From contig JAJDCD010000005.1 in the NCBI GenBank assembly GCA_029261035.1, positions 91,516-155,515 on the forward strand: 64,000 nt of DNA. The letters are read 5' to 3'. Position numbers and translations under genes: made by a program. The notes beneath the pieces were generated by a model that did no database searches, was not told the origin of the DNA, and saw only the letters and a program-made list of their open reading frames with translations. Numbering within the stretch: the first letter of the stretch is position 1; each line of letters starts with the position of its first letter. Origin of the DNA: Candidatus Omnitrophota bacterium (lineage in GTDB: Bacteria; Omnitrophota; Omnitrophia; Omnitrophales; JACROU01). Shown here one piece after another: positions 1 through 64,000 of the stretch.

Positions 1-997
1 TGCGTGTGGTAAAACAAATTTGGCGATGATGAAGACCTCTTTAGAAAAGGATGGTTATAAGGTTTGGACTTTGGGAGATGATATTGCATGGCTTCATATA
101 GGGGATGATGGATATCTTCGTGCGATTAATCCTGAAGCTGGTTTTTTTGGAGTTGTACCTGGGACAAGTGAAAAAACAAACCCGAATGCATTGGAGATGA
201 TTCAAAAAAACACAATTTATACGAATGTCTTAAAAGCATCTGACGGTACTGTTTGGTGGGAAGGTAAGGGGGAAGCTCCTCCAGATGGGGTTAATTGGTT
301 AGGACATCCCTGGACGATTCGTAGTTCTGAAAAAGCAGCACATCCTAATAGTCGGTTTACAACGCCAGCATCTCAATGCCCTTCGATTGCTTCCGAATGG
401 GAAAACCCTGAAGGAGTTCCTATTAGTGCCATTATTTTTGGTGGGAGAAGAGCGAAAGTGACACCTCTTGTTTACGAAGCTTTTAATTGGCAGCACGGAA
501 CTTATTTGGGAGCAACGATTGCTTCAGAAACAACAGCAGCGCAGACGGGTGATGTGGGAGTTGTAAGAAGAGACCCTATGGCGATGCTTCCGTTTTGTGG
601 TTATAACATTGGTGAGTATTTTCAGCATTGGCTTAATATAGGTAAGAGTTTAGAAAATCCTCCCAAAGTATTTTATGTAAATTGGTTTAAAACAAATGAA
701 AAGGGAGAATATTTGTGGCCGGGATTTGGGGAAAACCTTAGAGTGCTGCGCTGGATTGCAGATCGGTGTCAGGGGAAAGGTGAAGTTTCTAAAACGCCGA
801 TTGGTTATATTCCAGAGTCTTTGGATTTTTCAGGTTTAGACCTTTCCGAGAATCAAAAAAAAGAGTTGTTCCAAATTGATTCTCAAGCATGGAAAGAAGA
901 AGTTCAGAGCCGAAAAGAGTTTTTTGCTAAATTGGGGGATTGTGTACCTAAAGAACTTGTTGAAGAAAATGAGAGCTTGGGGAAGCGATTTTCTTAA
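1..997 (+). CDS. pckG: Phosphoenolpyruvate carboxykinase (GTP), C-terminal part; the 5' end lies upstream of the window
   Basis: Translation contains the GTP-PEPCK conserved stretches 'GFFGVVPGTSEKTNP' and 'TVWWEGKGEAPPDGVNWLGHPW' plus 'FGGRRA'. The reading frame is open back to position 2, so the true start is upstream. Confidence 0.85.
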   Translation, partial: ACGKTNLAMMKTSLEKDGYKVWTLGDDIAWLHIGDDGYLRAINPEAGFFGVVPGTSEKTNPNALEMIQKNTIYTNVLKASDGTVWWEGKGEAPPDGVNWLGHPWTIRSSEKAAHPNSRFTTPASQCPSIASEWENPEGVPISAIIFGGRRAKVTPLVYEAFNWQHGTYLGATIASETTAAQTGDVGVVRRDPMAMLPFCGYNIGEYFQHWLNIGKSLENPPKVFYVNWFKTNEKGEYLWPGFGENLRVLRWIADRCQGKGEVSKTPIGYIPESLDFSGLDLSENQKKELFQIDSQAWKEEVQSRKEFFAKLGDCVPKELVEENESLGKRFS

Positions 998-1119
998 TGT
1001 TTTCTTATAGGGTAATGCACTTCGTACGATCCGTTTGATTGTTCTGGGCCTTTAATCTACTACCTTCTTGTGATATGATTCACCTTCAATATTTGAACTG
1101 AGAAAGAGGATTTTGTGTA

Positions 1120-2229
1120 ATGAGACAAATTAAAGTACGTAATTTGATGATTGGCAGAGACTGTAGGGTGGCTGTTCAGAGTATGTGTGCCACAAGGACC
1201 CAGGATATTGAGGCGACCACAAGACAAGTTCAGTCTTTGGTGGAGCATGGGGCTGATTTGATTCGCATTGCTATTGATAATGATAAAGACGTGGAAGCTC
1301 TGAAGAAAATTAGGGAAGCAACAGACGCTCTTCTGGTTGTTGATTTACAAGAAAACTTCCCATTGGCTGAAAAAGTAGCTCCTTTTGTAGACAAGCTTCG
1401 TTATAACCCAGGGCATCTTCATCACCTTAAAAAAGAACTTTCGATTGAAGAGAAAGTGCAATGGTTGGTTTCTGTTGCTAAGAAACATGATCTTGCTCTT
1501 CGTGTGGGTGTTAATTGTGGTTCTATTGCTCCGGATTTTTTAGAAAAATATCCAGGAGATCATGTGAAAGCAATTGTGGAATCTGCTGTCTGGCATTGTG
1601 ATTTAATGGATCAATTTGGTTTTGAGAATTTTGTTGTTAGTTTAAAAGATTCAGATCCTGCAAAAGTTATTGAGTGTAACGAGTTGTTTCATAAAAGACG
1701 TCCTGACGTTCCAATTCATTTAGGAGTTACAGAAGCGGGTTTACTTCCTGACGGAGCCATTAAAACTCGTATTGCTTTTGAGAAATTAATTCCTCAGGGC
1801 ATCGGACAAACACTCCGTGTGTCTTTAACGCTTCCATTTGAGGAAAAATATAAAGAGATCGAAGAAGGTCGGAAGATTTTAGAAGATATAGCAAACAATC
1901 GATTTATTTCAGTCCCTGATTTTGGGAAGGGTTTAAATATTATTTCTTGCCCTTCGTGTTCTCGCGTTGAGAATAATGCGTTTGTGGAATTGGCTCAAGA
2001 GATTAAGAAAGTTACCGAGTATGCCAAGGAACATAAGTTTACCATTGCTGTTATGGGGTGTCGGGTGAATGGGCCAGGAGAAACAGATGATGCGGATTTG
2101 GGTATCTGGTGCGGGCCTTCGACTGTAACGCTCAAACAAAAAAAAGATACGCTTGGAACTTATAAATATGATGAAGTTGTTCCCGTTCTCAAAGGGAAGC
2201 TAGACGAGTTAATTGAAGTTAACAAATAA
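1120..2229 (+). CDS. ispG: 4-hydroxy-3-methylbut-2-en-1-yl diphosphate synthase (IspG/GcpE)
   Basis: N-terminal 'VAVQSM...DIEAT' and C-terminal Fe-S motifs 'CPSCSRV' and '[10 protein letters not shown]' are typical of GcpE. Confidence 0.85.
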
Positions 2230-2253
2230 CGAATTAAGTGTAGGGGAATTAGT

Positions 2254-2664
2254 ATGACTGAAATGTCTGTTACTTATTTAGGGGATTTGCGTTGTCGTAT
2301 GAAACACGAGTCATCAGGTGTTGAGATTGTAACGGACGCTCCTAAAGATAATCATGGAAAAGGGGAGTCTTTTTCTCCTTCAGATTTAACTTCTTCTTCG
2401 GTGGCTGCTTGTATGATGACGATTATGGGAATCAAGGCAAAGCAGCATGATTTAGATCTTACTGGTTTGGAAGCTAAAGTCATAAAAGAAATGGTAACAG
2501 AACCTGAAAGACGTATTGGACGTATTGTTTTAAAGTTTAATTTTCCTAGAAGCTTTGAAGATAAGTATAAGGTCATGTTGGAGCGTGCCGCAATGACTTG
2601 TCCAGTGCATAAAAGTTTAAACCCAAAAATAGAAACCCCGGTTGAGTTTATCTACCCTGAATAA
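2254..2664 (+). CDS. OsmC/Ohr family peroxiredoxin-like protein
   Basis: 136-aa protein with the OsmC-like layout and two conserved Cys regions ('AACMMTIM', 'TCPVHKSL'). Confidence 0.65.
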   Translation: MTEMSVTYLGDLRCRMKHESSGVEIVTDAPKDNHGKGESFSPSDLTSSSVAACMMTIMGIKAKQHDLDLTGLEAKVIKEMVTEPERRIGRIVLKFNFPRSFEDKYKVMLERAAMTCPVHKSLNPKIETPVEFIYPE

Positions 2665-2726
2665 CAGAAGTCAGAAGACGGAGGCCAGAAGTCAGATTTA
2701 TGTTAGTCTGAGTTCATTCTTAACGT

Positions 2727-3248
2727 ATGACGTATGTTATTAGTTATCTCTTATCCAAATTAGTTCGAAATCAAGTTAAGCATTTTTATGGTCTTGGGAA
2801 TCTTCTTTCAGAAATTCAGATTCAGGAATTAAATTCTTTTTTCGAACCTTCTTTGTTGAGCAAGGTTCGCCTTATTTACCTGGAGGATGTTATACCTTCA
2901 AGGATTCATGTTCGTTTTTATTTACTCTGCTATCAGATGATGTTTAGACTTCAAAAGTTAGCTGGTTTAACTTTAGGCCCTTGTATTTTTCTTTCCCAAA
3001 AAACAGAAGATGTTGATTTTAAAGAGGTTCTTTTTCATGAATTGATTCATGTTGTCCAATATGAAGAGCTGTCTTATTTGAATTTTTTCAAAGCTTATAT
3101 AGGCGGATGGGTTAAGAATAGCTTTTCTTATTTCAAGATTCCTTTGGAAGTACAAGCTTATTATTGGACTAAATGTTGCTGGACTGAAAAACAGATCAGA
3201 GATGATTTAACGGGTACCCTTAAAATGGAGCTGAGGGCTTATAAATAA
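2727..3248 (+). CDS. Hypothetical protein with an HExxH motif (possible small zinc-metallopeptidase-like protein)
   Basis: Contains 'FHELIHVVQYEE' (HExxH...E). Nothing else is recognisable. Confidence 0.4.
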   Translation: MTYVISYLLSKLVRNQVKHFYGLGNLLSEIQIQELNSFFEPSLLSKVRLIYLEDVIPSRIHVRFYLLCYQMMFRLQKLAGLTLGPCIFLSQKTEDVDFKEVLFHELIHVVQYEELSYLNFFKAYIGGWVKNSFSYFKIPLEVQAYYWTKCCWTEKQIRDDLTGTLKMELRAYK

Positions 3249-3324
3249 AATTAATGTTGCTATCCGCTTGAGTCGAAAAATCTAATGAGAGTTTACTTAA
3301 AACCTTAAATCTTGGTTAAAAGAG

Positions 3325-3690
3325 ATGAAAAATCAAATTTTGATTATAGAAGACGAAGCTCAAATGTCCGGTATCTTGAAGGATATTTTAGAAGAGTACG
3401 ATTATAGCGTTGATTGTGTGGATACGGGTACTCAAGGCATTGAGCGAGCGATCACGGATAATCCAACCTTGATTATTTTAGATTTAGGACTTAAAGGAAT
3501 GGATGGAGTTCAGGTTTGTAGGACGTTGAAAGAGAATCATCAAACTTCAGAAATTCCAATTATTATTTATACAGGGCAGTTAGGAACGGAATTAGCAGAA
3601 GAAGCGAAAAAAGTAGGAGCGGATGAATATATGAGTAAAACGGTTGCTCCTATAAAAATGATTGAAACAGTACATAAATACATGAGTTAA
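3325..3690 (+). CDS. Single-domain response regulator (CheY-like receiver)
   Basis: 'ILIIEDE' with the phospho-acceptor-like 'IILDLGLKGMDG' and a conserved Lys region. No output domain. Confidence 0.8.
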   Translation: MKNQILIIEDEAQMSGILKDILEEYDYSVDCVDTGTQGIERAITDNPTLIILDLGLKGMDGVQVCRTLKENHQTSEIPIIIYTGQLGTELAEEAKKVGADEYMSKTVAPIKMIETVHKYMS

Positions 3691-3709
3691 AAAGTGGGGA
3701 GAGAAAGTT

Positions 3710-4969
3710 ATGAAAGAACGGATTGCTTTGAAGAGAGGGTACAGAACTCCTTTTGTTAAAAAAGATGCAGAATTTGCTCGGTTAAATACGGTAGATTTAT
3801 CTTGTCTTTTAGTGAATGACATTTTGAAAAAAATAGATTTTAATGCGTCGCTCATTCAGCATGTCGTGTGGGGGATGGTTGTTCCTGATGCTAATATCTA
3901 CTCCGTTGCACGTGAAGTGGTTTTAGGTTCAGAGCTGGATAATCGAGTTGAAGCTTATTCGGTTTCTAGGGCTTGCGCAACTTCTCTACAGGCAACAACA
4001 AATGCGGTTAGTTTCTATCATTCTTTTCCAGAAGAAAAATCAATATCTTTAGTTGGTGGTGTGGAATCATTCTCGTCTGTGAGGCCTGTATTAACAGACC
4101 AAGCATCTAACTATTTTAAATCGCTAGCCGTGCGGGCTGGGTTTGGGACTAAATTACTCAATGCCTTAAAGATTCCAATTACTCGACTCTTTCCTGTGCC
4201 GCCAGCAGCAAGAGAGTATTCAACTGGACTCACCATGGGAGAGCATTGTGAGTTGATGGTTAAAGAATTTAAAATTGAACGAAAGCGTCAAGATGCATTT
4301 GCATTGGCGAGCCATCAAAATGCGGTAAAAGCTAGAGAAGTGATTGAGCCTCAGATCGTTGATGTATTGGGAGTTAAAAAGGATACGTTGATTCGAGATA
4401 CAACTTCTATGGAAGCTTTGTCTGGTTTGAGACCAGCCTTTGATTCGAAAACAGGAAGCGTTACTGCGGGGAACGCTTCTCCTTATACGGATGGTGCTGC
4501 AGCTCTTTTTGTTATTTCACCTGCGTTGGAATCTGAAGTGAAGCCCGATGCTTTTATGAGTGATTTTGAGTATGTTGGATTTAATCCTGCGGATGGTCTT
4601 TTGATGGGACCTGGAAAAGCAATGTTACGTATATTACAAAGACAAAATTTGCGATGGAATGATTTGGATTATATCGAAGTTCATGAGGCATTTGCAGGAC
4701 AAGTTCTTTGTAATGTGGAAGCGGTAAATTCCTCTGATTATAGAACTAATCAATATGGTGTTTCATATGATGCGGGTAAATTAGATGAGTTGACAATTAA
4801 CCCTTATGGGTCTTCTATTTCTTATGGACATCCATTTGGTGCTACGGGAGCACGAATGGTTTCTCAGGCGATTGCGTATCTTGAGAAGAATAATAAGAGT
4901 AGGGCTTTGGTTTCGGCTTGTACGGCAGGGGGATTGGCGGGGGCGTGTTTAATTACGCGTGAAGGTTAG
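3710..4969 (+). CDS. Acetyl-CoA C-acyltransferase (thiolase family)
   Basis: Thiolase signatures: active-site Cys region 'VSRACATSLQA', 'GNASPYTDGAAALFV', and C-terminal 'NPYGSSISYGHPFGATGARMV'. Confidence 0.85.
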   Translation: MKERIALKRGYRTPFVKKDAEFARLNTVDLSCLLVNDILKKIDFNASLIQHVVWGMVVPDANIYSVAREVVLGSELDNRVEAYSVSRACATSLQATTNAVSFYHSFPEEKSISLVGGVESFSSVRPVLTDQASNYFKSLAVRAGFGTKLLNALKIPITRLFPVPPAAREYSTGLTMGEHCELMVKEFKIERKRQDAFALASHQNAVKAREVIEPQIVDVLGVKKDTLIRDTTSMEALSGLRPAFDSKTGSVTAGNASPYTDGAAALFVISPALESEVKPDAFMSDFEYVGFNPADGLLMGPGKAMLRILQRQNLRWNDLDYIEVHEAFAGQVLCNVEAVNSSDYRTNQYGVSYDAGKLDELTINPYGSSISYGHPFGATGARMVSQAIAYLEKNNKSRALVSACTAGGLAGACLITREG

Positions 4970-4989
4970 GTTGGTATAAGAGTTGTTTT

Positions 4990-5250
4990 GGAGAGCCTGG
5001 GTAGTTTTCCGGCGCTCAGACAGCACAAAAGTAAAATGCACTTTTGTGAACTCGCGGCGGAAAACTACCCAGGCTCTTTTCGAGCAAACACTTGTGGGCT
5101 GTTGGGGGTTGAAACAAGATGGGCGTCGAGCCCATATTGTTTCTTGGGTTTATTGTGTTTCGTTATTGTGTAAATAACGAAACGCGTTTTTGTTGTTAGG
5201 TGTTTATAAGAAATCAGGGATAAAGGCATTTGTTGCGTGGAATGGCTGGT
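4990..5250 (+). repeat. Copy A of a roughly 270-bp structured intergenic repeat (candidate sRNA or MITE-like element). The two spurious small ORFs 4983-5177 and 4988-5173 lie inside it.
   Basis: Aligns with 15902-16170: a shared 5' 'GGAGAGCCTGGG', a 22-bp stem with compensatory changes, and a conserved core of about 100 nt ending in the hairpin 'gtttcgttattgtgtaaataacgaaac' plus a T-rich run. Confidence 0.7.
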
Positions 5251-5300
5251 TTAGGATTTAAATTAAAGCTAAAAGCTATAGATTTTGAAGAGGAAAAGTT

Positions 5301-6086
5301 ATGGTGAAGATGGATAAGAAGACTATTGTTTGGTTGGAGAATCTTTTGTTGAGGAGTCGGAAGATTGCTTTGGGGTATTTTCAGAAGTCGATTAAGGTTT
5401 CTCGAAAAGCGGATCGATCTCCGGTTACTTTGGCGGATAAAGAGATTGAGAAGTTTTTAAGAAAGGAAATTGCGAAGAAGTTTCCTGATAATGGAATTTT
5501 GGGAGAGGAAACGGGTTTTTCTGGAAAGAATAAAAAAACATATTGGGTTATTGATCCTATTGATGGAACGCGTGCTTTTTCTAGAGGGTTGCCTTCATGG
5601 GGGATTTTGATTGCTAAAGTTGAAAACAGAAAAGTGGTTGTGGGTGCCTGCGATTTCCCAGTAATTCAAACGTCTATAATTGCCGTTCGTGGAAAAGGAG
5701 CCTACGAAAAAGTAGGGAATAAAAAAACAAAATTCAAAAATGCAAAGCCCATTAATTTTTTGAAAGATGCGGTTCTTTTTCATGGGGGAGCTTCTTTCTT
5801 TTTGAGCTCTAATTATGCTAAGCCTTTTCAGAAAGTAATGAAGCAGTGTTATTTGGAGAGAGCTTATGGGGATTGCTTTGCTTATCTATGGGTTTTAAGA
5901 GGTCAAGCAGATTTGGTGTTAGAGAAAGGGGTTAAAGAGTGGGATATGGCTCCTTTTTCTATTTTTGCTTCAGAGACGGGACGTGTTTTAGTTGATTTTA
6001 AGGGAGTTTCTAATTTTAAAGGTCCTAATACGATCTTTGGTTCCCCGAAGTTGGTTAAACAAGTTGTTTCTTCCTTTAAGAAGTAG
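5301..6086 (+). CDS. Inositol monophosphatase family protein (SuhB/CysQ/HisN-like)
   Basis: Contains the IMPase motif 'WVIDPIDGTRAF' and downstream 'WDMAP'. Confidence 0.8.
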   Translation: MVKMDKKTIVWLENLLLRSRKIALGYFQKSIKVSRKADRSPVTLADKEIEKFLRKEIAKKFPDNGILGEETGFSGKNKKTYWVIDPIDGTRAFSRGLPSWGILIAKVENRKVVVGACDFPVIQTSIIAVRGKGAYEKVGNKKTKFKNAKPINFLKDAVLFHGGASFFLSSNYAKPFQKVMKQCYLERAYGDCFAYLWVLRGQADLVLEKGVKEWDMAPFSIFASETGRVLVDFKGVSNFKGPNTIFGSPKLVKQVVSSFKK

Positions 6087-6193
6087 CCTTGTTTTACTTG
6101 TATTCATCTCCAGTTTTAATTCTAAATTGCCGAAGAGAATATATGCGTTATACTTAGTTTAAACGGATTGTTTTAAACAAAAAAGAGGTTTTC

Positions 6194-8068
6194 ATGGACG
6201 ACATCATTGATGAAAAGAAAATGGGTAAGGAAAAAGCTAAGTCTTTATCCGTAGCAGAACAAGCTCGAGAAACAGAATGGACTCTTCCAAGTTTTGTTCA
6301 ACAACTTTTTAATGGAAATGTTCATTGGGAACATTTACTTCCTTTTGCACAACAAGATGAAGCAGATAAGAAAATAGGGGATGAATTTCTTTTACGCCTC
6401 GAACCTTTTCTTAAGGAAAATTTAGATCCTGATTTGATTGACCAGACAGGTGATATTACAGAAGAACAATTAAAAGGACTGGCAGATTTGGGTTTGTTTG
6501 GAATTAAGATCCCGAAAAAATACGGCGGTCTTGGTATGAGTAAGTTTAACTATAATCGTATTGTGGGAATGGTAGCGAGTCATTGTGCTTCTACAGCTGT
6601 TTATTTATCAGCACATCAAAGCATTGGAGTTCCTCAACCTCTCCTTCTTTTCGGAACAGAAGAACAAAAACAAAAATACTTACCTCGTTTTGCAAAAGGA
6701 GAAATTTCTGCTTTTGCATTAACAGAGCCAAATGTGGGTTCGGATCCTGCTCAGATGAGCACGATTGCAACTCCTATTGATGGTGGTGAGTCTTATTTAA
6801 TTAACGGAGAAAAATTATGGTGCACGAATGGAACCCGTGCGGACGTTCTTATTGTAATGGCGCAAACACCTCCTAAAGTTGTGAACGGTAAAGAAAGAAA
6901 ACAAATCACAGCATTTATAGTTGAGAAAACGATGCCTGGTTTTGAAATTTTACATCGATGTAGTTTTATGGGTTTGCATGGTATTCAGAATGGTTTATTG
7001 AAATTTACAGACGTTAAAGTACCTAAAGAAAATATTATCTGGGGTCTTGGGAAGGGGCTTAAGCTTGCGTTGACGACTTTGAATACAGGACGTTTAACGA
7101 TACCTGCAGCAGCGACTGCTGTCGGGAGAGTTTGTTTGAAAGTTTCTAAAGATTGGTCCAATGAACGTTGTCAGTGGGGATCTAAAATAGGGGAGCATGA
7201 AGCTGTAGCTTCAAAGCTTTCTTTTATGGCTTCAAACTTATTTACAATGGATAGTGTGAATCAATTTACTTCTATAGCGGCAGATAAAGGAAATATGGAT
7301 ATTCGATTGGAAGCCGCAATTGCAAAGCTTTACTGTACGGAAGCGAGTTGGACGATTGCTGATGAGACCGTTCAAATTCGTGGTGGTAGAGGTTACGAAA
7401 GTTCTCCTTCTTTAAAAGCTCGCGGCGAACTTGGGATTCCTGCAGAACGTATTTTGAGAGACGCGCGTATTAATACGATTATTGAAGGAACCAGTGAGAT
7501 TATGCGTTTGTTTATTTCTCGTGAGGCGATGGATGATCATGTTAGAAGAATAACGATGATTTTAAGTCCGAAACGAAGTTTAGTACAACGATTCATTTCT
7601 GTAATTAAGAGCACCTTTCATTATGCTTTATGGTATCCGAAACAATGGATTTACATAACTCGACTTGGGCATAGTTCCTTGGATCCAACACTCAAGAAAC
7701 ATCTTAAATATGTGGATAAAACGAGTCATAAATTAGCCAGAAACCTTTTTCATGTAATGGCGATCTATCAGCAAGGATTAGAAAAGAAGCAGCAGGTTTT
7801 ATTTCGTCTTGTGGATATTGGAATGTATTTATTTACCATGGCTACAACCTGTGCCAATGCACAGCGTTTGATGGAAGAGGACCCTGAAGGGGAAGGTTTA
7901 AAAGCTAAAAACCTAGCCGATCTTTATTGTCGAGAAGCTAAAAAGAAAATTAAAGCGCGTTTTACTTACCTTTTTGACAAAGATGATAAGTTTTCATATA
8001 AAATAGCCCAAGAAGTTTTGGATGGAAACTATGATTGGATGGAAAACGATATTATTCTTCCTTATTAA
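6194..8068 (+). CDS. Acyl-CoA dehydrogenase family protein with a long C-terminal extension
   Basis: ACAD motifs 'GGLGMS', 'EPNVGSDPAQMST' and 'QIRGGRGYE'. 624 aa. Confidence 0.85.
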   Translation: MDDIIDEKKMGKEKAKSLSVAEQARETEWTLPSFVQQLFNGNVHWEHLLPFAQQDEADKKIGDEFLLRLEPFLKENLDPDLIDQTGDITEEQLKGLADLGLFGIKIPKKYGGLGMSKFNYNRIVGMVASHCASTAVYLSAHQSIGVPQPLLLFGTEEQKQKYLPRFAKGEISAFALTEPNVGSDPAQMSTIATPIDGGESYLINGEKLWCTNGTRADVLIVMAQTPPKVVNGKERKQITAFIVEKTMPGFEILHRCSFMGLHGIQNGLLKFTDVKVPKENIIWGLGKGLKLALTTLNTGRLTIPAAATAVGRVCLKVSKDWSNERCQWGSKIGEHEAVASKLSFMASNLFTMDSVNQFTSIAADKGNMDIRLEAAIAKLYCTEASWTIADETVQIRGGRGYESSPSLKARGELGIPAERILRDARINTIIEGTSEIMRLFISREAMDDHVRRITMILSPKRSLVQRFISVIKSTFHYALWYPKQWIYITRLGHSSLDPTLKKHLKYVDKTSHKLARNLFHVMAIYQQGLEKKQQVLFRLVDIGMYLFTMATTCANAQRLMEEDPEGEGLKAKNLADLYCREAKKKIKARFTYLFDKDDKFSYKIAQEVLDGNYDWMENDIILPY

Positions 8069-8121
8069 TTTAAATCCTAAATAGAGCTTGGTTCGTAGTA
8101 AATATAAATTATCCAAGTTCT

Positions 8122-8163
8122 TGTCATCCTGAGAGGAATTAAAATTTCCTAACTCAGGATGTG
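8122..8163 (+). terminator. Terminator-like hairpin downstream of the acyl-CoA dehydrogenase gene
   Basis: Inverted repeat 'catcctgag' ... 'ctcaggatg' with nested 'aggaa' ... 'ttcct'. The following T-run is weak. Confidence 0.3.
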
Positions 8164-8242
8164 TATTTAAAACTTCTAGATTCTTCTATATACTCAGAAT
8201 AACATTTGAATACTAAAACCATTTGCTAATGAAAGAAACCGA

Positions 8243-9436
8243 GTGTCTGAATTTCTTACTTATATCGCTTATTATTTTGCGGGGCTTGCTTTAAATCTAA
8301 CTCCGTGTGTTTATCCTATGCTTTCGGTGACGGTTGCTTTGTTAGGGAAACAGGAAGAGGGTAGCAAGTTATCTAATCGTATCCTTAAGTCGAGTGTCTA
8401 TGTTTTGGGAATGGCCACGATGTATAGTTCCTTAGGTGTTATCGCGGCATTAACAGGGGGATTTTTTGGGGATTGGCTTAGCCATCGATGGGTTCTTTTA
8501 GGAATAGGCATTCTTATTTTTGCATTATCCTTAAGCCTTTTTGGTGTATATCAATTACAAGTACCAACAGGAATTCTTTCTAAATTAAATCAGAAAAGAG
8601 GTGTGGGTTTACTGGGGATTTTTCTTGCAGGACTTTTCGTGGGTATTTTTGCGGCTCCGTGTATTGGTCCTCCAGTTGCAGCTTTATTAGCTCTTGTGGG
8701 GACGATCCAAGATCCTTGGTATGGGTTCTTTTCTTTTTTTATTCTTTCGTTAGGGTTAGGAACTCCTTATTGGTTTTTGGGAGTTTTTTCTAATTTGCTT
8801 TCAAAATTACCTAAATCAGGAATGTGGTTAGTATGGGTTGAGAGACTTTTTGGAATCTTGCTTTTAGGAACTGCTTTTTACTTTTTTACTTTGGCGTTCT
8901 TCTCTAAGTACATTTTTTGGGTGGTTCCTATGACACTTGTATTGGGGGGGCTTTATTTAGGTTTTGTGAATAAGAACGGCAATGAGATTCGTTTATTTCA
9001 GAGGTCGAAATGGATTGTGGGCATTATTGCTTTAGTGTTGGGTGGAACATTAATCGTTCAGGAATTAAATAAACCTCAATCCTTAGATTGGGAGCCTTAT
9101 TCGGGAGCTACTTTCAGTATTTATAAAGAGAAAGGAGAGCCAATTATGGTCGACTTTTTTGCTGACTGGTGTGCTCCTTGTCATGAAATGGATCGATACA
9201 CCTTTTCGAATCAAGAAGTTATTCGTAAGTTAGAGCCTTTCAAAAAGTTACGAGTGGATGTAACCCTTGTAGATTCACCTTCTTCAAAGGAATCTTTGTC
9301 GCGGTTTAATGTAACCGGAGTTCCTACATTGATTTTTTATAACTCTAAAGGGGAAGAGGTGAGTGAAGCTCGAACCATCGGGTTTTTGCCTCCGGATCCA
9401 TTTCTAGAAAAAATCAAATCTGCTTTAGAATCTTAA
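8243..9436 (+). CDS. dsbD: Thiol:disulfide interchange protein DsbD, short form (CcdA-like membrane core plus C-terminal thioredoxin domain)
   Basis: Polytopic N-terminal region with paired Cys ('LTPCVYPML', 'APCIGP'). The C-terminal domain has the thioredoxin motif 'ADWCAPCHEM'. GTG start. Confidence 0.8.
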   Translation: MSEFLTYIAYYFAGLALNLTPCVYPMLSVTVALLGKQEEGSKLSNRILKSSVYVLGMATMYSSLGVIAALTGGFFGDWLSHRWVLLGIGILIFALSLSLFGVYQLQVPTGILSKLNQKRGVGLLGIFLAGLFVGIFAAPCIGPPVAALLALVGTIQDPWYGFFSFFILSLGLGTPYWFLGVFSNLLSKLPKSGMWLVWVERLFGILLLGTAFYFFTLAFFSKYIFWVVPMTLVLGGLYLGFVNKNGNEIRLFQRSKWIVGIIALVLGGTLIVQELNKPQSLDWEPYSGATFSIYKEKGEPIMVDFFADWCAPCHEMDRYTFSNQEVIRKLEPFKKLRVDVTLVDSPSSKESLSRFNVTGVPTLIFYNSKGEEVSEARTIGFLPPDPFLEKIKSALES

Positions 9437-9493
9437 ACAGCTCAGATTTTAAGACTGTTAAAGTATTCAATTCTGCTGGTCGTTAAAAAAGAC

Positions 9494-10225
9494 ATGTCTA
9501 AAAAAGCCATTTTTTCATTTATTTTGTTCAGTTTTGTATGTTCCACTGCTTTTGCAGAGAATATTCCATTGCAAAGAGCCGCCCATTCTTTGATTATGCC
9601 GCCAGCAGGACAGATGATGAATGGGGAATACGATAAAACAAAAACAAAGGTTATGATGGGTTCCAAATTTGCGTTGACGACAACAGCCATGGTTGTTGGG
9701 TTAACGGTTGGAGGCCCCGTTACTTGGATATTGCTAGGGCCTATTGCGGGAATTCATATTTGGAGTTCAATTGATGCTTATAGAAATGCAGATGGCAGCC
9801 CTTCTCCTCAAATGATTTTAATTGAAAATACATATGGGCAGTTATTAGACGCTGAAAAAATATTGGAACAATCTCGCATTGTAAGATTAGGTATTCGAGA
9901 AGCGGTTAAACAAAGTCAGGTATTGTCTTTACAGTTAAGTCCAGTAAATTCGGGTGGGGTGCCTGTATTGGTGCAGCAGCAAATTCAAGTAGAAAAGTGG
10001 TTAATCCTATCCAAGCAGCACCGACTTTTTGAAGAAGTTAAGATAGATGAAGTTCGAATCACGACCATTGATGCAACGGACATGATGAGACAAGCTCAAA
10101 ATATCGAGCAACAGTTATTAAAACATTCACGTTCTTTTTCTTTCAATTCTATGAGTGATCAATTCTTAATTAGCGAAAAACCTTCTGAATTCCAGAATAT
10201 TGCTGCTAATTTCGCATTGCTTTAA
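9494..10225 (+). CDS. Hypothetical secreted/membrane protein
   Basis: N-terminal signal-like 'MSKKAIFSFILFSFVCSTAFA', followed by a hydrophobic segment. No recognisable domain. Confidence 0.5.
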   Translation: MSKKAIFSFILFSFVCSTAFAENIPLQRAAHSLIMPPAGQMMNGEYDKTKTKVMMGSKFALTTTAMVVGLTVGGPVTWILLGPIAGIHIWSSIDAYRNADGSPSPQMILIENTYGQLLDAEKILEQSRIVRLGIREAVKQSQVLSLQLSPVNSGGVPVLVQQQIQVEKWLILSKQHRLFEEVKIDEVRITTIDATDMMRQAQNIEQQLLKHSRSFSFNSMSDQFLISEKPSEFQNIAANFALL

Positions 10226-10288
10226 TCTAGAGCACCCCTCAATTTCTTTACTTCATTACTCTTCATACTTTTGCTATAATTCCCAGCT

Positions 10289-12304
10289 ATGAATGTACTT
10301 CAGGAGTTTTTAGAATTAGTTCCGGTAGAGAATTTTGAAGCTCAATATTCTAAGGATATTACGGAGTCTTCCTTCTTTGAATATCCTCTCAAGCCTATTG
10401 TAGAGGCTGAGAAAAGGTTGATAGATTCGTCTCAGACTTCTATAGGTTATTTTTCTATGGAATATGGCCTAGCACCGAGTATCTATCACACTCTGAATAG
10501 ACAAGAACCTCTATCTTCCAGTAATAAATTCACACAGCATGGTGTCTTTTCAAATTTAAGGTCTATGGATACGTATTTTACGATTCGTATCGATAAGCGT
10601 CTGGATCTTCCTATTTATAGCGGAGGTTTGGGTGTCTTGGCTGGAGATACCTTGAAGAGTACTGCGGACCTTAACATACCAATGGCAGCAGTAGGTATTT
10701 TGTGGAATAAAGGCTATTTTAAGCAAAACTTTTGGTTCAGGGATGGGCAACGGCCTCAAGAGATGCAATGGGACCCACAGACGTACCCAGGGCTAATTCC
10801 ATTGAAAAACCGAATTGTAATAAAGTTTAAAAATGAAACCATCTTGTTGCGTCCCTGGAAGTATTATATCTATAGCTTTGATCGTAGTTTTGTAGTTCCT
10901 CTCATTCTTTTAGATTCAAACCTGCCAGACAATTCTGATTTTGGAAAAAAATTAACGGATCAGTTGTATCGGAGTGATGATGAAACTTGGAGACTGTTTC
11001 AGCGATTAATTCTAGGAAAAGGAGGGATTGGAATCTTTGAGGAAATGCAGTATCAACTGGATCTGTTTCATCTGAACGAAGGACATGCAGCTTTTTCATT
11101 TATAGAAAGTTCTAAAGGGCATTCAGTTGAAAAAATAAAAGAGATATTTTCTAAATTTGCTTACACCTGCCATACTCCTGTTGCGGCAGGTCATGACCGT
11201 TTTCATGAGAGTGTTCTTGCGCCAGTTTTAGACGAGGAGGATTATAAACTCCTTTTCTCTTATGGGAAAGATCCAGAGTATGAAGGGGTTGCCAACCTAA
11301 CGACTTTTTCTTTGAATGCTGCGGAGAAGGTGAATGCGGTTTCTCATAAGCATGAAGAAGTCATGCATATGCAGTTTCCTAACTACTCTAAAAAAATAAC
11401 TTCAATTACAAATGGGATCCACACCTACACTTGGTTGAGTGAGGCTTTTTCACGCTTGTTTGATCAATATGAAGACCGGATAGGTCCTTGGAAACAAGAC
11501 CCTACCTGTTTGAAGAATGTGCTCAATTTAAAATCAGATCCTGCATTTAGAAAAGCTTTGTGGGATGCTCATCAAGAAAATAAAAAACATTTAACTTCTT
11601 TATTGGAAGTTTGGAAAGTAGATCCTAATATTTTAACTATTTCCTGGGCTAGACGCATCGCTGCTTATAAAAGACCTAGTTTGATTTTACAAGATGTTGA
11701 TCGTTTGATGGAGATTGGAGCTAAATACGGGGGCATTCAAATTATCTTAGCAGGGAAGGCCCACCCTATGGATAATTTGGCCGAAACACATATCGATGAA
11801 ATGCTTACGGCCATTGACTCTTTGGATAATAATAGAAAAAATGTTCGTGTTGTTATGTTTGAGAACTATGATACTTATTTCGGAAAGCTATTGTCTTCGA
11901 GTGTCGACGTTTGGTTGAATAATCCGTTGCCTCCATTTGAAGCTTCAGGTACGAGTGGAATGAAAGCAATTTTAAATGGGGTTGTTCAGATGACTACGGT
12001 GGATGGTTGGGTCTGTGAAGTGACTCAAAATCCTATCGGTTGGTTTTTTGGTTACGAACATAAAGGAGGCGATATCGGAAGCGAATCCGAATTGCGTTTA
12101 AATGAAGATTCAGTAAAGTTGTATGAAACAATAGAAAAAGCAGCAGATCTTTATTGCAAAACAAATGTTAAGGGCGAGCTTCAGATAGAATCCACTTGGA
12201 TTGATATGATGATCGAGTGCATCGCTGTTTCTGCTCACTTTAATACACATCGAATGGTTAAAGAGTACCAAGAGAAAATTTGGAAAGAAATGTTGAGCAA
12301 ATAA
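10289..12304 (+). CDS. glgP: Alpha-glucan phosphorylase family protein (GT35, glycogen/maltodextrin phosphorylase-like)
   Basis: Contains 'GGLGVLAGDTLKS', 'TNGIHTYTW' and the PLP-Lys region 'EASGTSGMKA'. Confidence 0.85.
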   Translation: MNVLQEFLELVPVENFEAQYSKDITESSFFEYPLKPIVEAEKRLIDSSQTSIGYFSMEYGLAPSIYHTLNRQEPLSSSNKFTQHGVFSNLRSMDTYFTIRIDKRLDLPIYSGGLGVLAGDTLKSTADLNIPMAAVGILWNKGYFKQNFWFRDGQRPQEMQWDPQTYPGLIPLKNRIVIKFKNETILLRPWKYYIYSFDRSFVVPLILLDSNLPDNSDFGKKLTDQLYRSDDETWRLFQRLILGKGGIGIFEEMQYQLDLFHLNEGHAAFSFIESSKGHSVEKIKEIFSKFAYTCHTPVAAGHDRFHESVLAPVLDEEDYKLLFSYGKDPEYEGVANLTTFSLNAAEKVNAVSHKHEEVMHMQFPNYSKKITSITNGIHTYTWLSEAFSRLFDQYEDRIGPWKQDPTCLKNVLNLKSDPAFRKALWDAHQENKKHLTSLLEVWKVDPNILTISWARRIAAYKRPSLILQDVDRLMEIGAKYGGIQIILAGKAHPMDNLAETHIDEMLTAIDSLDNNRKNVRVVMFENYDTYFGKLLSSSVDVWLNNPLPPFEASGTSGMKAILNGVVQMTTVDGWVCEVTQNPIGWFFGYEHKGGDIGSESELRLNEDSVKLYETIEKAADLYCKTNVKGELQIESTWIDMMIECIAVSAHFNTHRMVKEYQEKIWKEMLSK

Positions 12305-12311
12305 TTATTTG

Positions 12312-13115
12312 TTAGACGTGGTTAAAAAAGTTTAAAGCGTTTTGAGTAACCCCTTCAGGGTAACCATCGTAATTGCTGTTATGTGTTCCTTCTTCAATTT
12401 CAAAAATTTCTTTTTTTTGTACTGTCAGTTCAAATAGCTTTTTACCCATCCATATGGGGCAAGTTGCATCTTTGCTTCCGTGAATAAAGAAGATTGGATT
12501 TTTGGATTGAGATACAAGGGAAGTGTTCTGAAACCTAAAAGCCTGGTAAATAAATTCAGGCACAGAAAAGTAATGAATTTTGACCAAATCTTTTAATTCT
12601 GTAAAAGAACCTTCAAGAATGACTCCTTTTACGGATTCCTTTGATGATAGTTCTAATGCAGGGTAAGAACCAATGGATTCCCCATAAATCAATATTTGAT
12701 TTCGATTAAGCCCTGTTTCTTCTAAATAGTTTAGTCCTGCTTTGGCATCTTCAACGAGATCTTTCCCTTCTTTGATTTTGCCTTGGCTTTTTCCGAACCC
12801 TCGGTAATCTACTAGAAGTAGAGATACACCGGCATCAACCCAACCTTTTGCCTTGTCTAAGCGATCTGAGATATTACCCGCATTTCCATGAAGGTAAAGG
12901 AGGGTGTATTTAGAATTGGGTGCCTGAATGTGCCAAGAGGAAAGGAGCGTACTATCAGAGCTCTTAAGGGTCACATCCTTAAATGTTAAACCATACTCCG
13001 TAGGAGTGGTTGGTAAATTTGAAGAAGGGTAAAAGAGAAGTTGTGTGATCATAAAGTATGCCGTAACTAGAAAAGTGAAATAACGTGTTAATGGATTAGC
13101 TAAAATAAAAAACAT
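12312..13115 (-). CDS. Alpha/beta-hydrolase fold protein
   Basis: 'LLYLHGNAGN' and the nucleophile elbow 'GESIGS'. Convergent with glgP. Confidence 0.7.
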   Translation of the reverse strand: MFFILANPLTRYFTFLVTAYFMITQLLFYPSSNLPTTPTEYGLTFKDVTLKSSDSTLLSSWHIQAPNSKYTLLYLHGNAGNISDRLDKAKGWVDAGVSLLLVDYRGFGKSQGKIKEGKDLVEDAKAGLNYLEETGLNRNQILIYGESIGSYPALELSSKESVKGVILEGSFTELKDLVKIHYFSVPEFIYQAFRFQNTSLVSQSKNPIFFIHGSKDATCPIWMGKKLFELTVQKKEIFEIEEGTHNSNYDGYPEGVTQNALNFFNHV

Positions 13116-13277
13116 ATTTCATTTTATAATTAATTTGAATAAGAGTAAAATAGAATAAACTAGCGCAGAGCGTTTAGCGGGGAGCGTATAGAGTCCCTTG
13201 GCCAAGAAACATTTTTGCAAAAGAATCCTATTCGCTAAACGCTCTATGCTGTCCTCTAATAAGCAAAGGATGTCTAT

Positions 13278-14312
13278 ATGCCTAATTCTCCAAAATATCA
13301 GTACTGGATTGATGATTTTAATCGTTTGGTAATACAAAAAAAGTCTAAATCAGGGCGTTTGTTGGGGAAGTCAGAAGTGCTGAACGGACGTTTTGAGCTT
13401 ACTCAAGAAAAGTATCTTCGTTTTAAACTTAAGACCCCTAGTGCCATTCTTCAAGATGTTCTTGTCCGATCCAATCAAACAACCCTCAATTTAAAAGGAA
13501 ATTGGTCGCTCACATCAAGTCATAAGCTCAAATATAAGTTGCACCGATCTTTAGGAGAGCTTTTGTTCTCAACAGAATTAATTCAATATAACAAAAATAA
13601 ATTTGTTTTTTCTGTGACTACGAAGGATAACCCAAAAACATTTTCCACCCGGTTATTTCAATTTGATGGGTTTTGGCAAGTAGACAAGAATAATAGAATT
13701 GTTTTTACTACGATACATAGAAAATCAAAGAGAGACCGATTTCTTTTTCAAGGGTTATGGGAATTAAATCGAAATCATCAAATTATTTATCGTTACTCTT
13801 TGGAACAGCTTAAAGCAAGAAAGAAGAAAGAGCAAACGCTTATTCTTAAAGGGAGTTGGCGATTTGTAAAAAAAGGTTTTCTGGATTATTCATTGAAAGG
13901 AGATGCTCAATCTCGATTTCGATTTCGAGCCCAGTTTACATCTCATAGCCATATTCGTAAGGATCGTTCTAAACTTGTATTTAAAGTAGGAGTGTTAGTT
14001 TTAGGAAGAAAAAAGAGAGCTTTGAAAACGATTGAGCTTTTTGGCCGAGTTGTATTTTACCAAAAGCTGACTTTAGGTTTTGAGATTGAATATGAAAGAG
14101 GTGTTTGGGAAGAGAGTAAATTTCACGTACTCTATAAGCCAAAGAAGGGAAGCGAAGTGAAGCTCGAGTTATTAAATGGGAGAGGGAAAAGTTTGGGGAT
14201 TCAGATGGTTTTTTCACAACAACTATTGCAAGAGCGCGGAGATTTTTTTGTACAAGCAAAGAAACAGGGGAAAGAACAATCTGTTTTTACAGGAGTTCGA
14301 ATTCCTTGGTGA
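13278..14312 (+). CDS. Hypothetical basic protein
   Basis: Long ORF with a good RBS ('aaagga' then ATG). Lys/Arg-rich with internal 'KGNWSLTSS' and 'KGSWRFVKKG' repeats. No known domain. Confidence 0.45.
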   Translation: MPNSPKYQYWIDDFNRLVIQKKSKSGRLLGKSEVLNGRFELTQEKYLRFKLKTPSAILQDVLVRSNQTTLNLKGNWSLTSSHKLKYKLHRSLGELLFSTELIQYNKNKFVFSVTTKDNPKTFSTRLFQFDGFWQVDKNNRIVFTTIHRKSKRDRFLFQGLWELNRNHQIIYRYSLEQLKARKKKEQTLILKGSWRFVKKGFLDYSLKGDAQSRFRFRAQFTSHSHIRKDRSKLVFKVGVLVLGRKKRALKTIELFGRVVFYQKLTLGFEIEYERGVWEESKFHVLYKPKKGSEVKLELLNGRGKSLGIQMVFSQQLLQERGDFFVQAKKQGKEQSVFTGVRIPW

Positions 14313-14396
14313 AGACAGAAGTCAGAGGTCGGAAGTTAGAAAAAATGAAAGCTTTTCTGTCATCTGACTTCAGTAGAAAACAACAAAGGAGAATTT

Positions 14397-14738
14397 ATGG
14401 ATTGGAATCAAAAAAAGTGTAAGCCTTGTGAAGGAGGGGTTGAGCCTATTTCGATTGAGGACGCTAAGAACCATGTGTCTGATTTGGACCAGTGGACACT
14501 TTCGGGAAATGGAAGTTCGATATCAAAGCAATTTTTAATGAAAAATTTTATATCTGCGATCGAATTGATAAATAGAATTGCCGCTGTCAGTGAGTTAGAA
14601 AACCATCATCCAGATATCCACTTAACTGGGTATAGAAACTTACAAATTGATTTATCCACGCATGCCATCAGTGGATTGAGTGAAAATGACTTTATTTTGG
14701 CCTCAAAAATTGACCATATGCCTAAGGAGCTTAAATAG
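14397..14738 (+). CDS. phhB: Pterin-4-alpha-carbinolamine dehydratase
   Basis: Matches the PCD family core 'ENHHPDIHLTGYRNLQIDLSTHAISGLS'. Confidence 0.8.
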   Translation: MDWNQKKCKPCEGGVEPISIEDAKNHVSDLDQWTLSGNGSSISKQFLMKNFISAIELINRIAAVSELENHHPDIHLTGYRNLQIDLSTHAISGLSENDFILASKIDHMPKELK

Positions 14739-14899
14739 ATACTTGTAAGTGTCTATGATAGAATAAGTTAAGATTAAATTAATCTATCTCTAGTGTTTGG
14801 AGATGTTAATTGTATATTAGAGTTGTAATTAGGGTATTCACGTGGTAATGTTGATGCTTAACTTCGCTTCTTAAGAGGCGATTTGAGAGGAGATTTATT

Positions 14900-15805
14900 T
14901 TGTCTACAGCAGTTTCAGAACCGAAGAAAACAGTTAAAAATGACAGGGTTACGAGTATATCAGACTTGTTTCCAGCTAAGACGGAAAAGGAAATAAAACA
15001 ACAGAAAATGGGCGCATGGGTTCGCGCTATTTGGATGATTTCAGCACATTTAGGTTGTATTGCTGGCTTCTTTTTCTTTTCGTGGAAAGCGGTTTTTGTA
15101 GGAGTTTTTATCTATTGGATTACAGGTGGTTTGGGTATTTGCTTAGGATTTCATCGTTTATTAACACATCGTAGTTTCCAGTGTCCTAAGTGGTTTGAGT
15201 ATTTCTTGACCGTGTGCGGCATTTTAGCTCTTCAGGGAAGTCAGGTTTATTGGGTCGCATCTCATAGAGCACATCATCTTTATTCAGATCAAGAGGGAGA
15301 TCCTCATAGTCCGCGTAAGGGTTTTTGGTGGTCTCATTGCATGTGGCTTTTTGATACTAAATGGCTTTCAACCGATGATTTATCTGCACGATTTGCCGGA
15401 GATTTATTAAAAGATCCAGGCCAACGTTTTATTGAGAAATTCCAATTGGTTCCTATTGTTTTATTAGGCATGGGATTGATTGCTCTTGGCTGGGAATACT
15501 TTGTTTGGGGTTTTGTAATTCGAATGGTTGTTTGTTATCACGGAACTTGGTTTGTGAACTCAGCTTCTCATATATGGGGTTATCAAAACTATGATTCTGG
15601 AGATGACTCAAAGAACTTGTGGTGGGTTGCGTTACTTAGTTTTGGTGAAGGGTGGCATAACAATCATCATGCTTTTCAATCTTCTGCGCGTCATGGGTTA
15701 AGATGGTGGGAAGTAGATACGACATTTATCACGATTAAGTTTTTGAGCTTGTTGGGGCTTGCTAAGAATGTGCAGGTTCCTAAGGAAGTTGGAGCTACTT
15801 CGTAA
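14900..15805 (+). CDS. Acyl-CoA (delta-9) fatty-acid desaturase, membrane-bound
   Basis: Three histidine boxes: 'HRLLTHRS', 'HRAHHLYSD' and 'WHNNHHAF'. Apparent TTG start preceded by the RBS 'gagagg'. Confidence 0.85.
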   Translation: MSTAVSEPKKTVKNDRVTSISDLFPAKTEKEIKQQKMGAWVRAIWMISAHLGCIAGFFFFSWKAVFVGVFIYWITGGLGICLGFHRLLTHRSFQCPKWFEYFLTVCGILALQGSQVYWVASHRAHHLYSDQEGDPHSPRKGFWWSHCMWLFDTKWLSTDDLSARFAGDLLKDPGQRFIEKFQLVPIVLLGMGLIALGWEYFVWGFVIRMVVCYHGTWFVNSASHIWGYQNYDSGDDSKNLWWVALLSFGEGWHNNHHAFQSSARHGLRWWEVDTTFITIKFLSLLGLAKNVQVPKEVGATS

Positions 15806-15901
15806 TTCTTTTGTTTTAGTCTGCCTATCTTCCTGGTGGGTGGACTAAGGCTTTTTTCTATTTTTTCTATTAAAATTTTGTTTGGGTTTTGAAGTTGGGT
15901 T

Positions 15902-16170
15902 GGAGAGCCTGGGAAATTTCTCGGCGCTCAGACATGCTCGGACTTTGTCCTGCGCAACTCGCGGCGAGAAATTTCCCAGGCTCTCATCAGTGATAAGTCT
16001 TTGGTTGGGTTGAGGGGGTTGAAACAAGATGGGCATCGAGCCCCTATTGTTTCTAGGGTTTAATGTGTTTCGTTATTGGGTAAATAACGAAACGCTTATT
16101 TGTTGTTAGTGATTTTAAGAGGTGATTGGGATAAAGGCGTATGGGCAATGATGGGTTGGTTTAGGATTTA
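15902..16170 (+). repeat. Copy B of the roughly 270-bp structured intergenic repeat
   Basis: About 80% identity to 4990-5250 across the conserved core. The 5' stem is maintained by compensatory substitutions. It ends in the hairpin 'gtttcgttattgggtaaataacgaaac' followed by a T-rich run. Confidence 0.7.
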
Positions 16171-16237
16171 GGATCCGCTATAAGGCTGCGGATTCGCGTC
16201 GGGCGTCGAGGTTAAAAGCTAATAACTAATAGCCAGC

Positions 16238-17311
16238 TTACTTTGGGATGCTTAGGTATTCTTCTTGGTAGATTTTGATTAGGGCGAAGAAGAGGGCTAG
16301 GAGGACGGGGCCTAAGAAGATTCCGGTTAAGCCGTATAGGCGTAAGCCGCCTAAGATTCCTAAGAAAAGTAAGAGGATAGGCAGTTTTGTTTTTTCTCCT
16401 ATCAAGTAAGGCTTTAGGAAGTTGTCTAACAAGCTGATGAAGAGAGTTCCTAGCACTAAAAGGATCACTGCTTTGGTGTAGGCACCTATAAAAAAGTAAT
16501 AAATAACAAACGGAACCCATATAGCAGCGGCACCCGTAACAGGAATCATAGAAGATAAAAAGGTTAAGAAACCTAAGAATACAGGGATTGGAAGTCCGAG
16601 TAACCAATAAATCAAACAACCAAAACTTCCTTGAATAACAGCGGTAAAGACTTGTCCTCGAACAACAGCAGAAAGTGTTTCGTTTAGTTTTAAAAACAAA
16701 CCGTCTTTATTTTTGTCTTCCATAGGGATGAATTTTTTAATGGAATTTGCAAGTCTTTCTCCATTAAGAAAAAAGTAGAATACGAAGAAAATGACTAAGA
16801 TTGTGTTCACGCCAATGATTAAAATATTCTTCGTGGTTTGAGCTAAAAAGTTGGTGGCGTAATTTCCGATAAATTTGGAAACATTTAACATGTAAGTGGT
16901 GATGTTTTCTTGAAATTGATCGATGTTAAAAAATCGACTTTCAGTTAGGTTGAACCAATGGTAAGTCTTAATGCTTTCAATGATCTCACGAACTTTATCA
17001 ACGGTAACTGTGGTGCTAACCCAGTCGTACATTTTAATCCCTTGAACAGCAACAGTGCTGACAACGAGTCCTGCAAGAGGAAGGGTGACGCATAGTACAA
17101 TTAAGGTTGTTATAAGAGCAGACAGAGTTTCTTTTCCCCTAGTCAGACGTTTGATCAAGTTGTGTAAGGGGAGGAACGCAAATGTTAAAATTGCGGCCCA
17201 AAACATTGCGGAGAAAAAGGGTGAGAAAATCAGGCCTAATTGATATAAAACAAATATCAATAAGACGAAAAAGAAAATAGATATAATTTGTTGTCTGTTG
17301 AGTAGGCTCAT
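16238..17311 (-). CDS. AI-2E family transporter (PerM-like permease)
   Basis: 357-aa polytopic membrane protein with the typical AI-2E/PerM arrangement ('LLNRQQIISIFFFVLLIFVLY...'). Confidence 0.75.
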   Translation of the reverse strand: MSLLNRQQIISIFFFVLLIFVLYQLGLIFSPFFSAMFWAAILTFAFLPLHNLIKRLTRGKETLSALITTLIVLCVTLPLAGLVVSTVAVQGIKMYDWVSTTVTVDKVREIIESIKTYHWFNLTESRFFNIDQFQENITTYMLNVSKFIGNYATNFLAQTTKNILIIGVNTILVIFFVFYFFLNGERLANSIKKFIPMEDKNKDGLFLKLNETLSAVVRGQVFTAVIQGSFGCLIYWLLGLPIPVFLGFLTFLSSMIPVTGAAAIWVPFVIYYFFIGAYTKAVILLVLGTLFISLLDNFLKPYLIGEKTKLPILLLFLGILGGLRLYGLTGIFLGPVLLALFFALIKIYQEEYLSIPK

Positions 17312-17377
17312 AATTTGTTTTATCTTCTGTTATTTGAATGTTTTACTTATAATAGCGTCGAATTTAATGGAGGCCAA

Positions 17378-18179
17378 TATGCTTAATATTCGAGATTTTT
17401 TGACTAGATCTTTAGGTTTATTATTAATAGGGGCATTTTTTATGCCTATTTCAGTGGGGGTAGCAGGTCCAGAATCTAAGGATCATCCTTTTAATTTTGA
17501 TGTTCCCACTCAATTTAATGGGGATATGATTGCTCTTATGGCAGGAAAAAAACTGTCTTTTGTTGCTTATGAAGCAAATCCTAAAGAGGATACAGGGAAA
17601 GCTATCTTGTTGATTCATGAATGGTGGGGCCTTAATGAGCATATTAAGTCTGTTGCCGATCAGCTTGCTGGTTTAGGTTATCATGCGTTGGCTATTGATC
17701 TTTATAACGAACAAGTGGCTTATGACCCTGCTGATGCGGATCAATATAGAAAGCAAGTTAAAGAGAGGGAAGCGAATAAAAAAATTACCGCAGCTCTCAG
17801 GTATTTATCTCTTACTTCTGACAAAGTAGCAACTATGGGCTGGTGTTTTGGGGGAGGCTGGTCTTTGAATGCGAGCTTAAATAATCCTAGCTTGGTAGAT
17901 GCGACTATTATTTACTATGGAGCTTTGGTTACCGAGCCGGTTAAACTAAAGGCACTTAAATCACCTGTTCTTGGAATTTTTGCAAAAAAAGATGCTTGGA
18001 TTACTCCTGCTTGGGTGATGTCCTTCGAAACGGCTTTAAATGCCGCTGGGGTAGAGAACCAAATTTATTCTTACGATGCGGATCATGCTTTTGCAAACCC
18101 CAGCAATGATAGATATGATGAAGAAGCATATATTGATGCTTGGGATAAAACATTAACCTTTCTTAGAAAGTATTTGTAA
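17378..18179 (+). CDS. Dienelactone hydrolase family protein
   Basis: Contains 'ILLIHEWWGLNEHIKSVAD' and the nucleophile region 'MGWCFGGGWSL'. Start moved to the ATG at 17378 because of an RBS 'ggagg' 5 nt upstream; the ORF-track start 17298 would overlap the divergent gene. Confidence 0.75.
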
Positions 18180-18319
18180 GAGACTTTGTCAGAGCCTCTC
18201 TGAAGGATTCTCAAAGAAGGGTTAAATTCAGTGGAGCCCTTTGGCTCACGCTCTTTACAAGTCTCTCTAACTAATGATACAATTCATGTCTTCATAACCG
18301 TGTGAAAGGGAGGAAATAA

Positions 18320-19279
18320 ATGAGAATTTTTGAAAATATTATAGAAACTATTGGAAATACCCCTCTAGTTCGATTGAATAAACTTGCTGAAGGTGTGGAT
18401 GCAGAGATTTTATTGAAATTAGAGTTTTTCAATCCACTTTCTAGTGTAAAAGATCGAATTGGAAAAGCTATGATTGAGGCTGGTGAAAAGGCTGGAAAAA
18501 TAAATAAAGATACGATTATTATTGAGCCTACGAGTGGGAATACAGGTATTGCTTTAGCTTTTATCTGTGCTTCTAAAGGGTATCGTTTAATCTTGACTAT
18601 GCCTGAAACTATGTCTATGGAAAGAAGAACTCTTTTAAAACTTCTAGGAGCGGATCTCGTTTTGACTCCAGGCGCTGAAGGAATGAAGGGCGCTATCAGA
18701 AAATGTGAAGAGCTTGCAGCTCAAACACCTAATTCTTTTATACCGCAACAATTTAAAAATCTAGCAAATCCTGAAGTTCATCGTAACACAACAGCAGAAG
18801 AAATTTGGAATGACACAGATGGAAAAGTGGATATTCTTATTTCTGGTGTTGGAACTGGTGGAACGATTACAGGTGTGGGTGAAGCTATTAAGAAAAAGAA
18901 AAGTTCGTTTAAATGTATTGCTATTGAACCTGAGGATTCTCCTGTCTTATCTGGAGGGGCTCCTGGGCCACATAAGATTCAAGGGATAGGCGCTGGGTTT
19001 GTGCCTGACATTTTAGATGTGGACGTCATTGATGATATTATCAAAGTTTCGAACGATAATGCATTTCAAATGGCACGACGTCTTGCGAAAGAAGAAGGGG
19101 TGTTAGCTGGTATTTCTTCTGGAGCAGCTGTTTGGGCCGCTTTAGAAATAGCCAAAAAAGATGAGAACAAAGGAAAGGTTATTGTCGTTATTATTCCTAG
19201 TACAGGAGAGCGTTACTTAAGTACAGCTCTTGCAGACGATGCGAGGCAAGAAGCAATGAATTTGGAAGTATCAGCGTAA
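18320..19279 (+). CDS. cysK: Cysteine synthase A (O-acetylserine sulfhydrylase)
   Basis: PLP-Lys motif 'SVKDRIG' and '[13 protein letters not shown]'. Confidence 0.9.
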
Positions 19280-19454
19280 TTTTAGGTTTTACGGGTGTTC
19301 GACTTTAAGTCCGACACCCGTTAATCTATGTCTACAAACAAGGTTATTCTTTATCTTCAAATAAAACGAAAGATTCTTTGAATAATTTATTTAGAGTTCA
19401 ATCTACATATCTCACATTTAAATTTAATTTAAACAACTTAAAAGGAATCTCTTC

Positions 19455-20717
19455 ATGAGTGGGCAGATCCTAGTCGAGTTCATTATATTAGTTGTTTTAC
19501 TTTTTTTTTCTGTCTTCACCTCTCTGGCAGAGACTGCTTTAATTTCTGTAAATAGAAATAAACTCAAACAGAAAATCTCCCTGGGCTCAAAAAATGCTAA
19601 GAGAGCCATTAAAATCCTAGAGGCACCAGAAAAACTATTTGGTACAGTTTTAGTGATGAATAATATTGCTAATTTGCTAGCAGCATCTTTGGCAACAGCA
19701 ATTGCGTTTCAGTTTTTTAAAAATGACCAAGAAGCAGTTGCTATCGCAGCAATGTCTATCACAACAGTTGTTATTATTGGAGAAGTTACCGCTAAAACAA
19801 TAGCCGCTAAGCGACCTGTAGTTACTTCTCTTTTAGTTGTTTTTCCTATTCAAATTTTAATAATAGTCTGCGCGCCTTTTGTTTGGATTTTTACTCTGAT
19901 CACACGCCTTGTTTTGCGATTGTTTGGAATTCCAATTAAAGAAAATTCCTCCCTTTTAGCCGAGGAAGAAATTAAAGCTTTGATTCATATCGGTGAAGAA
20001 GAGGGTGATATTGAAATAGAAGAAGGTCAGATGTTGCGTAAGGTTTTTAATTTTGGAGACATGACGGTACGGGAAGCAATGACGCCTTTATCCGATATGG
20101 TGGCGCTTGAGGCTTCTGTAGGCTATGAGGATATGATGGAGACTGTTGTTGATGCAGGTTGTTCTCGTTTACCCATTTATGATGGAGAGAAAGATAATAT
20201 TGTTGGAGTTGTTCAAGTTAAGGACTTGCTAACTTTTTGGGAAAATCAGCAACTGATTATTTTGGAGGACGTAATGGATCCACCTTTGTTTGTTCCTTCG
20301 ATCAAAAAGATTAGTGATTTATTGCAAGAGTTTCAAGCGGGTAAATCACATATGGCGATTGTGACAAACTTGGCAGGCAAAATCGTTGGGCTGATTACTT
20401 TAGAGGATATCATCGAGGAAATCGTGGGTGAGATTGAAGATGAGTATGATGCGCGTTTTACGGATATAGAAAAAACCGGTAAAGATACCTATAAAACAAG
20501 TGGCTATTGCCTGATAGAAAAGGTAAACGAAGAGTTGAATGTAGAGCTCCCGGCAGCTGATTTTGTGATGTTGAATGGGTATATTATCTCAGAACTGGGG
20601 CATGTTCCTAAAAGCGGAGAGACAATAGATTTAGGTTCTATTCAAGTAAGGATTCAAGAGGTGGATGGGCATCGAATTATTCAGTTAGAAATTAAAAAGA
20701 AAGAGGATGCGATTTAA
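19455..20717 (+). CDS. HlyC/CorC (CNNM) family transporter: DUF21, tandem CBS and CorC-HlyC domains
   Basis: N-terminal four-TM DUF21-like region, a central tandem CBS pair ('MTPLSDMVALE...', 'HMAIVTNLAGKIVGLITLEDIIEEIVGEI') and a C-terminal transporter-associated domain. Confidence 0.85.
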   Translation: MSGQILVEFIILVVLLFFSVFTSLAETALISVNRNKLKQKISLGSKNAKRAIKILEAPEKLFGTVLVMNNIANLLAASLATAIAFQFFKNDQEAVAIAAMSITTVVIIGEVTAKTIAAKRPVVTSLLVVFPIQILIIVCAPFVWIFTLITRLVLRLFGIPIKENSSLLAEEEIKALIHIGEEEGDIEIEEGQMLRKVFNFGDMTVREAMTPLSDMVALEASVGYEDMMETVVDAGCSRLPIYDGEKDNIVGVVQVKDLLTFWENQQLIILEDVMDPPLFVPSIKKISDLLQEFQAGKSHMAIVTNLAGKIVGLITLEDIIEEIVGEIEDEYDARFTDIEKTGKDTYKTSGYCLIEKVNEELNVELPAADFVMLNGYIISELGHVPKSGETIDLGSIQVRIQEVDGHRIIQLEIKKKEDAI

Positions 20718-20814
20718 CACTGTATTCGTCTTCAGATTGTTTTATTTCGTATTTTTGCTATAATACCGGCCCTATTTAAAGTTTAGTTTAATGATGAGAA
20801 AGGAAGTTATTTTT

Positions 20815-21306
20815 ATGGCAGACGAAGAAAAGAAAGAAGAAGAAAAATTAGAAGAAGCTCCAAAGGCTGAAGAAGCAAAAGAAGAAACAGTTCCGGCAGA
20901 GGAAGCTCCAAAAGCAGAGACTCCAAAAGTTGAGGAAGCTCCTAAGGCGGAAGAAGTAAAAGAAGCAGCGGCTCCAGCAGCAGCTCCTAAAGCGGAAGAA
21001 GCAAAAGAAGAAGCAGCTCCAGCAGCAGAAGCTCCAAAAGCGGAAGAAGTAAAAGAAGCAGCAGCTCCGGTAGCAGAGACTCCAAAAGCGGAAGAAGCAA
21101 AAGAAGCAGCAGCTCCAGCAGCAGAGGCTCCTAAAGCGGAAGAAGCTCCAGCAGAAGATGGTGAGCCAAAAAGAATTAAGTTAAACAACTTGTCATTAGA
21201 GGAAATTGAAAAGAAACTTAAAGAGTGTGAAGAGAAAATGGGTGGTTTGCATTCTCGATTTGCTCGGGAACTTTTAAAGCGTAAGGCGCAATTAACCCAA
21301 AGCTAA
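20815..21306 (+). CDS. Acidic Ala/Glu/Lys/Pro-rich repeat protein with a unique C-terminal tail
   Basis: RBS 'aggaag' 9 nt upstream of ATG 20815. About 16-17-aa 'APKAEE(A/V)KEAAAPAAE' repeats, then the non-repetitive 'KRIKLNNLSLEEIEKKLKECEEKMGGLHSRFARELLKRKAQLTQS'. A full antisense ORF (20772-21188) is judged to be a low-complexity artefact. Confidence 0.55.
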   Translation: MADEEKKEEEKLEEAPKAEEAKEETVPAEEAPKAETPKVEEAPKAEEVKEAAAPAAAPKAEEAKEEAAPAAEAPKAEEVKEAAAPVAETPKAEEAKEAAAPAAEAPKAEEAPAEDGEPKRIKLNNLSLEEIEKKLKECEEKMGGLHSRFARELLKRKAQLTQS

Positions 21307-21470
21307 TTTCTAAGTTTTACAAGGATGTAAGGCAGGTGTAATTCATCAAAGGATGGATTTACCTGCCTTTTTTTATTTATACAAACAAGTAATTAACGAT
21401 TTTAAGCTAAGGAACTCCTCCTTTTTAGTCGATATTTCTATGTGACATATTCTAAGGAGCAATGGGATAA

Positions 21471-22205
21471 ATGATTCGATTAAACAATATAGTAATGAAC
21501 AGAATTCTTATTATTTTAATAAGTCTAATTATTGCGAGTTGTGCTTCAAGAGGTCCAACCTCTGACAGAGGAATTTACCATACTGTTACTAAAGGCCAGA
21601 CTCTATGGCGTATTTCTCAAGCCTATAAAGTTTCCCTCAAAAAAGTGATGAAAGTAAATAAAATTGCGGATGCTTCAAAGATTGAACAGGGGCAAAAACT
21701 ATTTATTCCAGGGGCAAAGAAGTTTATAGATGTGACACCCGCAAGTCGTTGGACACACATAGTAATTCATCACAGTGCAACTTTTAATGGAAATGCAGCT
21801 ATATTTGATAAACAGCACAGGAAACGGGGCTTTTGGAATGGGTTGGGATATCACTTTGTTATTGGTAATGGTTCTTCGCAGAGAAGGAATGGTCAGGTGG
21901 AAATAGGGCACCGTTGGGTGAATCAGATGGATGGGGCTCATTGTAATGCCATGGACATGAATAAAATTGGAATAGGTATTTGTCTTGTAGGTAACTTTGA
22001 TGAACAAAAACCATCAACAGATCAAATTAATTCTTTATCTTCTCTGGTATTACAGCTTAGAAAACAGTTTGGAATTTCTTCAAAAAATGTTATCCGACAT
22101 AATCAAGTTCAGGGAAAAAACACTCATTGTCCTGGATCCAATTTTCCTTGGGGTAACTTCAAAGATAGAGTGGCAAGCGCTTCTAAAGGTGCTGCTCGAG
22201 CATAA
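21471..22205 (+). CDS. N-acetylmuramoyl-L-alanine amidase (amidase_2/PGRP type) with an N-terminal LysM domain; probable lipoprotein
   Basis: Lipobox-like 'LIIASCAS'. LysM 'YHTVTKGQTLWRISQAYKVSLKKVMKVNKI...GQKLFIP'. Amidase_2 'IVIHHSAT...GYHFVIGNG...GAHC'. Confidence 0.8.
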   Translation: MIRLNNIVMNRILIILISLIIASCASRGPTSDRGIYHTVTKGQTLWRISQAYKVSLKKVMKVNKIADASKIEQGQKLFIPGAKKFIDVTPASRWTHIVIHHSATFNGNAAIFDKQHRKRGFWNGLGYHFVIGNGSSQRRNGQVEIGHRWVNQMDGAHCNAMDMNKIGIGICLVGNFDEQKPSTDQINSLSSLVLQLRKQFGISSKNVIRHNQVQGKNTHCPGSNFPWGNFKDRVASASKGAARA

Positions 22206-22410
22206 TCTCCAAAACTCCCATTTTTATCCCATAAATGTTTCTTTTTTGACTCTTCATCTACATTATTGTAGATAGACTTCTCTTAGCTTCACCTAAAACA
22301 GTCCTATAAATTATTTCTACCCCTCAATTTATGAATAAATTCTTGGCATGACTATTGCTAATACTACTAGAACGGATCGAAACCTTTCATTTAATAAACA
22401 AGGAGGAAGA

Positions 22411-23736
22411 ATGTTGTTAAAGAAACTATTTAAATCTAATCTCTGGAAATGGGGTTTGTTTGGGATGTTGTTTTCTTTAGTCCCATTAACAAATCTATTT
22501 GCACAAGGGACGATTGACTCAGGGGATACTACTTTTATCCTTTTGTGTGCGGCTCTTGTTATGTTGATGACCCCCGGCTTAGGGCTTTTTTATGCTGGGA
22601 TGGTTAGAACCAAAAATGTTCTTAACATGATCATGAAGAGTTTTGTTATTCTTTGTGTTATCAGTGTTCAATGGGTGCTTTGGGGATACACTTTAGCATT
22701 TGGACCTGATACGGGAATGGGCATTATTGGAAGTTTGGAATATTTTGGTCTTAATGGGGTAGGACAAGAACCAGGCCCTTATGCGGACAATATTCCTCAT
22801 TATGTTTTTGTTGCATTTCAAGGTATGTTTGCAATTATTACTCCAGCTTTAATTACAGGAGCACTTGCTGAAAGAATGAAGTTTAGTGCATTGCTTCTTT
22901 TCTCAGTTTTATGGGCAACGTTAGTTTATGATCCACTTTGTCACTGGGTTTGGGGTGATAACGGATTTCTTGGTTCTTTAGGAGCTTTGGATTTCGCTGG
23001 TGGAACCGTGGTTCATATCAGTTCTGGTATTTCTGCGTTAGCTGCATGTATTTTGATTGGTAAAAGAAAAGGTTATGGTTCTGAAGATATGTCACCACAT
23101 AATTTAACCATGACAATTTTGGGGACGGCATTACTTTGGTTTGGTTGGTTTGGATTTAATGCAGGAAGTGCTTTAGCTGCAGATGGTTTAGCTGCGAATG
23201 CATTTATCGTAACCAATACCGCTGCCGCTGCCGCTGCTCTTTCTTGGATGTTTACAGAGTGGTTTATTAAAGGAAAGCCAACTGCGTTGGGTGTTGTTTC
23301 CGGTGCTGTTGCTGGTCTTGTAGCAATTACTCCAGCAGCTGGTTTTGTTGGACCTTTGGCTTCTATTGCTTTAGGAGCTATTGCCGGTATCGTTTGTTAC
23401 CTTGCTGTTCTTCTTAAAGTTAAAGCTTTTGGTTATGATGATTCTTTGGATGTGTTTGGCATTCATGGAATTGGTGGTTTAACAGGGGCTTTATTAACAG
23501 GTATTCTTGCTTCTGCAGCAGTAAATCCAGGAGCTGGAGATGGTCTTCTTAACGGAAATCCAGGTCAATTTGTAAATCAATTAATTGCTTGTGGCGTTAC
23601 AGTTGTATATGCGTTCATTATGACTGCGATTATTTTGAAAGTAGTTGATTTGATCGTTGGCGTCCGTGTGAAGTCTGAAGATGAAGAAACAGGTTTAGAC
23701 TTAACACAACATGGTGAATCTGGATACAATTTGTAA
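22411..23736 (+). CDS. amtB: Ammonium transporter (Amt family)
   Basis: Amt signatures '[13 protein letters not shown]' and '[18 protein letters not shown]'. Start moved to ATG 22411 with the RBS 'aggagg'. Confidence 0.9.
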
Positions 23737-23758
23737 TTTTTCATAGGAGGAAAACTAA

Positions 23759-24094
23759 ATGAAGAAAGTTGAAGCAATTATTCGCCCAAGCACTTTGCAA
23801 AAAGTATTAGATGCTTTGTCAGCTTCTGGGTACCCAGGGTTAACAGTAGCTGAAGTAAAAGGGCATGGAAAACAAAAAGGTATTACGGAAGAGTATCGTG
23901 GTCAATCACATGAAGGTTTCTTGCACAAAATTAAATTAGAAACTGTGGTTACAGACGATCAAGTAGATACTTTGGTTGAAACAATTACGAACGCAGCAAA
24001 AACAGGTCAAATCGGAGACGGTAAGATTTTTGTTTCTGATGTAGGGGAAGCTGTTCGTATTCGTACCGGAGAAAAAGGTAACGACGCAATATAG
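23759..24094 (+). CDS. glnK: Nitrogen regulatory protein P-II
   Basis: 'MKKVEAIIRP', T-loop 'GHGKQKG' and C-terminal 'GDGKIFV'. Sits immediately downstream of amtB, the classic amtB-glnK pair. Confidence 0.9.
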   Translation: MKKVEAIIRPSTLQKVLDALSASGYPGLTVAEVKGHGKQKGITEEYRGQSHEGFLHKIKLETVVTDDQVDTLVETITNAAKTGQIGDGKIFVSDVGEAVRIRTGEKGNDAI

Positions 24095-24162
24095 TAAAAA
24101 GTGCGGTCCAGAGCCTGGGTAGAATTAGATCTTTTGATTTTGCCTGGGCTTCATTTTAAAAC

Positions 24163-24200
24163 AAAAAGCCAGATCTTAATTGATCTGGCTTTTTTGTTTT
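24163..24200 (+). terminator. Rho-independent terminator of the amtB-glnK unit
   Basis: Hairpin 'gccagatc ttaatt gatctggc' followed by 'ttttttgtttt'. An A-run upstream makes it potentially bidirectional. Confidence 0.7.
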
Positions 24201-24368
24201 AAAAGGCTTTTGGTTCTTAGCTTTTAGTAGAGTTTAATTCAAAAATTTTTTTCAACCAAAAGCTAAGAGCTAGTAGCCAAAGACTATAGATATAGGAAGT
24301 CTTGCTATTTTACTCAAAATTTGAAAGAATACTCTTTTAACATTAACTCTTAACAAGTTTTAGGTGCT

Positions 24369-25745
24369 ATGAGTCAAAAATCTTCTCGGGATCTTGTTCA
24401 TCGTTTAAGTCAGTACGCTCATCGCCTTACATATCAGCAGTTGCCTCAGAATGTCATTCATCAAGCCAAAATTAGAGTTATTGATTCGCTTTGCTGTGCT
24501 TTGGCTACTGTCAAAACTAAACCAGCGCGTATTCTCCGAAAAACTGCTTTAAAAAACGCATTAAATTCAAAGGGGGCTACTTTAATAGGAACCAAGCAAA
24601 AAGTATTTGCTCCTATGGCAGCGTTCTATAATGGATCCTTGATTCGATATTGGGATTATAACGACACCTACTTATCTAAAGAACCAGCGCATCCAAGTGA
24701 TAATTTGGGGGCATTAATTTCTGCAGCGGAGCTTATGAAATCAACGGGTAAAGATTTTATTACCGCGATGGTTTTGTCTTATGAAATTCAGTGTCGATTA
24801 TGTGACGCTCAGAGTTTGAGAACTAAGGGCTGGGATCATGTGACTTACGGAGCTTTATCGGCTTCGTTGGGAGTTGGGAAGCTGATGAAGCTAACTGAGG
24901 CAGAGTTGTCTCATGCCGTTTCCATGACAACGGTTTCTGGTGTGGCTCTAAGGCAAACACGTGTGGGGGAAATTTCTTATTGGAAAGCTTCTGCTTTTGC
25001 GCAAGTTTCTCGGAATGCTTTATTTTCTGCTTTGTTAGCTAAAGAGGGTATGACGGGCCCGAGCTCTATTATCAGTGGGGAGAAAGGATTTGAAAAAGGA
25101 GTTTCAGGGCCTTTGAACATAAAGGCTCTTGGAGGCCGTAATCATCCATTTAAAATTTTAGAAACGTATTTAAAATATTATCCTGTTGAATATCATAGCC
25201 AAGCGGCTGTCCAGGCAGCATTGGAATTAAGAAAACAGATTGCTAGCATCGATTTAATCCAAAAAATCAACATTACAACTTATGATGTAGCCATTGAAAT
25301 TATTGTGAAAGATCCAGAAAAATGGAAGCCTAAGGAAAGAGAAACGGCGGATCATAGTTTGCCTTTTGCAGTTGCTCGCAGTTTGTTGGATGGAAAAATG
25401 ACGCTTAAGCAGTATTCGGATAAAAAAATTTCTGATCCTAAAGTTCTAAAATTGATGAAGAAGATTAAAATTAAAGAGAGTTCTTCTATGACACAGAAAT
25501 ATCCGAAAAGTTTACCTTGTCGTATAGAGATTCAGCTTCGGGGAGGAAGAAAGGTTTCTTCTGAAGTTATTTTCCCCAAAGGACATTACAGGAATCCATT
25601 AACAGATGATGAAGTGAATCAAAAATTTATTCAATTAACACAAAAACATCTTTCTTCAGATAATCAGAAGAAAATTTTAGACCAGTTGTGGAATTTAGAG
25701 AAATTAAAACATTGGGATGAATTATTGAAACTGATGGTGGTTTAA
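24369..25745 (+). CDS. prpD: MmgE/PrpD family protein (2-methylcitrate dehydratase)
   Basis: 458 aa with the family-typical 'LGALISAAE' and 'GWDHVTYGA' regions. Immediately upstream of prpB and prpC. Confidence 0.8.
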   Translation: MSQKSSRDLVHRLSQYAHRLTYQQLPQNVIHQAKIRVIDSLCCALATVKTKPARILRKTALKNALNSKGATLIGTKQKVFAPMAAFYNGSLIRYWDYNDTYLSKEPAHPSDNLGALISAAELMKSTGKDFITAMVLSYEIQCRLCDAQSLRTKGWDHVTYGALSASLGVGKLMKLTEAELSHAVSMTTVSGVALRQTRVGEISYWKASAFAQVSRNALFSALLAKEGMTGPSSIISGEKGFEKGVSGPLNIKALGGRNHPFKILETYLKYYPVEYHSQAAVQAALELRKQIASIDLIQKINITTYDVAIEIIVKDPEKWKPKERETADHSLPFAVARSLLDGKMTLKQYSDKKISDPKVLKLMKKIKIKESSSMTQKYPKSLPCRIEIQLRGGRKVSSEVIFPKGHYRNPLTDDEVNQKFIQLTQKHLSSDNQKKILDQLWNLEKLKHWDELLKLMVV

Positions 25746-25747
25746 TT

Positions 25748-26590
25748 ATGAAAAAAAGTAAAGCAAACCTAAGAACCTTAATTAATTCTGGGAAGACGCT
25801 TTGTTTTCCTGGAGCTTTTAATGCTGCTGTAGCTTTGCAGATTCAACAAGCAGGTTTTCCTGGGGTGTATGTTTCGGGTGCTGGAATTTCGAATGGTTTG
25901 GCGGGGTTGCCTGATATTGAACTTGTAACTCGAAAGGAAATGATTTGGGCGAATCAATTTATTACGTCTCGTGTTGAAATACCTGTTTTCTCAGATGCGG
26001 ATACGGGATATGGAGGGCCTTTGCAAGTAGCTAAAACGGTTGAGCAATTTGAGAGTATTGGAGTTTCTGCGATTCATTTAGAGGATCAAAAGACCCCGAA
26101 ACGATGTGGTCATCTTGAAGGGAAAAAATTGATATCTCCAGAAGCCATGTGCCGTAAAATCAGAGTTGCTGTAAAAGCGCGAAAAAGCCGTAATTTTTTA
26201 ATCGTGGCTCGTACGGACTCCAGGGGAGTTGAAGGGTTTGAGGCGTGTCTGACTCGAATCAAAGCCTATATCAAAGCGGGTGCAGATGCTATTTTTCCAG
26301 AAGCGTTGCATTCTATTGAAGAATTTAAGCAAGTTCGGAAGCTTTTCCAGATCCCTCTTGTAGCTAATATGACCGAATTTGGTAAAACTCCTTATATTTC
26401 TATTAGACAGTTTCAAAAGCTTGAGTATAATATCGTACTATTTCCTTTGAGTATCTTTCGACTCACTATGGGGCGTTCTCAGGTTTTTTTGAAGGATTTG
26501 GCTAAAAAAGGAACTCAGGTAGATTATTTACAGAAAATGCAGACTCGGGAAGAACTTTACGATTTATTACAATATTCAGACTATCAGTAG
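25748..26590 (+). CDS. prpB: Methylisocitrate lyase
   Basis: ICL/PEP-mutase signature 'KRCGHLEGK'. 'DADTGYG'. Confidence 0.85.
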   Translation: MKKSKANLRTLINSGKTLCFPGAFNAAVALQIQQAGFPGVYVSGAGISNGLAGLPDIELVTRKEMIWANQFITSRVEIPVFSDADTGYGGPLQVAKTVEQFESIGVSAIHLEDQKTPKRCGHLEGKKLISPEAMCRKIRVAVKARKSRNFLIVARTDSRGVEGFEACLTRIKAYIKAGADAIFPEALHSIEEFKQVRKLFQIPLVANMTEFGKTPYISIRQFQKLEYNIVLFPLSIFRLTMGRSQVFLKDLAKKGTQVDYLQKMQTREELYDLLQYSDYQ

Positions 26591-26610
26591 ATAAAAGACG
26601 GGTAAATACA

Positions 26611-27747
26611 ATGAGTGAAAAAACATCAACAAAATCAACGGGGTTGGAAGGTATCGTTGCTGGACAATCTATTATTTCTCAAGTGGATCCGACAGGGGAC
26701 AAATTAACTTATTGTGGATACGATGCTCATGAATTAGCAGATAAATCTTGCTATGAGGAAGTTGCTTATTTACTCATTATGGGACGTCTTCCATCTCAAT
26801 CAGAGTTGGAACAGTTTAAGTCTCAGCTAGTAAAGGAAAGAAAGGTTGAAGAGCCTGTTAGAAAATTATTCACTCAGCTAACACCCGATTCTCATCCAAT
26901 GGATCGATTAAGAACAGTTGTGTCTTTCAGTTCGATGTTTGATCCTGACAATGGGGATAATTCTTATGAAGCCAATATTCGTAAAGCAATTCGTTTGGTA
27001 GCAAAAATGCCTGCTTTTGTTGCGGGTAGCTTTTTGATTCCTGAAGGAAAAGAATTGTTGGAATCTAACCCAGAATTTTCACATGCTAAGTATTTTCTTC
27101 ATTTGCTGACGGGAAAAGAACCGGATGACTTTTTTGTAAAAGTTTTTGATGCATCTCTTATTTTGTATGCTGAACATGGATTTAATGCATCCACGTTTGC
27201 GGGGCGTGTCACAATGGGAACGCAATCAGACATTTATTCGGGAGTAACATCCTCGATAGGCACTTTAAAAGGACCTTTGCATGGTGGAGCCAATGAAAAG
27301 GCAATGGAAATGCTTCTTGAAATCGGAGAGCCTTCAAAAGCCGAAAGTTGGGTCAGAGAGGCTTTGGCTCAAAAAAAGAAAATTATGGGCTTTGGTCACC
27401 GGGTATATAAGACGCAAGATTCAAGAGCGCCTTTATTAAAAGAGTTAAACAAAAAATTATCAGAGCACTTAGGAAATACACGCTGGTACGAAATTGGAGA
27501 TACGGTAGAACGTATATTGAAAGAAGAAAAGAAATTATTTCCTAATGTAGATTTCCCTTGCGCCTCTTTGTATTACTTATTGGGTTTACCTATTCAAGTT
27601 TATACTCCTATTTTTGCAGCTGCCAGAACAGCAGGGTGGTGTGCTCACGATATTGAACAATCCGAAAACAATCGACTCATTCGACCTCAGTGTGATTATG
27701 TGGGGGAAAGTAATCTACAATACACTCCGATTGATGAAAGAAAATAA
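26611..27747 (+). CDS. prpC: 2-methylcitrate synthase / citrate synthase family
   Basis: Citrate synthase signature 'GFGHRVYKTQDSRA' and 'GPLHGGANE'. Confidence 0.85.
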   Translation: MSEKTSTKSTGLEGIVAGQSIISQVDPTGDKLTYCGYDAHELADKSCYEEVAYLLIMGRLPSQSELEQFKSQLVKERKVEEPVRKLFTQLTPDSHPMDRLRTVVSFSSMFDPDNGDNSYEANIRKAIRLVAKMPAFVAGSFLIPEGKELLESNPEFSHAKYFLHLLTGKEPDDFFVKVFDASLILYAEHGFNASTFAGRVTMGTQSDIYSGVTSSIGTLKGPLHGGANEKAMEMLLEIGEPSKAESWVREALAQKKKIMGFGHRVYKTQDSRAPLLKELNKKLSEHLGNTRWYEIGDTVERILKEEKKLFPNVDFPCASLYYLLGLPIQVYTPIFAAARTAGWCAHDIEQSENNRLIRPQCDYVGESNLQYTPIDERK

Positions 27748-27764
27748 ATAGAACTCTTTTTCTT

Positions 27765-28481
27765 ATGCAAAAAATCAAAATATTTCCTATTTTTATTTTT
27801 TCATTGATGACCCTATTTTTATTTTCAGGGGCTTCACTTTTTAAGAACAAAGCTTCTTCTGAATCTTACGAGCCTCTAAAAATTGCAATCTTACCTATTG
27901 GCCATATGCCTGGAAAACCTTTGACAGTGCCTATGGGGAAAAATCTTGTTGATAAAATTGTAAACTCTACACAAGGGGATAATTTTATAAGTGAAGCGAT
28001 TTTTAAATCTACAGAAACCGCCAAAGACCCTACTTATGTTGAAAAACAGATATATATATTTATTGGTCGGATGCTTAAAAAACAAAGCTGGTTTGTTGTA
28101 AGTCCTGTTGATGTTTTTGCGGAGTTTAATTCATTAGGTTACTTGAGAAATAACATTGATTTTAAGGAATTGAATGAGCAACTTCATGCAGATAGATACC
28201 TAAGTGTGAACATTGATTACTGGGATGGGGAAGATTATGATAAAGAAGGGTTTATGTATGTGGGTTATACCGCACAGCTTTTAGATTCCAAAGGGCAGTT
28301 GATGTGGGGGCGGAAAAAAGAAAAAGAATTATACCGAATCAAAGAAGATCAAGAGGATGTTAATTCTTTCGTTAAAGAGTATTATGAGGAGCTGATACGA
28401 AAAATTGCTAAAGATATAATTTATAAATTTCCTAAAGTAGAAAAAAAGATTGTCAAAAAAGAGGTTGTGATTAATGACTAA
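27765..28481 (+). CDS. Hypothetical secreted protein
   Basis: N-terminal hydrophobic signal-like segment 'IFPIFIFSLMTLFLFSGASL'. No known domain. Overlaps the next ORF by 8 nt. Confidence 0.5.
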   Translation: MQKIKIFPIFIFSLMTLFLFSGASLFKNKASSESYEPLKIAILPIGHMPGKPLTVPMGKNLVDKIVNSTQGDNFISEAIFKSTETAKDPTYVEKQIYIFIGRMLKKQSWFVVSPVDVFAEFNSLGYLRNNIDFKELNEQLHADRYLSVNIDYWDGEDYDKEGFMYVGYTAQLLDSKGQLMWGRKKEKELYRIKEDQEDVNSFVKEYYEELIRKIAKDIIYKFPKVEKKIVKKEVVIND

Positions 28482-29160
28482 AATAGTTAGAGAACATAAG
28501 CACTCTCATGATCACCATGATGAAAGTAAGGATTTAGTTCCTGCCTTAAAGAAGGAAGTTTTAGAGCATTTACCCTTTACCCTAATAGGAATGGTTTTTG
28601 GGCTAGTGTTGGTTTTTGTTGGTTCCTTTGGATTCAAGATCATTTTATCTGAAGAAGCTTTTCATTTTTCGCATTTTCTACACATTTTTTTTAGTGCCGC
28701 TGCGGCGGCGGCTTTGATGACATTTTATGAGTCGAGTTATGCTCGCTCGGTTATTGTTGGGATGTTGAGCGCAATATTTCTTTGTACCTTGTCTGATACC
28801 CTGATTCCTTATTGGGGAGCAATGCTTTTGGGTAAGGAGCCAGAGTTTCATCTTTGTGGCCTAGAGCACCCTATGATGACGCTCTTGATTGCTTTGTTAG
28901 GGACAAACCTAGGTCTTGTTTGGCTTAAAGGGTTTGAACACTGTTCTCGATGGAATCATTTATTTCATATTTTTATATCTTCAGCTGCTTCCGGAATTTA
29001 TTTATTTTCATTTTCAAGTCAGATATTTATTTCAGAAATTTTAGGGGTCCTAGTTATTTTATTTATTTCGATCTTTTTACCGTGTCTCGTTAGTGATGTA
29101 ATTATCCCAATGTTTCTAGTTCACCCCAGTTTTTTCATTAAAAAGATTTTTAAACGCTAA
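28474..29160 (+). CDS. Hypothetical polytopic membrane protein with a His-rich N-terminus
   Basis: 'EHKHSHDHHDESKD' followed by several hydrophobic helices. Translationally coupled to the upstream ORF. Confidence 0.5.
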   Translation: MTKIVREHKHSHDHHDESKDLVPALKKEVLEHLPFTLIGMVFGLVLVFVGSFGFKIILSEEAFHFSHFLHIFFSAAAAAALMTFYESSYARSVIVGMLSAIFLCTLSDTLIPYWGAMLLGKEPEFHLCGLEHPMMTLLIALLGTNLGLVWLKGFEHCSRWNHLFHIFISSAASGIYLFSFSSQIFISEILGVLVILFISIFLPCLVSDVIIPMFLVHPSFFIKKIFKR

Positions 29161-29287
29161 ATCTAAGATTGCTGTAATTGTGAAGTGCCAACTAAGGAGC
29201 TGAATCAATCTCAGGCAAATGGAATTTAATTTTCTAGAGATTGCCGAGCTTCACATGTCTAATTGCTCGCAATGACAAGAGGTTTTT

Positions 29288-29623
29288 ATGAATTTAAAAA
29301 ATTATAAAAAACATATTTTTGTTTGTACGGGATCTAAATGCGCTCCTGAAATTTCTCCAGATATTTATCAAAAGCTCAAACAGAAGTTAGAAGAAAAAAG
29401 TTTGAGTAAAGTTGAGGGGGGAGTGATGAGAAGTCAGTCTTCTTGTTTAGGGGTGTGTCAGGGAGGGCCTTTATTGGTTGTTTACCCAGAAGCTGTCTGG
29501 TACGATCAGGTCTCTGAAGAGGATTTAGACCGTATTATTGATGAGCATCTTGTCCAAGATAAGCCTGTAAAAGACTTAATTTTCCATAAAAATCAATATT
29601 CCTGCAAAAAACCTTCAGATTAG
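29288..29623 (+). CDS. Thioredoxin-like [2Fe-2S] ferredoxin
   Basis: Cys pattern 'VCTGSKCA' ... 'SCLGVCQGGPLLVVYPEAVWY' is typical of the 2Fe-2S thioredoxin-like ferredoxin family. Confidence 0.75.
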   Translation: MNLKNYKKHIFVCTGSKCAPEISPDIYQKLKQKLEEKSLSKVEGGVMRSQSSCLGVCQGGPLLVVYPEAVWYDQVSEEDLDRIIDEHLVQDKPVKDLIFHKNQYSCKKPSD

Positions 29624-29728
29624 AATGAGTTTTAGCTCTATTTCTGCAGTTTGACATCCTACTTAAATCGTTTACTCTTATAGATATAGGAATGTAATAA
29701 AAAACTTATTAAATATATTAAAAATACA

Positions 29729-29756
29729 TTGAATATTCCATATTTTGTGGTATATT
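29729..29756 (+). promoter_or_regulatory. Sigma-70-like promoter candidate for giant gene 1
   Basis: -35 'TTGAAT' (29729-29734), a 16-nt spacer ending in 'TGG', and -10 'TATATT' (29751-29756), about 125 nt upstream of ATG 29880. Confidence 0.4.
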
Positions 29757-29879
29757 TTTACCTTCATCACCATATAGCTCACGGACTTAGAGATGCTCGC
29801 TTATTTACATGGAGGAGGTGATAAGGTGTTTTAGCTCACCAGCTAAAGCAAAAACCACTCAATAGTTAGGATATCGTTA

Positions 29880-32800
29880 ATGACGTTAAAGTCTTTTCAA
29901 AAATCTCAGATTTTTGTTCGTTCTATAAGTATGCTAGTTCTGTCTGTCTTTTTGTTAGACTCTACGGTACAGGCCAGTCAGCTTAGTGTTCTTTCTCAGC
30001 AAGCTCCTTTAATTGTTGCTCCCAAGTATTTAAAATTACCTAATATTATTCCATCAGCAGAAGTAGCTCAGGTGGACGATTACTTCCTAAATGATTTATC
30101 TCACAAACCTATTCTTTATTTAATTCAAGATGCTCATGAGAGCTTAGACGCTCAGAAAAATATATATCAACTTTTAAAAATGTTAGTTCAAGAACGCGGA
30201 GTAAAAAAGGTTTATTTTGAGGGGGGAGCTACAGAATTAGATAAATCTTTTTATCAGTTTTCCAATAAGCCAAAGTTAAATCAAGATGTCTGGGAAGCCT
30301 TATTTGAATCAGGAGAGATGAATGGTGTTGAGTTTTACTCTACACAAGCGCCTGAGTATGTTCGTTTTTTAGGTGTTGAAGATGAATCATTGTATTTTGA
30401 AAATGTTTATGCCTTGAAAAAGGTATTTGATCTTCAAGATTTAACAAAAGAAAGATTAAATGAGGTAGAGCGGAAAATAGAGAATCTTAAGGGGGTTCAT
30501 TTAACCGGAGACTTGAAAAAAGTTTGGGATCTTCAGCAAAGCTTCGATAAAAAGCATATTGATTTATTTCAGTATGCAAACGAAGTGAGTCGTTGGACTG
30601 AGAAAGAGTTGCGTCTGGATATGTCTCAGGTTAGAAATCAGGATGCATGGCCTCAGTTGGTTCGTTTACAGCAAATCCGTATTTTAGAACAAGGAATACA
30701 ACAATCTCAAAAGGCCTTGCGCGTAGAGCTTCAATTGATTCAAGAAAGAAATAGAGGGGAAGTATTCCAACCATTTTCATTTTTATGGAACCCACAACAG
30801 CATGCTTTAGCTCAAGGGCATTTGAGATGGTATTTTGAAAAGTGTCTAGATCTCTTGAAAAAAAATAATCAATCTTTTAGTAAAGATTATCCACACCTAG
30901 AAAGCTGGATTGGTTTTCATATACTTAAAGATGAAATAAAAGCTTCAGATTTATTTAACGAGATTCAAGTATTGACGAATAAAGTTATTGAAAATATAGA
31001 AGTTTCCAATAACAGCAAATCTTTTTTGAGTTGGCTTCAGAAATGGAATTTATTTCAGAAATTAATCTTGGTTAAACTAAATAAAGAAGAGTGGCTTCAG
31101 ATTTTAAATCAAGAAGAAGCGTATGACCCTGTTAAACTATTAAATAATCCAGAATACTTCCAAGAACCTATTGAGAGTCTGGATATACTTCATCAACTTT
31201 ATCAAGAATCCCTTCAGAATTACCATTGTGTTACCCAAAGAGATCAGACTCTTTTTAATAAGATGATTCAAGACATTACTGCAAGTCCATCAGATTCCGT
31301 TTTGGTCATGGGAGGTTTTCATTCAGACGCCGTAAAAGCCTTGTTGAAACAAGAAAGGCAAAGCTTTGTTGTTTTTAATCCTGGAATTAAAGACTTGTCT
31401 CATACATTAGATTACAAATCCTTAATGACAAGAAACTCTATAAGTTCAATGAAGGAAGTTTCCCGAGATCAGGTAGCGGTTCCTTATGAAGCGGCATTTG
31501 GTGCAGATTCAAAAAATATCATTCCTTACCAAGAAGCTGTTCGTCAGCAAGCTCAGATTGCCTTGGCCGCAAGTTTAGGAAAAGTGAAGCATGGTGATGA
31601 GCCCTGGTTATCCGCTTTTGTTGCCATTGAATCCTTGATTGATGAGAATGATGTGATTTTTAGACTTGTATTTGAAGACGAATTTACAACGGAATTCCTC
31701 AAAGAAACATTAAGAAATATTTCAGACTCTTCACAAAGAAGGCTTCAAATTGATTCTGCTCATTTACTCAAAACATTTCTTATAACTACTTATGAAGAAA
31801 ACCATGATATCCTTGCCCCCAATTTCAGAGAATGGCTAGAGGAATTCAAAGGTTTGGCGAATGAACTTTATTCTAGAATTATGGAAATTTCAGATGCAGA
31901 GAATATTGCGGGCTTCTTAGAGAAAGGGCTCTTAAGTCAATATGACTCTAAGGGCACAACGACTGATATTGCAAAATTTAATGGGATTATGGATTTGGCA
32001 GGTATTGTTCAGGGAATGAATTCTCCTGTTAGAGATATTTATTCAGCAAGTCGTATAACAAATTTACTTTCTCCAGAAGTTCTTTTCTCTCATTCTGTAG
32101 TTCAAGGTCTGGATTTTGTTCAAGATGGAGAAGAGGTTGTAATCTATCATGAAGAAATTGATGATGAAGACGGAAATATTTTATTTTTTATTTTTATTAT
32201 TGATCAAACAATAGAACAAGGGGATGTTAAATCTACCCAAAGACGTGATTTCTTAATGAGCACCGTAACGGGTGATGTAATTCCTCTTGCTGTGGGGCAC
32301 GAGGATATTTTCTGGACAGAAGAAGATCAGTTACTACATGTCTTATATCCTCCGAATTTGGAAATTACTTATGACGTATTTTTGAAGCTGGATGATGGTG
32401 GGTTCGAGCCATTAAAGGCGCCTTATACAGCAAATAGTTTGGGGGCTTCAGCAGAGGATGGATCTGATCTTTCAAAGCAAGAGCGACTTAAACTACGACG
32501 TAATACTTTAAAATCTGTTTTAGACGATTTGATTGAGGATAAGACCTTTGTTACTTCATGGGGATTAGTTGGTGTTTTAGTGGAAAGAATTCTGGAGAAA
32601 GAACCTCGTTTAGCACAATTTGTGAATCGAAAACTTATTACAAATGACTTAAAGAAACCTGGAATTAAAGATAAATATACTAATTTAAGGAAGTTAATTA
32701 ACAAAAGAAAGGAGTCTTTGTCTGTTGCTGATATATCCTTAAAGACCAATACCATTACAGATGTGCGAAGAGCCTTGATGAAGCAGATTCTTTCCGAAAT

Positions 32801-35800
32801 TGAAGCATCAAATGCTGGGTTAGCAGTAGGAGATCAAGTTAAGTTAACCTCTCATCAACTCTTAGAAATGATGATTCAGAGAAAGCCTGAGTTAAAAGAA
32901 AAAATACGTTTAGATGCAACTCAAAATGATATTGCAAGAGGGATTATAAAAAGCTCAGCGCTATTGACGTATAAGAAACAACCTAAAATTAAAGAAGGTT
33001 TTGATTACACAGCTGTAGCCACAATGAAACAGATATTAGATGAATGGGGAGAGTTGCCAGCTAAAGGAGAAGAGTTATTAGAGCGATTATGGATGATTCA
33101 ACCAAAAGGACTTAGCAATAAGATTGAAATTCCTGCCTTCTATGAATTGGTAGAAAACATACCGTATATCTATTTTCATCCTAATTATACTGCTAGGAGA
33201 TATCGCACGGATAGCAGGAGTATAAATGACTTAAGAAGGACGATACGTAGATTGCTTAATTCGAATAAGGTTTTAACTCCTTTTCAAGTTTGGGAGCAAT
33301 TGAAGAAGAAATCTAAATTTAGAGACTTGTTTTATGTTGATTTCAATCGTGCTTTTCAGGAAGAAGCTTTTCCAGGTCAATTTGAAGAAATGACTCGAGA
33401 GCAAGCTGTTAATGAAATGGTGAGGTGGATACTAAATAGAGGTGTTTTTCAATATAGAATGACGGACCTTCATCAATCGCTTGAAACTGTTTTTGGTATG
33501 AAAATTACTCTTAAAGAGGTTCGGAAAGCTGTTCAAACAAATCAAGAGCTTTACTACCATAAAAGATTTGATGCTGGTAGAGAAAGAAGAGAGCTAATTA
33601 AAACAATTCTAGTGGATTCTGAAGATATCTGGTCTATTTCTTATAGTGCGCTTTTTACATTGTTGACAACGGATTTATTTGATGAGGAAGGTCTTCTTAG
33701 CAGGCTTTCTTTTAAAAAGCTAACAAAAAAACAATTGAATTTAGATTTAGAGATATTGGGAATAGACGATACGAACTCAAGATTGACTTATGTGGATTCT
33801 GGAACTGTAAAACCTTTTGATTATGCAGAGACTAGGGTCTTTGTAGAGGATGTGCTCACTATATTAAACGGAAACAGAAACTTAGAGTTGCAGCAAATTT
33901 TCAAAAAACTTCGAAGAGAGTTTCCTCGCAATGAAATTTATCAAAGGTTGACACTCCAAACATTTAGAAGAGAGTTCACCAACTCTCCTCAACTAGTGCT
34001 GCATCGTAGATATTTACTGCCAAGAGTCAAATATAAGCAAGATCGAACTTTACGTAGAGAGCTTTTAAGGGTGCTTGATGAGTATCCTCGATTGTCTCGA
34101 TATGGTCTTTGGTCTCGTTTACGTCAAAGAAAAGGTTTTGAAAATATTCCTTACTATAGAATTAGACCTTTTTTTGAGTCTGGGAGTGTAGATGATTTAG
34201 AAATTGTAGAGCATAAGAGATTTGGTAATGAGAATGAACGAGGATATATCCGAACTTTTGTGATTTGGATTTTGGATAATGTACCAGTGAAACGAAAGGT
34301 TGTTGTAGGAGATATTCAACAAGCTTTACTTTATGGTTTTGATATTAATGTAACTAGAGAGTTAATTCGGGGTTCAATTTTTCATTCAAGAGACGGATTG
34401 CATTCAGATAATAGGATGGATATAGATCAAGAAAGAAAAGAAATTTTAATTGATTATTTTTCAGATTATAACCTGCAGACAATTTCATTAAGCCAATTAC
34501 AATCTGATCTAAGAGGATTGGCTCAATACCTTGATTTTAGCGATGAAGTTATTTTAGCGGATCTTGAAGCTGTTGGGCTTCTGGACAGAGTTACGCTTGA
34601 AACGGCAACTTTGACGACTGATGGGTCAGAGGTCACTGTGACAGATCCTTTAGATAGTTCTGGTAATACAGTAAGAACTTTAGGGGCTGCTCCAGAAATT
34701 GAGTTAGGAGAGGGGGGTAGCGAAACTCGATTTAGAGTTCGGGATTTAGTTTTAGAAGGAAAAAGAGAACGGCCAGATACAGCCAGTCATTTTGGGTATG
34801 CTCGCATGAATGACGAAGTGATTTCTGCTAGAAGAAGAGAGATGATGAGAATATTAAATGAAGCGCAAGAGCTTGAAGTCCCAATTGGACCTAGAGAATT
34901 GTGGGATTCATTAAGAAGTAGGCCTGGTTTTGAACTTTCTACACTGGCAACTGTATTTTATGATTTAAAACGTATTCCGGAATTGGGTAATCATCCTGGA
35001 AGGAGAAGGGTAGATCGTTTAACTCTCCAAGAGCATGATGATTCTGATGAGAGCTTAATGAGAAAATTAACAGATAGAGTTATGTCTGAAATCACAAGTT
35101 GGAATTTGTTTAGAAGCAATGAAGACAAGCTCTTTCTGACCCCTGAAGAATTATATGATGTTATTATTGAAGCTCATAACTCTTTGGCAGAACGTTTAGG
35201 TCTAGAGCAATTTGTTGCATTTATTTCGGAGGAAAATATTAACTACCAATATCTTGTCGAGAGAAAAAGTTTTTCTGAATTAGAAACTCGTTACCAGGTT
35301 CTAGCGGTTACTTTATTGGTAGACTATTTAAATGAAGAAGGGACCTCACCGGCTAGTATTGAAGAGCACTTTTTAAAGTTAAAGTCCATTGATCCAGATT
35401 TGTTTTCGAGCATTGAAAGCGCATCATTTTTCTCTATTTGGGCTCAGTTCCCACAGCTTAATTATCATCCTAAAATACAAGGGAATAATCGATCTCAATT
35501 GGGATTAGATGAAATAGAGCTTCGGCAATTACAATATAGAATTTCAGGTCGCCTTAATGCTGCTGAACGACCTTTGACATCTCTAGATTTGCAACAGGCG
35601 CTACGAATTGTTAATGGGATGGAAATTGAATTGTCAGAACTGCAAGAAGAACTGCGTTCTCCTGAAAATAGAACGAACTTCTTTGAGCATCCAAATTTTG
35701 ATTCTGGTTATGAACAAAGATTAATGCTTGCTGAAGTGTGGGCAGGTGCTGATGGAATTATGTCTGAGCTTGAATTGTATGAGGAATTCTTTCAACGTTT

Positions 35801-38800
35801 TGGAATGTTACTTACTTTTCCAGAGTTTGAGAACCTTCTTGAAGTAAATAGTGATTTGTTTATTGATTACAGACAAATTGCTAGCTCTGGTAAGGCAAGG
35901 GTGCTACGCATTATGACAAAGGTTTTGGACTATTCAGAACGTTCTCTAACTTATAGAGATCTTCAAGCAATTCTTAAAGAAAAATTCAGTATTTATTTGG
36001 TACCAGCGTATCTTTATAACATCATTACAGAGAAAAATTCATTATCTTATTCTATTGTGAACCATCCAAAATATACTTTCCTTTCAGTGGGTCAACAAGA
36101 AGAAACTCACAAAGACGAAGTCTTTCAAGGGTTTTTAGGTCGCAGGGTGTATGAAGCCCTTTTCGTTACCAATACACGAATTACTACAATTGCTGATATC
36201 AGGGAATTGATTAAGCGAGGATATGTCGTTGGAGAAAGGTCGGATGAAGAAGTAGATCAAGCAATTAAGAATTATATTAATCAATCTATTTTGTTTAGGA
36301 ATGGACAAGGCCAATTTATAGGCCATTCGAACTTACTCGTTGATCTTGATTTTGTTGAACCAACTCGCCCTGGATATGATCAAACCATAACAGAGGCCGA
36401 AGTGGATCTGAGATTTGTGAATGAAGAGGTTGTTGAAGTAGTTACACAGGGACCTTCTGAAGTTAGAAAGATAAAACAAGCAGAAAAAACTAAGCTTGTT
36501 GTAGCTGGTATTTTGGCCATACTGAATGAGGTAGCGGAAGAACAAAAGTATAAGCATGCTGTAGAAAAAAGATTACTTAATGCTAATGATATTGCCGCTC
36601 TTTTAAAAGAACGTTCCCCTGAGCTTTTGCCATCTACGCGAACCCGAAATAATGAAATTTTTCATTATATTTATTCAAATGAGTCTCTTTATCATCATCC
36701 AATGTATGTTAGGCCTTTGAGATCTGGAGAAATTCTAACTGCGGCAGTATCTATTTTAGAGAAAAGTGAAAAAAAATTAGGCTCTTTTGATTTGTGGTTG
36801 GAATTAAGAGATTCTCCAGCTCTTCAAAATATTTCTTTTCGGGACTTTAAAAGAGCTATGAAAAACAGGGATGATCAATTTGATTTGTTTGAAAATTTCA
36901 AACCTTTAAGTGAGTCAGATGAATTAGAAAATGCTTTGCTTTTTATGGATGAATTGACTGCAAATAAAGATTTTTTAGAAATAAAAGGAATGTTAAGAAA
37001 CTTCTTTGATATTGACGCTACACCGGAGTCGATAGTTCGACTGTTAGGGCAAGGTATTGAAATAGATATTGATAACGCATTGAAACAAAGATATTTTGAG
37101 GACTTTATTTCTTTTCAAGTAGGTGGCGGGTATGGGTTAACTTTTGTCGGGGTTTTGAAAGCTTTGGAAGAAAGTTATGGTTGGGAATTGAGAGAAGAAG
37201 AATTGATCAACGTTATTCAAACAAGTTCTAATTTAAGTGTATATAAATATTTCTCGCCACGACTGATTGTTGCTATAGAAGCTAAAAGAATACTAGATAG
37301 GTCGGATAGAAAGATTACTATTGAAGAAATTCATCAACGGATGAAAGAGCGACTTCCTGATGTCAAAAGTATTCATAATGATAATGCTTTAAGCCTTTTA
37401 GACTTTATGATGGAAAGAGACCTTGTTGGTTTATATCACCACCCAAAATTTAAGTCGAAGGATTCTGTAACTATAGAGAAACTGTGGGAAGAATTTAACC
37501 AATTAAATATTTCAGAAATTACAGGAAGTGATTCTGTAAGCATATCCAAGACAAATAAGGATAGAGTTTTGATTGTTACATCTTATAGTCCAAAGCAAGT
37601 AAGACAACGTACTATTTTAGAGGAGTTAGATATTAAATACAACCAGCCTATTCCTGAAAATGCTTGGACTGGATTAAGAAGAGATATGACGGCGGCAGAA
37701 GTATTGAGTGCTATAAAAGAAAAATTTGGAGTTGTTGTTTCCCCCGCAGAATTTAGAAGAATAGCTCTTAGAAAATCTGGTAGTACATCTGACCTGTTAG
37801 CGCATACGCGTTATATGGGTTACATCAACGAAAGAAGGTTAAGGATTAAACAGGTTTTAGACAGGAAAAAAGTAACTCGATTTAGGCTTATGCCTAGTGA
37901 TATTGCGAGAGAAATTTTAGATGAGTTTCAGATATCTGCAACTACAACAGATATTATGAAGGATTTGATTGTTATTGATGGTGGATCTTATATTCATCAT
38001 CCAAATTTTCTACATCAGAGAGAAGTAGTTCAAGCCAAGAAAGATGCTGTAAGAGAGTTGTTGATAGAAATAGCCAATGGAAGAGATGCTGTAGATGTTA
38101 AATTTAGTACTCTTATACCAAAGCTGAAAAATCTATATGGTTTTGAGGTGGCTCTTCGAAGTTTGGAAAAGATTTTTAGAGATAGTAAAAATTACTATGA
38201 TTTTAGAATTAGTCGTCAACAAGGAGATATGACGGCTCATATTCAAAAGTTTAAAACTGATGAGCCTCAAGCGCAACCAACGAAGCCGACTGTTGAAAGA
38301 GCGGAAGCATCTAGTTTGGGTGCAGCAATTAACCGAGATGATGTAATTCGTTTTGAAGAAAGTTACGATGTGACTTTGGAAAGTGTTTTAGATATTATTT
38401 CGGCAACACGGGAAGTATTGGGGCCTGATTTAAGAGACTACTTTCCTTATATTTACAAACAAATGTTAGCAGCACTTGAAAAAGAATCTGAGGTGCAAGT
38501 GCCTGCTTTGGTTGTTGCAGGGGAGGTAAGTCCTGAAGCGGTGCTGGTGCAAGTTAAATCAAATACAACGTTTGTTATTTACTATCAAGACGAAAGTTAT
38601 CCAGAGCAAATTGCTGTTGTAGCAGAAGAATTGATTCAATCAGGATTGATTGCCAGAGAAGATATAGATTCTCATATTCATTTGGTTTCTTTAAGTGATT
38701 TAGGTATTACAGAGCTTGAATTTTATGAACAATTATTTGATGGAGAAAAACTAACAGGTAAGAACCTTGCGCGCATTGCAAATGACGCGGGTATTTACAA

Positions 38801-39116
38801 ATTAAGAGAGCATACAGTATGGTTAGATTCCTCAGAGCGCATTCAAACTGTGATGGAAGATATGCTTGTCCCTTTTGGTCTACCATTTGAAGCAGAGCGC
38901 CGGGATTCTCTTTTAAAAGAGAATCGTGCTTACTATGACATGATTAAATTGACTTTGGCCTCTGCTTTATCTAGAAATCCTAACGCTTTAGTTGAACGGG
39001 GATATGTCATCTTTAAAAATAACCGCTACCAAATGACTGACTCCTTCATCGCTTCATACCTCGAAGGAATCTTGACCCAAGAACGAGTACAAGACCTCAT
39101 TGCCAGCATGGCATAA
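29880..39116 (+). CDS. Giant protein 1 (3078 aa): signal-peptide-like N-terminus, N-domain shared with giants 2 and 3, degenerate internal repeats with a recurrent YHHP-type motif, and a shared C-terminal domain
   Basis: Uninterrupted 9.2-kb ORF. N-domain motifs 'YLIQDAHESLDAQKNI', 'VYFEGG' and 'MGGFHSDAV' are shared with the other two giants. The C-terminal 270 aa are homologous to the ends of giants 2 and 3. Confidence 0.85.
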   Translation: MTLKSFQKSQIFVRSISMLVLSVFLLDSTVQASQLSVLSQQAPLIVAPKYLKLPNIIPSAEVAQVDDYFLNDLSHKPILYLIQDAHESLDAQKNIYQLLKMLVQERGVKKVYFEGGATELDKSFYQFSNKPKLNQDVWEALFESGEMNGVEFYSTQAPEYVRFLGVEDESLYFENVYALKKVFDLQDLTKERLNEVERKIENLKGVHLTGDLKKVWDLQQSFDKKHIDLFQYANEVSRWTEKELRLDMSQVRNQDAWPQLVRLQQIRILEQGIQQSQKALRVELQLIQERNRGEVFQPFSFLWNPQQHALAQGHLRWYFEKCLDLLKKNNQSFSKDYPHLESWIGFHILKDEIKASDLFNEIQVLTNKVIENIEVSNNSKSFLSWLQKWNLFQKLILVKLNKEEWLQILNQEEAYDPVKLLNNPEYFQEPIESLDILHQLYQESLQNYHCVTQRDQTLFNKMIQDITASPSDSVLVMGGFHSDAVKALLKQERQSFVVFNPGIKDLSHTLDYKSLMTRNSISSMKEVSRDQVAVPYEAAFGADSKNIIPYQEAVRQQAQIALAASLGKVKHGDEPWLSAFVAIESLIDENDVIFRLVFEDEFTTEFLKETLRNISDSSQRRLQIDSAHLLKTFLITTYEENHDILAPNFREWLEEFKGLANELYSRIMEISDAENIAGFLEKGLLSQYDSKGTTTDIAKFNGIMDLAGIVQGMNSPVRDIYSASRITNLLSPEVLFSHSVVQGLDFVQDGEEVVIYHEEIDDEDGNILFFIFIIDQTIEQGDVKSTQRRDFLMSTVTGDVIPLAVGHEDIFWTEEDQLLHVLYPPNLEITYDVFLKLDDGGFEPLKAPYTANSLGASAEDGSDLSKQERLKLRRNTLKSVLDDLIEDKTFVTSWGLVGVLVERILEKEPRLAQFVNRKLITNDLKKPGIKDKYTNLRKLINKRKESLSVADISLKTNTITDVRRALMKQILSEIEASNAGLAVGDQVKLTSHQLLEMMIQRKPELKEKIRLDATQNDIARGIIKSSALLTYKKQPKIKEGFDYTAVATMKQILDEWGELPAKGEELLERLWMIQPKGLSNKIEIPAFYELVENIPYIYFHPNYTARRYRTDSRSINDLRRTIRRLLNSNKVLTPFQVWEQLKKKSKFRDLFYVDFNRAFQEEAFPGQFEEMTREQAVNEMVRWILNRGVFQYRMTDLHQSLETVFGMKITLKEVRKAVQTNQELYYHKRFDAGRERRELIKTILVDSEDIWSISYSALFTLLTTDLFDEEGLLSRLSFKKLTKKQLNLDLEILGIDDTNSRLTYVDSGTVKPFDYAETRVFVEDVLTILNGNRNLELQQIFKKLRREFPRNEIYQRLTLQTFRREFTNSPQLVLHRRYLLPRVKYKQDRTLRRELLRVLDEYPRLSRYGLWSRLRQRKGFENIPYYRIRPFFESGSVDDLEIVEHKRFGNENERGYIRTFVIWILDNVPVKRKVVVGDIQQALLYGFDINVTRELIRGSIFHSRDGLHSDNRMDIDQERKEILIDYFSDYNLQTISLSQLQSDLRGLAQYLDFSDEVILADLEAVGLLDRVTLETATLTTDGSEVTVTDPLDSSGNTVRTLGAAPEIELGEGGSETRFRVRDLVLEGKRERPDTASHFGYARMNDEVISARRREMMRILNEAQELEVPIGPRELWDSLRSRPGFELSTLATVFYDLKRIPELGNHPGRRRVDRLTLQEHDDSDESLMRKLTDRVMSEITSWNLFRSNEDKLFLTPEELYDVIIEAHNSLAERLGLEQFVAFISEENINYQYLVERKSFSELETRYQVLAVTLLVDYLNEEGTSPASIEEHFLKLKSIDPDLFSSIESASFFSIWAQFPQLNYHPKIQGNNRSQLGLDEIELRQLQYRISGRLNAAERPLTSLDLQQALRIVNGMEIELSELQEELRSPENRTNFFEHPNFDSGYEQRLMLAEVWAGADGIMSELELYEEFFQRFGMLLTFPEFENLLEVNSDLFIDYRQIASSGKARVLRIMTKVLDYSERSLTYRDLQAILKEKFSIYLVPAYLYNIITEKNSLSYSIVNHPKYTFLSVGQQEETHKDEVFQGFLGRRVYEALFVTNTRITTIADIRELIKRGYVVGERSDEEVDQAIKNYINQSILFRNGQGQFIGHSNLLVDLDFVEPTRPGYDQTITEAEVDLRFVNEEVVEVVTQGPSEVRKIKQAEKTKLVVAGILAILNEVAEEQKYKHAVEKRLLNANDIAALLKERSPELLPSTRTRNNEIFHYIYSNESLYHHPMYVRPLRSGEILTAAVSILEKSEKKLGSFDLWLELRDSPALQNISFRDFKRAMKNRDDQFDLFENFKPLSESDELENALLFMDELTANKDFLEIKGMLRNFFDIDATPESIVRLLGQGIEIDIDNALKQRYFEDFISFQVGGGYGLTFVGVLKALEESYGWELREEELINVIQTSSNLSVYKYFSPRLIVAIEAKRILDRSDRKITIEEIHQRMKERLPDVKSIHNDNALSLLDFMMERDLVGLYHHPKFKSKDSVTIEKLWEEFNQLNISEITGSDSVSISKTNKDRVLIVTSYSPKQVRQRTILEELDIKYNQPIPENAWTGLRRDMTAAEVLSAIKEKFGVVVSPAEFRRIALRKSGSTSDLLAHTRYMGYINERRLRIKQVLDRKKVTRFRLMPSDIAREILDEFQISATTTDIMKDLIVIDGGSYIHHPNFLHQREVVQAKKDAVRELLIEIANGRDAVDVKFSTLIPKLKNLYGFEVALRSLEKIFRDSKNYYDFRISRQQGDMTAHIQKFKTDEPQAQPTKPTVERAEASSLGAAINRDDVIRFEESYDVTLESVLDIISATREVLGPDLRDYFPYIYKQMLAALEKESEVQVPALVVAGEVSPEAVLVQVKSNTTFVIYYQDESYPEQIAVVAEELIQSGLIAREDIDSHIHLVSLSDLGITELEFYEQLFDGEKLTGKNLARIANDAGIYKLREHTVWLDSSERIQTVMEDMLVPFGLPFEAERRDSLLKENRAYYDMIKLTLASALSRNPNALVERGYVIFKNNRYQMTDSFIASYLEGILTQERVQDLIASMA

Positions 39117-39274
39117 CGACAAAATACGCAGGTTCGTCATGCGCTACAAATAGGCGTGTCCGGCAAACGTCAGCATCTATCTTTTTTTAATAATAGATTA
39201 CCACAGCAAAAAAGTTTCTTATTTAAAGTCTATTTCCACTCATTTGGGTCCGGGCCCGAACGACTAAGGAAATT

Positions 39275-39316
39275 CTGTCATCTTTGAGCCTAAGCGAAGG
39301 ATGACAAGATTTTTTC
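39275..39316 (+). terminator. Terminator-like hairpin plus T-run downstream of giant gene 1
   Basis: 'tctgtcatc' ... 'gatgacaag' stem followed by 'tttttt'. Confidence 0.4.
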
Positions 39317-39317
39317 C

Positions 39318-39366
39318 AAACAGGCCCGGGCCTCTTTTTTTCGAAAAAAGTAGGCCCGGGCCTGTT
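39318..39366. repeat. 49-bp palindromic element, copy 1 (two GGCCCGGGCC-core palindromes flanking a T7/A6 hairpin)
   Basis: 'aaacAGGCCCGGGCCTctttttttcgaaaaaagtAGGCCCGGGCCTgttt'. Near-identical to 45443-45494. A third, degenerate 'gggtccgggccc' lies at 39246. Confidence 0.6.
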
Positions 39367-39631
39367 TACGTATTTACGGTTAGGTAAAAAAGGGCATATT
39401 TGACTTAAATTGTTTATTTATATCTATTTAAATTTCAGAATCTTAAAATTCCTTCATTTTTTTCGATTTTCCTCATAATTAGTACTTGAAATATAAAGTC
39501 TATAGGGTAGAATTACGTCTAAATTATCCTTTGTTAAAGTATTAAAAAAATATAATTTTTCTCAAAGGTTCTCACATTAGCTTAAAGGAGTAAGCGAATA
39601 TAATACGACAACAAAGAAAGGGACCGCTCCC

Positions 39632-42600
39632 ATGACGCTTTTGATACGTTTTAAGCAGGCCGTAACCTATTTTGTTTTAGTTTCATTTTTCTTCTCATTT
39701 CTTCCAACAAATTCTTATGCAGATGGTGCAACCATTGGTACAATAAACAGCCTTATGACCACCAATCAATCTATGACACCAACACAACTCAAATTAAGCG
39801 AAGTAGCCATCCCTAATAAGATAGGTGTTATTGAATATACCTTCAAGGGGAACTCTGCGCCTTTATTTTATATTCAGGATGCTCATAATTCATTAGAAGC
39901 TCAAAAAAACATAGCGGCTTTAATTAGTCTTTTGGTGCAAGAGTACGGTGTTAAGACTGTTTTGGTTGAGGGAGTTGAAGGTAAGGTAAATCTGGACACT
40001 TATTTTCAATTTTCAGATTCTAATGTTAAGGAAAAAGTTTCAGACTATTTTCTGGAACACCTTCGTCTGAGCGGAGCTCAATATGCTCATATTAATCGAA
40101 CCCAAGATTTTGATCTTATTGGAATTGATCATTTTAAAACATATAAGAAAAATCTTTCAGCCTATGAAAAAGCTGCAAAAAACCGAGAAGTCATTCAGCA
40201 AGACTTGGCTCGAATTTCTAAAGTTCTTAAGTCTTTAGGGGATCGTTTCTATTCTAAAGAAATTAAGGAATGGTTAAAGTTAAAGTTAAGAGTGGAAGAT
40301 AAAAAGCTTTCGATGGGGGATTACCTGTTTCGTTCGATGAAAATGGGCGATTTTCAATTAGAACAATTTCCAAATTTGAAATTAATTTCAACATACCTCA
40401 AACAAGATCAATTATCTAAAGAAGAAGCAAGCCTTTTAGACAAACAATTGAAACAATTGGATTCGGATGTTTTTTTTAATGAATTGAATCAATTTGAAGA
40501 GGCTTTAATTAATCAGTTTTTGACGGACGCTACAGCTAAACAAGTATTAAGATATCAACGTATCGTTGATTTGTTAAATAAACTGAACCTGATTTCAGTA
40601 ACACCGGAAGAGTATTTATTGTTGAAAGAAGAGTTGAAAGAATTTAACTCTGAAGTTCTGGCTAAATTTTTAGCTGCCCATTTAAAGAAAACAATTTTAG
40701 TAAAAAAAGAATGGGAAAAGCTAATCAAGAACTCCCTTGAGTTTTATGAGTTGGCTCGCGAAAGGGATGTTTTCTTCAAAAGACAACTTGAAGCAATTAA
40801 CACCCCTTCAATTTTGGTTACAGGAGGTTTTCATAAAGAGCCTGTGACTAACTTCTTGAAAAAGAATAAAATTTCTCATGCTGTTTTGGCACCTCAAATT
40901 AGTCGTATCAATAAGAAGTATCAAGAACGATATGATTTCTTAATGTCTGGTCAGTATTATGACTTTGAAACATCTTTTATCAAACAAGACCCTGCCGTAC
41001 AAGCAGCTCAGCAGCAAACCTTAGCTTCATTTGCTCGAGATGGGCGGAATGTTCAAGGGATTGTGAATGAAGCGATTATTCAGTTGTTTCCTAATTCCCA
41101 AGAGGCTCGTGCTGCTAGTTTAGGAAATGATAATGCTCTAAAAATTGAACAAGCTTTGAGTCAGGGAGATATTACAACCGGAACCATGCAGTATCTTTAT
41201 GAGTGGTTGAAGCTTCCTGGAGACTTAACTATTCAAGGGACAAATGTATTAGCACGTATTCAGACATTGATAGATGGTAAAAATTGGAAAGAGCTTAATG
41301 ATGCTTTTTTTCAAGAAGTAAAACCAGGAACGGCAGGTGTTCGTGGAGAGTTGGGGATCGGAAGTAATCGAATTAATGTGGTAACCATTGGTAAGTTTGT
41401 AGAAGGTCATGCTCGCCACTTGGAAGCTGTGTGGGCTGGTAAGGTTGAAGGAAAAGAGATTGATACAAACAAGACAGAAAAGGCTGTAATTTTAGCTTAT
41501 GATCCTAGAGAAGGTTCTTATGACGCCCAAGCTAAAGGGCCAGGTTATTTAGTTAAAATGGCTGCTGCCATTTATGCAGCGCATGGATTTAAAGTTTACG
41601 TGTTTGATGGTCCTGCACCAACGCCAGAGTTGTCCTTTGCAGTTCAAAAGCTGGGGGCATTAGCAGGTGCTGTATTTACAGCAAGCCATAATCCTAAAAC
41701 GGATAATGGGTTTAAACCTTATGACGAAACAGGTCAGCAACTTTTAGGCCCAGATGCTGAAGGTCTAAATCAATATGTGGCTGAGATAAAACAGTTTTCT
41801 GATGTGAAAAAAGCATCTTATGATGAAGCTCTTGAGAAAGGGCAGGTTGAAATTGTAGGGCCTACCATTGATGAACAATATGTAAGTGAGTTGCTTCAGT
41901 ATGGTGTGCACATTAAAGCTGATGGTAAATATGACCTAGAACACATTAATACAGATATTACTGTTGGATTTTCTCCTTTGCATGGTACAGCGGGAAGAAC
42001 AGTTCCTGCTTTATTAGCAGAAAGAGGAATTTCTGCAGAAAATATTTTTAATGTTGAAAGCCAATTAAAACCTGATGGAACATTTCCAACAGCAGCAAAG
42101 CCCAATCCAGAAGAGGATGCGGCGTTAGATTTGTTAAAACAATTGGCAGTTGAAAAGAAAGTTGATGTAGCAGCAGCCAACGATCCTGATGCAGATAGGG
42201 TTGCTGTTTTGGTTCCAACCAGTGATGCTAAAGAAGAGTATTTTCTTCTAAACGGGAATCTACAAATGGCAGTGATTGCGGATTATTTACTGAACCAACT
42301 TTCTAAAAAAGGAACTTTACCTAAAAATTCTGTTTTTTGGAAATCTTTGGTGAGCTCAGATCTTATGATGAAAATAGCAGAAGCTTTTGATATTCCAACT
42401 GTAGAATCCCGAGTTGGTTTTAAATTTGCCGGGGATAAAATGAAGGAATACGAAAAACTAGCCGTTGCTCAATTGTTATTAAATGATGAAGAAGAATTTG
42501 TTGCTATTAAAACAAAAGTTGAAAACGACGGGTACAAGAGTCTAAATCGATCCGAAAGAGAATTGATTCTTTCTCGTTTCTCTCAAGTTCTATTGTTTGG

Positions 42601-45355
42601 TGGAGAAGAATCTTATGGGGCTAATCGTGGGGATATTGTTCGAGATAAAGATGGTCCTGCTATGATTGATATGTTTGTTGAAATTGTTGGACGGTATAAA
42701 AAACAAGGAACAACTGTTTATGATCGTCTTTTTGGAGCTAAAGGCATTTTTGATACCTATGGGTATTATCGTGAAACTTTAGGTTCTTACAAGACGCAAG
42801 GAGCTGAAGGAAATGCAATTAAACAAGCGATTATGACAGAGTTTGCATCCAATCCTCCAGCAGAAGTTGCGGGAAAGAAAGTTGTGGCTGTGTTAGATTT
42901 TGCAGAGCAGACAGCTAAATTACCTAAAGGAACACTTCTTTTTGATGGGGAATATAAAAGCGAAACTACTCCAGGTAAGTTTGAACTTGAAAATGAGTAT
43001 GAAGTACATACGTTTAATGACTTGAATGGTAAAAATGTGGGGAGAGAAGGATTTGTGGAGTTGATTTTTGAAGATGGTTCCCGTGTCATTGTAAGACCTT
43101 CAGGGACAGAACCAAAAATTAAATTTTATGCCCTTGGAAGAGGAGAATATTCTGATCGTGAGGCAGTTGATGTATTTATCTCTGCCGCACAAACGGAATT
43201 AGCAGAAATTGCAACCAAAGTTGCAGATAGTTTTAATGCGGCTTCTCTAGGAGCGTATTCGGAAGCTGAATTGGAAAAAGGGAAGGCTTATTATGAAGGA
43301 AGGTTGGATACAACCCCTATTTCTCGACCATGGAGACCTAGCATTGATGCTGACGTTGATGCTATCTTTAAGATGGATACTGCTGAAAGGTTAGAATACA
43401 TTGCTTTGGCGGTTGAATCTCTCATTAAGGGGAAGGGTGTTATAGGAACTCTTGCTGCAGGTGCTAGTTCTCGTATGCCAACTTCTGAGGCTCCTGAAGA
43501 AGTTAAAGAATTGATTCAAGGTAGGGAGATTAAGTCTAAAGCTGCTGTTCCAGTAGGTGTTCTTGATGGACAGGTTTATACTTTTTTAGGAGCTTTCCTA
43601 AAAAATATTGAGCGTCTTCAAAATCAAATTTCTGATTTAGCACGTTCTGATGTTAGACCTTCTGTTTTGATTTTATCTAATCAAGATTATAGGGAAGAGC
43701 TTCAGACGGAGTTGGATAGAGAAAGTCGTTATGGTTTAGATGAGAGTCAATTTGTGGTTTTTAATCAGGAGTTAGGCAACCAATATGTTGCTACTCCAGA
43801 GCATGTCAGAAATCTATATGAATCTGGAAAAATTGATAAAGCTAGATACGATCAAGCAATAGAAATTTCTGAGAATGTTCAAAAGAGATTGTCTGATGGC
43901 AGTATTGAGGCGGTAATTTTGGAGGGGGAACAAACTCCTTTAGGTCATGGTGAGTTTTTTCATCAATTAATTTCTAGCGGGACATTTTTGCAGCTCGTAG
44001 ATAAAGGGCATGAATGGATAAGTGTTCGTAATATTGATAATGCAGCGGCCACTTTTGATGAAGACTGGCTAGTTACTTTGGGTCTTTTTATAAAAAAAGG
44101 ATTGGCGATGCAGCCTGAGGTATCTCCGCGAAGCCCAGGACAAAAAGGTGGAAGTTTGATTGTTACTACAGATAACGGAAATCATCGATTGGCTGAAGAT
44201 CCTGAGATTGCTGCAAAGGGCTCAGAAACCAATTTGCAAAAGGATTATATTGGAGAGACTTCTTATTGGTTTAATGATGCTGTTGCGATTATTGGAACTC
44301 AATTTGTTGTTGATATTTATAAATCTCCTAACCAGTCTAGTGAGGAATTTCTAAATGAACTTCGTGCTAACGCAGAAAACCCAACTGTGCTTGAAGCAAT
44401 AGCTGAAAGAGGGAGAAGTAAATTTCCAACGCTCATGGACCCTAAACCAGCGAAAGAAAGTGACGCAATATCACTAAAGATTGAAACGAATATGTGGCAG
44501 TCTACAGGTGTTGGTAGTGGTGCTGTTAGAGTAGAAGCTGTTGGAGTAACTGCAGTAAAGAATATAGAGCAAGGTTTTGCTGATTTGCCTCTTGAAGATC
44601 AGCGGCAGAAGGTTAGAGAATTAAGAATGTTAGCAACAAAGCAATGGGGGAATCCGGAAGATCCTCAAGTTGAAACTTATTATGGAAATAAGCCTTACAT
44701 AGAACTAATTTTGGAACACATTGCAACTTCTCAATTTATTCCAGAAGGTTTAGATCTGTCAAAAGCTTCAAGTTTGGGTGTGATGACCAAGGAAAAAAGA
44801 CTATCATTACTGGAGTCAGCATTTAATGATTATGCTGCTCTCTTGGATCAACCAGCACCGGTTGTTCTTTCGTTAGACGATGTGCTTAACTTTTCAGATA
44901 CGGTGGCTAAAGAGGTTCAAGTTCTTCTCTTAGAAGGAAAGATAAAGGTTCTTTTAACAGGGGTGACTGATCGCTCATTAGTTCCAGATGTTTTTAATCA
45001 GGAATCTCAAAATGTAGAAATTATTTCAGATGCTATTAGCGCAAACGATGTATCTAAATACAGTGGTTTCTTAGGAAAGGGAAAAGTGGTTCACTTATCT
45101 CAATCTTTAGATTCTCCTGAAACGATAGCCTCTCGTTTGGGTGACGCAAAAGACCGCTTTGTTTTCGTGAAACAACCAGAAAAACAAAACGGAGTATTAA
45201 GCGCCGCGCTTCTTTTCGCATCAGGTTCTATTGAATACAAAGAAGCATTCAGACAAGACGCTTCTGGTTTCTACGTTCCAACAGCCATAGGTCGTCTCAT
45301 GATGAATTTATTCCAAGAATATGTAGCGCAAACGATTATCGAGTCTGCAGCCTAA
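39632..45355 (+). CDS. Giant protein 2 (1907 aa): signal peptide, shared N-domain, a complete alpha-D-phosphohexomutase (PGM/PMM) domain, a eukaryotic-type UDP-glucose pyrophosphorylase (UDPGP family) domain, and the shared C-terminal domain
   Basis: PGM motifs all in frame: 'GTAGVRG' (~41330), 'TASHNP' (41678-41695), 'DPDADR' (42182-42199), 'GEESYG' (42602-42619) and 'RPSGTEPKIKFY' (43094-). UDPGP-like: 'LAAGASSRM', 'FNQ', 'GHGEFF' (43943-) and 'ISVRNIDNAAATFDEDW' (44030-). Confidence 0.85.
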   Translation: MTLLIRFKQAVTYFVLVSFFFSFLPTNSYADGATIGTINSLMTTNQSMTPTQLKLSEVAIPNKIGVIEYTFKGNSAPLFYIQDAHNSLEAQKNIAALISLLVQEYGVKTVLVEGVEGKVNLDTYFQFSDSNVKEKVSDYFLEHLRLSGAQYAHINRTQDFDLIGIDHFKTYKKNLSAYEKAAKNREVIQQDLARISKVLKSLGDRFYSKEIKEWLKLKLRVEDKKLSMGDYLFRSMKMGDFQLEQFPNLKLISTYLKQDQLSKEEASLLDKQLKQLDSDVFFNELNQFEEALINQFLTDATAKQVLRYQRIVDLLNKLNLISVTPEEYLLLKEELKEFNSEVLAKFLAAHLKKTILVKKEWEKLIKNSLEFYELARERDVFFKRQLEAINTPSILVTGGFHKEPVTNFLKKNKISHAVLAPQISRINKKYQERYDFLMSGQYYDFETSFIKQDPAVQAAQQQTLASFARDGRNVQGIVNEAIIQLFPNSQEARAASLGNDNALKIEQALSQGDITTGTMQYLYEWLKLPGDLTIQGTNVLARIQTLIDGKNWKELNDAFFQEVKPGTAGVRGELGIGSNRINVVTIGKFVEGHARHLEAVWAGKVEGKEIDTNKTEKAVILAYDPREGSYDAQAKGPGYLVKMAAAIYAAHGFKVYVFDGPAPTPELSFAVQKLGALAGAVFTASHNPKTDNGFKPYDETGQQLLGPDAEGLNQYVAEIKQFSDVKKASYDEALEKGQVEIVGPTIDEQYVSELLQYGVHIKADGKYDLEHINTDITVGFSPLHGTAGRTVPALLAERGISAENIFNVESQLKPDGTFPTAAKPNPEEDAALDLLKQLAVEKKVDVAAANDPDADRVAVLVPTSDAKEEYFLLNGNLQMAVIADYLLNQLSKKGTLPKNSVFWKSLVSSDLMMKIAEAFDIPTVESRVGFKFAGDKMKEYEKLAVAQLLLNDEEEFVAIKTKVENDGYKSLNRSERELILSRFSQVLLFGGEESYGANRGDIVRDKDGPAMIDMFVEIVGRYKKQGTTVYDRLFGAKGIFDTYGYYRETLGSYKTQGAEGNAIKQAIMTEFASNPPAEVAGKKVVAVLDFAEQTAKLPKGTLLFDGEYKSETTPGKFELENEYEVHTFNDLNGKNVGREGFVELIFEDGSRVIVRPSGTEPKIKFYALGRGEYSDREAVDVFISAAQTELAEIATKVADSFNAASLGAYSEAELEKGKAYYEGRLDTTPISRPWRPSIDADVDAIFKMDTAERLEYIALAVESLIKGKGVIGTLAAGASSRMPTSEAPEEVKELIQGREIKSKAAVPVGVLDGQVYTFLGAFLKNIERLQNQISDLARSDVRPSVLILSNQDYREELQTELDRESRYGLDESQFVVFNQELGNQYVATPEHVRNLYESGKIDKARYDQAIEISENVQKRLSDGSIEAVILEGEQTPLGHGEFFHQLISSGTFLQLVDKGHEWISVRNIDNAAATFDEDWLVTLGLFIKKGLAMQPEVSPRSPGQKGGSLIVTTDNGNHRLAEDPEIAAKGSETNLQKDYIGETSYWFNDAVAIIGTQFVVDIYKSPNQSSEEFLNELRANAENPTVLEAIAERGRSKFPTLMDPKPAKESDAISLKIETNMWQSTGVGSGAVRVEAVGVTAVKNIEQGFADLPLEDQRQKVRELRMLATKQWGNPEDPQVETYYGNKPYIELILEHIATSQFIPEGLDLSKASSLGVMTKEKRLSLLESAFNDYAALLDQPAPVVLSLDDVLNFSDTVAKEVQVLLLEGKIKVLLTGVTDRSLVPDVFNQESQNVEIISDAISANDVSKYSGFLGKGKVVHLSQSLDSPETIASRLGDAKDRFVFVKQPEKQNGVLSAALLFASGSIEYKEAFRQDASGFYVPTAIGRLMMNLFQEYVAQTIIESAA
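41250..43170 (+). other. Phosphoglucomutase/phosphomannomutase-like domain within giant protein 2
   Basis: All five phosphohexomutase signature motifs are present in the canonical order (see giant 2). Confidence 0.8.
43300..44750 (+). other. UTP-glucose-1-phosphate uridylyltransferase-like (UDPGP family) domain within giant protein 2
   Basis: The 'GHGE...SG...L..G.EWISVRNIDNAAATFD' block parallels eukaryotic UGPase 'GHGD...SG...G.EY.FVSNIDNLGATVD'. Gly-rich 'GTLAAGASSRM' parallels 'LNGGLGTSMG'. Confidence 0.6.
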
Positions 45356-45374
45356 TCTCGATTTCGTTCAAAAT

Positions 45375-45407
45375 GGGCCAGGTCCTTCGGGAGCCTGGCC
45401 TTTTTTG
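45375..45407 (+). terminator. Rho-independent terminator downstream of giant gene 2
   Basis: 'gggccaggtcc ttcg ggagcctggcc' hairpin followed by 'ttttttgtc'. Confidence 0.6.
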
Positions 45408-45442
45408 TCTCCACCTCATTCCACATCATCCCTTTTATCCTC

Positions 45443-45494
45443 AAAACAGGCCCGGGCCTCTTTTTTGCGAAAAAAGCAGGCCCGGGCCTGTTTT
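45443..45494. repeat. Palindromic GGCCCGGGCC element, copy 2
   Basis: 'aaaacAGGCCCGGGCCTcttttttgcgaaaaaagcAGGCCCGGGCCTgtttt'. A near-perfect 50-bp palindrome. Confidence 0.6.
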
Positions 45495-45539
45495 AAGAAT
45501 TTTGAGAAAAAACTCTGTAACTTGTTTATTTTCAAAGGT

Positions 45540-45580
45540 TTAAAAATTAGCTCTTTAGTTGCAATTCTTTTATAATAGGG
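45540..45580 (+). promoter_or_regulatory. Candidate promoter for giant gene 3 (perfect -10 TATAAT at 45571-45576; weak -35)
   Basis: TATAAT lies 94 nt upstream of the GTG start at 45670. No strong -35 hexamer at 16-18 nt spacing. Confidence 0.3.
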
Positions 45581-45669
45581 TACACTTCTACCTTATTCTT
45601 AGGTAATTCCTTTGTTGTAACTTTAGGTTCTGGAGACTTAAATCAAGGGAGTTCTATACCCTGAATAAA

Positions 45670-48600
45670 GTGTCTTTTAGAAAGGTTTTTGCTTATTTAA
45701 TGGGATTTTTGTTGGCACAAAAATATAGGTGTTTAGTAAGGTTTATATCCATAAACTTGGCTTTTATCTTTTTGTTGAATACGGTTGTTGAAGCAGCTCC
45801 GTTGATGCAACATGTGATGACTCCGTCTGTCTTATCCCAATCTGCTATTAATTCTTTTTCTCAACCTCCTTATCTTCCTTTAAGCCCAATTCAAATCAAT
45901 TCCCAGATAGGTTCTGTTCAAGAGAGCTATTTACCCGTAACAAAAAAAGATTCTCCACAAGTTTACTTAATTCAAGATGCTCATGAGAGTTTGGATGCTC
46001 AAGAGAATATTAAGAATATTTTAGAAAAACTTGTTCTAGAGGAAGGTGTGGATACCCTTCTTTTTGAAGGTGGAAGTCTTGATTTTAATTCAAGTATTTA
46101 TCAATTCTCTTCTGATATGGAAATAAATCATCGAATGTGGAAAGAGTTGTTTCGTCAAGGGCACTTGAGCGGGGTGGAGCTTTTTGCTTTAAATCAAAGT
46201 GGTTCCGTTCGATTGAAAGGAATTGAAGATGAATCTATTTATTTTAAAAATCTCAAAACAATTTTAGATACAAATCGACTTTATAAAAAATCTCAAGATG
46301 AGATATTGAGAATAGATCAGCAATATACAATAAAGAAACAAAAAACTTTTTCTGAGCCTTTAAGAAAATTAATAAAAGAAAGAGATGATTTTAGAAAAAA
46401 CAAAAACAATTTTAATCCATATATGCTCTTTTTGATGAAAGAAGCTAAAAAGCGTATAAACCTGGATTTGTCTCAAGCTAAATACCAAAAGCAATACCCT
46501 CAACTTGTGCGTTATTCGAAAATTTCTCAATTTGAAAAAAAGATAAAAGAAAATAGGGATGAAGTGGAGAAGCAACGTATAGAGCTTTTAGAGTTAACTC
46601 AGAATAAGGTGGCTAAGAGTTTGACTAAAGAAAGCTTTCTATTTCTTTTTAATCCAGAGCAACATTATTTAGCTCGAGATCAGTTGCGTTGGTATTTTGA
46701 GTCTTGGTGCGAATGGGCTCAGGCAGAAAATATTGATGTTCAGTTGTACTCTCATTTTATAAATTGGATGGCTTATCATATTCTTAAAAATGAAATGAAA
46801 GGCCCTCAGCTTTTTGATGAATTACAGACTATTGAAATCTTGTTGTTGAAGAATTTGAATCTATCAGAAGAAGAACGGAAGTTGTTGGCCGAAGAGGATG
46901 GGTGGAATTTATGGAATAAGCTCGTTTCTTTAAAGCTCACAAGAGAGGAGTATGAGCGACTTAGAGATACAAATCCTAAGAATGATTTAAAGGGTTTGAA
47001 TTTGTTAACCCAAAAAGCCCTTGAAAACTATGAATGGGTGATCAAAAGAGATGCTGTTTTGTCAGAAAAAGCAATTGAAGCAATAAATTTAAGTAAGTCT
47101 AGTCGAGTTGCTGTCGTTACGGGGGGGTTCCATTCTTACTTTTTAACCCAGAAACTTAAAGAAGAAAAAAAGAGTTATGTTTTAATTGCACCCCGTATTT
47201 CCCAATTAGAGCGTTCTTTGAATTATAAGGATCGAATTCAACAATTATTTTCTTCGACAACAGCATTGGATATTCCAGGAGCTCTTTTGAGCGATCTCTC
47301 CAAACAACGTTTGCTTGTAGCTGCAAGATCTTTGGGAATCCAAGGGGCTAAGAAAAAGGATCTTCCAAGAAAGAGTGGGGCTCAGAGAGAAGATGAAATT
47401 TTTAGAACTCATATTTCTGTGCCTATGCCAGAAATAGAACAGATGCTTTCCTTTCCAGGAAGAATCCAACCATCAATGCAAAATGCTTTGAATGAAACAA
47501 TCAAGCTGATTGTAACGCTGTTTGAAGATGCTTTAATTTCTGTTAATAGAAATGAAGTAGAAAATTTAAAGCGATTTCAAAAATACCCAGGAGGAATTTT
47601 TTATAATCATTTAACGGATGAGCTTAGAGGTGCTATTTCAAATTCTTTGGACTCAACTTTGGAGCGCTATCGACGAGAGGGTATTAGTAGGGAGTTTATT
47701 CATATTGTATTTCGAGTTTATAAGGACCAAGAAAGTAATTATTTTATTGATGTTATTGACGAAGGTGTTGGGGAAACAGCAATTAACAAGACGAATGTTA
47801 AACGTTATTCCGGAGAACGGTATTTAGGAAAGAGAGGAGTTGATCGAGGGAAATCTCTAGAAAGTCAAGTGATGGGTGTTTTTGATGCTCAGCTTTTTGA
47901 ACGAGAAGATGCTCAAGGTGCTGTTTTAGAAATAAAACTCAGCCAGAGAAAAGTCCTTAATCATTTTAAGGAATCAATGGAGGGTTTAAACCTTAGAAGG
48001 GTTAGTAAATACATGGATTCGTATGGGCAGAGTTTGGGTAGGACTAAAGAAGCTTACAATATGCGAATAAATGGTAACCAAGTAAATATACTTGACGCCA
48101 TGATGGAAGGAGAGTTTAAAACAACTTGGCTCACAAGTTTTAAACCTGAAGCATTGCCTAAACTAAAATTACCAGATAAAAAAGAATCGTATTCATTAGA
48201 TGAGGCTTTTATTGTTTTTAGGCAATTAAAGGGAAGTCGATCGTTAACTAAATCTGCATTTAGTGCATGGGTAAAAAAGGTTTTGAGTCGTAGAGCGAGT
48301 TCAAGGATATCTAGAGAATTGCTATCTAATTTGGTGAATACGTTTAGTCTTAGTGAAGCCCGTACTCATTTAGGTGGAGATATGGTAACTGTAAGAGAAA
48401 AAGCTAAGAAAGCAGGTGCTATTTCTGTAGAACATCGCATGTTTATTTCAAGGGATTGGGTTGATCGACAAAGAATTTATCGCTATCAATTGGTTCCGGT
48501 TCATTTGCTAGCAAAAGTAATGGGTGTGAGTAAGAAAGTTCTATTATCTTATTTGGAAGAGCCTAAGAAAAGATTCGGGGACTACTTGTGGGAAGAAGAC

Positions 48601-51600
48601 CTCTTAAAGAAGAAGTCTTTGTTAGAAGTATCAGCAGAGGGAACTAAATATCATATGGATGGGGCTGGTAAAGCATTAATGGTTAGTTTGGTGACAGCGT
48701 ATCAAGTTATTTCAATTTATAGAAAATCATTACGAAACAAAAAGGAGTCTTACTCTGTTGATGAATTGGCAGGATTACTTGGAGTGACAAAAAACATTCT
48801 TGCTCAGGCTATTAAGTCTGGTGAGATTGCAGTGATCCACCTTCCTTTTTTAGGTCCAGAACCTAGAATTTCGATTGTAGATTCAGAGGGAATTCTAAAT
48901 ATTTTTTCAAAAGTAGTAAAAAATTATTCTAAAGTTCTTCGTCCTTATACAAAAAAGAAAATCTCATCTTGGAGAGAATTGATGGCTGTTGTTTCTGGGT
49001 GGGAAACAACCAACTCTTTAAAGGAAAAATGGGGCTTTAAATCTCATAATGGAATTCATCAGATGATGAGTAGGGGTAAAATTAAAGGGTTTCATATTGT
49101 GCACCCTTTAACAGAACAAGGGGTTTGGTATTTTCCTCCTGAAGAAGTAGGTCGAGTTGATGATTTGGAAGAGATGAAACTAGCCAAGGTTTTGAAGATG
49201 GTGAACAAAGGAAGTCGTGCAAAAATTAAGACACGAAGTGAGTTGGAAAAGGTGCTGCACTCTTACTTTTCTTTAGAAAAACTTGAAAAGCGATGGTCTG
49301 TTTCTAATCGAAGTTTGAAAGGAATGATTCAAAGAGGAACGTTAGAGGCAGTTCGATTAGATTTTATTGGGGAACAAAAGAGAGGGTATTTGGTTTCTCC
49401 TAAAGAGGTGAAGAGAATTGAGGGATTGGAACAAAAAAAATTAAAAAAAATTAAGAGATTTGTTTCTAAGTTTTCATCTCAAACAATTAAAACAATTGGT
49501 AAGTTAAGAAAAGTTACGCAGAATTGGATTAAACCAACAACACTTGATGAAAGACTAGGGATTAGAGGGGGTACAGTTCGGCAAGCTATTGATAATGGGT
49601 TGATTCAAGCTGTACGCATGGATTTAATTGCATTTGGTGGTGATAAGTCCGCATATTTAATTCCAACAGCAGAGATTAAAAGATTGGAAGGAAAAGTTAA
49701 AGCTCTAGCTAGAGATATCTCAGCTTTTTCAAAGAGTAAACCTAAAACAATTCAGGATATTAAAACAGCAACTAGAGAGTGGTTGAGAATTGAAGATTTA
49801 GCTAAGGAATTTGATGTTTCATTCGAAACCATTTTTGCGTTAGTGCGATCGGGTGAAATAACAGCGTTTAAATTAGATTTAATTGGTTTAGGGGCATCTA
49901 AAGCTCCGTACGTGATTCCTCCAGAAGAAGTATCGAGAATTCGTGAGGAGCAGAATGAGAAAAAAAGAAAAGTGCTTTCTTTTGTGGAGCAGTATGAAAA
50001 TGTTTCTTCTGAAGATGAAATAACGGTAATGAGGTTAAAAGATATTACGAGTCGTTGGGTCAAGTTAAGGCAATTTAAGACAGAGTTTGGTGTTCATTTG
50101 GCTACAGCGTTTAATTATGTAAGGCAGGGAAAAGTTAATGCAGTTCAAATGGATTTGTTGGGTTATGGAGGAAAGAAAGCATTTTACTTAATCCCACCTC
50201 AAGAAATTGAAAGAATTCGCCAAGAAGATAAACTTAAACTGACTCAAATAATTGATTTTGTTAGAACGTATATTAGTTCTAAAAGAAGAGTTAAGACATG
50301 GGAGGATGTTCAACAAGTTACAAATAGCTGGTTAAAGATTGAGGATTTAGTCAAAGCTGCTTCTGTTAAATTTGCGACAGCTTCAAGGTGGGTTAAAACA
50401 GGCAAGGTAAAAGGCATTAAAATTAAACTGATAGGGAAGAATAACACAAATGGTTATTACATCATTCCACCTCAAGAGATAGATAGGGTTAAAAAAGAAA
50501 GAATGGATCGGAATAATCTAGCGTCTAGTTTAGGCCAGGAATCTACTGCTGTAGTTGATGTTCTATATCAAAAGTATCGATTTCTTTTACCTAAAAGTGT
50601 TCAGAAACAATTTAATTATGAGTTGGTGGCAGGGTGGTATGAAGTTGTTTCATCTGATACAACTGTACTTCCGATGAAAATATTTGATTTTATTCAAAAA
50701 GTATATTCTTTATTAAGTCCCAATGAAGTAAATCAAGTAGCTGTTTTATTAGCGGACTTTCAAAAAGAGATTACAGAAATTTTGACGGCAGATGAGTCAC
50801 TGGAACCGTCTGAAGAAGAAAAAGCACCTCAAGAAGTAGAGTTGGTAAAAGCAGTGGCGTTACAAAAGCTTGTGGAGAAAAGACCTTTAGTAGATGAGAT
50901 CTGGGAAGGAGACAAAAAAGCTCGGATCTCAATGGATCCTGTGTTTTGGGGTGTTCTGCATTCCGATGAAAAGAAAGAATGGTTAAAGAAAATAAAGAAA
51001 ATCCTTACCCGCAATTACTCTTCATTGAAAAAGGGGTTAGATTATGAAGAGCCTATTGGAGGCGGAAAAAAATTTAGGTCTCTAAAGTTAGGTTTGGTAG
51101 ACGCGCCGCTAGTGCTTTCCCACGGGGTTAAAATTCATGCTATGCAACTCAAAGGAGTTGTTTTTGATTCTGGAAATATAACAGATGTTTTTAATATGCA
51201 TCACGCTAAAAGAGAGTGGGGGCAGAAGCTCCCAGATGCTCCTGTCGTACAACCTATTTATCATGAAGATGGAACTATCAGTTACATCCCTCGACAGTGG
51301 TCTCCTAAGGGCGGAATGGTATTAGATGAGGCTAAAAGAGAATTTGAGATGCATCGTTATTTTATGAAAAGTGGAATGCCTGTAAATTACCCCCTTGCTT
51401 ATGGAGAGTTTTTGGGTGAAAAGGAACCATTAGGCAGAAAAATAGGATTTGTTTTATTAGGTCAAAGATTTCAACAAAACTATCGTTTCCATGATGTGCT
51501 GAACCGAATTTTGAATGCGAGGTATGTAGTGCCTATACAGGAGCTTTCAAAAGAGGGTAAAACACCAGAAGAGATCGAGAGTTTATTTAGAGAAACCGAA

Positions 51601-54600
51601 TTAGAGTTATTGGCCAACATTCAATCACATGGTCACTTGCTTCGCACGATTCATACTCCTATGGTCCAAGAAGAGGAACGGTGGGAGGGGGCTTTTCATG
51701 GAAATTTACATCCAGCAAATGTGAGTGTGGATCCTGATTATTTTCTAAATATTCATGATTTAACCCATGCATACAACAAAGAAGAAGTAAGTTCATTGAA
51801 AGAGCAATTTGCAAGACAGTTACTTGATTTTGATGCTGCTTTATCGAGAACTCTAGAAGATAAAGTTTTCATGGACTCGCAGTTACAAGACTTTCATGTA
51901 AGGAAAGGGTTGCCTGTTTCTTGGAAGGGTATGGAGTATGTGAAAACTTTTCTTCTTGGCTATTTTTATGATTTTCCACCAGAAGTTATTGAAAAAGTGG
52001 CTAGAACCATGGTTATGGAGATAGAGGGACACCCCATAACTCGCACCAACAATATTATACAAAAACTAGGAGTGACTCGACTTCCTGCTTATCAACATCC
52101 AGACTTTATTTTCGATCTGATGCGGTATGTTGTTGGAATTAAAAAAGATGGAACACCTCTTTTAGAAGAAGAAAAAGAATCTGCTAAGAAAGAAATAGAA
52201 CAAAAAATTCTTGCCTCCAGTTTAGGTCGTACTAAAGATCATTTTAATATGACCTTCGAAGGACATGCTTTTAATATTTTAGATGAAATGAAGAAGGGCA
52301 ATTTTAGTATGAAGTGGATTTTGAATTTTAAACCAGAACCGCTTACTAGGATACAGGTGCCGGATAAAAGTGTTTATGTGAGTCGAAAAACCGTTTTAGA
52401 AGCAGCAAAAAGAAAAAGATTTGGCTTACCTTTAAGTGCTAAACGGTTAGAACAGTTACTGAAAGCAGGTGCAATTAAGCAGAATGAGAAAGGGGAGTTG
52501 AGTCGTTATGATGCTGAGTCTTTTATAAATGCTTATAGTTTGAGAGAAACGGCTGAGCTTACAGGTCTAAATAGAGATCGATTGTCAGGCTTATCAGGCA
52601 GTAAAGACCGTATGGTTGTTGTGCAGGGAAACTATTATGTTTTCCATGATTGGATTGAAGAAATGCGGGCACGGCATCATCGCCTTGTGCCTGTTTCTCT
52701 TTTATCTGAAATGCTGAACCTAACCCATTCAACATTTCTGTCTAATCTCCGGAATCCCAAAAAATTCTTACGTCCTCATCTATTAAGGCAGTTATTCGAT
52801 GATAGAAAAAATCTGTTAGAGTCTCGATTTACAGGAGAAGAGTACCACTATTTTGGAGATCATTCTCCAACGTTGTCTGTGGATATTTTAACGGCATGGA
52901 GTATCTTTCAATTACTTCAAAGGGTTCCTAATATGGAAACGGCCAGTACGGTGGATGAATTATCTAAAAAACTTTATGTTAATAGAGTTTTTGTGTCAAA
53001 AGCTATCGAAGAAGATCGGGTTGAAGCTACTTTGGTTAGGGGTATGCGCAAAGGAGGTCCTGTTTATTTAATTGATGAAGAGGAGGTAAGGCGCATAGAA
53101 AAAGAATTTAACCAAAAATTAAAATTATTAATAAAGGAAGTTAAAGCTTATGTTGATTCAAAGGTCCCTTTAAAAACATGGGAAGATATTCAAGAAGTTG
53201 TCAAAAATTGGGATACAACAGAAACATTAAAAGAACGATGGAATTTTAAAAGTATTAGTGGTATTCATGAAATGATGAGAAGGGAAGTTTTGAAGGGTGT
53301 TAATGTTGTAAACCCCTTATCCACAGTAGGTGTGAATTATTTTCCTCCACAGGAAGTTGAGAAATTAGATAAAAGAGATAGAAATAAGCTTGATGAAATC
53401 TTGGAATTTATTAACAGATATAGAGGGTCTCCCATTACAACTCGTGCTGAGATTGATGCAGCTGTAAGTAAATGGAGCACTCCTACTTATTTATCTAAAG
53501 TGACTGGAATACCAAGGCAAACAATGACCCGAAGAGTAAAGAAGGGTGCTGTCAAAGGTGTTCTGTTAGATCTTATTGGTTTTAAAAAGAAATTCATGGT
53601 TCCTCCTTCTGAAGCCCAAAAATTTATTCAAGCAAACTCAAAAATAAGTAAAGCCTCAAGTTTAGGAAGATCTAAAGATCATTTTGATGCCACAGTCCTA
53701 GGAGAAGAAGTGAATTTGCTTGATGCCATGAAAGAGGGCGCGTTTAAAGTCCAATGGTTTTTTAGTTTTAAGACTAAGAAGCTTCCTCGAGTTGAAATTC
53801 CAAAAAAACAAAAATATCTTACTAAAAAAGAAGTGTTACAGTTAGTATCTCAAGTAAAAGGAAAAAGAAGAATTGGTCCTTTGCGTTTGAATCAATTAAT
53901 TGAGAAAGAATATATCAAAAGAGATTCTAATGGAAACTTAAATCGAGAGGATGTGTTGTTTTTTCTAAATGCATTTTCATTAAATGAAGCGGCAGCATTC
54001 ATTGGGGTAAACCCAGACAGGCTCGGTAAAATTGCCTTAGAAAATGGATCGGTGAAATATGGTAAAGAGTATTTTGTTCCATATCAATGGGTTGAGCTAT
54101 TAAGAGCCAATTTTCACGATCTTGTTCCTATTCGAATTTTAGCAGAAATGTTAGATATGGAATTTTGGAACCTGGTAAATAAATTAAGAAGCCCTTCAAA
54201 TTATTTTTCCGAAGATATTATAAAAGAGTTTTTCCCTTATCAAGAGACTTTAATTGATAAAAGAATTACAGGAGAAGAGTATCACTTTATCAATGGTAAC
54301 AATGTTTTGGCTGTTGATTTGGCTACGGCATGGATGCTGTTTGTCATATTTAGAATGTTTCCAAATCCCAAGAAAGCGGCCACATTGACTTCGTTGGCTA
54401 ATAAACTTTCTGTGAACAAAACATTGGTATCTACAGCGGTGAAGGAAGGTCGAATTAAAGCGACTCTCGTTTCTGTCTTAAAAAAGGGAGTTCCGTCCTA
54501 CTTGGTTGATGAAGAAGAGTTTGACAGAGTTATTAAGGAATACAGTAAGAAGCTGAAAGACCTTAAAGCTTTGTTAGTTCCATATCTGCGAGGTAAACAA

Positions 54601-57600
54601 CTGAAGACGTGGCAAGATATTCAGGAAGTGGTTCAAGGTTGGGATACTGCAGAATCTTTAAAAGAGAAATGGGGATTTAATCAGGTTGATAGAATCCACA
54701 GAATGGTGAAAAGGGGCCTATTAAAGGGAGTTCATGTTGTGAACCCTCTATCGGTACATGGGAAGTGGTACTTTCCACCTTCTGAAGTGGAAAAGGTAGA
54801 TGTTGTAGATCGAGAAAAACTGCAAGAAGCTTTGGGTTTTGTTAATCGCTATAGAAAAAGGAAAATACGAACTCGAGAAGCGTTAATCAAATCTCTAAAG
54901 AGATGGAGTTCGCCAGTTAAGTTAAGTAAATCAACAGGAATCCCTCGTCAGACCATGACGCGCTTGGTGAGAGATGGGTATGTGGAACATGTAAAGCTAG
55001 ATATATTAGGACAACGGTCTCGTTATGTTATTCCTCCAGAAGCTGCTAAGAGATTTATAGACGAGTTGAATGAAAAAATTATTACCTTTTCAGATAAACA
55101 CTTATCTCCTTATGGTCAAGGTGCTAGAACATATAAACAACTAAAAAAATTGCTTAATAGATGGTATACGATTTCTGAATTAAGTAAAACAACAGGAATT
55201 AACCAAGAAGAAATTGCCTGGAAAGTTGAAATCGGTGAATTAAACTCTGTCAATTTTGATTTCACTCCTCTTCAAGGGAGGATATACATCCCACCTCAAG
55301 AAGCAGAGAAATTAATTCAATCTTCAAGCGTGTCTGCTAATAGTTTAGGTGTTGCAAAAGAGCACTTTGATATTTTTGTTAATGGGAAGAAAGTAAATTT
55401 GATTGATGCGATGGTTGATGGGTCATTTCGTCCAGAATGGATAAGTCGTTTTGTCCCTAAATCTTTACATGAAGTAAGCTTAAAAAATGTTGCTCCATCG
55501 ATTACTTTTGAAAGAGCTGAAGAGTTATCAAAAAGATTGGGGCAAAGAGTTATTACTGTTTACATGCTTTCCGAATTACAAGAGGCGGGTATTATAAGTA
55601 AAGAGTTTGAAGGAATGATTTCAAAAGAAGATCTTCAGTTTTTAATTAATTCCAGAAAATTGGGGGAAGCGGCACGGCTTGTAGAGCTTAATGAGGCTGA
55701 TGTGTGGATGTTTGCTTCCAAACATGGAGCAAAAAGGTTGCGTAGAGAGTATTTCGTTCCTTTGGAGTGGATAGAAGAAGTTATGCTTAGAAAGCACCAT
55801 TTGATTCCAGTTCAGTTATTAGTTGATGAGTTGGGTGTGAACTATGCATCTTTTGTGGATCGTTTAAAGAACCCAAGAAAGCATTTCTCCAAAATTATAG
55901 CTGAGGGCTATTTGGAAGGGAGAGACTCATTGCTAGAACCTTCTCTTAGAGGCAGTCTTGTTCATGGAAATTATCAAAATTTTATGATTGATTTGTCCCT
56001 AGCGTGGAAAGTAGTTCGATTAATTAAGGAAAAATCACTGTCCGACGGATACATCACTTCGGATGTGTTAGCAGAAAGAATAGGCGTTGATGTTAATGTC
56101 ATTCTTTTAGGGATTAGAAATGAACTGATCAAGGTTAAAGAGATTTCTGATATTGCTGGTAGTGGCAAGTACCATTATGCCATTTCTGAGGATGAAGCAG
56201 AAAGAATAGAAAAATTATTTAGTGCTCAGTTGGCTGTATATCAACAGACTTTGGAAGAAAGTGGTTTTATAAAAAGAAAGTTAAACGGATGGAAAGATTT
56301 AAAGAAATTTATTCAGTCATGGCTTGGAACGGAACAGTTGAGACAGCGTTGGGGTTTTACGGGAAATCAAGCAATTATGCAGATGTACCAAAGAGGGAGT
56401 GTTTGGGGATTAGAACTAGCACATCCACTGTCAAGAACAGCAAAAGTCTTATTTCCATTGAAGGAAATTAGGAGCATTGAGAGAAAGGAAAAAATCAAAT
56501 TCGAACTTATTGCTAAATTTATTTCTGAACATGTTGGAGTAGAGGTGAATGAAAAAGCAGAAATGTCAGATGTTTTTGAAGATTGGTATACCGTAAATGA
56601 TTTACTGAAAGCCACAGGCTATAGTCGGAAAAAGGTTATGAGACAAATAAATAACGGGAATATCCCCTCAATCAAAATAGATCTACTAGCTATGCAAAGC
56701 CGTATTGTAATTCCACCCACTGTAGCTCAGCTGTGGATTGGACAACAACAAAAACCACCTTCGACAGCCTCCAGCTTAGGTAGAACAACAGAAGATTTTA
56801 ATATTACTGTGAATGGAACTCCTGTGAATTTACTGGATGCGATGATGGAAGGAACATTTCAAATATCTTATTTACTGCAACTATATCAACCTATGAAAAG
56901 ACAAGGTCATGCTCCTAAGAAAGCTTACTACTCCATTGATGAAGTGCTTGAAATCTTTAAAGAGAAGGGCAGAGGCCCTATAAGGAAGTTACATATAAAT
57001 GAGTTTGTGACAATGAAAAGAAGAAAAAAAGAGGATAAGAGAATTAGGCATGAAGAGCTTCTCTGGTTGCTGAATACGGTACCTTTAAAAGAAGTTACCA
57101 AGTCTTTAGTTGGTCAACATTCGGATTTAAGAGAAAGGGCATTAGAGGGCGGTGCTGTTTTAGTTAAAGATAGAATGTTTGTTCCTGTTGCATGGCTTTC
57201 CCAACAGCAAGAAAAACAGGCTAATTTGGTTTCTGTGGGTTTATTAGCGAAAGTTATGGGTGTTTATCGCACTAAGCTATTTAAGTATATATTGGATCCA
57301 CAAGGGATGTTTGGAGAGGCTATTTTTAATCAATATTTTCAAGACAAAGAATCGTTGTTGGAATTGTCTCAAAACGGAACAGTTTTTCATGGAACACAAA
57401 AGGCACGAATGATTACACTAGAGACAGCTTGGGCAATTGTAAGAATTTATAAAATCTCATTAGAGAGAGCGAAAGGCTCTATTGGTATTGTAGCGTTAGG
57501 CGAAGAGTTGGGTAGAGATCGTTACTTTGTTGACAAAATTATTAGAAGAGGAGAAATAGATGCTTCGTTTATTCCTTTAGTAAGTGACGGCAAATATAAA

Positions 57601-60600
57601 GACAGAATAGTAGCTTCAGAACTTGAAAGAATTAGGGCTTTATACCGTAGATCATTAGCAAGTTATTCAGATGTACTTAAAAAATATGGGGTTGGTCCAT
57701 TTAAAACATGGAGTGAGCTAGAAGAGTTTTTTGAATCATGGTATACCGCTGATGATGTAAGGCGTAGATTTGGTTTTAAAATCAAACGAAGTGTTTATGA
57801 TATGTCTGAACGTGGAGTCTTGACCGGTATTCATGTAGCATCCCCTCTGATGCCACAAGGCCAAATTCGTTTTTTTCCAGTAGAAGTTGATAATCTTTTT
57901 AATAAAGACTTAGAGAGAGTTAATGAGATTTTGGTATTTATTAATCGCTTCAGAAAGCGTCCTATAGGAAATAAATCTCAAATACAAAGAGCAATTCGCG
58001 ATTGGTATAAACTGCCTCAGTTAGAAAAAAAATGGGCTGTCTCAGATGGAACTTTGTTAGATTCAATTAACAAAGGGAGCTTAGAAGCTATTAATATTGG
58101 CTTGATAGGAATGAAAGAACAAGGCTACTGGGTTCCAAGGCAAGAAGTACAGCGAATTGAAAAAGAACAGAAAAAAAGAAGAGAAGAGATTCTGAAATTT
58201 GTTTCTCAATATACAGATGAATCGATTAATACTACAAAACAACTTAAAAAAGCAACTCGTAAATGGTTCGCTGTTGAAGGAGCTGCAAAGAGGTTGGGGG
58301 TAAAGAAATCTCTGATAAAAAGTATGATTAAACGAAAAACCATTAGAAGTGTGAAGATGGATTTGCTTGGTTATGGAGGGGGTAATACGTTGATGATGAT
58401 CCCTCCTCAAGAGATAGGAAGAATCGAAAGGGAAGAAAAAGAAAAGTTAGATAGAATTATAGCTGATATTTCTCAATTTACTGAGAAACCTTTAATGACA
58501 GTAGAAGATGTTTTGAGAGCAACTCAAAGTTGGGTTAAAGCAGAAGAGTTTGCTAAAGAATTTGGTGTGAATACGGCCCATGTTTTAGCTTTAATTAGAT
58601 CTAATAAAATTCGTGCAGTTGAAATGAATTTATTGAAAGTTCGTGGAAATAAAATGTTTTATTTGATTCCTCTTTCTGAAGTGGAGCGTTTTAAATTAGA
58701 TCAAAAAAATCAGCTTGCTGAAATTATTCCACAAGTACGTGAATATACGGATGCCGAGATTGACACTATTGAAGGTTTGAAAAAAGCAACATTAGATTGG
58801 AGCAGTACGGGGGACTTTTCAAGAGAGTTTGGTTTTCCTGCAGCATCAGTGACTCGTATGATTAAGGCTAACAATATTAAGGCTATACGATTTGATTTGT
58901 TTGGATTTGGAGGAAAAAATAGATTGTATTTAATTCCCCCACAAGAAGTTGCCAGTATAAGGCAAGAACAAGAAAGGAGATTTAAAGAGGTTCAGAATTA
59001 CTTGCTTCATAATTTTAATATCGAAATTATGACATTGACTGATTTAGAAGAAGTAACTCAAGATTGGTTAGGGAAGGAAGATGTTAGGAGAGCTTTAAAA
59101 ATAAGTCAGGCAACATTTTATTCTCATGTGAAGGATAGAAAAGTTAAATCCGTATTTATTGACTTGTTGGGCTACAAAAGAAGAGCTGGTTATTATGTGT
59201 CTCCATATGAAGTGGAAAGGTGGGGGGGAGAGAGTTTAGATGAAGGGGCTTCAAAAAGGAAAGGTGAAAATATAAAATTAAAAGCAAAAAAAATTAAATC
59301 TAAAGCTTCTAGTTTGGGTAGAGAGATAGCGCTTTTGGTTGCGGAAGAGTATCCTTATAATCAGTTGGTGCTTATACTTGATCGTGTAGACAGTTCATCT
59401 GATTATGCTGAGTTTGAGATTCGTTCTAAGAAACAAAAAATTGGAGAAGGAAGTTTTTTTAAGGGAGATGATCATTGGAATTTAGTCCACTTTGAATTGG
59501 GTTCGGAGTATAACTACCAGGAGGAAGGTAAGGAGGTTATAAAGTGGTTTGCTCGATACCTTCAGAATATGTTTCCAGGGAGTAGAAACCCTTTAAGGTT
59601 TGGTTGGGTGTATAACCCTGAAATGTTGAGTTTGGCTCACTCTGTTTTTGAACCAGACTCCATGGAAATAATTTTTAAAAAACCTGGACCGTGGTATTCC
59701 ATGGCTGATCCTAGTTTTAACTTGTTTTACTCTGCAGGTCCTTTACGTATTTATGATGATGTCCCTCTTTCTACAAAAGAAATTAAAGTTATTAAACAAG
59801 GGAGTTTTTACGTTCCTGTGAGCTATCCTCAAGAGGTGAAAAATGTCGTAGTAAGCAAATATCACGTATCAGCACGATATAAAAGTACAGGTAACTTATT
59901 GAGAAAGATTCAGTTTGAGAGACCCTTTTCTATTAAAGGAAAGATACGGAAATCTCTATTGTCTTCCGCACGTTCTCTAGGGGATGAGCAGGATGAGTAT
60001 GGATTAACTCGAAAGCAAAAAGAAGCAGTGCATCATTTCTTGTTTCCTAAAGACTTATCAGGTGAAGCAATATTAAAACAGGTTTTGATGTTACTTATCC
60101 CATATATCCTTTTAGGGGGATTGGTGGCTGCTGTGATGAGTCGTGAGAAAAAGTCAGATAATCAAGCGGTTCCTCAATCAACATCAGAAGGGAAAAGTTT
60201 AGGTGGGACACGGCCTTTGTCTGCGGTAGATTATTTTGCTCAACTGGAACAAGAGCTGTCTGAAGCTTGGCAAGCTTGGGATCATCAAAGCTCGATGATG
60301 GATATGGGTTTTGTCGAATCTGCTTTAGAGCAAAAAACAAATTATTACGCATTGATGGGTCTTATAGCAAATTCGTTTATGCATTTTTCAACTCCTACAT
60401 CAAAATTAGAAGAAGATGACGTAGTTCTTTATATTGCGCCAAATCAAAATGGTAACACAGGTATTTACCGTGTTTTAAGTGTATCTGGAATGCAAGTTCA
60501 ACTGATGAATGTAGCAAACAAAACAATTTTAGTAGCGGAGACGAAGAAAATAAGAAGGATTGATTTATCAAAACCTAGAATTATGTCTCAGGTTGAAGAA

Positions 60601-64000: not shown

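Follow-up and report, generated by a model that had tools for sequence, protein, structure and literature searches.

The Locus and the Two Copies of the Element

The stretch of DNA analysed here, 64 kb in length and called the window throughout, comes from a metagenome-assembled genome (MAG) of Candidatus Omnitrophota. Among its genes are those of a thiolase, an inositol-monophosphatase-family protein, an acyl-CoA dehydrogenase, DsbD, a phosphorylase, a fatty-acid desaturase, an AI-2E transporter and P-II, and no transposase or recombinase gene was found among the annotated genes of the 64 kb. Two intergenic spacers in these housekeeping surroundings, 10.9 kb apart, contain a hairpin-rich element of roughly 270 bases. 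Copy A is situated between the stop codon of the thiolase gene (4969) and the start of the inositol-monophosphatase-family gene (5301; Pfam annotation), and copy B between the stop codon of the desaturase gene (15805) and that of the convergent gene of the AI-2E-family transporter (16238). An earlier note on this DNA had described two intergenic copies of a repeat, each beginning 20–100 nt past the stop codon of a + strand gene. Both statements were borne out: pairwise alignment and nhmmer (E ~1e-100) recovered the two copies, and the measured distances are 20 nt from the thiolase stop to copy A and 96 nt from the desaturase stop to copy B. The desaturase gene has a terminator-like hairpin of its own at 15813-15851, ahead of copy B.

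The aligned copies, both on the + strand, run from AGTTGnnnTGGAGAGCCTGGG (4981/15893) to GGTTTAGGATTTA (5260/16170). In the 5'→3' direction they consist of the conserved start AGTTGnnnTGGAGAG, a long hairpin (H1), a linker, a 96-nt core comprising two further hairpins (H2 and H3) and a T-rich tail, and two short conserved blocks. Two covariance models, R1 for the core and R2 for H1, were built and run with filters off. The features considered in this work are as follows.

4981-5260, + strand: copy A, whole conserved span (pairwise alignment; nhmmer E = 9e-101)
4991-5078, + strand: H1 of copy A, long hairpin (inverted-repeat search, folding, RNAalifold)
5079-5103, + strand: variable linker of copy A (alignment, 36% identity to copy B)
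5104-5199, + strand: core of copy A (~92-93% identical to copy B; R1 score 129.7 bits)
5119-5199, + strand: 26-codon open reading frame (ORF) in the core of copy A, MGVEPILFLGFIVFRYCVNNETRFCC (ORF scan; status doubtful)
5154-5196, + strand: H3 and T-rich tail of copy A, intrinsic-terminator-like (consensus scan)
5217-5227, + strand: block GGGATAAAGGC of copy A, downstream of H3 (100% conserved)
5248-5260, + strand: block GGTTTAGGATTTA of copy A, right edge of similarity (100% conserved)
15893-16170, + strand: copy B, whole conserved span (pairwise alignment; nhmmer E ~1e-100)
15903-15985, + strand: H1 of copy B, same architecture (inverted-repeat search, folding, RNAalifold)
15986-16013, + strand: variable linker of copy B (alignment, 36% identity to copy A)
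16014-16109, + strand: core of copy B (~92-93% identical to copy A; R1 score 128.8 bits)
16029-16109, + strand: 26-codon ORF in the core of copy B, MGIEPLLFLGFNVFRYWVNNETLICC (ORF scan)
16065-16105, + strand: H3 and T-rich tail of copy B, intrinsic-terminator-like (consensus scan)
16128-16138, + strand: block GGGATAAAGGC of copy B, downstream of H3 (100% conserved)
16158-16170, + strand: block GGTTTAGGATTTA of copy B, right edge of similarity (100% conserved)
24110-24122, + strand: 13-nt match, claimed as a truncated third copy and rejected

No more copies were found in the 64-kb window by nhmmer --max, R1 or R2. A truncated third copy had been proposed at 24111; what is present there is a bare 13-mer at chance level (24110-24122; blastn E = 0.53 within the window), which begins 15 nt past the stop codon of the P-II gene, has neither the partner arm nor the core and was missed by nhmmer --max and by both covariance models. 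R2 matched only two other places, 39317-39370 and 45443-45496, both of them palindromic terminators without relation to the element. Other instances of GGTTTAGGATTTA, GGGATAAAGGC and AAAGCTAAnAnCTAnTAG in the searches were near chance level, and a 17-mer match at 8065-8081 is located in A+T-rich DNA and overlaps a stop codon. Thus delimited, the element is an orphan repeat family known from two copies so far.

The Long Hairpin and Its Compensatory Changes

The arms of H1 (4992-5015/5054-5077 in copy A and 15903-15927/15961-15985 in copy B) are 96% complementary. In copy A a run of 21 pairs is followed by a G.G mismatch, three more pairs, a bulge of 3 nt and two last pairs below a variable apex. 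The mismatch is kept in both copies (5012/5057 in A, corresponding to 15924/15964 in B), and so is the bulge, UCA; the arm sequences quoted earlier for this stem were idealised and did not show these irregularities. A K-turn was considered for the UCA bulge and ruled out, because the pairs that flank the bulge are Watson-Crick and not tandem G.A. The apex of copy A forms its own 9-bp hairpin, CACAAAAGT/ACTTTTGTG, which the earlier note had recognised and the inverted-repeat search found again. The apical sequences are only 23% identical between the copies, yet a small hairpin is predicted in each of them.

Comparison of the two copies revealed four pairs of H1 altered on both sides (5002/5067, 5004/5065, 5008/5061 and 5009/5060) and a single one-sided change, from G-C to G-U, at 4991/5078. 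Seven compensated positions had been claimed, so that the idea of a stem kept by compensatory change holds as regards the presence of double changes, but their number is smaller and the comparison involves two sequences. A chance origin of compensation at all four of the four stem differences is unlikely. In a covariation shuffle control, 33 of 500 shuffles matched the observed value, a control that has almost no power with two sequences only. Folding of the whole element is far more stable than that of shuffled sequences (z = −8.7 and −4.9), and H1, H2 and H3 were recovered independently by RNAalifold.

The Core and the Mosaic Conservation

The core of copy A starts with GGGGGTT, which is followed by H2 (5111-5143), a junction, H3 (5154-5186) and the T-rich tail with a final TAG. 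The stem of H2 is GAAACAA..GGGC/GCCC..TTGTTTC. Of seven core substitutions between the copies, six fall at unpaired positions and the seventh makes one mismatch in H2. A core of about 100 nt at about 92% identity had been reported, in good agreement with the 96 nt and ~92–93% found here, and the presence of GGGATAAAGGC and GGTTTAGGATTTA after the terminator hairpin was likewise corroborated in both copies.

Identity along the element is distributed very unevenly. It reaches 100% in both downstream blocks and in the upper part of the 3' arm of H1, is ~92–93% in the core, and comes to 23% in the apex, 36% in the linker (25–28 nt long and unalignable between the copies) and 41% and 47% in the two spacers. 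The element is therefore a mosaic of the 96-nt core and four or five short 100% blocks, separated by unalignable stretches. Such block-wise identity indicates constraint on specific blocks and no recent burst. Since uniform decay is expected of a neutral recent duplicate, copies A and B appear, from their alignment, to be old and diverged, with particular blocks under constraint.

Terminator-Like Hairpin, Strand Asymmetry and Promoter Scan

H3 is a perfect 11-bp hairpin, GTTTCGTTATT/AATAACGAAAC, adjacent to a T-rich run; G.U pairs lengthen it to 13–14 pairs. Its designation in the earlier note as a terminator finds support in the consensus scan, which scored H3 with its tail as terminator-like on the + strand, and on this strand only, in both copies. 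Consensus scans of the − strand of either copy yielded neither an equivalent terminator nor anything resembling a promoter. Three G.U pairs, at the base of H1 in copy A and at the base of H3, correspond to A.C mismatches on the − strand. The stem of H3 is A+T-rich with 4 G-C pairs, and the tail of copy B, TTATTTGTTG, is a poor U-tract. The + strand is the G-rich strand of the window and carries nearly all of its genes.

Upstream of H1, identity falls to the background level within 5 nt, and AGTTG is the sole conserved stretch. A consensus scan of the upstream regions gave no sigma-70-like site common to both copies, with the reservation that the consensus may not be that of the host phylum. 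In the downstream blocks, inspected by eye, none of the sigma-70, extended −10, sigma-54, ECF or Bacteroidetes-type spacings fits.

Searches for Relatives and Comparison with a Syntenic Genome

Rfam 15 gave no match at gathering thresholds in the whole window, and permissive E-values brought up nothing but unspecific hairpin similarity to miRNA precursors, with scores far under the threshold. No contig in the genome, metagenome or viral collections contains an exact match to the 21-mer of the core. A degenerate pattern of H3 retrieved three chance hairpins from unrelated taxa, and the outer pattern of H1 retrieved one GC-rich chance match in metagenomes and one in viral contigs. The pattern of the two downstream blocks is absent from viral contigs, and distant-mode blastn against phage and plasmid collections gave no match.

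The closest relative found is represented by one ENA contig, which shares its gene order with the window over ~20 kb; the proteins are 75% (thiolase) and 67% (desaturase) identical. The thiolase next to copy A has one match of 100% identity, after which the best is 75% identical, and the named matches belong to MAGs of Candidatus Omnitrophota/Omnitrophica. The spacer between the thiolase and inositol-monophosphatase (IMPase) genes measures 331 bp in the window vs. 110 bp in the relative, and that between the desaturase and AI-2E genes 432 bp vs. 67 bp. Neither covariance model matched the core in the relative, and both syntenic sites are without the element. The shorter desaturase–AI-2E spacer contains just a plain bidirectional terminator. 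In the thiolase–IMPase spacer the sole feature is a hairpin with a 23-bp stem, unrelated to the element, from which the thiolase gene takes its final codons and its stop. In three other thiolase relatives, no element was found downstream of thiolase either.

The relative has an intergenic element of its own, unrelated to the present one: it is ~600 nt long, is bounded by terminal inverted repeats of ~80 nt and occurs three times, in spacers whose counterparts in the window are short. The presence of different intergenic repeats at different sites implies that each lineage was colonised by its own repeats. Filled vs. empty sites are the classical signature of insertion, and the comparison leans towards it; the relative is distant (67–75% identity), so that an empty site could also mean loss.

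A Proposed Dispersed Structured Repeat Acting as RNA

The earlier note regarded the element as a candidate small RNA (sRNA) or MITE. This frame is reasonable in that the stem is kept by double changes, while the covariation is weaker than was stated and there is no third copy. In our opinion, the best reading is a lineage-specific, modular repeat of the class of bcr1, SPRITE, BOX and ERIC, and not a classical MITE. We tentatively propose, at a probability of about 0.45, that it is a dispersed structured repeat derived by insertion, of the bcr1/SPRITE/BOX kind, and that it functions as RNA within the 3' region of the gene that precedes it. Insertion is favoured because the sites are empty in the relative, no promoter is shared by the copies and blocks are conserved past the terminator. 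Action at the RNA level on the + strand is supported by the terminator-like calls and the G.U pairs, both of which concern the + strand only.

The direct observations are the repeat, its three helices, the compensated stem changes, the block conservation, the strand asymmetry and the filled vs. empty sites, and to these we add, by inference, a route of copying, transcription, processing and termination. Each copy would have been inserted just 3' of an unrelated + strand gene, and read-through from that gene would transcribe the element on the + strand. H1 may then fold into a rod of ~25 bp or more and serve as a barrier to, or a substrate of, an RNase. H2 and H3 would also fold, and H3 with its U-rich tail would end the transcript. 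As a result, the 3' end and the stability of the upstream mRNA would be shaped by the element, and a structured RNA of 110–200 nt might perhaps be released.

There are known systems of this kind. According to the account of bcr1 given by Delihas (2011, PMC3184786), these repeats of Bacillus are mobile and transcribed, and their fold is kept by compensatory changes; in that account those of the B. cereus group (~155 bp) are dispersed and intergenic, and their genomic distribution is not conserved between relatives, much as in our case. Unlike the element studied here, with two copies and no clear duplication, bcr1 is described there as having many copies and 5-bp flanking direct repeats (PMC3184786). 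Compensatory change in bcr1, as reported in the same part of that source, means that covariation alone does not favour an sRNA gene (PMC3184786). The SPRITE, BOX and RUP repeats of Streptococcus pneumoniae are also characterised there as modular, hairpin-forming and intergenic; SPRITE, a terminator-like repeat close to gene 3' ends, mimics a Rho-independent terminator and is often found between convergent genes, and copy B is placed likewise (PMC3184786). The Omnitrophota element has no sequence similarity to bcr1 or to SPRITE, BOX and RUP, the latter three belonging to a different phylum, and shows none of the repeated boxB modules of BOX. SPRITE, BOX and RUP occur in the order of a hundred or more copies per genome.

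Several observations speak against the reading of a dispersed repeat acting as RNA. Copy number and orientation rest on two copies; the element has no terminal inverted repeats, and the window has no transposase or recombinase gene; the two blocks past H3 find no explanation if the RNA ends at H3; and the stem of H3 is A+T-rich, with a poor U-tract in copy B. Since a separate terminator-like hairpin precedes copy B, little read-through may reach it from the desaturase gene. This reading leaves unexplained the blocks past H3, an imperfect direct repeat in copy A and the fact that the core and an ORF share their limits.

A Possible Pair of Stand-Alone sRNA Genes

The same structures could belong to a pair of paralogous sRNA genes, each with its own promoter just before GGAGAG and its end at the H3 terminator. 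H1 would then be a rod that binds a protein or an RNase, and the core would be the functional part. Conserved blocks between saturated spacers, compensated stem changes with conserved irregularities, a terminator-like hairpin on the + strand only and a low copy number within 64 kb are all consistent with such genes. Copy B is situated behind a separate terminator and would therefore need its own promoter, and copy A has TATAAG 10–15 nt ahead of GGAGAG. Nevertheless, no promoter-like motif is common to both copies upstream, and two 100% conserved blocks lie past the supposed terminator. The element is, furthermore, missing at both syntenic sites of the relative and was found in none of the collections scanned, and there is no Rfam match above chance. 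On this balance we consider an sRNA gene pair unlikely.

Possible Mobility at the DNA Level

A search for inverted repeats with 6-nt seeds detected H1, H2, H3 and the apex hairpin only, and in neither copy are the ends of the element joined by terminal inverted repeats. Copy A is flanked by an imperfect 17-nt direct repeat (14/17, p ~0.016), which encloses H1 and the core and leaves the downstream conserved blocks outside; in the same register of copy B the agreement is 12/17 (p ~0.55). The alternative of a selfish MITE, raised in the earlier note, thus gains from the empty sites in the relative and loses from the lack of terminal inverted repeats and of a convincing target-site duplication; a classical MITE the element is not. 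MITEs (Correia/NEMIS, Nezha, Chunjie) and ERIC resemble it in size class, intergenic position, strong RNA folds and filled vs. empty sites, but here the inverted repeat, H1, fills just the 5' third.

Another possibility is a single-stranded DNA (ssDNA) element moved by a tyrosine HUH-type enzyme (IS200/IS605 TnpA or RAYT-like) encoded elsewhere. In that case H1, mismatched and bulged, would be what the enzyme recognises, and any RNA structure a by-product. Elements of this type are expected to have neither terminal inverted repeats nor a clear target duplication, as found here. Irregularities of the hairpin are conserved and its stem co-varies; the copies are co-oriented on one replichore, with monotonic GC skew, and sites are filled in one genome and empty in the other. 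In addition, a palindromic element ends the thiolase gene of the relative at the same site, so that palindromic DNA does insert there.

On the other hand, no such enzyme gene is present in the window, the orientation evidence is n = 2, and the 96-nt core and the terminator features on the + strand would play no part. H1, with 24 pairs and a 33–38-nt apex, is oversized in comparison with known hairpins, those of IS200/IS605 and REP being much smaller. REP/BIME sequences and the end hairpins of IS200/IS605 are similar to the element in being defined by hairpins, with conserved stem irregularities and without terminal inverted repeats or target duplications; they differ in their shorter hairpins, the 180 nt of core and blocks have no counterpart in them, and no Y1 gene is found in the window. 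A REP/RAYT assignment was rejected for the length of H1 (83–88 nt vs. palindromes of 20–40 nt), the presence of the GTAG of REP in copy A only and the lack of a RAYT gene in the window. All this makes an HUH-mobilised element decidedly unlikely. An integron attC site was also rejected: the base of the stem, GAGAGCCTGGG/CCCAGGCTCT, does not correspond to RYYYAAC/GTTRRRY core sites, the size does not fit, and the copies are 10.9 kb apart among housekeeping genes, unlike sites in a cassette array.

More far-reaching versions would be an Omnitrophota-restricted class of functional RNA, whose rod and two-hairpin core would bind a protein or act in trans, or a hairpin-guided ssDNA element with a cargo terminator. 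Together they strike us as less probable again; if true, either would represent a family to which neither Rfam nor the public collections scanned contain a relative.

The 26-Codon ORF and the Artefact Explanation

A 26-codon ORF that fills the conserved core had been overlooked in the earlier note. In both copies the limits of the core coincide with it, from a Shine–Dalgarno (SD)-like GGGGG at the start to TAG at the end; GGGGG is 10 nt upstream of the start codon, which is buried in the stem of H2. It is conceivable that the core encodes a 26-residue peptide, that H1 is a structured 5' leader and that H2 hides the start. In favour of a small-protein locus, the frame is open in both copies with identical start and stop, the core runs exactly from the SD-like sequence to the TAG, and the start codon is inside a stem; the downstream blocks might also be an antisense promoter, although they fit no sigma-70 spacing.

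The substitutions in the frame (1 synonymous and 6 non-synonymous, spread 3/2/2 over the codon positions) nevertheless show no coding signature. The hydrophobic run of the peptide, ~11 residues, is too short for membrane spanning, the 10-nt SD spacing exceeds that of the genes of the window, and, if H3 terminates, the stop codon is in or past the termination zone. No Pfam or NCBIfam match to the peptide was obtained, and four ATG-start translations across the element are absent from the protein collection. The LDR and QUAD (Sib/Ibs) loci of E. coli, type I toxin–antitoxin systems, are comparable in having few intergenic copies of 150–500 nt and a tiny ORF together with heavily structured RNA, but the peptide considered here is insufficiently hydrophobic, lacks the signature of a coding sequence and resembles no family of toxins, and the − strand scans pointed to no antisense gene. 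A peptide-coding function of the core is, accordingly, very improbable. A second ORF (TTG at 5190/16100, 23 codons) was discarded, since it would read GGGATAAAGGC, a conserved block, in one frame in copy A and in another in copy B.

The probability of a chance similarity or an assembly artefact is vanishingly small. The DNA was assembled from a metagenome, and a 4-kb Logan contig from SRR15505516, which belongs to this organism, breaks off 48 nt before copy B, but the nhmmer E-values of ~1e-100 and the folding z-scores of −8.7 and −4.9 stand against an artefact. The many differences between the copies are, moreover, structured, so that a collapsed or duplicated assembly is not their source.

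Significance

The element is a new family of a familiar kind and not a new kind of system. Omnitrophota are uncultivated and their non-coding elements are essentially undescribed, and the repeat provides a handle, modest in reach, on this part of their genomes. Two syntenic genomes were found to host entirely different structured intergenic repeats at the 3' ends of genes. Such elements can set mRNA ends, cause breaks of MAG contigs and supply stop codons, as the hairpin at the end of the thiolase gene does in the relative.

Sequences flanking copies A and B

Of the two diverged copies of the structured intergenic repeat, copy A carries an imperfect direct repeat, which flanks the module made up of the long 5' hairpin H1 and the conserved core and overlaps the thiolase stop codon:

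4965-4981 / 5195-5211, imperfect 17-nt direct repeat, GTTAGGTTGGTATAAGA / GTTAGGTGTTTATAAGA

The equivalent register of copy B matches at 12 of 17 positions. Target duplication, internal repetition and chance are all possible origins of this repeat.

Upstream of copy B, the desaturase gene has a terminator-like hairpin of its own, and copy B is therefore dispensable for terminating this gene. The organism has also been assembled independently, and a contig of that assembly covers this region.

15813-15851, terminator-like hairpin and T-run of the desaturase gene
about 11790-15854, region corresponding to Logan contig SRR15505516_806857

The Logan contig stops 48 nt short of copy B, within the T-run that follows the desaturase hairpin; low complexity, a break induced by the repeat or a presence/absence polymorphism may explain this end point.

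Giant ORFs and their palindromes

The top non-self matches of the H1 covariance model (24-26 bits) were two 53-nt perfect palindromes of the window, 94% identical to each other, which resemble bidirectional terminators and each lie shortly 3' of a giant ORF.

29880-39116, + strand, giant ORF 1, 3078 aa
39315-39367 and 45441-45493, palindromes, AAACAGGCCCGGGCCTCTTTTTT.../...AAAAAAG.AGGCCCGGGCCTGTTT
39632-45355, + strand, giant ORF 2, 1907 aa
45670-63333, + strand, giant ORF 3, 5887 aa

The three giant ORFs follow in succession and contain internal repeats, e.g., at 49908, 50184, 50457 and 58926. Genes of this kind have been reported as characteristic of Omnitrophota (bioRxiv 10.1101/2023.11.21.568195). 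A degenerate tandem repeat (20824-21189, period 15/33 nt) inside the ORF at 20791-21306 encodes a low-complexity protein segment rich in Glu, Ala, Pro and Lys.

Other repeats of the window and its relative

Further hairpin families were found in the window and in L001 (ENA k141_187506), a contig of the closest available relative:

L001 8150-8670, 13925-14532 and 17827-18545, ~600-nt element, both orientations
L001 11251-11349 and 18160-18250, window 8120-8165, palindromes with base GTCATCC...GGATGAC
window 24205-24278, L001 4287-4371, 6103-6193 and 12164-12311, low-complexity hairpins of AGCTTTTGGCT/AAAGCTAAAAGC units

The ~600-nt element represents a MITE-like family that has no relationship to the element of copies A and B; its terminal inverted repeats (~80 nt, TTGCCCCACCTC...) each form a hairpin, and stem differences among the three copies are compensated. 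The GTCATCC...GGATGAC palindromes keep their base, while the interior varies in sequence yet stays paired, and one in L001 extends into the 3' end of the thiolase gene, supplying its final codons and stop. The low-complexity hairpins lie immediately 3' of genes in both genomes, and short motifs related to their units occur at 5265-5285, 3' of copy A, and at 16215-16232, 3' of copy B.

Follow-up and report, generated by a model that had tools for sequence, protein, structure and literature searches.

Two near-identical palindromes of 50 and 52 bp, each built around a pair of self-complementary GC-rich cores, occupy the spacers between three consecutive giant genes in a 64-kb stretch of an Omnitrophota genome (hereafter the window, meaning the whole stretch of DNA that was analysed). 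The element is genuine and has solid statistical backing; it lies outside curated families, none of the collections scanned contains it, and in kind it is most likely a further palindromic repeat of intergenic DNA specific to this lineage. The reading that we tentatively prefer, at somewhat less than an even chance, is that of a lineage-specific REP/REPIN-like twin hairpin which could serve as a structural boundary between giant-gene units. This rating rests on the a priori expectation that near-identical spacer palindromes are REP or REPIN sequences, on the inverted-doublet anatomy of the element and on the existence of a second REP-like family beside it.

Both palindrome sequences quoted in a preliminary description of this DNA match the window exactly, and the AGGCCCGGGCCT core is its own reverse complement, as had been claimed; the start of copy 1 was correctly placed, whereas its end had been put at 39366, one base short of the real end (Table 1). 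The core occurs in exact form four times in the window, always within the two copies and nowhere else. Shuffled windows contained a mean of 0.52 core matches at up to two mismatches, and the observed count was reached in none of 100 shuffles. These four cores are also the only CCCGGG sites of the window (4 observed versus 2.3 expected), a count that was uninformative about restriction-site avoidance. The GC content of the window, 37.1%, agrees with the approximately 38% that had been given for the genome. The degenerate core reported upstream of copy 1, GGGTCCGGGCCC, is present as well, and its 10-mer differs from the AGGCCCGGGCCT core by one mismatch. A one-mismatch match to the core is expected only 0.10 times per window; given this rarity and the distance of just 66 nt to copy 1, a relation to the element is probable and chance is an unlikely explanation.

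Each copy consists of two units of about 22 bp, in which a self-complementary GC core is preceded by an A-run and followed by a T-run, with an inter-unit spacer of 3-4 nt. The two units are inverted (equally, tandem), and therefore the entire 50-52 bp folds into a single hairpin. Both copies have the same orientation and thus form direct repeats on either side of gene 2, a point that the preliminary description had missed.

Table 1. Coordinates of the twin-palindrome element, its cores, the giant genes and the putative signals in the spacers between them
Feature	Coordinates	Strand	Description
Twin-palindrome copy 1	39318-39367 (50 bp)		AAAC-core-C-T7-CG-A6-GT-core-GTTT; covariance model 85 bits
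Core 1a, AGGCCCGGGCCT	39322-39333		Self-complementary
Core 1b, AGGCCCGGGCCT	39352-39363		Centre 30 bp from that of core 1a
Twin-palindrome copy 2	45443-45494 (52 bp)		AAAAC-core-C-T6-GCG-A6-GC-core-GTTTT; covariance model 88.5 bits
Core 2a, AGGCCCGGGCCT	45448-45459		
Core 2b, AGGCCCGGGCCT	45478-45489		Centre 30 bp from that of core 2a
Solitary degenerate core, GGGTCCGGGCCC	39246-39257		Possible relic half-element or auxiliary site
Giant gene 1 (3078 aa)	29880-39116	+	N-terminal signal/anchor, shared ~450-aa domain; C-terminal 300 aa common to gene 3
Giant gene 2 (1907 aa)	39632-45355	+	Shared N-terminal domain, phosphoglucomutase I-IV, UDP-glucose pyrophosphorylase domain
Giant gene 3 (5887 aa)	45670-63333	+	Shared N-terminal domain, ~20 HTH_17-containing modules, C-terminal domain as in gene 1
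Gene 1 terminator-like hairpin	39276-39315	+	TGTCAT...ATGACA REP-like hairpin and T6; -14.7 kcal/mol; ends 2 nt before copy 1
Gene 2 canonical intrinsic terminator	45375-45406	+	GC stem, UUCG loop, T6; -23.9 kcal/mol, z -4.7
Gene 2 promoter-like site	39486-39513	+	TTGAAA-16-TAGAAT; from promoter scan, putative function
Gene 3 promoter-like site	45559-45586	+	TTGCAA-16-TACACT; by eye, below scan threshold, putative function

The long stem of 24 bp that had been predicted from the letters was borne out by folding, which gave each copy a stem of 23-24 bp, closed by a 3-nt loop and interrupted by a single bulged base. The RNA folding energy is about -38 and -39 kcal/mol; with short flanks it is -38.9 for copy 1 and -41.2 for copy 2, with z scores of -8.1 and -9.1, respectively, and none of the shuffles folded as well; the DNA hairpins reach -26.6 kcal/mol (copy 1) and -27.6 kcal/mol (copy 2). 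Of all inverted repeats in the region, the two copies are the longest. Across the 23 intergenic regions of at least 55 nt that were scanned in the window, they rank at the top in hairpin stability, the runner-up being an ordinary terminator at -27.7 kcal/mol.

Genes 1, 2 and 3 are arranged in tandem, head to tail, on the plus strand, and the giant proteins begin with a signal or anchor helix. Long multi-enzyme proteins of this class are already known from Omnitrophota (bioRxiv 10.1101/2023.11.21.568195, 10.64898/2026.06.07.730766); the words palindrome, terminator, intergenic and hairpin are absent from both papers, one of which deals with giant genes while the other is a genome survey of the phylum that includes them. 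The shared domain of about 450 residues forms the N-terminus of about 84 long proteins (1000-3300 aa) with varied enzyme domains, the named carriers of which are nearly all Omnitrophota MAGs, and the next-best named relatives of the methylcitrate synthase encoded in the window are found in Candidatus Omnitrophica MAGs. Within the window, the N-terminal domains of genes 1 and 3 are 35% identical, and that of gene 2 is the outlier, with 25-26% amino-acid identity (25% to gene 3). The comparison set consisted of seven other Omnitrophota loci with this N-terminal-domain family (L026, L029, L031, L035, L037, L038, L039 and L041, some of which are duplicates). L029 is the closest retrievable relative, with 77% identity in PrpC, a gene order kept up to a giant gene of 3647 aa, and a conserved gene 1 promoter; the N-terminal domain of that giant gene shares 34% identity with its counterparts in genes 1 and 3.

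The copies lie 202 nt and 88 nt from the stop codons of giant genes 1 and 2, respectively, and each is preceded by a terminator-like hairpin (39276-39306 and 45375-45400, both followed by T6), in agreement with the preliminary description; 36 nt separate the end of the gene 2 terminator from the start of copy 2. Downstream of each copy is a promoter-like site, that of gene 3 being read by analogy with the promoters of gene 1, of L029 and of P0127, a giant gene of L038. Since each copy follows the terminator of the upstream gene and precedes a promoter-like site, the elements occupy the spacers between transcription units. The hairpin behind gene 1 is a member of the second REP-like family, TGTCAT..ATGACA, which occurs in the window at 8123, 39276, 63355 and 63414, with one of these sites unrelated to giant genes, and also at three sites in L029. 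An argument built on a battery of hairpins after giant genes was dropped, since other spacers likewise carry two or three hairpins.

Alignment of the two spacers indicated that their similarity is confined to the 50-52 bp and stops at the element edges. Upstream of the elements, a count by eye gave roughly 59% identity across some 34 alignment columns, which was unconvincing as an extension of the homology. The copies differ in the loop base (T/G), in the bulged base (T/C) and in the symmetric stem end (A3..T3 versus A4..T4); pairing is intact despite all these differences, and all four cores are identical. Because the flanking coding N-termini are only 25% identical, the 96%-identical 50-mer is no passive remnant of the duplication of the giant genes. 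The copies would thus be either recently copied, by duplicative spread or gene conversion, or constrained at every base. The best explanation is that they are probably recent copies of each other and not relics of the ancient duplication that formed the paralogues; with gene 2 and gene 3 domains so diverged, the DNA copies should be much younger than the gene duplication, or homogenised.

The remaining 28 intergenic regions of the window are free of the element, and the length-weighted chance that two independent insertions would fall in these two spacers is 0.02-0.04, which points to a link with the giant genes but falls short of proof. Rfam gave no match at the gathering threshold; the sub-threshold matches were to generic long hairpins, including the Thr leader (30 bits against a gathering threshold of 55), the plastid psbJ 3'UTR family (28 against 62) and miRNA precursors. 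The covariance model R1, made from both copies, retrieved in the window the copies themselves, followed by the gene 2 terminator at 21 bits, and in the other Omnitrophota loci generic long hairpins alone. An exact dual-core scan of 185,579 species genomes returned 25 loci, nearly all in taxa of high GC content according to the record titles (Streptomyces, Actinomycetes and others), and these are taken as chance matches, as is the single match of the arm-plus-T6 pattern in JGI metagenomes, which lies in an ORF of a GC-rich contig. Neither pattern matched viral contigs, BLAST of the element and its flanks against plasmids and phages gave no match, and a literature search for the 12-mer returned engineered primers alone.

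A REPIN consists of two inverted REPs with a spacer between them, which together form a hairpin (PMC3116915, PMC3337134). Like the REPINs of Pseudomonas and Enterobacteria and the BIMEs of E. coli, the element is an inverted pair of short extragenic palindromic units that makes one long hairpin, with discrete edges, near-identical copies amid unrelated flanks and a location between genes at their 3' ends; the coexistence of a second REP-like family in the same genome is a further likeness to REPINs, and the decayed solitary core fits the leftover expected from turnover of repeat copies. Nevertheless, REPINs number tens to hundreds per genome, whereas two copies and one degenerate core are visible in the 64-kb window, and both copies are in giant-gene spacers, although a generic repeat would be expected in other spacers too. 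REPINs carry a GTAG-like 5' tetranucleotide, in contrast to flanks of AAAC/GTTT and CC/AC or TC/AA here, and the element is without target-site duplication. The short spacer between its units and the perfect palindromy of each 12-bp core also set it apart from a REPIN. With the tools used, its sequence resembled that of no described family. A cognate RAYT gene, which encodes a Y1 (IS200/IS605-type) transposase and is usually flanked by REPs, belongs to the REPIN system, whereas no RAYT or other transposase, recombinase or integrase was found among the ORFs of the window. RAYT genes are typically single-copy per genome, so that their absence from 64 kb is not decisive. A MITE or Correia-type element (100-300 bp, with terminal inverted repeats and target-site duplication) was rejected, the element being 50-52 bp long with no duplicated flank.

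Comparison with L038 (GCA_015233195.1, an Omnitrophota MAG of 37% GC) supports a role that may depend on the structure of the element and on its transcription. P0127 of this locus is the analogue of gene 2, combining, as gene 2 does, the shared N-terminal domain with a phosphoglucomutase domain and a UDPGP domain, and a gap of 79 bp separates it from the next long ORF (1895 aa). Within this gap is a palindrome of about 50 bp, TCCGTAACCCCTGGGGTTGTCATAAATTTGACAACCCCAGGGGTTACTTACGG (-44 kcal/mol, z -8.75), with two self-complementary GC cores, AACCCCNGGGGTT, placed 27 bp apart around an AT-rich centre. Its sequence is unrelated to the element (15 bits with the covariance model), but the nested design is the same. 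Since it is without a U-tract or terminator tail and lies 26 nt from the next start codon, leaving no room for a promoter, the L038 hairpin must be transcribed as part of a polycistronic RNA. Simulated random hairpin arms of 19-23 nt contained a self-complementary 12-13-mer in 0.4-0.75% of cases, so that the shared nested design is unlikely to be a coincidence. A further nested twin palindrome is present at 2622-2668 of L031, in a spacer beside small genes. Among the tandem long-ORF junctions elsewhere, an analogue was found in one of about four, and no nested hairpin was present at the junctions of L031 (30-nt gap), L026 (overlapping genes) and L039. In L039, TGTTACA direct repeats are common to the upstream regions of two giant genes, and in L041 a 55-nt repeat flanks the giant gene on both sides, indicating that lineage-specific repeats around giant genes are common but varied in kind.

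According to the REPIN-like boundary reading, the effect would come from structure rather than from sequence, and the element might mark or insulate the boundary of consecutive giant-gene units. Transcripts that pass the upstream terminator would fold into a very stable stem, which could stop exonucleases that work in the 3'-to-5' direction, provide a double-stranded site for processing or impede RNA polymerase, and the 6-18-kb giant-gene messages could thereby stay separate. Intercistronic and 3' hairpins that stabilise or process RNA include the REP in malE-malF, the RNase III sites of the T7 early genes and Correia elements cut by RNase III. The element resembles these in having a very stable stem without a U-tract between consecutive coding units, and the L038 analogue resembles them in being part of a polycistronic RNA. 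It differs in that each unit of the window seems to have its own terminator and promoter, and the T7 sites have internal loops, not nested palindromes. Against a boundary hairpin, the element sits behind apparently competent terminators and is perhaps rarely transcribed, no U-tract follows its stem, and just one of about four other junctions carried an analogue. Furthermore, a purely structural role leaves the self-complementary arms and the identity of all four cores unexplained, and for this reason an operator reading stays alive.

As an operator or enhancer-type site, which we regard as unlikely but as the strongest of the rivals, the element would bind a homodimer on each 12-bp dyad, and dimers 30 bp apart would co-regulate the promoters of genes 2 and 3. 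The cores are dyad-symmetric and invariant, with variation just between and outside them, and their spacing, about three helical turns, is equal in both copies. Both copies lie upstream of promoter-like sites, an extra degenerate core is nearby, the L038 analogue likewise has two dyad cores, and the TGTTACA repeats of L039 indicate that shared upstream motifs for giant genes exist in the phylum; the identity of the elements amid a coding background of 25% identity would also fit a sequence-specific constraint. Nevertheless, the distance to the promoter-like site is unequal, 118 bp from copy 1 to that of gene 2 and 64 bp from copy 2 to that of gene 3, and gene 1, whose promoter is conserved in L029, has no copy. 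The GGCCCGGGCC core is absent from the syntenic 21 kb of L029, which reach as far as the first 1061 aa of its giant gene, and the L038 analogue is followed by a start codon with no promoter between. No transcription factor gene adjoins the cluster, the window holding just a lone receiver domain (3325-3690). A sigma-54 enhancer, with paired dyads about 100-150 bp upstream of TGGCAC-N5-TTGC, was rejected, because no -24/-12 site better than three mismatches lies downstream of either copy; across the window, matches to this site are fewer than expected by chance.

The preliminary description had also proposed a strong bidirectional terminator or insulator. The boundary or insulator part of this proposal stands, as the hairpin and its position between units fit it, whereas the canonical terminator part does not. 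A canonical bidirectional fail-safe terminator, whose halves or whole stem would stop RNA polymerase in both directions, appears improbable. Like bidirectional intrinsic terminators, the element lies downstream of stop codons and combines a GC-rich dyad with an A-tract before it and a T-tract after it, each half consisting of an A-tract, a GC palindrome and T6-7 and the whole stem being flanked by A3-4 and T3-4. The definition of an intrinsic terminator requires a U-rich tract (U in 5 or more of 8 positions) directly behind a GC-rich stem-loop. In copies 1 and 2, the terminator consensus scan flagged a single weak candidate, namely the 5-bp half hairpin on the minus strand of copy 2. The U-tract of the element follows a weak half hairpin alone, and its stem is far longer than usual. 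The half hairpins preceding U6-7 reach -4.3 to -7.4 kcal/mol, with z about 0, and did not beat shuffles. Behind the long stem comes TTTACGTA or TTTTAAGA, that is, 3-4 U and then ACG or AAG, and a U-tract after it is absent on both strands, with just 4 T in the first 8 nt. Each copy has a genuine terminator ahead of it, and there are no minus-strand genes near the elements that would require a bidirectional stop.

A broader proposal, to which we give a similarly small chance, is that nested twin palindromes might be a recurrent and functionally selected junction module of Omnitrophota giant-gene arrays, read by a dedicated dimeric protein or nuclease that would recognise double-stranded sites or extruded or transcribed hairpins. 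Giant-gene modules might be delimited, processed or exchanged in this way, and gene 2, with a copy on either side, would be an exchangeable one.

A role of the DNA itself is slightly less probable still. The element would form a cruciform or absorb supercoils, or would provide a site for gyrase or a nucleoid protein, as E. coli BIMEs do, and would relieve the torsional stress that arises from transcribing very long genes for membrane-targeted proteins. Extrusion is favoured by the near-perfect symmetry of the palindrome, by its AT-rich centre between GC-rich arms and by its DNA folding energy; the element lies in an apparently untranscribed stretch from terminator to next promoter-like site, and the signal or anchor helices of the giant proteins agree with membrane targeting. 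Nevertheless, gene 1 is without an upstream copy, the L038 analogue lies inside an operon, and nothing separates this reading from a passive repeat.

Least probable, and only faintly so, is a recombination or cassette boundary, in which the direct copies would be the joints of a site-specific insertion of gene 2 between genes 1 and 3 or sites for its excision or exchange. Exactly one unit, comprising promoter, gene 2 and terminator, lies between the copies, genes 1 and 3 resemble each other (in the N-terminus and in a shared C-terminus) more closely than either resembles gene 2, the outlier, and among the matches there was no gene-2 orthologue from the L029 contig. As in an integron attC site, there is an imperfect palindrome with one unpaired base, which recalls the extrahelical bases of attC, repeated after successive genes in one orientation. 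The attC core is RYYYAAC...GTTRRRY, whereas the ends of the element are TCCAAAC..GTTTACG and CTCAAAAC..GTTTTAA, of which GTTTACG and GTTTTAA misfit GTTRRRY; IntI and attI are missing, the putative cassettes would be 6-9 kb long with their own promoter-like sites, and the third gene has no copy. Integrase and recombinase genes are absent from the window, and phage, plasmid and viral collections gave no matches. Gene 2 comes with a promoter-like site and a terminator of its own, and its GC, GC3 and tetranucleotide usage equal those of its neighbours, with no compositional anomaly or signature of horizontal transfer. The internal symmetry of each copy (A3/T3 in one, A4/T4 in the other) could not be produced by a central crossover of different parental sites.

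The giant genes of Omnitrophota are a current puzzle with regard to how tandem genes of 6-18 kb are transcribed, kept separate and stabilised. If the element is merely a REP-like repeat, it would be ordinary, one more lineage-specific family of intergenic palindromes. A discrete hairpin module at giant-gene junctions, with an architectural counterpart in a second genome, nevertheless gives the mapping of 3' ends in metatranscriptomes a definite target, as it does a survey of junction elements across the phylum, and its significance would rise if nested twin palindromes were enriched at giant-gene junctions throughout the phylum.

A counterpart of the twin palindrome between the giant genes is present in L038, a locus of another Omnitrophota genome that encodes the same N-terminal-domain family, where a nested palindrome with two AACCCCNGGGGTT cores (-44 kcal/mol) occupies the 79-bp gap that separates the gene for P0127, a long PGM-UDPGP protein, from the following open reading frame (1895 aa). 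In architecture the L038 palindrome is analogous to the element of the window, but the two sequences are unrelated. In L031, a further such locus, three intergenic long hairpins with stems of 15-30 bp all lack a U-tract, and the nested twin-palindrome design recurs in one of these, as AGCGACTTTAGTCGCT plus AGCGAATAAATTCGCT.

A second, REP-like hairpin family, with the ends TGTCAT(CC..)...(..GG)ATGACA, is common to the window and its closest relative, L029. Giant gene 1 has one member of this family as its terminator-like hairpin, and two members lie downstream of giant gene 3.

Coordinates of the domains, hairpins and upstream or flanking motifs (nucleotides unless marked aa)
Feature	Locus	Positions	Accession
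N-terminal ~450-aa domain	window	29880-31400 (gene 1); 39632-41100 (gene 2); 45670-47250 (gene 3)	
HTH_17 module blocks	gene 3 protein	aa 1150-1614; 2427-2698; 2910-3215; 3503-3683; 3943-4518	
TGTCAT..ATGACA hairpins	window	8123-8162; 39276-39306; 63355-63379; 63414-63450	
TGTCAT..ATGACA hairpins	L029	16777-16807; 17517-17541; 17588-17609	
Giant-gene promoter and 5' leader compared	window (gene 1); L029	29700-29830; 17700-17850	
Upstream motif common to two giant genes	L039	9780-9850; 17080-17130	GCA_016180425.1
~55-nt repeat GGGAACATTTCGAGAAATACTGGAC..GAAAC.GTTG	L041	about 9770-9830; about 17445-17500	
Nested twin palindrome, ~50 bp	L038	17837-17887	NCBI GCA_015233195.1, JADFYE010000003.1
Intergenic long hairpins, one per region	L031	959-1014; 2622-2668; 3580-3650	

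The promoter of giant gene 1 reads TTGAAT-16-TGgTATATT, followed by T.TACCTT, and the latter, together with the 5'-leader motif CATGGAGGAGGTGA, is conserved at the giant gene of L029, although the protein identity is only 34%. Two giant genes of L039, a locus of another MAG, are each preceded by two to three TGTTACA direct repeats and then TT(G/T)AAGAAAAGTTT, and this upstream motif as a whole looks like a common regulatory site. The giant gene P0132 of L041 is flanked on both sides by the ~55-nt repeat, with a gene for a serine recombinase 7 kb downstream. The top sigma-54-like -24/-12 match of the window (TGGCATGACTATTGCT, 22344-22359, one mismatch) overlaps the start annotated for amt, which encodes an ammonium transporter; this could be a chance match, or the true amt start could lie further downstream.

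In the product of gene 3 (45670-63333, 5887 aa), a ~90-aa module with HTH_17, an excisionase/MerR-type DNA-binding motif, is repeated about 20 times, and the module blocks are preceded by an N-terminal signal or anchor. Giant poly-HTH proteins of this kind are unusual.

The N-terminal domain of genes 1-3 recurs in about 84 long proteins, most of them from Omnitrophota MAGs, and its motifs IQDAH..AQ, EG, R, and GGFH are invariant. A Pfam search with this domain returned no match. Its AlphaFold model (pLDDT 82) gave weak but coherent best PDB matches (E 0.03-0.7) to erythromycin-esterase-like structures (3b55, 2rad, and 6xcs) and to ChaN (2g5g). The N-terminal domain is a candidate member of the erythromycin-esterase/ChaN/Tiki-TraB-like superfamily, with a large helical insertion.

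Follow-up and report, generated by a model that had tools for sequence, protein, structure and literature searches.

Complete phosphoglucomutase-type and UDPGP-family modules united in a candidate carrier protein from a probable Omnitrophota bacterium

Long Omnitrophota proteins tiled with enzyme domains have been described that begin with an N-terminal signal peptide and include PGM/PMM domains predicted to be extracellular; cleavage of these giants into several products is suspected, with C39 and S8 peptidase domains invoked and the cleavage points stated to be unknown (10.1101/2023.11.21.568195; 10.64898/2026.06.07.730766). Glycogen-metabolism enzymes of Chlamydia trachomatis, including the phosphoglucomutase (PGM) CT295, are secreted (PMC9251005; PMC4829429). 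The main puzzle of Omnitrophota biology is posed by exported giants packed with metabolic enzymes: whether they are cut, where they act, and why enzymes of the cytoplasm should follow a signal peptide.

One uninterrupted 5.7-kb open reading frame of even composition in the window, by which we mean the whole stretch of 64,000 nucleotides that was analysed, encodes giant 2, the smallest of the window's three giants and 100% identical to protein P0001 of a public collection. Its modules follow in the order signal peptide, N-module of ~440 residues, PGM, UDPGP and C-module of ~190 residues, and an A-x-S-L-G motif stands at all three module joins:

39632..45355, + strand: whole open reading frame of giant 2, 1907 aa with 0 Cys; the interval flagged in the preliminary description, 41250-44750, falls inside it.
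39632..39721, + strand: signal-peptide-like N-terminus, aa 1-30, with R6, K8, hydrophobic residues 10-24 and then PTNSYA/DG.
39794..41110, + strand: N-module, aa ~55-493, a TIKI/ChaN/TraB/Ere-like fold with a helical insertion.
41111..41125, + strand: junction 1, AASLG, aa 494-498.
41126..43237, + strand: complete PGM-type module, aa 499-1202, with matches to Pfam I-IV and to PDB entries.
43238..43252, + strand: junction 2, AASLG, aa 1203-1207, flanked exactly by the ends of the two stand-alone orthologs.
43253..44764, + strand: complete UDPGP-family (UGPase-like) module, aa 1208-1711, Pfam PF01704.
44765..44779, + strand: junction 3, ASSLG, aa 1712-1716, located where the C-module model has its lowest confidence.
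44780..45352, + strand: C-module, aa 1717-1907, an alpha/beta domain ending in IIESAA-COOH.
29880..39116, + strand: adjoining carrier giant 1, 3078 aa, with an N-module as in giant 2, three AxSLG motifs and 2 Cys.
45670..63333, + strand: adjoining carrier giant 3, 5887 aa, with an N-module as in giant 2, 12 [AG]xSLG motifs, HTH_17 repeats and 2 Cys.

We read giant 2, with a probability of about one half, as a Sec-exported modular carrier of a probable Omnitrophota bacterium, in which an N-module, a PGM, a UGPase-like enzyme and a C-module are joined by AxSLG linkers. The preliminary description had reported a complete PGM fused to a UGPase domain in a single signal-peptide-headed protein, which the Pfam matches and all of the quoted motifs, in the stated order, bear out. 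Its wording "behind a signal peptide" is apt for the signal-peptide-like start, but a conserved non-enzyme module of ~440 residues intervenes before the PGM. A conserved module of ~190 residues, absent from that description, also follows the UDPGP part. The framing of the organism in terms of Chlamydia has to be given up: the best named IspG matches are from Omnitrophota; relatives of the N-module likewise point to Candidatus Omnitrophota rather than to a chlamydial origin; and the metabolism encoded in the window is of a free-living type. The alpha-glucan phosphorylase placed at 10289-12304 is indeed encoded there (Pfam Phosphorylase PF00343, E 8e-41); giant 1 gave no Pfam match.

In the PGM module, PF02878, PF02879, PF02880 and PF00408 each score above their own cut-off and follow one another in order: PGM_PMM_I at residues 564-720 (E 8.5e-23), PGM_PMM_II at 772-860 (E 1.2e-18), PGM_PMM_III at 874-941 (E 9e-12) and PGM_PMM_IV at 1118-1170 (E 3.8e-7). 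The alpha-D-phosphohexomutase signatures proposed for residues ~560-1170 are all there and in the proposed order (GTAGVRG at 566, TASHNP at 683, DPDADR at 851, GEESYG at 991 and RPSGTEP at 1155). The phosphoserine loop TASHNP (683-688) aligns with the same loop in solved mutases and keeps its Ser and His, and the metal, sugar and phosphate loops (DPDADR, GEESYG and RPSGTEP) are intact. All NCBIfam equivalogs score far below their cut-offs for this module, the best being Arch_GlmM with 116 vs 439 bits; the GEESYG and RPSGTEPKIKFY loops presumably resemble those of PGM2/PgcA-type enzymes. Judged by its sequence, the module is a full alpha-D-phosphohexomutase with four intact catalytic loops and with Glc, Man or GlcN/GlcNAc as candidate sugars.

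The UDPGP module matches PF01704 at residues 1434-1529 (E 1.1e-9; 38 bits vs a cut-off of 22), a match that spans only profile positions 162-253 of 413. The HMM scan that had been proposed yields significant matches to the PGM_PMM_I-IV and UDPGP models alike. PF01704 is carried by 33 of the 34 homologs of the module. The UGPase-like motifs quoted earlier are present (LAAGASSRM at 1274-1282, the quoted AAGASSRM starting at 1275; FNQE at 1377; GHGE at 1438; NIDN at 1467), as is QKGG. PLGHGE (1436), NIDN (1467) and QKGG are invariant within the subfamily and align with the UGPase motifs of Leishmania and Arabidopsis; the LAAGASSRM...SK loop variant is also invariant in the subfamily, yet HMMER left it unaligned to solved UGPases. 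The label "eukaryotic-type" holds at the level of the Pfam family only, the nearest relatives being bacterial stand-alone proteins of 460-530 aa. When the subfamily profile was compared with the PDB, the top 16 matches were all UGPases (E 1.5e-13 to 9e-11), and UAP and USP ranked after them (E 3e-7 or weaker). This ranking suggests that the module is a UGPase rather than a UAP or USP, which does not in itself prove specificity for glucose. PGM and UGPase catalyse consecutive steps, as had been pointed out, and both modules are complete with their active-site motifs kept.

The N-module has the alpha/beta TIKI fold, and the MARTX effector RRSP (PMC6254334) is among its closest structural matches; by sequence, it matches no PDB chain, and PF04187 is touched by just two of 25 N-module members (best E 0.027). 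Its conserved residues are D83-x-H85, E113, R378, GGFH398-401 and Y434, of which D83-x-H85, E113 and GGFH401 are invariant in the 25 sequences, and the His-to-Glu spacing of 28 is that of RRSP (H3902/E3930) and Bcr135 (H85/E113). The module fits the 2His/2Glu catalytic pattern (acid-x-His...Glu...G-x-x-His), from which we infer the equivalence of residues. It heads ~10,000 protein clusters, nearly all from Candidatus Omnitrophota and with differing cargo enzymes; its 503 relatives in species-representative genomes are almost all from the same phylum; and each protein of the family carries such a hydrolase-like module at its head, its catalytic residues intact. The C-module is common to P0002, P0003 and P0007 and, more distantly, to the carrier family; its candidacy for the HAD superfamily, which would require a Rossmannoid HAD fold bearing a D-x-D motif I, was tested and rejected. 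Sister carriers contain sigma-70, HTH, kinase, NDK, radical-SAM and glycogen-synthase modules. The four-module fusion of giant 2 occurs in exactly that layout on one contig only; P0002, which consists of N-module, PGM and C-module, is found on seven contigs, and in P0004 and P0005 a UDPGP module is embedded in long proteins with signal-peptide-like N-termini.

The junction motif is strongly over-represented: [AG]xSLG occurs 12 times in giant 3 against 0.5 expected, three times in each of giants 1 and 2 against ~0.15, and six times in P0003 against 0.13; the motif of giant 2 recurs 15 times in its two neighbours together. None of 20 motifs in four tested proteins lies inside a Pfam stretch, and the mean pLDDT of the C-module model is 53 across its first ten residues, where junction 3 lies. 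Most other relatives instead have the junction motif R[SAT]ExR (193 vs 6.4 expected), and among the 69 of 122 family proteins that make up its more distant half, a k-mer search found no junction motif in common. Some R-S-E-x-R copies sit within the folded C-module of relatives, and therefore not all copies can be linker cleavage sites. The motif is selected at the peptide level, since synonymous codons vary among copies. A DNA repeat, a recombination site or a Shine-Dalgarno by-product was rejected as its origin, given 18 copies with varied codons and an RSExR motif unrelated as DNA. Glycosylation of the junction Ser was considered unlikely because Ala or Thr can substitute for Ser in RSExR-type motifs. 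In the literature we found neither the motifs nor the polyprotein concept nor a TIKI link in Omnitrophota.

A syntenic relative provides the same enzymes unfused. At its locus L001 the gene order is giant, PGM, UDPGP, giant, and the PGM and UDPGP genes are separate and overlapping, with no signal peptide, N- or C-module or junction motif. The L001 PGM (710 aa) is 57% identical across giant 2 residues 504-1198, and the stand-alone UDPGP P0123 (495 aa) is 56% identical across residues 1212-1710. The pair thus resembles giant 2 in module order, in its genomic slot between two giants and in full-length identity of 56-57%, but differs in its separate genes and normal Cys content. The ends of the stand-alone orthologs coincide with the AASLG/ASSLG junctions of giant 2, and all eight of their Cys positions are replaced in giant 2.

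Export of giant 2 is well supported, and the protein is predicted to cross the cytoplasmic membrane, because its start is signal-peptide-like, because the fusion lacks Cys whereas its orthologs have eight, and because UDPGP homologs exist that bear signal peptides; the same evidence speaks for the extracytoplasmic location proposed in the preliminary description. By inspection, the N-terminus (MTLLIRFKQAVTYFVLVSFFFSFLPTNSYA followed by DG) has a charged n-region, an h-region of ~15 residues and small residues at -3/-1; the first basic residue after the hydrophobic stretch is K53; a Kyte-Doolittle scan found no TM segment past the N-terminus; and similar N-termini are found in other members of the carrier family. 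Cys accounts for 0 of 1907 residues in giant 2, 2 of 3078 in giant 1 and 2 of 5887 in giant 3, against 1.1% in the other open reading frames of the window (P <= 6e-10; about 6e-10 for giant 2), and for 0.25% in the carrier family overall. The UDPGP-module homologs P0124-P0127 and P0147 are stand-alone proteins with their own signal peptides, and the mature forms predicted for them begin with Y[ST]KDEL, a start that aligns with Y1209 of giant 2, the second residue past junction 2.

Our preferred reading would imply the following route: the signal peptide takes giant 2 across the cytoplasmic membrane; its four units, folding independently, are held together by short A-x-S-L-G linkers; the junction motifs may act as processing sites, with the N-module possibly as the cutter, releasing free PGM and UGPase; and these would interconvert Glc-6-P, Glc-1-P and UDP-glucose outside the cytoplasm. 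Cleavage at the junctions and the place of enzyme action are what we infer here; the periplasm, the cell coat, and the prey/host interface or interior are candidate sites, and glucan-synthase, kinase and NDK modules on sister proteins are possible partners. UGPase requires UTP, and PGM requires Glc-1,6-bisphosphate and Mg2+, requirements that count against extracytoplasmic action; to our knowledge, none of these is expected in the periplasm or medium, and we know of no UTP source there. A broader proposal, possible but doubtful, is a general carrier-polyprotein route by which Omnitrophota and their relatives would export normally cytoplasmic enzymes, and in which any number of full-length enzyme modules would lie between a signal peptide with a TIKI-like protease head and a conserved tail module, the head would cut at lineage-specific motifs (AxSLG, RSExR), and pathways would be rebuilt outside the cell or in prey; an example would be glucose to Glc-6-P, Glc-1-P, UDP-glucose and glucan, with NDK regenerating nucleotide triphosphates.

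Giant 2 might instead be exported and stay uncleaved, as a scaffold tethered or assembled at the surface or coat, with AxSLG serving as hinges or as recognition sites for modification or assembly and with Glc-1-P channelled between the enzymes. The consecutive enzymes in pathway order, and the copies of the motif that relatives carry within their C-module, which disfavour simple cleavage, lend this some weight, and we regard it as a real though rather improbable possibility: the junctions coincide with stand-alone gene ends, and the maturation site predicted for signal-peptide-bearing homologs falls at junction 2; all members of the family are headed by a hydrolase-like module whose catalytic residues are intact; and the motifs vary across lineages while being strongly conserved inside each, so that a co-evolving recognition factor fits better than a passive linker. 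Delivery into prey or host as an effector polyprotein, in the manner of MARTX toxins or of the glycogen enzymes that Chlamydia secretes, with the freed enzymes redirecting host sugar metabolism, would solve the substrate problem, as UTP and hexose phosphates are present there. The sigma-70, HTH, kinase, NDK, radical-SAM and glycogen-synthase modules of the sister carriers fit only a cytoplasm-like milieu; signal-peptide-bearing UDPGP homologs occur on contigs that also encode TLC ATP/ADP translocases, proteins characteristic of intracellular bacteria; the N-module has a MARTX effector, RRSP, as a structural relative; a predatory or parasitic lifestyle has been proposed for Omnitrophota (PMC10066038); and Chlamydia secretes its own PGM, CT295 (PMC9251005). 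Such delivery is nevertheless unlikely, as translocation machinery, pore-forming repeats and secretion-system genes were not found within the window, the window carries free-living-type metabolism, and giant 2, having no Cys, can have no cysteine protease domain.

A fusion facing the cytoplasm, with the hydrophobic stretch only as an anchor and UDP-glucose made near membrane glycosyltransferases, would suit the cofactor demands of both enzymes, and sugar-metabolism modules of TM-only long proteins have been placed on the cytoplasmic face in the 2026 Omnitrophota preprint (10.64898/2026.06.07.730766). We consider it very unlikely for giant 2: the positive charges R6 and K8 lie ahead of the hydrophobic stretch, and no further basic residue follows before K53, so that an N-in, C-out orientation is predicted; the h-region has the length of a signal peptide; homologs with cleavable-looking signal peptides exist; and the absence of Cys, against eight in cytoplasmic orthologs, is hard to account for in the cytoplasm. 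That neighbouring genes were joined by misassembly or frameshift, or that the fusion is decaying, with no single chain made, could be read from the one-contig layout and from the separate genes of the relative; it is barely credible for an unbroken, evenly composed frame whose joins bear the motif of the neighbouring giants, whose Cys replacement is systematic, and whose counterparts include P0002 on seven independent contigs and UDPGP modules within other long proteins.

If the export of active PGM and UGPase is true, extracytoplasmic nucleotide-sugar metabolism would extend beyond the chlamydial inclusion, which would suggest that Omnitrophota build or dismantle glucans at contact with other cells; if the carrier route is true, the junction motifs would supply the points of cleavage that previous studies of the Omnitrophota giants were unable to place. 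Giant 2 offers a testable module map whose boundaries a relative's stand-alone genes confirm; its junction motifs and N-module provide candidate processing sites together with a candidate processing enzyme; its pairing with L001 sets an exported Cys-free version beside a cytoplasmic enzyme pair as a natural comparison; and its length of 1907 aa brings it within reach of expression and assay, unlike giants of 40,000-150,000 aa.

Compared with known systems, giant 2 is like MARTX toxins in that conserved N- and C-terminal parts surround a variable enzyme cargo, which in MARTX is freed by inter-module proteolysis. However, MARTX toxins rely on glycine-rich repeats, on export by type 1 secretion and on a cysteine protease domain activated by InsP6, and neither giant 2 nor the window showed any of these; their cargo consists of toxins, whereas that of giant 2 consists of metabolic enzymes; and RRSP is a cargo in MARTX, not a processing enzyme. 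Giant 2 was rejected as a MARTX toxin itself on the basis of its 0 Cys, the absence of such Pfam matches, and the absence of secretion-system genes in the window. Chlamydia trachomatis resembles giant 2 in placing a housekeeping PGM and UDP-glucose-using enzymes outside the bacterial cytoplasm, and both organisms are PVC-related; its enzymes, however, are separate, unfused proteins that carry type 3 secretion signals and enter the inclusion (PMC9251005; PMC4829429), and they have neither a Sec signal peptide nor any carrier module or junction motif. The enzyme-tiled long proteins of Omnitrophota share with giant 2 the phylum-level setting, a signal peptide and several unrelated enzyme domains in one chain. 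Text searches of the two preprints (10.1101/2023.11.21.568195; 10.64898/2026.06.07.730766) found no UDPGP module, TIKI-like N-module, C-module or junction motifs, and the giants of both exceed 10,000-30,000 aa, whereas giant 2, with its fully resolved module map, lies far below the 10,000-aa threshold. Enzyme-tiled Omnitrophota proteins, including those with PGM domains, are already published; giant 2 is a new, UDPGP-bearing case.

A single open reading frame, 39632-45355 (+), 1907 aa (giant 2), encloses the interval read in the preliminary description as a secreted phosphoglucomutase (PGM) fused to a eukaryotic-type UDP-glucose pyrophosphorylase (UGPase). Pfam places the phosphohexomutase domains in order (PGM/PMM I at residues 564-720, II at 772-860, III at 874-941 and IV at 1118-1170) and the UDPGP family (PF01704) at 1434-1529, all above curated cut-offs, and the quoted motifs were all found where expected: GTAGVRG at 566, TASHNP at 683, DPDADR at 851, GEESYG at 991 and RPSGTEP at 1155 for PGM; AAGASSRM at 1275, FNQE at 1377, GHGE at 1438 and NIDN at 1467 for UDPGP. 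Sequence comparison with solved structures aligned the phosphoserine, metal and phosphate loops with those of archaeal and bacterial phosphosugar mutases, and the central UDPGP motifs with Leishmania UGPase. The PGM module keeps all catalytic loops; no NCBIfam equivalog model scores near its cut-off on it. The label “eukaryotic-type” holds at the level of the Pfam family only: the UDPGP module falls within a subfamily of bacterial proteins of 460-530 aa. In a search with the subfamily profile, 16 solved UGPases (E 1.5e-13 to 9e-11) rank ahead of UDP-GlcNAc and UDP-sugar pyrophosphorylases. The GHG, NxDN and KGG positions are invariant in this subfamily, as is its variant nucleotide loop, LAAGASSRM, plausibly the counterpart of LxGGxGT. 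The observation is real and its enzymology was correctly read, as was the family of the alpha-glucan phosphorylase at 10289-12304 (+). The product of the latter has only 671 aa, and its match to the Pfam Phosphorylase model is confined to central positions (325-586 of 713), which marks it as divergent or shortened for a glucan phosphorylase.

The context, in contrast, was misjudged: giant 2 is one member of a huge family of carriers, long proteins with a signal-peptide-like start, an N-module and enzyme modules. BLAST against database relatives found more than 100 long proteins (1000-3300 aa) that have only residues ~55-450 in common with giant 2; this region is N-terminal in all of them, and the remainder consists of unrelated enzymes, including NDK, alpha-amylase, PEP-utilising enzymes, starch synthase, UDP-glucose dehydrogenase, ROK kinases, methyltransferases, radical SAM and sigma-70. 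Searching 1.84 billion representatives with a profile gave 9989 clusters, of which 6866 reach E <= 1e-30; the N-module is N-terminal in 150/150 among the matches listed. Species-representative genomes hold 503 copies, nearly all in Candidatus Omnitrophota and often several per genome; the organism is Omnitrophota-like and not a chlamydia, and the chlamydial framing first proposed does not hold. The C-module, the last ~190 residues of giant 2, is common to the relatives P0002, P0003 and P0007 and, more distantly, to the family; its structural model is confident (pLDDT 91.6), its fold matches are weak, generic and HAD-like, and it has no catalytic D-x-D. Most members terminate in small residues (AA or SA for the giant 2 group, SL or AL for distant members).

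The N-module also starts both neighbouring giants, giant 1 (29880-39116 (+), 3078 aa) and giant 3 (45670-63333 (+), 5887 aa). Giant 1 has no Pfam hit, despite its N-module and three AxSLG motifs. Giant 3 looks like an exported protein yet carries numerous DNA-binding domains of the HTH_17 and other helix-turn-helix types, and several of its repeats start right after a junction motif (ASSLGRTKDHFNMTFEG, ASSLGRSKDHFDATVLG, ANSLGVAKEHFDIFVNG and others). The C-terminal regions of giants 1 and 3 gave no BLAST match to the C-module of giant 2; giant 1 ends in LIASMA, giant 3 in LLATMA, and the upstream giant of the syntenic relative in LIDTMA. Elsewhere in the window, consecutive PrpD-like (MmgE/PrpD), PEP-mutase/isocitrate-lyase-family and citrate-synthase genes at 24369-27747 (+) look like a methylcitrate-cycle operon.

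Within giant 2, the modules are separated by a five-residue motif:

Junction 1, residue 494: AASLG
Junction 2, residue 1203: AASLG
Junction 3, residue 1712: ASSLG

Among homologs of the UDPGP part, the best is P0123, a stand-alone protein (495 aa, 56% identical) on the same 2.17-Mb contig as an IspG 82% identical to that of the window. Its locus, L001, reads giant, stand-alone PGM (710 aa), overlapping stand-alone UDPGP (495 aa), and a giant with HTH_17 repeats; the two enzymes occupy the slot of giant 2. The stand-alone PGM aligns with residues 504-1198 of giant 2, and the stand-alone UDPGP, from residue 4 to its last, with residues 1212-1710; the junction motifs therefore mark the exact ends of proteins that are separate in the relative. 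P0002, seen on 7 contigs from independent samples, represents a third state, with N-module, PGM and C-module (54% identical). Directly downstream of it (L086, 14261-22123), a further long protein of 2620 aa carries enzymes of sugar-phosphate metabolism, with Glucosamine_iso (PF01182) and His_Phos_1 domains. P0005 (2610 aa, Candidatus Omnitrophica) has a signal-peptide-like N-terminus, PGM_PMM_I and a UDPGP module of the same subfamily; as it gave no BLAST match to the N-module of the giant 2 family, the PGM-UDPGP pairing recurs in a different frame.

Copies of [AG]xSLG far exceed the shuffling expectation: 12 vs. 0.5 in giant 3 and 3 vs. ~0.15 in each of giants 1 and 2; P0003 has 6 vs. 0.13 expected. 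Most other close relatives carry the equivalent R[SAT]E[MVLIAT]R (193 copies vs. 6.4 expected); no shared junction motif was found in the more distant half of the family. Synonymous codon usage varies among the window copies, which places selection at the level of the junction peptide. In four relatives with clear Pfam domains, all 20 motifs lie outside the domains; first copies are concentrated where the N-module ends, and the last lies ~175-210 residues from the C-terminus in most proteins, at the start of the C-module. In the structural model of the C-module, the motif is part of the stretch of lowest confidence (mean pLDDT 53 over the first ten residues). Not all RSExR copies are inter-domain linkers, however, since P0019, P0021, P0034, P0036 and P0043 carry one within the folded C-module (~140 C-terminal residues), just before its second predicted strand (e.g. 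NRSELRLVLYD); such a copy could be a pseudo-substrate or docking element.

The proposed signal peptide of giant 2 is supported by inspection: its N-terminus has the Sec features R6/K8, a 15-residue hydrophobic core and S-Y-A↓D. No further hydrophobic segments follow, and the charge distribution around this stretch predicts that the bulk of the protein would lie outside. Bacteria that lack a periplasmic oxidising system are known to keep cysteine out of their exported proteins. All 6 + 2 cysteines of the stand-alone enzymes, which lack a signal peptide, are replaced in giant 2 (0/1907 residues); giants 1 and 3 have 2/3078 and 2/5887, compared with 1.1% in the other 24 window ORFs (binomial P 6e-10 to 9e-26 across the three giants), and the mean among 122 family proteins examined is 0.25%. 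Five stand-alone UDPGP homologs (P0124-P0127 and P0147; 50-53% identical where reported) have their own canonical signal peptides and 0-1 Cys, and their mature forms are predicted to begin with Y[ST]KDEL, a start that aligns with Y1209, two residues past junction 2. From this strong indirect evidence, we infer that giant 2 is exported. The contigs of P0126 and P0125 (loci L083 and L085) encode a TLC ATP/ADP translocase, an M1 peptidase or a Lipase_3 protein; these loci suggest an obligate intracellular bacterium exporting a UGPase-like enzyme. At 8243-9436 (+), a membrane domain of DsbD/CcdA type is encoded in fusion with a thioredoxin domain, a route sending reducing power out of the cytoplasm, in a genome whose exported giants avoid cysteine.

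Sequence models barely detect the N-module (PF04187 touches 2/25 members).

N-module fold matches and their scores
ChaN: 9.8
RRSP: 9.2
TraB-family protein: 9.1
Two “Succinoglycan biosynthesis” proteins: 8.8, 8.2
EreC: 8.5
HopBA1: 7.8

We regard TraB and both “succinoglycan biosynthesis” proteins as members of the TIKI superfamily. According to the RRSP structure paper, HopBA1 and ChaN are TIKI-superfamily proteins, and the erythromycin esterases have the same active-site architecture; the paper describes a 2His/2Glu catalytic motif for RRSP and the erythromycin-esterase relative Bcr135 (PMC6254334). Judged by pattern and fold match, D83-x-H85...E113...H401 of the N-module probably represents this motif; the His-to-Glu spacing, 28 residues, is the same.

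The best-supported reading is that giant 2 is a Sec-exported carrier of full-length proteins joined by recognition motifs that are probably processing sites; we propose its cleavage, possibly by the TIKI-like head at the junctions, and the site of enzyme action as hypotheses. Outside the cytoplasm, the PGM and UGPase-like modules would convert Glc-6-P, Glc-1-P and UDP-glucose into one another. Substrate supply, UTP above all, is a problem that favours either a site with access to another cell's cytoplasm or the reverse reaction, which could convert released nucleotide sugars. Sister carriers hold glucokinase-like, NDK and starch-synthase modules, and a 2026 preprint lists a “sugar module” of Omnitrophota long proteins in which starch synthase, GT1, PGM and ROK occur together (10.64898/2026.06.07.730766); an extracytoplasmic glucan pathway is therefore conceivable.

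The broad phenomenon of enzyme-carrying Omnitrophota giant proteins is already published. West-Roberts et al. reported PGM/PMM, TPI, PGI, FBPase and aldolase domains in those parts of such giants that are predicted to be extracellular, and suspected proteolytic processing at cleavage points stated to be unknown (10.1101/2023.11.21.568195); the 2026 preprint puts the number of long proteins with PGM domains at 88 and also considers topologies with signal peptides and TM segments (10.64898/2026.06.07.730766). Text searches of both preprints found no UDPGP module, shared N-/C-modules or junction motifs; wider literature searches found nothing on a UDPGP fusion, these modules or motifs, and no PGM-UGPase fusion, module match to a relative's stand-alone genes, cysteine loss or TIKI-like head was found in the literature searched. 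The fusion, stand-alone match, cysteine loss, TIKI-like head and junction motifs allow direct tests of an open question. Among known systems, the secreted PGM CT295 and lumenal glycogen metabolism of Chlamydia are a functional parallel to giant 2, although the chlamydial enzymes are separate proteins that use type 3 secretion; and while the defining parts of MARTX toxins are absent from giant 2, these toxins provide its architectural parallel.

Follow-up and report, generated by a model that had tools for sequence, protein, structure and literature searches.

A recurrent five-residue motif borders the cassettes of putatively processed, polyprotein-like giant proteins in Omnitrophota

Introduction

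Giant proteins of Omnitrophota have been described as "multi-enzyme metabolic clusters", in which unrelated enzymes (PGM, HATPase, methyltransferases, kinases) are tiled in one membrane-anchored chain and repeats are old at the DNA level (Nielsen & Lui 2026 preprint, 10.64898/2026.06.07.730766; West-Roberts et al. 2023 preprint, 10.1101/2023.11.21.568195). Both preprints leave the cleavage of such proteins as an open question, and cleavage-point information is absent according to the latter (10.1101/2023.11.21.568195). The proteins studied here come from the same phylum and share these properties, but at 1.9-5.9 kaa they fall under the 10-kaa cut-off of the preprints. Neither 10.64898/2026.06.07.730766 nor 10.1101/2023.11.21.568195 mentions the junction motif, the TIKI-like N-domain or the HTH cassette reported below.

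Two other systems are comparable in layout. The MARTX toxins of Vibrio and the large clostridial toxins have conserved ends around exchangeable self-contained modules. These modules are freed when the linkers between domains are cut beside a Leu. Viral polyproteins (e.g., of picornaviruses and nidoviruses) yield many proteins from one ORF by means of a short lineage-specific motif and a cis-encoded protease. The gene analyzed here resembles the latter in encoding many independent units with a short lineage-specific motif between them and a candidate protease in cis, but it lies on a bacterial chromosome with housekeeping genes around it, its cassettes are cellular enzymes, and its processing is a prediction.

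Results

Architecture of the giant ORF g3

The window, a stretch of 64,000 nucleotides, contains three neighboring giant genes, g1, g2 and g3. The segments of g3 are as follows.

45670..63333, + strand: giant ORF g3, 5,887 aa counted from GTG 45670
45730..45798, + strand: N-terminal hydrophobic helix (aa 21-43), signal-anchor-like, positively charged on its N-side (Kyte-Doolittle 2.03)
45910..47199, + strand: putative TIKI / erythromycin-esterase / ChaN-superfamily domain containing a large insert of helices, also in g1 and g2
45982, 46066 and 47131, + strand: catalytic-type residues D103-x-H105, E133 and H488, respectively
47329..47337, + strand: AARSLG, the first of the junction motifs, closing the N-terminal domain within a linker of low pLDDT
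47338..48030, + strand: 234-aa SLG-bounded segment
48031..50526, + strand: cassette M1, SLG, head, body and 7 HTH_17-type units (48742-50529)
50527..52218, + strand: acidic 564-aa SLG-bounded segment, unrelated to the cassettes and splitting the array; ortholog of part of the homologue P0009 (35% identity)
52219..53658, + strand: cassette M2, SLG, head, body and 3 units (52936-53655)
53659..55341, + strand: cassette M3, SLG, head, body and 4 units (54376-55347); nearest paralogue M2 (43%)
55342..56772, + strand: cassette M4, SLG, head, body and 3 units (56029-56757); clusters with the cassettes that other genomes have in single copy
56773..59310, + strand: cassette M5, SLG, head, body and 7 units (57472-59250); alignable with M1 over its full length (32.6%)
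59311..62463, + strand: four more SLG-bounded segments (221, 74, 317 and 437 aa), with SLG at 59311, 59974, 60196, 61147 and 62458
62464..63330, + strand: conserved C-terminal domain, 289 aa, last residues ...TMA, common to g1, P0009, L001 and L009

The database copy of g3 (P0005) has 5,877 aa with its start at ATG 45700. A transmembrane helix (60067-60144) lies inside the 74-aa segment. Neither the 234-aa segment (47338..48030) nor the C-terminal domain (62464..63330) matches a known family. By eye only, the 234-aa segment may resemble GHKL ATPases.

Five old copies of one cassette

Chunked BLASTP of the ORF against itself connected aa 784-1620, 2182-2664, 2662-3225, 3223-3702 and 3700-4548 by off-diagonal matches with E-values as low as 1e-40, which bears out the five homologous modules proposed in the initial annotation. 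Their opening SLG motifs lie at nt 48031, 52219, 53659, 55342 and 56773, no more than 10 nt from the starts proposed there, and the SLG at 59311 closes the array. The proposed fixed order of SLG, head, body, "type A" unit and "type B" units is recovered when the five modules are aligned, and all the opening blocks quoted in that annotation are found in g3. The modules are not five in a row, as had been thought: the unrelated acidic 564-aa segment (aa 1622-2185) follows M1 (aa 790-1621), and only M2-M5 are contiguous. They measure 832, 480, 561, 477 and 846 aa rather than 480-560 aa, and the "TGEEYH" ascribed to their bodies occurs in M2 and M3 and is missing from the other three. Type-A and type-B units are both present but are not separate types, as they belong to one domain family (hhalign E 1.5e-29), to which an extra unit upstream of type A is also homologous (E 1.4e-19). 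M1-M5 thus carry 7, 3, 4, 3 and 7 units, 24 in total.

The amplification had been called recent, with copies 50-60% identical. Identity between the copies is 24-34%, or 26-34% over head, body and A unit, and reaches 43% for M2/M3; values of 50-60% are found locally in M2/M3 only, and DNA self-comparison leaves just two ~100-bp matches of 67-69%. The low protein identity together with the near lack of DNA similarity indicates that the amplification is old. That it was an intragenic amplification of a composite HTH module agrees with copy numbers in other genomes, which are one (P0007, P0008 and P0009) or two (P0006) as against five in g3. The g3 copies (26-34% identical) are as distant from one another as from those of other genomes (22-33%), and M4 clusters with orthologous cassettes from other genomes. 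The five modules are old paralogues of one cassette, among which the only within-lineage pairs are M2 and M3 (43%) and perhaps M1 and M5 (34%; 32.6% across the whole 830 aa, with identical 7-unit layout). Among 1.84 billion proteins searched, the full cassette (head, ~235-aa body and units) has five representatives at E<1e-30, namely g3 and four more long proteins of 1,818-4,626 aa.

The cassettes are strings of excisionase-type units

In each cassette, a ~45-aa head precedes three divergent winged-helix-like domains, after which come 3-7 excisionase-type HTH_17 units. The earlier description of type-B units as HTH-like holds: Pfam HTH_17 (PF12728) scores 62.2 bits on M1 and 42.8 bits on M3, above the gathering score of 27 bits, whereas M2 alone scores 15.8, below it. 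All 24 units match the unit HMM (E from 8.5e-10 to 3.6e-30). In an AF2 cassette model (pLDDT 82.5), beta-alpha-alpha-beta-beta units are arranged in a string with long helices between them, and single units match phage excisionase/HTH proteins (Foldseek, BFVD; prob 1.00, TMt 0.55-0.76, rmsd 1.6-2.3 A). The units thus have the helix-turn-helix followed by a beta-hairpin wing that is typical of the HTH_17 fold, and their likeness to HTH_17 / excisionase-MerR-type winged helices lies in the matches of the 24 units to PF12728 and to phage excisionase folds. Arrays of 3-7 such units are known in small proteins and helicase fusions (P0011, P0014-P0018, P0025); the g3 units differ from these by an added N-terminal helix and a long linker helix, resulting in a fixed period of ~88 aa.

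The cassettes are basic (pI 9.0-10.0, net charge +6 to +61), whereas the non-cassette segments are acidic or near neutral. The best PDB structure matches to the cassette (UFL1/DDRGK1, ScpB and MarR) are all non-significant. Most likely, the cassette binds nucleic acid, putatively DNA, along an extended surface; alternatively, tandem winged helices can serve as protein-protein scaffolds.

A junction motif borders the segments

The initial annotation regarded ASSLG as a module opener. It does open the modules, and beyond that it punctuates all three giant proteins and the whole family, so that the modules read as discrete and possibly released protein units. [AG]-[SA]-S-L-G is found at every cassette border of g3. 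The three giant proteins together contain 15 instances of the pattern [AS][ASNR]SLG, where 0.14 is expected from shuffles, and [AG]xSLG occurs only once in 8,266 aa of ordinary proteins of the same window. Of the 75 SLG sites present in 13 proteins, 68 have Ala or Gly at position -2, and 47 have Ser or Ala at position -1. The motif lies in low-confidence linkers (pLDDT <50 for surrounding residues), and its codons differ synonymously at every position, which points to selection on the peptide. At equivalent positions in other clades, G-A-R-L-A (GARLA, 22 occurrences vs. 0.17 expected) or R-S-E-L-R (recurrent as RSE[LMA]R) replaces the SLG motif, and the only residue that the three motifs share in their main forms is Leu. 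Each genome keeps to one motif type, even if its N-domains have diverged to only ~25% identity (g2 vs. g1/g3); this uniformity would be explained by a common reader acting in trans no less well than by autoprocessing in cis.

In motif-bearing proteins the first site lies at aa ~490-720, roughly where the N-domain ends. The distance from the motif to the start of a Pfam domain is 9-13 aa, and in the homologues every mapped Pfam best stretch falls within one motif-bounded segment. In P0009, AA_kinase (739-1046) lies between SLG 731 and SLG 1079; the order in P0008 is HATPase 1331-1433, SLG 1437, AA_kinase 1444-1746, SLG 1769, an HTH cassette and SLG 2341. Cassette alignments span the motif-bounded segments from residue 1 to the last residue. 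It is evident from these comparisons that a recurrent motif borders independently functional units, as in polyproteins.

Neighboring giants and the family

The same motif parts unrelated enzymes in the neighboring giants. It thus has the look of a cutting or junction signal not described before, one by which these giant genes would become strings of separate proteins.

29880..39116, + strand: giant protein g1, with g3-type N-domain and C-domain
29880-31580 and 38322-39113, + strand: N-domain and C-domain of g1, respectively; SLG sites at 31572, 32436 and 38313
39632..45355, + strand: giant protein g2, consisting of N-domain, PGM cassette, UDPGP cassette and tail, with SLG between
39632-41125, + strand: N-domain of g2
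41126-43252, + strand: phosphoglucomutase (PGM) cassette of g2, SLG on both sides
43253-44779, + strand: UDP-glucose pyrophosphorylase (UDPGP) cassette of g2, SLG on both sides, followed by a 191-aa tail

At locus L001 of a related genome, PGM (710 aa) and UDPGP (495 aa) are stand-alone genes. Their products align at 56% to g2 aa 504-1198 and 1212-1710, stretches that fall exactly between SLG 496, 1205 and 1714. In g1, one stretch of 1,959 aa is free of the motif. Like the described Omnitrophota multi-enzyme giants, the locus combines unrelated enzymes (PGM and UDPGP in g2) and a transmembrane helix in one ORF.

All of g1, g2 and g3 start with a membrane anchor and a putative TIKI/erythromycin-esterase-superfamily domain. 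The 11 named genomes with N-domain matches are all Omnitrophota MAGs; ten are titled Candidatus Omnitrophota and we take the remaining one, Ca. Taenariivivens, to be assigned to that phylum, while a twelfth record is titled only "uncultured bacterium". The locus is syntenic with JACROU010000056. As judged from sequence, family members appear to share an anchor and a putative TIKI-type hydrolase domain, followed by a cassette string that varies between members; many of them also have a conserved C-domain.

The N-terminal domain resembles the TIKI superfamily

The N-domain has no Pfam or NCBIfam match. Its profile has a single match in PDB, Bcr135 (2rad/3b55), at a marginal E of 7.9e-4. Bcr135 is also the top Foldseek match of the domain model, with a non-significant E of 0.025 (prob 0.77), and ChaN 2g5g ranks 37. 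D103, H105, E133 and H488 are invariant in 7 sequences. Aligning IQDAH on GEATH places His105 on the catalytic His85 of Bcr135, and in the profile alignment E133 falls on Glu114, next to Glu113; His85 and Glu113 are the catalytic pair of Bcr135 (PMC6254334). The invariant residues make up the conserved catalytic-type motif of two His and two acidic residues, and the best match and the conserved D/E-x-H ... E ... H tentatively link the domain with the TIKI / TraB / erythromycin esterase / ChaN superfamily. Unlike the members of that superfamily, it has a helical insertion of ~280 residues, is preceded by a membrane anchor and is fused to a multi-kilodalton string of cargo. True endopeptidases exist in the TIKI family, RRSP and Tiki1 (PMC6254334; PMC8191133). 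The superfamily also holds esterases and non-enzymes.

Discussion

We consider g3 best read as a polyprotein-like, processed multi-cassette protein. With a probability of roughly 0.55, it belongs to an Omnitrophota family of "punctuated" multi-cassette giant proteins that are cleaved at the motif. The junction motif would most likely act as a proteolytic processing site, with the cut possibly adjoining its Leu, and the 17.7-kb gene would give some twelve individual products, five of them paralogous DNA-binding proteins (477-846 aa). The prime candidate for the protease is the cis-encoded TIKI-like domain. More tentatively, at somewhat under even odds, the giant genes may be bacterial polyprotein genes in general, whose ASSLG, GARLA and RSELR motifs are cut by a TIKI-type protease, either the N-domain or a genome-wide partner, into enzymes, kinases and the five DNA-binding paralogues. 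With an anchor predicted to be N-in/C-out, the DNA-binding cassettes and the sugar-nucleotide enzymes would come to lie beyond the cytoplasm, a location that sits badly with housekeeping functions.

A less likely but serious alternative is that g3 stays an uncleaved, membrane-anchored giant scaffold, with [AG][SA]SLG as a hinge, capping or docking motif and the five cassettes forming one 24-unit arm that binds nucleic acid or protein. Cleavage of g3 is itself an inference, Omnitrophota giants are usually treated as single membrane-anchored proteins (PMC10066038; 10.64898/2026.06.07.730766), enzymes can work while tethered, and the best, though weak, PDB matches of the cassette are tandem winged-helix arrays that serve as scaffolds. 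A plain linker, however, needs neither an invariant five-residue motif nor a wholesale switch of that motif between clades with its position kept; the motif exactly brackets proteins that are free-standing elsewhere, and every member carries at its N-terminus a predicted hydrolase domain whose catalytic residues are intact. Tandem module arrangement and sharp cassette borders, the latter as site-specific shuffling would give, might also be taken as signs of recent tandem duplication or an assembly artefact, with the motif being a DNA or RNA signal (a recombination, RNA processing or re-initiation site). This is very improbable, since a stop-free ORF of 17.7 kb in a genome of 36% G+C and the presence of the g3 protein in a public collection, from an NCBI contig, speak against it, and the synonymous motif codons, the protein identities of 24-43% and the DNA self-comparison effectively refute it.

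The g3 family could further be viewed as secreted MARTX-like multi-effectors, in which the anchor leads to export, effector cassettes enter a host or prey cell and are processed at the Leu motif after delivery, and the HTH cassettes act on host DNA. MARTX and TcdB cysteine protease domains cleave after Leu, and the g3 family likewise has variable cassettes between conserved N- and C-terminal regions and an N-terminal signal-anchor of positive-inside polarity. Omnitrophota have been proposed to be host-dependent or predatory (PMC10066038), and the MARTX effector RRSP is a TIKI-family protease (PMC6254334). We nevertheless regard this as improbable. Pfam searches of g1, g2 and ten g3 segments (M4, M5 and the 74-aa segment aside) found no RTX repeats, C80 cysteine protease or T1SS signal, and no secretion system lies nearby within the window. 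In place of known toxins, the family carries predicted DNA-binding cassettes and ordinary metabolic enzymes (PGM, UDPGP and amino-acid kinase) that are stand-alone chromosomal genes in a relative, and its candidate protease has another fold and sits at the N-terminus. The likeness to MARTX toxins is functional only and implies no membership.

If the processing of g3 and its relatives at the junction motif is true, the motif sites would provide a cleavage map of giant proteins from bacteria, the first of its kind, and these genes would represent a new way to co-express and co-localise gene products without operon-style separate translation.

Giant genes of the window

The window comes from a bacterial chromosome and has a G+C content of ~37%. 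Over its first 29 kb the genes are those of ordinary metabolism (GTP-PEPCK, GcpE, thiolase, acyl-CoA dehydrogenase, DsbD, glycogen phosphorylase, Amt, PrpD and citrate synthase). Three giant ORFs, all on the + strand, lie downstream of this block:

29880-39116, + strand, g1, 3,078 aa
39632-45355, + strand, g2, 1,907 aa
45670-63333, + strand, g3, 5,887 aa

The g3 ORF was called mechanically from GTG 45670, whereas its public copy (P0005) has 5,877 aa and its start codon is ATG 45700; the hydrophobic helix of g3 is intact with either start. The thiolase, acyl-CoA dehydrogenase, DsbD-thioredoxin and glycogen phosphorylase block (window 3710-12304) is syntenic with an Omnitrophota MAG contig, JACROU010000056.1 (L002 1-8251), on which a giant gene of the same family also lies downstream.

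Old paralogous cassettes in g3

The initial annotation described g3 as five consecutive, recently amplified modules of about 480-560 aa sharing roughly 50-60% amino acid identity. Whole-protein self-BLASTP of g3 gave the identity match alone, so chunked queries were used, and strong off-diagonals then revealed five homologous regions (M1-M5). Their five-way alignment bears out the proposed fixed internal order, and the proposed module starts lie within 10 nt of SLG motifs at aa 788, 2184, 2664, 3225 and 3702 (nt 48031, 52219, 53659, 55342 and 56773). The five copies are not all consecutive, since an unrelated acidic segment of 564 aa follows M1 and parts it from M2. The proposed sizes do not hold either, the modules measuring 832, 480, 561, 477 and 846 aa. 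Pairwise protein identity is only 26-34% between modules and 43% for M2/M3, and the DNA level keeps just two ~100-bp matches (67-69%). The amplification is therefore old rather than recent, and on the same protein identities and DNA matches a recent duplication or an assembly artefact was rejected as the origin of the repeats.

An iterated HMM started from the "type B" units found 24 units in g3, distributed 7/3/4/3/7 over M1-M5. Both unit types of the initial annotation are present, but profile-profile comparison places "type A" in the same family as "type B" (E 1.5e-29), together with one extra unit upstream (E 1.4e-19). Two more body segments are marginal matches to this family (E 4e-4 and 1e-3), and the module head is unrelated to it in the same comparison. 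Pfam assigns HTH_17 to the cassette; seven g3 segments have no match in Pfam or NCBIfam. In the AlphaFold model of M1 (pLDDT 82.5), beta-alpha-alpha-beta-beta winged helices follow one another, connected by long helices. Single units match phage excisionase/HTH proteins with an rmsd of ~2 Å (Foldseek against viral models), and the whole cassette gives only weak, non-significant PDB matches to tandem winged-helix scaffolds. The cassettes are also strongly basic (pI 9.0-10.0, net charge up to +61). On the precursor reading discussed below, M1-M5 would be five paralogous multi-winged-helix proteins that probably bind nucleic acids.

Few proteins carry the full cassette. At E<1e-30, searching 1.84 billion representatives with its profile returned just five, namely g3 and four further proteins that are also long (1,818-4,626 aa); weaker matches are other tandem HTH_17 proteins. 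Outside g3, one copy is found in each of the long homologs P0007, P0008 and P0009, and two in P0006. Neither a word-indexed homology search with module 2 nor a scan of GTDB genomes with the back-translated module alignment gave a match.

A junction motif at the borders of independent proteins

ASSLG had been proposed as the module opener. It does open the modules, but it is a general motif that extends beyond them. SLG is found at 12 sites in g3, 3 in g1 and 4 in g2, and [AG]-x precedes it at 17 of these 19. The form [AS][ASNR]SLG is observed 15 times in g1-g3 against 0.14 expected from shuffles, and the ordinary proteins of the window (8,266 aa) contain a single [AG]xSLG. Across the 75 SLG sites of 13 family members, Ala/Gly occupies position -2 in 68 and Ser/Ala position -1 in 47; beyond these two positions the flanks of the sites show no conservation. 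Residues flanking the motif are of low confidence in both AF2 models. The codons of the motif vary synonymously at every position, which indicates that selection acts on the peptide; on this ground a DNA-level signal was rejected as its role.

It is evident in g2 that the motif can bracket whole enzymes. Motifs at aa 496, 1205 and 1714 enclose a phosphoglucomutase and a UDP-glucose pyrophosphorylase, which in a related Omnitrophota genome (L001 6116-9732) are encoded by separate adjacent genes (710 and 495 aa) between two giant genes. These free-standing enzymes align to g2 aa 504-1198 and 1212-1710 with 56% identity, and the stand-alone pyrophosphorylase starts ~3 residues past the SLG-equivalent position and ends just ahead of "KASSLG". 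The g2 gene (39632-45355) and L001 are a natural fused/unfused pair for the two enzymes. Similarly, in the homologs each mapped Pfam best stretch is confined to a single segment bounded by the motif, which is often no more than 10 residues away, and cassette alignments span motif-bounded segments from first residue to last.

In g1, 1,959 aa pass without any SLG motif; this protein has no Pfam match at all, and it contains repeats of its own, aa 964-1101 matching 1728-1864 and aa 1196-1252 matching 1903-1962. In g3, a 74-aa segment between two SLG motifs (window 59980-60201) is taken up almost entirely by a strong transmembrane helix (aa 4800-4825). Release of this segment would give a very small membrane peptide; if it stays in the chain, the last ~1,060 residues would have their topology reversed. 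The segment that follows (aa 4845-5161, window 60202-61152) resembles signal peptidase I, and the [AG]-x-S of the motif would suit the -3/-1 rule. As an alternative protease it was set aside, the match (TIGR02227, NCBIfam E 0.006, 16 bits) being below threshold with no catalytic Lys by eye.

Terminal domains of the family

The N-terminal ~500-560 aa are common to g1, g2 and g3; here a hydrophobic helix precedes a domain in which IQDAH, FEGG and TGGFH are invariant. A profile search of PDB with this N-domain gave a single match, Bcr135 (2RAD/3B55; E 7.9e-4), which was again the best match in Foldseek, with ChaN lower in the list. In the alignment, His105 falls on His85 of Bcr135 and the Glu of FEGG adjoins Glu113. 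The C-terminal ~290 aa form a domain shared by g1 and g3, which ends in T-M-A (S-M-A in g1) in 5/5 aligned sequences and for which no relative was detected in Pfam or PDB:

62464-63330, + strand, conserved C-terminal domain of g3
38322-39113, + strand, conserved C-terminal domain of g1

Neither terminal domain has a match in Pfam or NCBIfam. As a lead, the N-terminus of Wnt3a and the figure of eight residues would place the cut by Tiki1 after Leu, between S-L and A-V. The figure of eight residues for Tiki1 on Wnt3a is published (PMC8191133). Bcr135 is a member of the TIKI superfamily in which the His85/Glu113 pair is catalytic (PMC6254334), and this superfamily includes the true endopeptidases RRSP and Tiki1 (PMC6254334; PMC8191133).

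Distribution and lineage-specific motifs

The source of the window is almost certainly itself a member of Candidatus Omnitrophota. Among 12 genome matches to the N-domain, 11 are Omnitrophota MAGs and the twelfth is titled "uncultured bacterium"; a metagenome scan added 38 loci. The 7 sequences of the N-domain alignment diverge too far for patterns to be designed from them. Six paralogs (L015, L018, L019, L021, L024 and L027) share one 2.17-Mb contig, Ga0315338_1000003. This contig is probably a near-complete genome, with at least six N-domain giant genes spread around the chromosome.

Close relatives carry 7-9 copies of [AG]xSLG in ~3,000 aa; the motif of a second clade is [GA][AS]RL[AS] (GARLA, 22 observed vs. 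0.17 expected), and that of deeper branches is RSE[LMA]R:

GARLA-type loci: L028, L031, L032, L033, L036, L049
RSExR-type loci: L030, L034, L044, L039, L026, L012

The alternative pentapeptides recur at positions equivalent to those of the SLG motif, and the main forms of all three share a Leu at the fourth position. The first site of every motif-bearing protein is at aa ~490-720, about where the N-domain ends. Pfam domains start 9-13 residues past the alternative motifs (HD_5 after GARLA in L031, HAD after RSELR in L030). All paralogs of a genome have the same motif type, those with divergent N-domains included, which could be explained by a shared trans-acting reader.

Discussion

The most economical reading of these results is that the proteins of the g1-g3 family act as precursors of a polyprotein-like kind. 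Each would start with a membrane-anchored hydrolase domain and continue as a series of self-contained protein cassettes that would be set apart by a protease recognition motif. The cleavage, the protease and its scissile bond, DNA binding by the cassettes and the topology of the chain are all putative. The chief alternative is a scaffold that stays uncleaved, in which the motif would be a conserved hinge. Multi-enzyme giant proteins of Omnitrophota have been described in two preprints (10.64898/2026.06.07.730766; 10.1101/2023.11.21.568195), neither of which mentions a junction motif. Both preprints treat cleavage as an open question, and West-Roberts et al. (10.1101/2023.11.21.568195) explicitly leave the choice between a single chain and cut pieces undecided. 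Literature searches on the motif strings, on "polyprotein" with Omnitrophota and on bacterial polyproteins gave nothing relevant. As precursors, these proteins would work similarly to MARTX toxins and viral polyproteins, but they belong to neither group; Pfam scans of g1, g2 and ten g3 segments showed neither RTX repeats nor a C80 domain.

A conserved, lineage-specific motif bracketing enzymes that are free-standing in a sister genome leads to concrete, testable cut-site predictions, for which the N-domain offers a candidate protease. The motif also provides a splitting rule for such giant proteins in structure prediction and annotation. In g3, it recasts the five modules, of a cassette type known from this giant-protein family only, as five probably separable paralogous multi-winged-helix proteins.

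Follow-up and report, generated by a model that had tools for sequence, protein, structure and literature searches.

Among the known proteins closest to the repeats described here is RacA, the chromosome anchor of Bacillus subtilis, an architectural DNA-binding protein and not a gene-specific regulator. RacA shares the MerR-like winged helix-turn-helix (wHTH) fold with the units of the giant open reading frame G analysed below but, unlike the putatively exported G, it is cytoplasmic and combines a single wHTH with a coiled coil, binding as a symmetric dimer. BldC, a small MerR-like protein of Streptomyces that resembles Xis and RacA, binds direct repeats as head-to-tail multimers (PMC5859096), an arrangement that the G array would fix covalently with the same wHTH fold. 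BldC has 68 residues and multimerises from free molecules held together non-covalently, whereas G carries 24 domains joined by helices of ~25 residues within a signal-bearing chain of 5,887 aa, and the wing of its units, compared by predicted fold, is ~5-8 residues longer than that of BldC. Excisionases and recombination directionality factors such as lambda Xis, Pukovnik gp37 and RdfS assemble along DNA into filaments or superhelical polymers (PMC5859096, PMC11963761). They have the HTH_17 family in common with the G units, which show a weak profile match to Pukovnik Xis (4j2n); unlike excisionases, the G units stand in tandem in a single chain with an additional N-terminal connector helix, and no integrase or mobile-element context was seen around G.

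The overall architecture of G recalls the MARTX and large clostridial toxins, which likewise have conserved N- and C-terminal parts around variable autonomous modules, the modules of MARTX-type toxins being cut apart at small-Leu-small sites in unstructured linkers (PMC2900308). G differs from MARTX in that RTX repeats and the C80 cysteine protease domain are absent from its Pfam matches, and in its predicted Sec-type N-terminal signal, as opposed to a C-terminal type I signal; we infer cleavage in G. Giant proteins have also been described in Omnitrophota (10.1101/2023.11.21.568195; 10.64898/2026.06.07.730766). They share with G the phylum-level setting, great length and a signal peptide with membrane segments, and their authors suspect post-translational cleavage, at points given as unknown in the 2023 preprint. 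The giants reported here are smaller and lack a C39 or S8 peptidase domain. In term searches, neither preprint mentions helix-turn-helix/HTH or "polyprotein", nor the 2026 one "motif", the terms through which alone the junction motif or the N-domain described below would be detectable there.

Three giant open reading frames of the train class

The window, a stretch of 64,000 nucleotides from a Candidatus Omnitrophota bacterium (contig JAJDCD010000005.1), contains the giant ORFs A, B and G (Table 1), which represent an undescribed class named "train" in this analysis. As judged from their sequences, trains are defined by a signal-like N-terminus, an N-domain, modules bounded by [A/G]-x-S-L-G, a C-domain and scarce Cys. 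The signal-like N-terminus of G had been noticed in a previous sequence-only reading, and a hydrophobicity scan bears it out; it is a conserved family trait, similar N-termini being found in A, B, P0002 and P0010-P0012. The N-domain is 33-37% identical to the N-termini of A, P0002, P0011 and P0012, and its model (pLDDT 80) weakly matches erythromycin-esterase-like proteins (E 0.06). At the other end, the C-domain is 51% identical to the C-terminus of P0011, 30% to that of A and 23% to that of P0002. The relatives are Omnitrophota and Elusimicrobia.

Table 1. Features of the three giant ORFs, with positions counted from the first nucleotide of the window
Feature	Position	Strand	Description
Giant ORF A	29880..39116	+	3,078 aa; train class; same N- and C-domains; 3 junction motifs; 2 Cys
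Giant ORF B	39632..45355	+	1,907 aa; train class; N-domain, PGM, UDPGP, short tail, in this order
Giant ORF G	45670..63333	+	5,887 aa from GTG; carries every HTH unit
Public protein P0001	from ATG at 45700		ORF G, 5,877 aa
Signal-like N-terminus of G	45700..45801	+	basic residues, hydrophobic stretch, then ...VVEA|AP
N-domain of G	45802..47328	+	~510 aa, conserved; motifs IQDAHESLDAQ.NI, EGG, RD, GGFH
Poly-wHTH module M1	48031..50535	+	aa 788-1622; 7 units; bounded by GQSLG and ASSLG
M1 units	48745-48888, 48991-49161, 49255-49425, 49516-49692, 49771-49947, 50047-50223, 50320-50496	+	
Kinase-like module	50536..52218	+	aa 1623-2183; motif HGNLHPANV; splits the HTH modules
Poly-wHTH module M2	52219..53667	+	aa 2184-2666; 3 units: 52945-53103, 53200-53373, 53464-53631
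Poly-wHTH module M3	53659..55350	+	aa 2664-3227; 4 units: 54379-54537, 54631-54801, 54895-55062, 55153-55320
Poly-wHTH module M4	55342..56781	+	aa 3225-3704; 3 units: 56044-56214, 56311-56484, 56575-56742
Poly-wHTH module M5	56773..59319	+	aa 3702-4550; 7 units, the first weak
M5 units	57481-57636, 57730-57897, 57994-58164, 58255-58431, 58522-58695, 58789-58965, 59056-59229	+	
Hydrophobic, transmembrane-like segment	60067..60144	+	aa 4800-4825; sole internal one of G; 3' of all HTH modules
C-domain of G	62467..63330	+	~290 aa, conserved; ends ...LATMA
Twelve [A/G]-x-S-L-G junctions of G	47323-47337, 48025-48039, 50521-50535, 52213-52227, 53653-53667, 55336-55350, 56767-56781, 59305-59319, 59968-59982, 60190-60204, 61141-61155, 62452-62466	+	

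The same short peptide borders every module of G, A and B, which gives each giant the look of several separate proteins strung together. The motif [A/G]-x-S-L-G occurs 18 times in the three giants together, against 0.5 expected and a maximum of 4 in 2,000 shuffles, and synonymous codon variation at the junctions points to selection on the peptide. Of the SLG tripeptides, 12/12 in G, 16/19 in P0002, 11/11 in P0011, 5/5 in P0010 and 8/10 in P0012 have [A/G] two residues before them, and model confidence falls below pLDDT 50 around the junction behind the N-domain. The cargo between junctions differs among the giants: A has its own array of another, ~60-aa unit, and G includes a module labelled kinase-like from its motif alone, which is 35% identical over 603 aa to a module of P0011, has two matches in P0002 and found no match in Pfam and PDB sequence searches.

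By sequence comparison, train modules are equivalent to stand-alone genes. In the related genome L012, two giants flank separate PGM (710 aa) and UDPGP (495 aa) genes, whose order matches that in the window. The PGM shares 57% identity with aa 504-1198 of B and the UDPGP 56% with aa 1212-1710, and their ends fall within about 8 residues of the junctions of B, which has three [A/G]-x-S-L-G motifs and no Cys at all. The stand-alone PGM and UDPGP have 6 and 2 Cys, respectively, and the copies captured in B have 0. Altogether, A, B and G contain 4 Cys in 10,872 aa versus about 120 expected from neighbouring genes (a depletion of about 30-fold), the two in G both lying within its first 554 aa. This depletion lends indirect support to a putative export of these proteins.

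Organisation and predicted fold of the poly-wHTH modules

A unit profile, built from nine seed units and iterated over three giant proteins, detects 24 units in G that span 48745-59229, 23 of them strong (domain E 1e-9 to 4e-23) and one weak (aa 3938, E 0.055), although these E-values are optimistic because the profile is self-trained. On the neighbouring giants A and B the profile gave no meaningful match. The sequence-only reading had counted about 18 units, an underestimate, and had placed their start at 49231, downstream of the first unit. The two arrays it had delimited, at 49231-50517 (aa 1188-1616) and 57970-59225 (aa 4101-4519), do hold exactly five units each, but each is merely the core of a seven-unit run, and the single units it had assigned to every module give way to 3, 4 and 3 units in the shorter modules. 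All three peptides it quoted are found in G, as units at aa 1551, 2599 and 4463.

The units are distributed over five paralogous poly-wHTH modules (7 + 3 + 4 + 3 + 7) of about 480-850 aa, in which a conserved head is followed by one a-type, one b-type and one to five c-type units. The head opens with "SLG-R-x-K-D-H-F...VNLLDAM.EG.F" and contains extra divergent HTH-like segments beyond the 24 units, one of them in register with the unit profile (hhalign E 9e-4, probability just 23%). Units recur with a period of ~88 aa, since a conserved helical connector of ~30 aa precedes each HTH. The repeats are old; identity between units is 11-37%, and a search for a DNA-level tandem repeat at the unit period found none. 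The modules have a pI of 9.0-10.0, with basic residues enriched at the wing tip and where helix 1 and the recognition helix end. Because the exposed recognition-helix positions vary from unit to unit and from one orthologous module to another, a conserved surface for reading DNA is not apparent.

By profile and predicted fold, the 24 units are wHTH domains of the MerR/excisionase class (HTH_17; the fold of BldC, RacA and Xis), as the sequence-only reading had proposed from their residue pattern. With 59.2 bits for one half of G and 89.6 bits for the other, Pfam HTH_17 exceeds its gathering cut-off of 27, and it is matched individually by 6/23 units (E <= 0.01). Against PDB sequences, the unit profile found no significant match (best E 0.013; an excisionase, E 0.2). 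An AlphaFold2 model of three units (pLDDT 86.7, pTM 0.75) returned the wHTH fold, with confident 25-residue helices linking successive domains. In Foldseek comparisons, single modelled units superpose on BldC-DNA (6ama, 6amk; probability 0.99-1.0, rmsd 2.0 A, target TM 0.66-0.78) and on RacA-DNA (5i44; probability 0.97-0.99), and the whole model matches only multi-winged-helix proteins, namely UFL1, STK19, the SelB C-terminus and TFIIIC tauB (E >= 2e-3, low TM-scores), most of which are not simple DNA binders.

Each poly-wHTH module of G aligns end to end with modules of P0009-P0012 (24-31% identity, E 1e-31 to 1e-68), the complete module being present in these four other train proteins, mostly as one copy. 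In P0011, which is probably orthologous to G, there is a single module of 4 units; the five modules and 24 units of G are therefore a lineage-specific expansion. Among 1.84 billion representative proteins, a profile search found 79 proteins at E <= 1e-10, most of which match along more than one stretch (one of 479 aa has 8 HTH_17 domains); some HTH_17 arrays outside G are joined to a ResIII/DEAD helicase or sigma-70 region 4. The expectation that poly-HTH arrays are unusual therefore holds only in part: tandem HTH_17 arrays are not unique, since many unrelated smaller proteins have them too, and what is exceptional in G is the number of units and their context. Other tandem HTH_17 proteins, such as P0017, P0013, P0014 and P0129, likewise string several HTH_17 domains, four to ten of them, along one chain, but they have 200-1,100 aa and show neither the ~30-aa connector and module head nor the junction motif and Cys depletion of G. 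A literature search for tandem HTH_17 arrays found nothing on these smaller array proteins.

Proposed export and DNA coating, and competing readings

We favour, with about even confidence, the reading that the poly-wHTH modules are exported, probably undergo processing and coat DNA as covalent counterparts of Xis/BldC filaments. DNA coating is disfavoured by the predicted topology, which leaves the arrays beyond the cytoplasmic membrane in a compartment normally free of DNA. The trains also contain modules that depend on ATP, UTP or comparable cofactors (PGM, UDPGP and the kinase-like module), which would imply either action inside another cell or no export. No secretion-system genes were seen adjacent to the giant genes, and no protease cutting the junctions was identified. 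Delivery into a host cell as a nucleomodulin-like effector, which the sequence-only reading had suggested, would be a speculative role, as nothing points to a eukaryotic host.

The predicted extracytoplasmic location would also suit units that no longer bind nucleic acids and act instead as beads for protein-protein contacts or as a stiff spacer in an envelope-associated giant, a role that tandem winged helices fulfil in several eukaryotic and bacterial assemblies. The variable recognition-helix surface, the rod-like build predicted from the long connector helices and the whole-model matches agree with such a scaffold. We nevertheless consider it unlikely: single domains have their nearest structural matches in DNA complexes, the modules are strongly basic, HTH_17 arrays elsewhere accompany DNA enzymes, and a discrete, junction-bounded module kept in other trains fits an autonomous function better than a spacer.

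A cytoplasmic location of the bulk of the protein is also conceivable, with the N-terminal hydrophobic segment as an anchor, the 24 wHTH domains tying the chromosome to the membrane in a RacA-like manner and the enzyme modules acting on substrates of the cytoplasm. Such a nucleoid organiser would account for the fold match to the RacA-DNA complex, for the cytoplasmic cofactors that PGM, UDPGP and the kinase-like unit require, for the ordinary cytoplasmic-type PGM and UDPGP genes at the same position in the relative and for the lack of secretion genes nearby. It is rendered improbable by the basic residues, hydrophobic stretch and A-x-A-like site of the N-terminus, which indicate export of the downstream part, by the flanks of the internal membrane segment, which fit an outside-to-inside crossing, and by the Cys depletion that it leaves unexplained, including the loss of all 8 Cys on PGM/UDPGP capture. 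An array that binds structured RNA, comparable to SECIS recognition by the tandem winged helices of SelB, would agree with the basic modules and with the SelB C-terminal fragment and its RNA complex among the whole-model matches, but is very improbable, as these matches are weak (E 0.015-0.16) with low TM-scores, the confident single-unit matches are MerR-class DNA complexes and HTH_17 is a DNA-binding family.

According to the favoured, DNA-coating reading, the poly-wHTH modules would be cargo of a train made of a Sec-type signal, an N-domain, autonomous modules, one membrane segment and a C-domain. The protein would leave the cell unfolded, and cleavage at the small-Leu-small junctions would then free the modules as individual proteins. 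Each basic module could line double-stranded DNA as a preformed head-to-tail filament, so that the array would do covalently what Xis and BldC achieve through cooperative oligomerisation, and low sequence specificity would be expected. The target DNA would lie beyond the cytoplasm of the producer, and may be the nucleoid of a prey or host cell or extracellular DNA.

Winged-helix units of the giant protein G

The helix-turn-helix (HTH) units that a sequence-only reading of this DNA had described in the giant protein G are real, but they number 24 rather than about 18. A unit profile built from nine seed units and iterated on the three giant proteins A, B and G picks out 23 units in G; their domain E-values, from 1e-9 to 4e-23, flatter the profile's own members because it is self-trained. 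It also detects one weak unit at aa 3938, and nothing meaningful in A and B. The three peptides quoted in that reading all occur in G and its two five-unit stretches are borne out (aa 1188-1616 and 4101-4519), whereas its array start was placed too far downstream, the first unit beginning at 48745, and the shorter modules carry 3, 4 and 3 units instead of single ones. The Pfam family HTH_17 (PF12728), whose search had been proposed as a check, scores 59.2 bits on aa 1-3000 of G and 89.6 bits on aa 2801-5887, above the gathering cut-off of 27 on both halves. Taken singly, 6 of the 23 units are recognised by HTH_17 at E <= 0.01 (best 8e-6), the others being tied in through the self-profile. A chance or artefactual origin of the HTH signal is excluded by the profile statistics together with conservation in other genomes.

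The repeat has a period of about 88 aa, in which a conserved helical connector ('KL..I..FV..Y...I.T...L..VT..W') precedes each HTH of about 57 aa. Units are 11-37% identical to one another and no DNA-level tandem repeat of the unit period was found, so that the array is old and has been maintained at the protein level; a recent tandem duplication of units is ruled out on the same grounds.

Three consecutive units (aa 1340-1612) were modelled with AlphaFold2 from a seven-row alignment of paralogs, giving a mean pLDDT of 86.7 and a pTM of 0.75. Each unit is predicted to consist of a short helix, a strand, the two helices of the HTH, a beta-hairpin wing and a helix extending some 25 residues into the next unit; the connectors rank with the best-predicted regions, and the wing tips are predicted with the least confidence. 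In Foldseek searches of the PDB, the whole three-unit model has no significant match, the best being multi-winged-helix proteins at E >= 2e-3, while single units superpose on the DNA complexes of BldC (6ama, 6amk; probability 0.99-1.0, rmsd 2.0 A over 51-55 columns) and RacA (5i44; probability 0.97-0.99). Since an HTH fold is predicted, an HTH profile is matched and single units superpose on BldC and RacA, the units are, on the evidence of the model, winged helices of the MerR/excisionase class, in agreement with the type first proposed. The winged-helix domain itself is ordinary.

The winged HTH (wHTH) units are grouped in modules. The tripeptide SLG splits G into 13 segments, with A or G two residues upstream in 12 of 12 cases, and the five paralogous segments among them open with 'SLG(R/V).(K/T).(D/E/A)(H/Y/D)(F/Y)......G...VN(L/I)(L/I)D(A/E)M..G.F'. 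A module head of about 240 aa contains additional HTH-like stretches, one of them weakly in register with the unit profile (hhalign E 9e-4, probability 23%), and is followed by one unit each of the a and b types and then by one to five of the c type. Both five-unit arrays are c-type expansions. The poly-wHTH modules are basic, with a pI of 9.0-10.0.

Train architecture and the junction motif

The first 29 kb of the window hold ordinary metabolism and transport genes (IspG, thiolase, acyl-CoA dehydrogenase, DsbD, glucan phosphorylase, AmtB and methylcitrate-cycle enzymes). A family scan of 20 of the 24 ORFs other than the giants matched 17 to metabolic, transport or cell-wall families and 3 to none, and no integrase was detected among them. 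Named matches of IspG at 70-74% identity come nearly all from Candidatus Omnitrophota, and this IspG is 82% identical to that on a 2.17-Mb metagenomic contig which also bears the closest relative of the giant protein. Together with the distribution of the N-domain described below, this points to an Omnitrophota-like source.

Features of the three giant ORFs, in nucleotide positions of the window unless marked aa
Feature	Position	Strand	Remarks
Giant ORF A	29880-39116	+	3,078 aa; upstream of G
Giant ORF B	39632-45355	+	1,907 aa; upstream of G
Giant ORF G	45670-63333	+	17.7 kb, 5,887 aa; holds the HTH units
N-domain (about 510 aa)	45802-47328 (G); within 29880-31571 (A) and 39632-41119 (B)	+	conserved across trains
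Paralogous module segments of G (n=5)	aa 788-1622, 2184-2666, 2664-3227, 3225-3704, 3702-4550	+	
Four junction-bounded segments of G	within 47338-48030 and 59320-62457	+	no Pfam match; no BLASTP match in the related proteins examined
C-domain	62467-63330 (G); 38319-39113 (A)		
Kinase-like module of G	50536-52218		motif 'HGNLHPANV'
Helical units of A	aa 963-2711 (~32766-38012)		at least 11 units of about 60 aa

A, B and G share their general layout, here called a train, with the database homologs P0002 and P0010-P0012: a signal-like N-terminus is followed by the N-domain, with its motifs IQDAH, EGG, RD and GGFH, and by modules bounded by junctions. A C-domain of about 290 aa is shared by A, G, P0002 and P0011, and P0010 and P0012 close with a junction-bounded tail of similar length, as read from their sequences. 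The C-domain that closes trains ends in ...ATMA, ...SMA or ...AMA; several other giants from the unit-profile search likewise end in two small residues (AA, SA or MA).

The junction motif, [A/G]-x-S-L-G, occurs 18 times in A, B and G together, where 0.5 would be expected and 2,000 shuffles never gave more than 4; of the 10 SLG tripeptides in the other 24 ORFs, a single one takes this form. It is found at every module border of A, B and G, and also at module borders of P0002, P0009-P0012 and the giants of two loci of related genomes (L001 and L012). Junction codons vary synonymously, which indicates that the peptide and not the DNA is conserved and rules out a DNA-level recombination site. Model confidence around the junction behind the N-domain is low (pLDDT below 50). 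[A/G]-x-S-L-G looks like a processing-site code. On the 2.17-Mb contig, the giant gene adjacent to P0002 on its upstream side (L001:1-9676, 6,359 aa) has many WD40/beta-propeller Pfam matches, and 4 A-x-SLG motifs are present in the 3,224 aa of it that are visible, so that trains stand in tandem in that genome too.

The most telling evidence for the train architecture comes from stand-alone equivalents of its modules. B consists of the N-domain, a phosphoglucomutase (PGM), a UDP-glucose pyrophosphorylase (UDPGP) and a tail, while in the relative's locus L012 the gene order is a giant, PGM (710 aa), UDPGP (495 aa) and P0011, with the two enzymes at L012:6116-9732, in the place between two giants that B has in the window. 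The stand-alone PGM shares 57% identity with B aa 504-1198 and the stand-alone UDPGP 56% with B aa 1212-1710; their ends lie within about 8 residues of the B junctions at 496, 1205 and 1714. The junction thus marks the ends of units able to be independent proteins.

Trains are also depleted of cysteine. A, B and G have 4 cysteines in 10,872 aa, where about 120 would be expected from the 24 neighbouring ORFs (1.1%; 1-29160), and related trains (P0002, P0010-P0012) contain 0.02-0.27%. The stand-alone PGM has 6 cysteines and the stand-alone UDPGP 2, against none in the copies captured in B. Within G the only 2 cysteines both lie in aa 1-554. A link of two other cysteine-free ORFs (13278-14312 and 27765-28481) to the giants was considered and rejected, BLASTP giving no similarity.

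The N-domain has been detected only in genomes of Omnitrophota and Elusimicrobia/Endomicrobia, has no Pfam match, and also exists in stand-alone versions of 450-570 aa in Omnitrophota (P0004, P0006, P0007). The domain, modelled at pLDDT 80, shows an alpha/beta core that bears a large helical insertion, and the top three Foldseek matches are erythromycin-esterase-like (3b55, 2rad) but weak (E 0.06, probability 0.66-0.80), with EreC lower in the list. Members of the Ere/ChaN/TraB/TIKI superfamily share a fold and motifs with paired His, Glu, Arg and GxxH, and some are hydrolases. In a 12-sequence alignment of the N-domain the His of IQDAH, a Glu-Gly, an Arg and GG-x-H are invariant; of these, a 9-sequence alignment keeps no more than the first His and the Glu-Gly among its invariant columns. 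Judged from this modelled likeness, the N-domain is a candidate for the activity that cuts the junctions, and no more.

The kinase-like module of G is 35% identical over 603 aa to P0011 and occurs in two copies in P0002, a protein with Pkinase among its precomputed Pfam matches. Neither Pfam nor the PDB sequences gave a match for aa 555-787, 1621-2184 and 4549-5597 or the C-domain, and BLASTP against the related proteins examined gave no match to aa 557-787, 4551-4768, 4846-5159 and 5163-5596. The first of these carries a motif pair, NSLDS ... DEGVGE, that can be likened to GHKL ATPases, a resemblance that nothing else confirms. The helical units of A, divergent and recognised by E-values of a self-trained profile, end in a '[FY]-x-H-P-x-[FY]'-like motif; they have no sequence relation to the HTH_17 units, and part of their array matches three sites in P0002.

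Relatives and known systems

A word-indexed search of aa 555-5437 against 5.8 billion proteins returned only G itself and one relative of 7,874 aa that lacks HTH units. The 89-position unit profile, run exhaustively over 1.84 billion representatives, returned 1,586 proteins at E <= 1e-3, of which 79 reached E <= 1e-10. Among these, the whole module (head and a, b and c units, with full-length unit matches) is present in four proteins, P0009-P0012, of 1,818-4,626 aa, with whose modules every module of G aligns end to end (24-31% identity, E 1e-31 to 1e-68). Five other giants (P0016, P0027, P0029, P0048 and P0075) have 3-7 related units, and 4-10 HTH_17 domains stand in tandem in many proteins of 200-1,100 aa, in some cases with a ResIII/DEAD helicase or sigma-70 region 4 in the same chain as a fusion. 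Given these many small proteins, poly-HTH arrays are not as unusual as had been supposed. What does stand out is the presence of five modules with 24 units: P0011, which has the same neighbouring genes as G and is 37%, 35% and 51% identical to it in the N-domain, kinase-like module and C-domain, respectively, is on this sequence evidence likely its ortholog, and has one poly-wHTH module with four units, which marks the set in G as a lineage-specific amplification. Nothing relevant on tandem HTH_17 arrays was found in the literature. The HTH arrays vary a known domain type; the greater novelty lies in the train architecture around them.

Although their domain is HTH_17, the units do not belong to the BldC family, to classical MerR proteins or to functional excisionases. 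BldC-family proteins are small, stand-alone and made of the wHTH only, whereas the units of G are embedded in 5,887 aa and joined by connector helices. Classical MerR proteins have a C-terminal coiled-coil dimerisation helix and an effector domain; in G the corresponding helix runs into the next unit, no MerR effector domain is present and the Pfam MerR models are not matched. Excisionases, or recombination directionality factors, have an integrase partner in a mobile element, and no such partner appears among the scanned ORFs of the window.

In design, the train resembles the MARTX toxins, by analogy, but fails their defining features. MARTX proteins carry RTX repeats and a C80 cysteine protease, whereas G has no such Pfam matches and only its two cysteines. 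They have small-Leu-small sites in unstructured linkers, and trains have [A/G]-x-S-L-G at borders, one of which lies in a stretch of low pLDDT. According to the 2023 preprint on Omnitrophota giant proteins (10.1101/2023.11.21.568195), no cleavage points are known, and a search by term finds no mention of helix-turn-helix or polyprotein in that preprint or in a second one on these proteins (10.64898/2026.06.07.730766); nothing relevant on Omnitrophota polyproteins or cleavage motifs was found in the literature either. Because they fall at the ends of stand-alone orthologous genes, the junctions offer explicit candidate cleavage sites in the giants.

A proposed mechanism and its alternatives

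The most likely mechanism begins with export: the conserved Sec-like signal and the removal of cysteine suggest that trains would be exported by unfolded passage across the envelope. As one internal membrane segment (aa 4800-4825) is present, all HTH modules would come to lie outside the cytoplasmic membrane. Cleavage may then take place at the S-L-G junctions, by analogy with MARTX and clostridial toxins, which are cut between effector modules at small-Leu-small sites in unstructured linkers (PMC2900308). An in-cis cysteine protease like the MARTX CPD is ruled out, G being almost free of cysteine.

Once released, the wHTH chain could bind DNA as a pre-assembled head-to-tail multimer on stiff connectors of about 25 residues, if the model and the analogy with BldC hold. 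BldC forms head-to-tail multimers on DNA direct repeats and is structurally like the architectural proteins Xis and RacA (PMC5859096). Simple arithmetic gives 25 helical residues a length of about 37 A, near one turn of B-DNA. Basic residues are concentrated where helix 1 and the recognition helix end and at the wing tip, and base-reading positions vary, a pattern that suggests coating or bending of DNA rather than specific sequence reading. The same variable recognition surface, together with the rod-like build, is what a scaffold or spacer of wHTH units that do not bind nucleic acid would display, an explanation that we consider unlikely. Binding of RNA by the units, for which there are weak SelB matches only, is highly improbable.

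The DNA coated by the exported modules would lie outside the producer, either as the nucleoid of a prey or host or as extracellular DNA. Trains also carry cofactor-dependent modules (kinase-like, PGM and UDPGP here; carbamate-kinase-like, GHKL ATPase and Ser/Thr kinase in relatives), which would fit better with action within another cell than with a periplasmic role; this is nevertheless the step with the least support. The nucleomodulin-like effector role suggested in the sequence-only reading may apply, the signs of export that bear on it being indirect. The cofactor-dependent modules would also suit a cytoplasmic tether resembling RacA, but the signal and the loss of cysteine would then be left unexplained, and this alternative appears decidedly unlikely. 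The full proposal, namely that trains of Omnitrophota and their relatives are Sec-exported, cysteine-free polyproteins in which independent proteins, captured housekeeping enzymes among them, are strung between the N-domain and the C-domain and set free by cuts between L and G of [A/G]-x-S-L-G, and that the poly-wHTH pieces, amplified five-fold in G, are nucleoid-coating effectors delivered into prey or host, is itself tentative and, taken whole, improbable.

Of the two elements, the train setting is weightier than the winged-helix domain. Cysteine has almost vanished from these proteins, freshly captured enzymes included, which provides a simple sequence signature with which the class can be sought in other genomes, and [A/G]-x-S-L-G gives concrete sites at which to ask whether Omnitrophota giants act whole or as pieces. 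As for the arrays, 24 winged helices on rigid connectors would amount to a natural covalent Xis/BldC filament, handy for studying the shaping of DNA. If true, the proposal would describe a new design of effector delivery and supply the giant proteins of Omnitrophota with their first predicted cleavage code.
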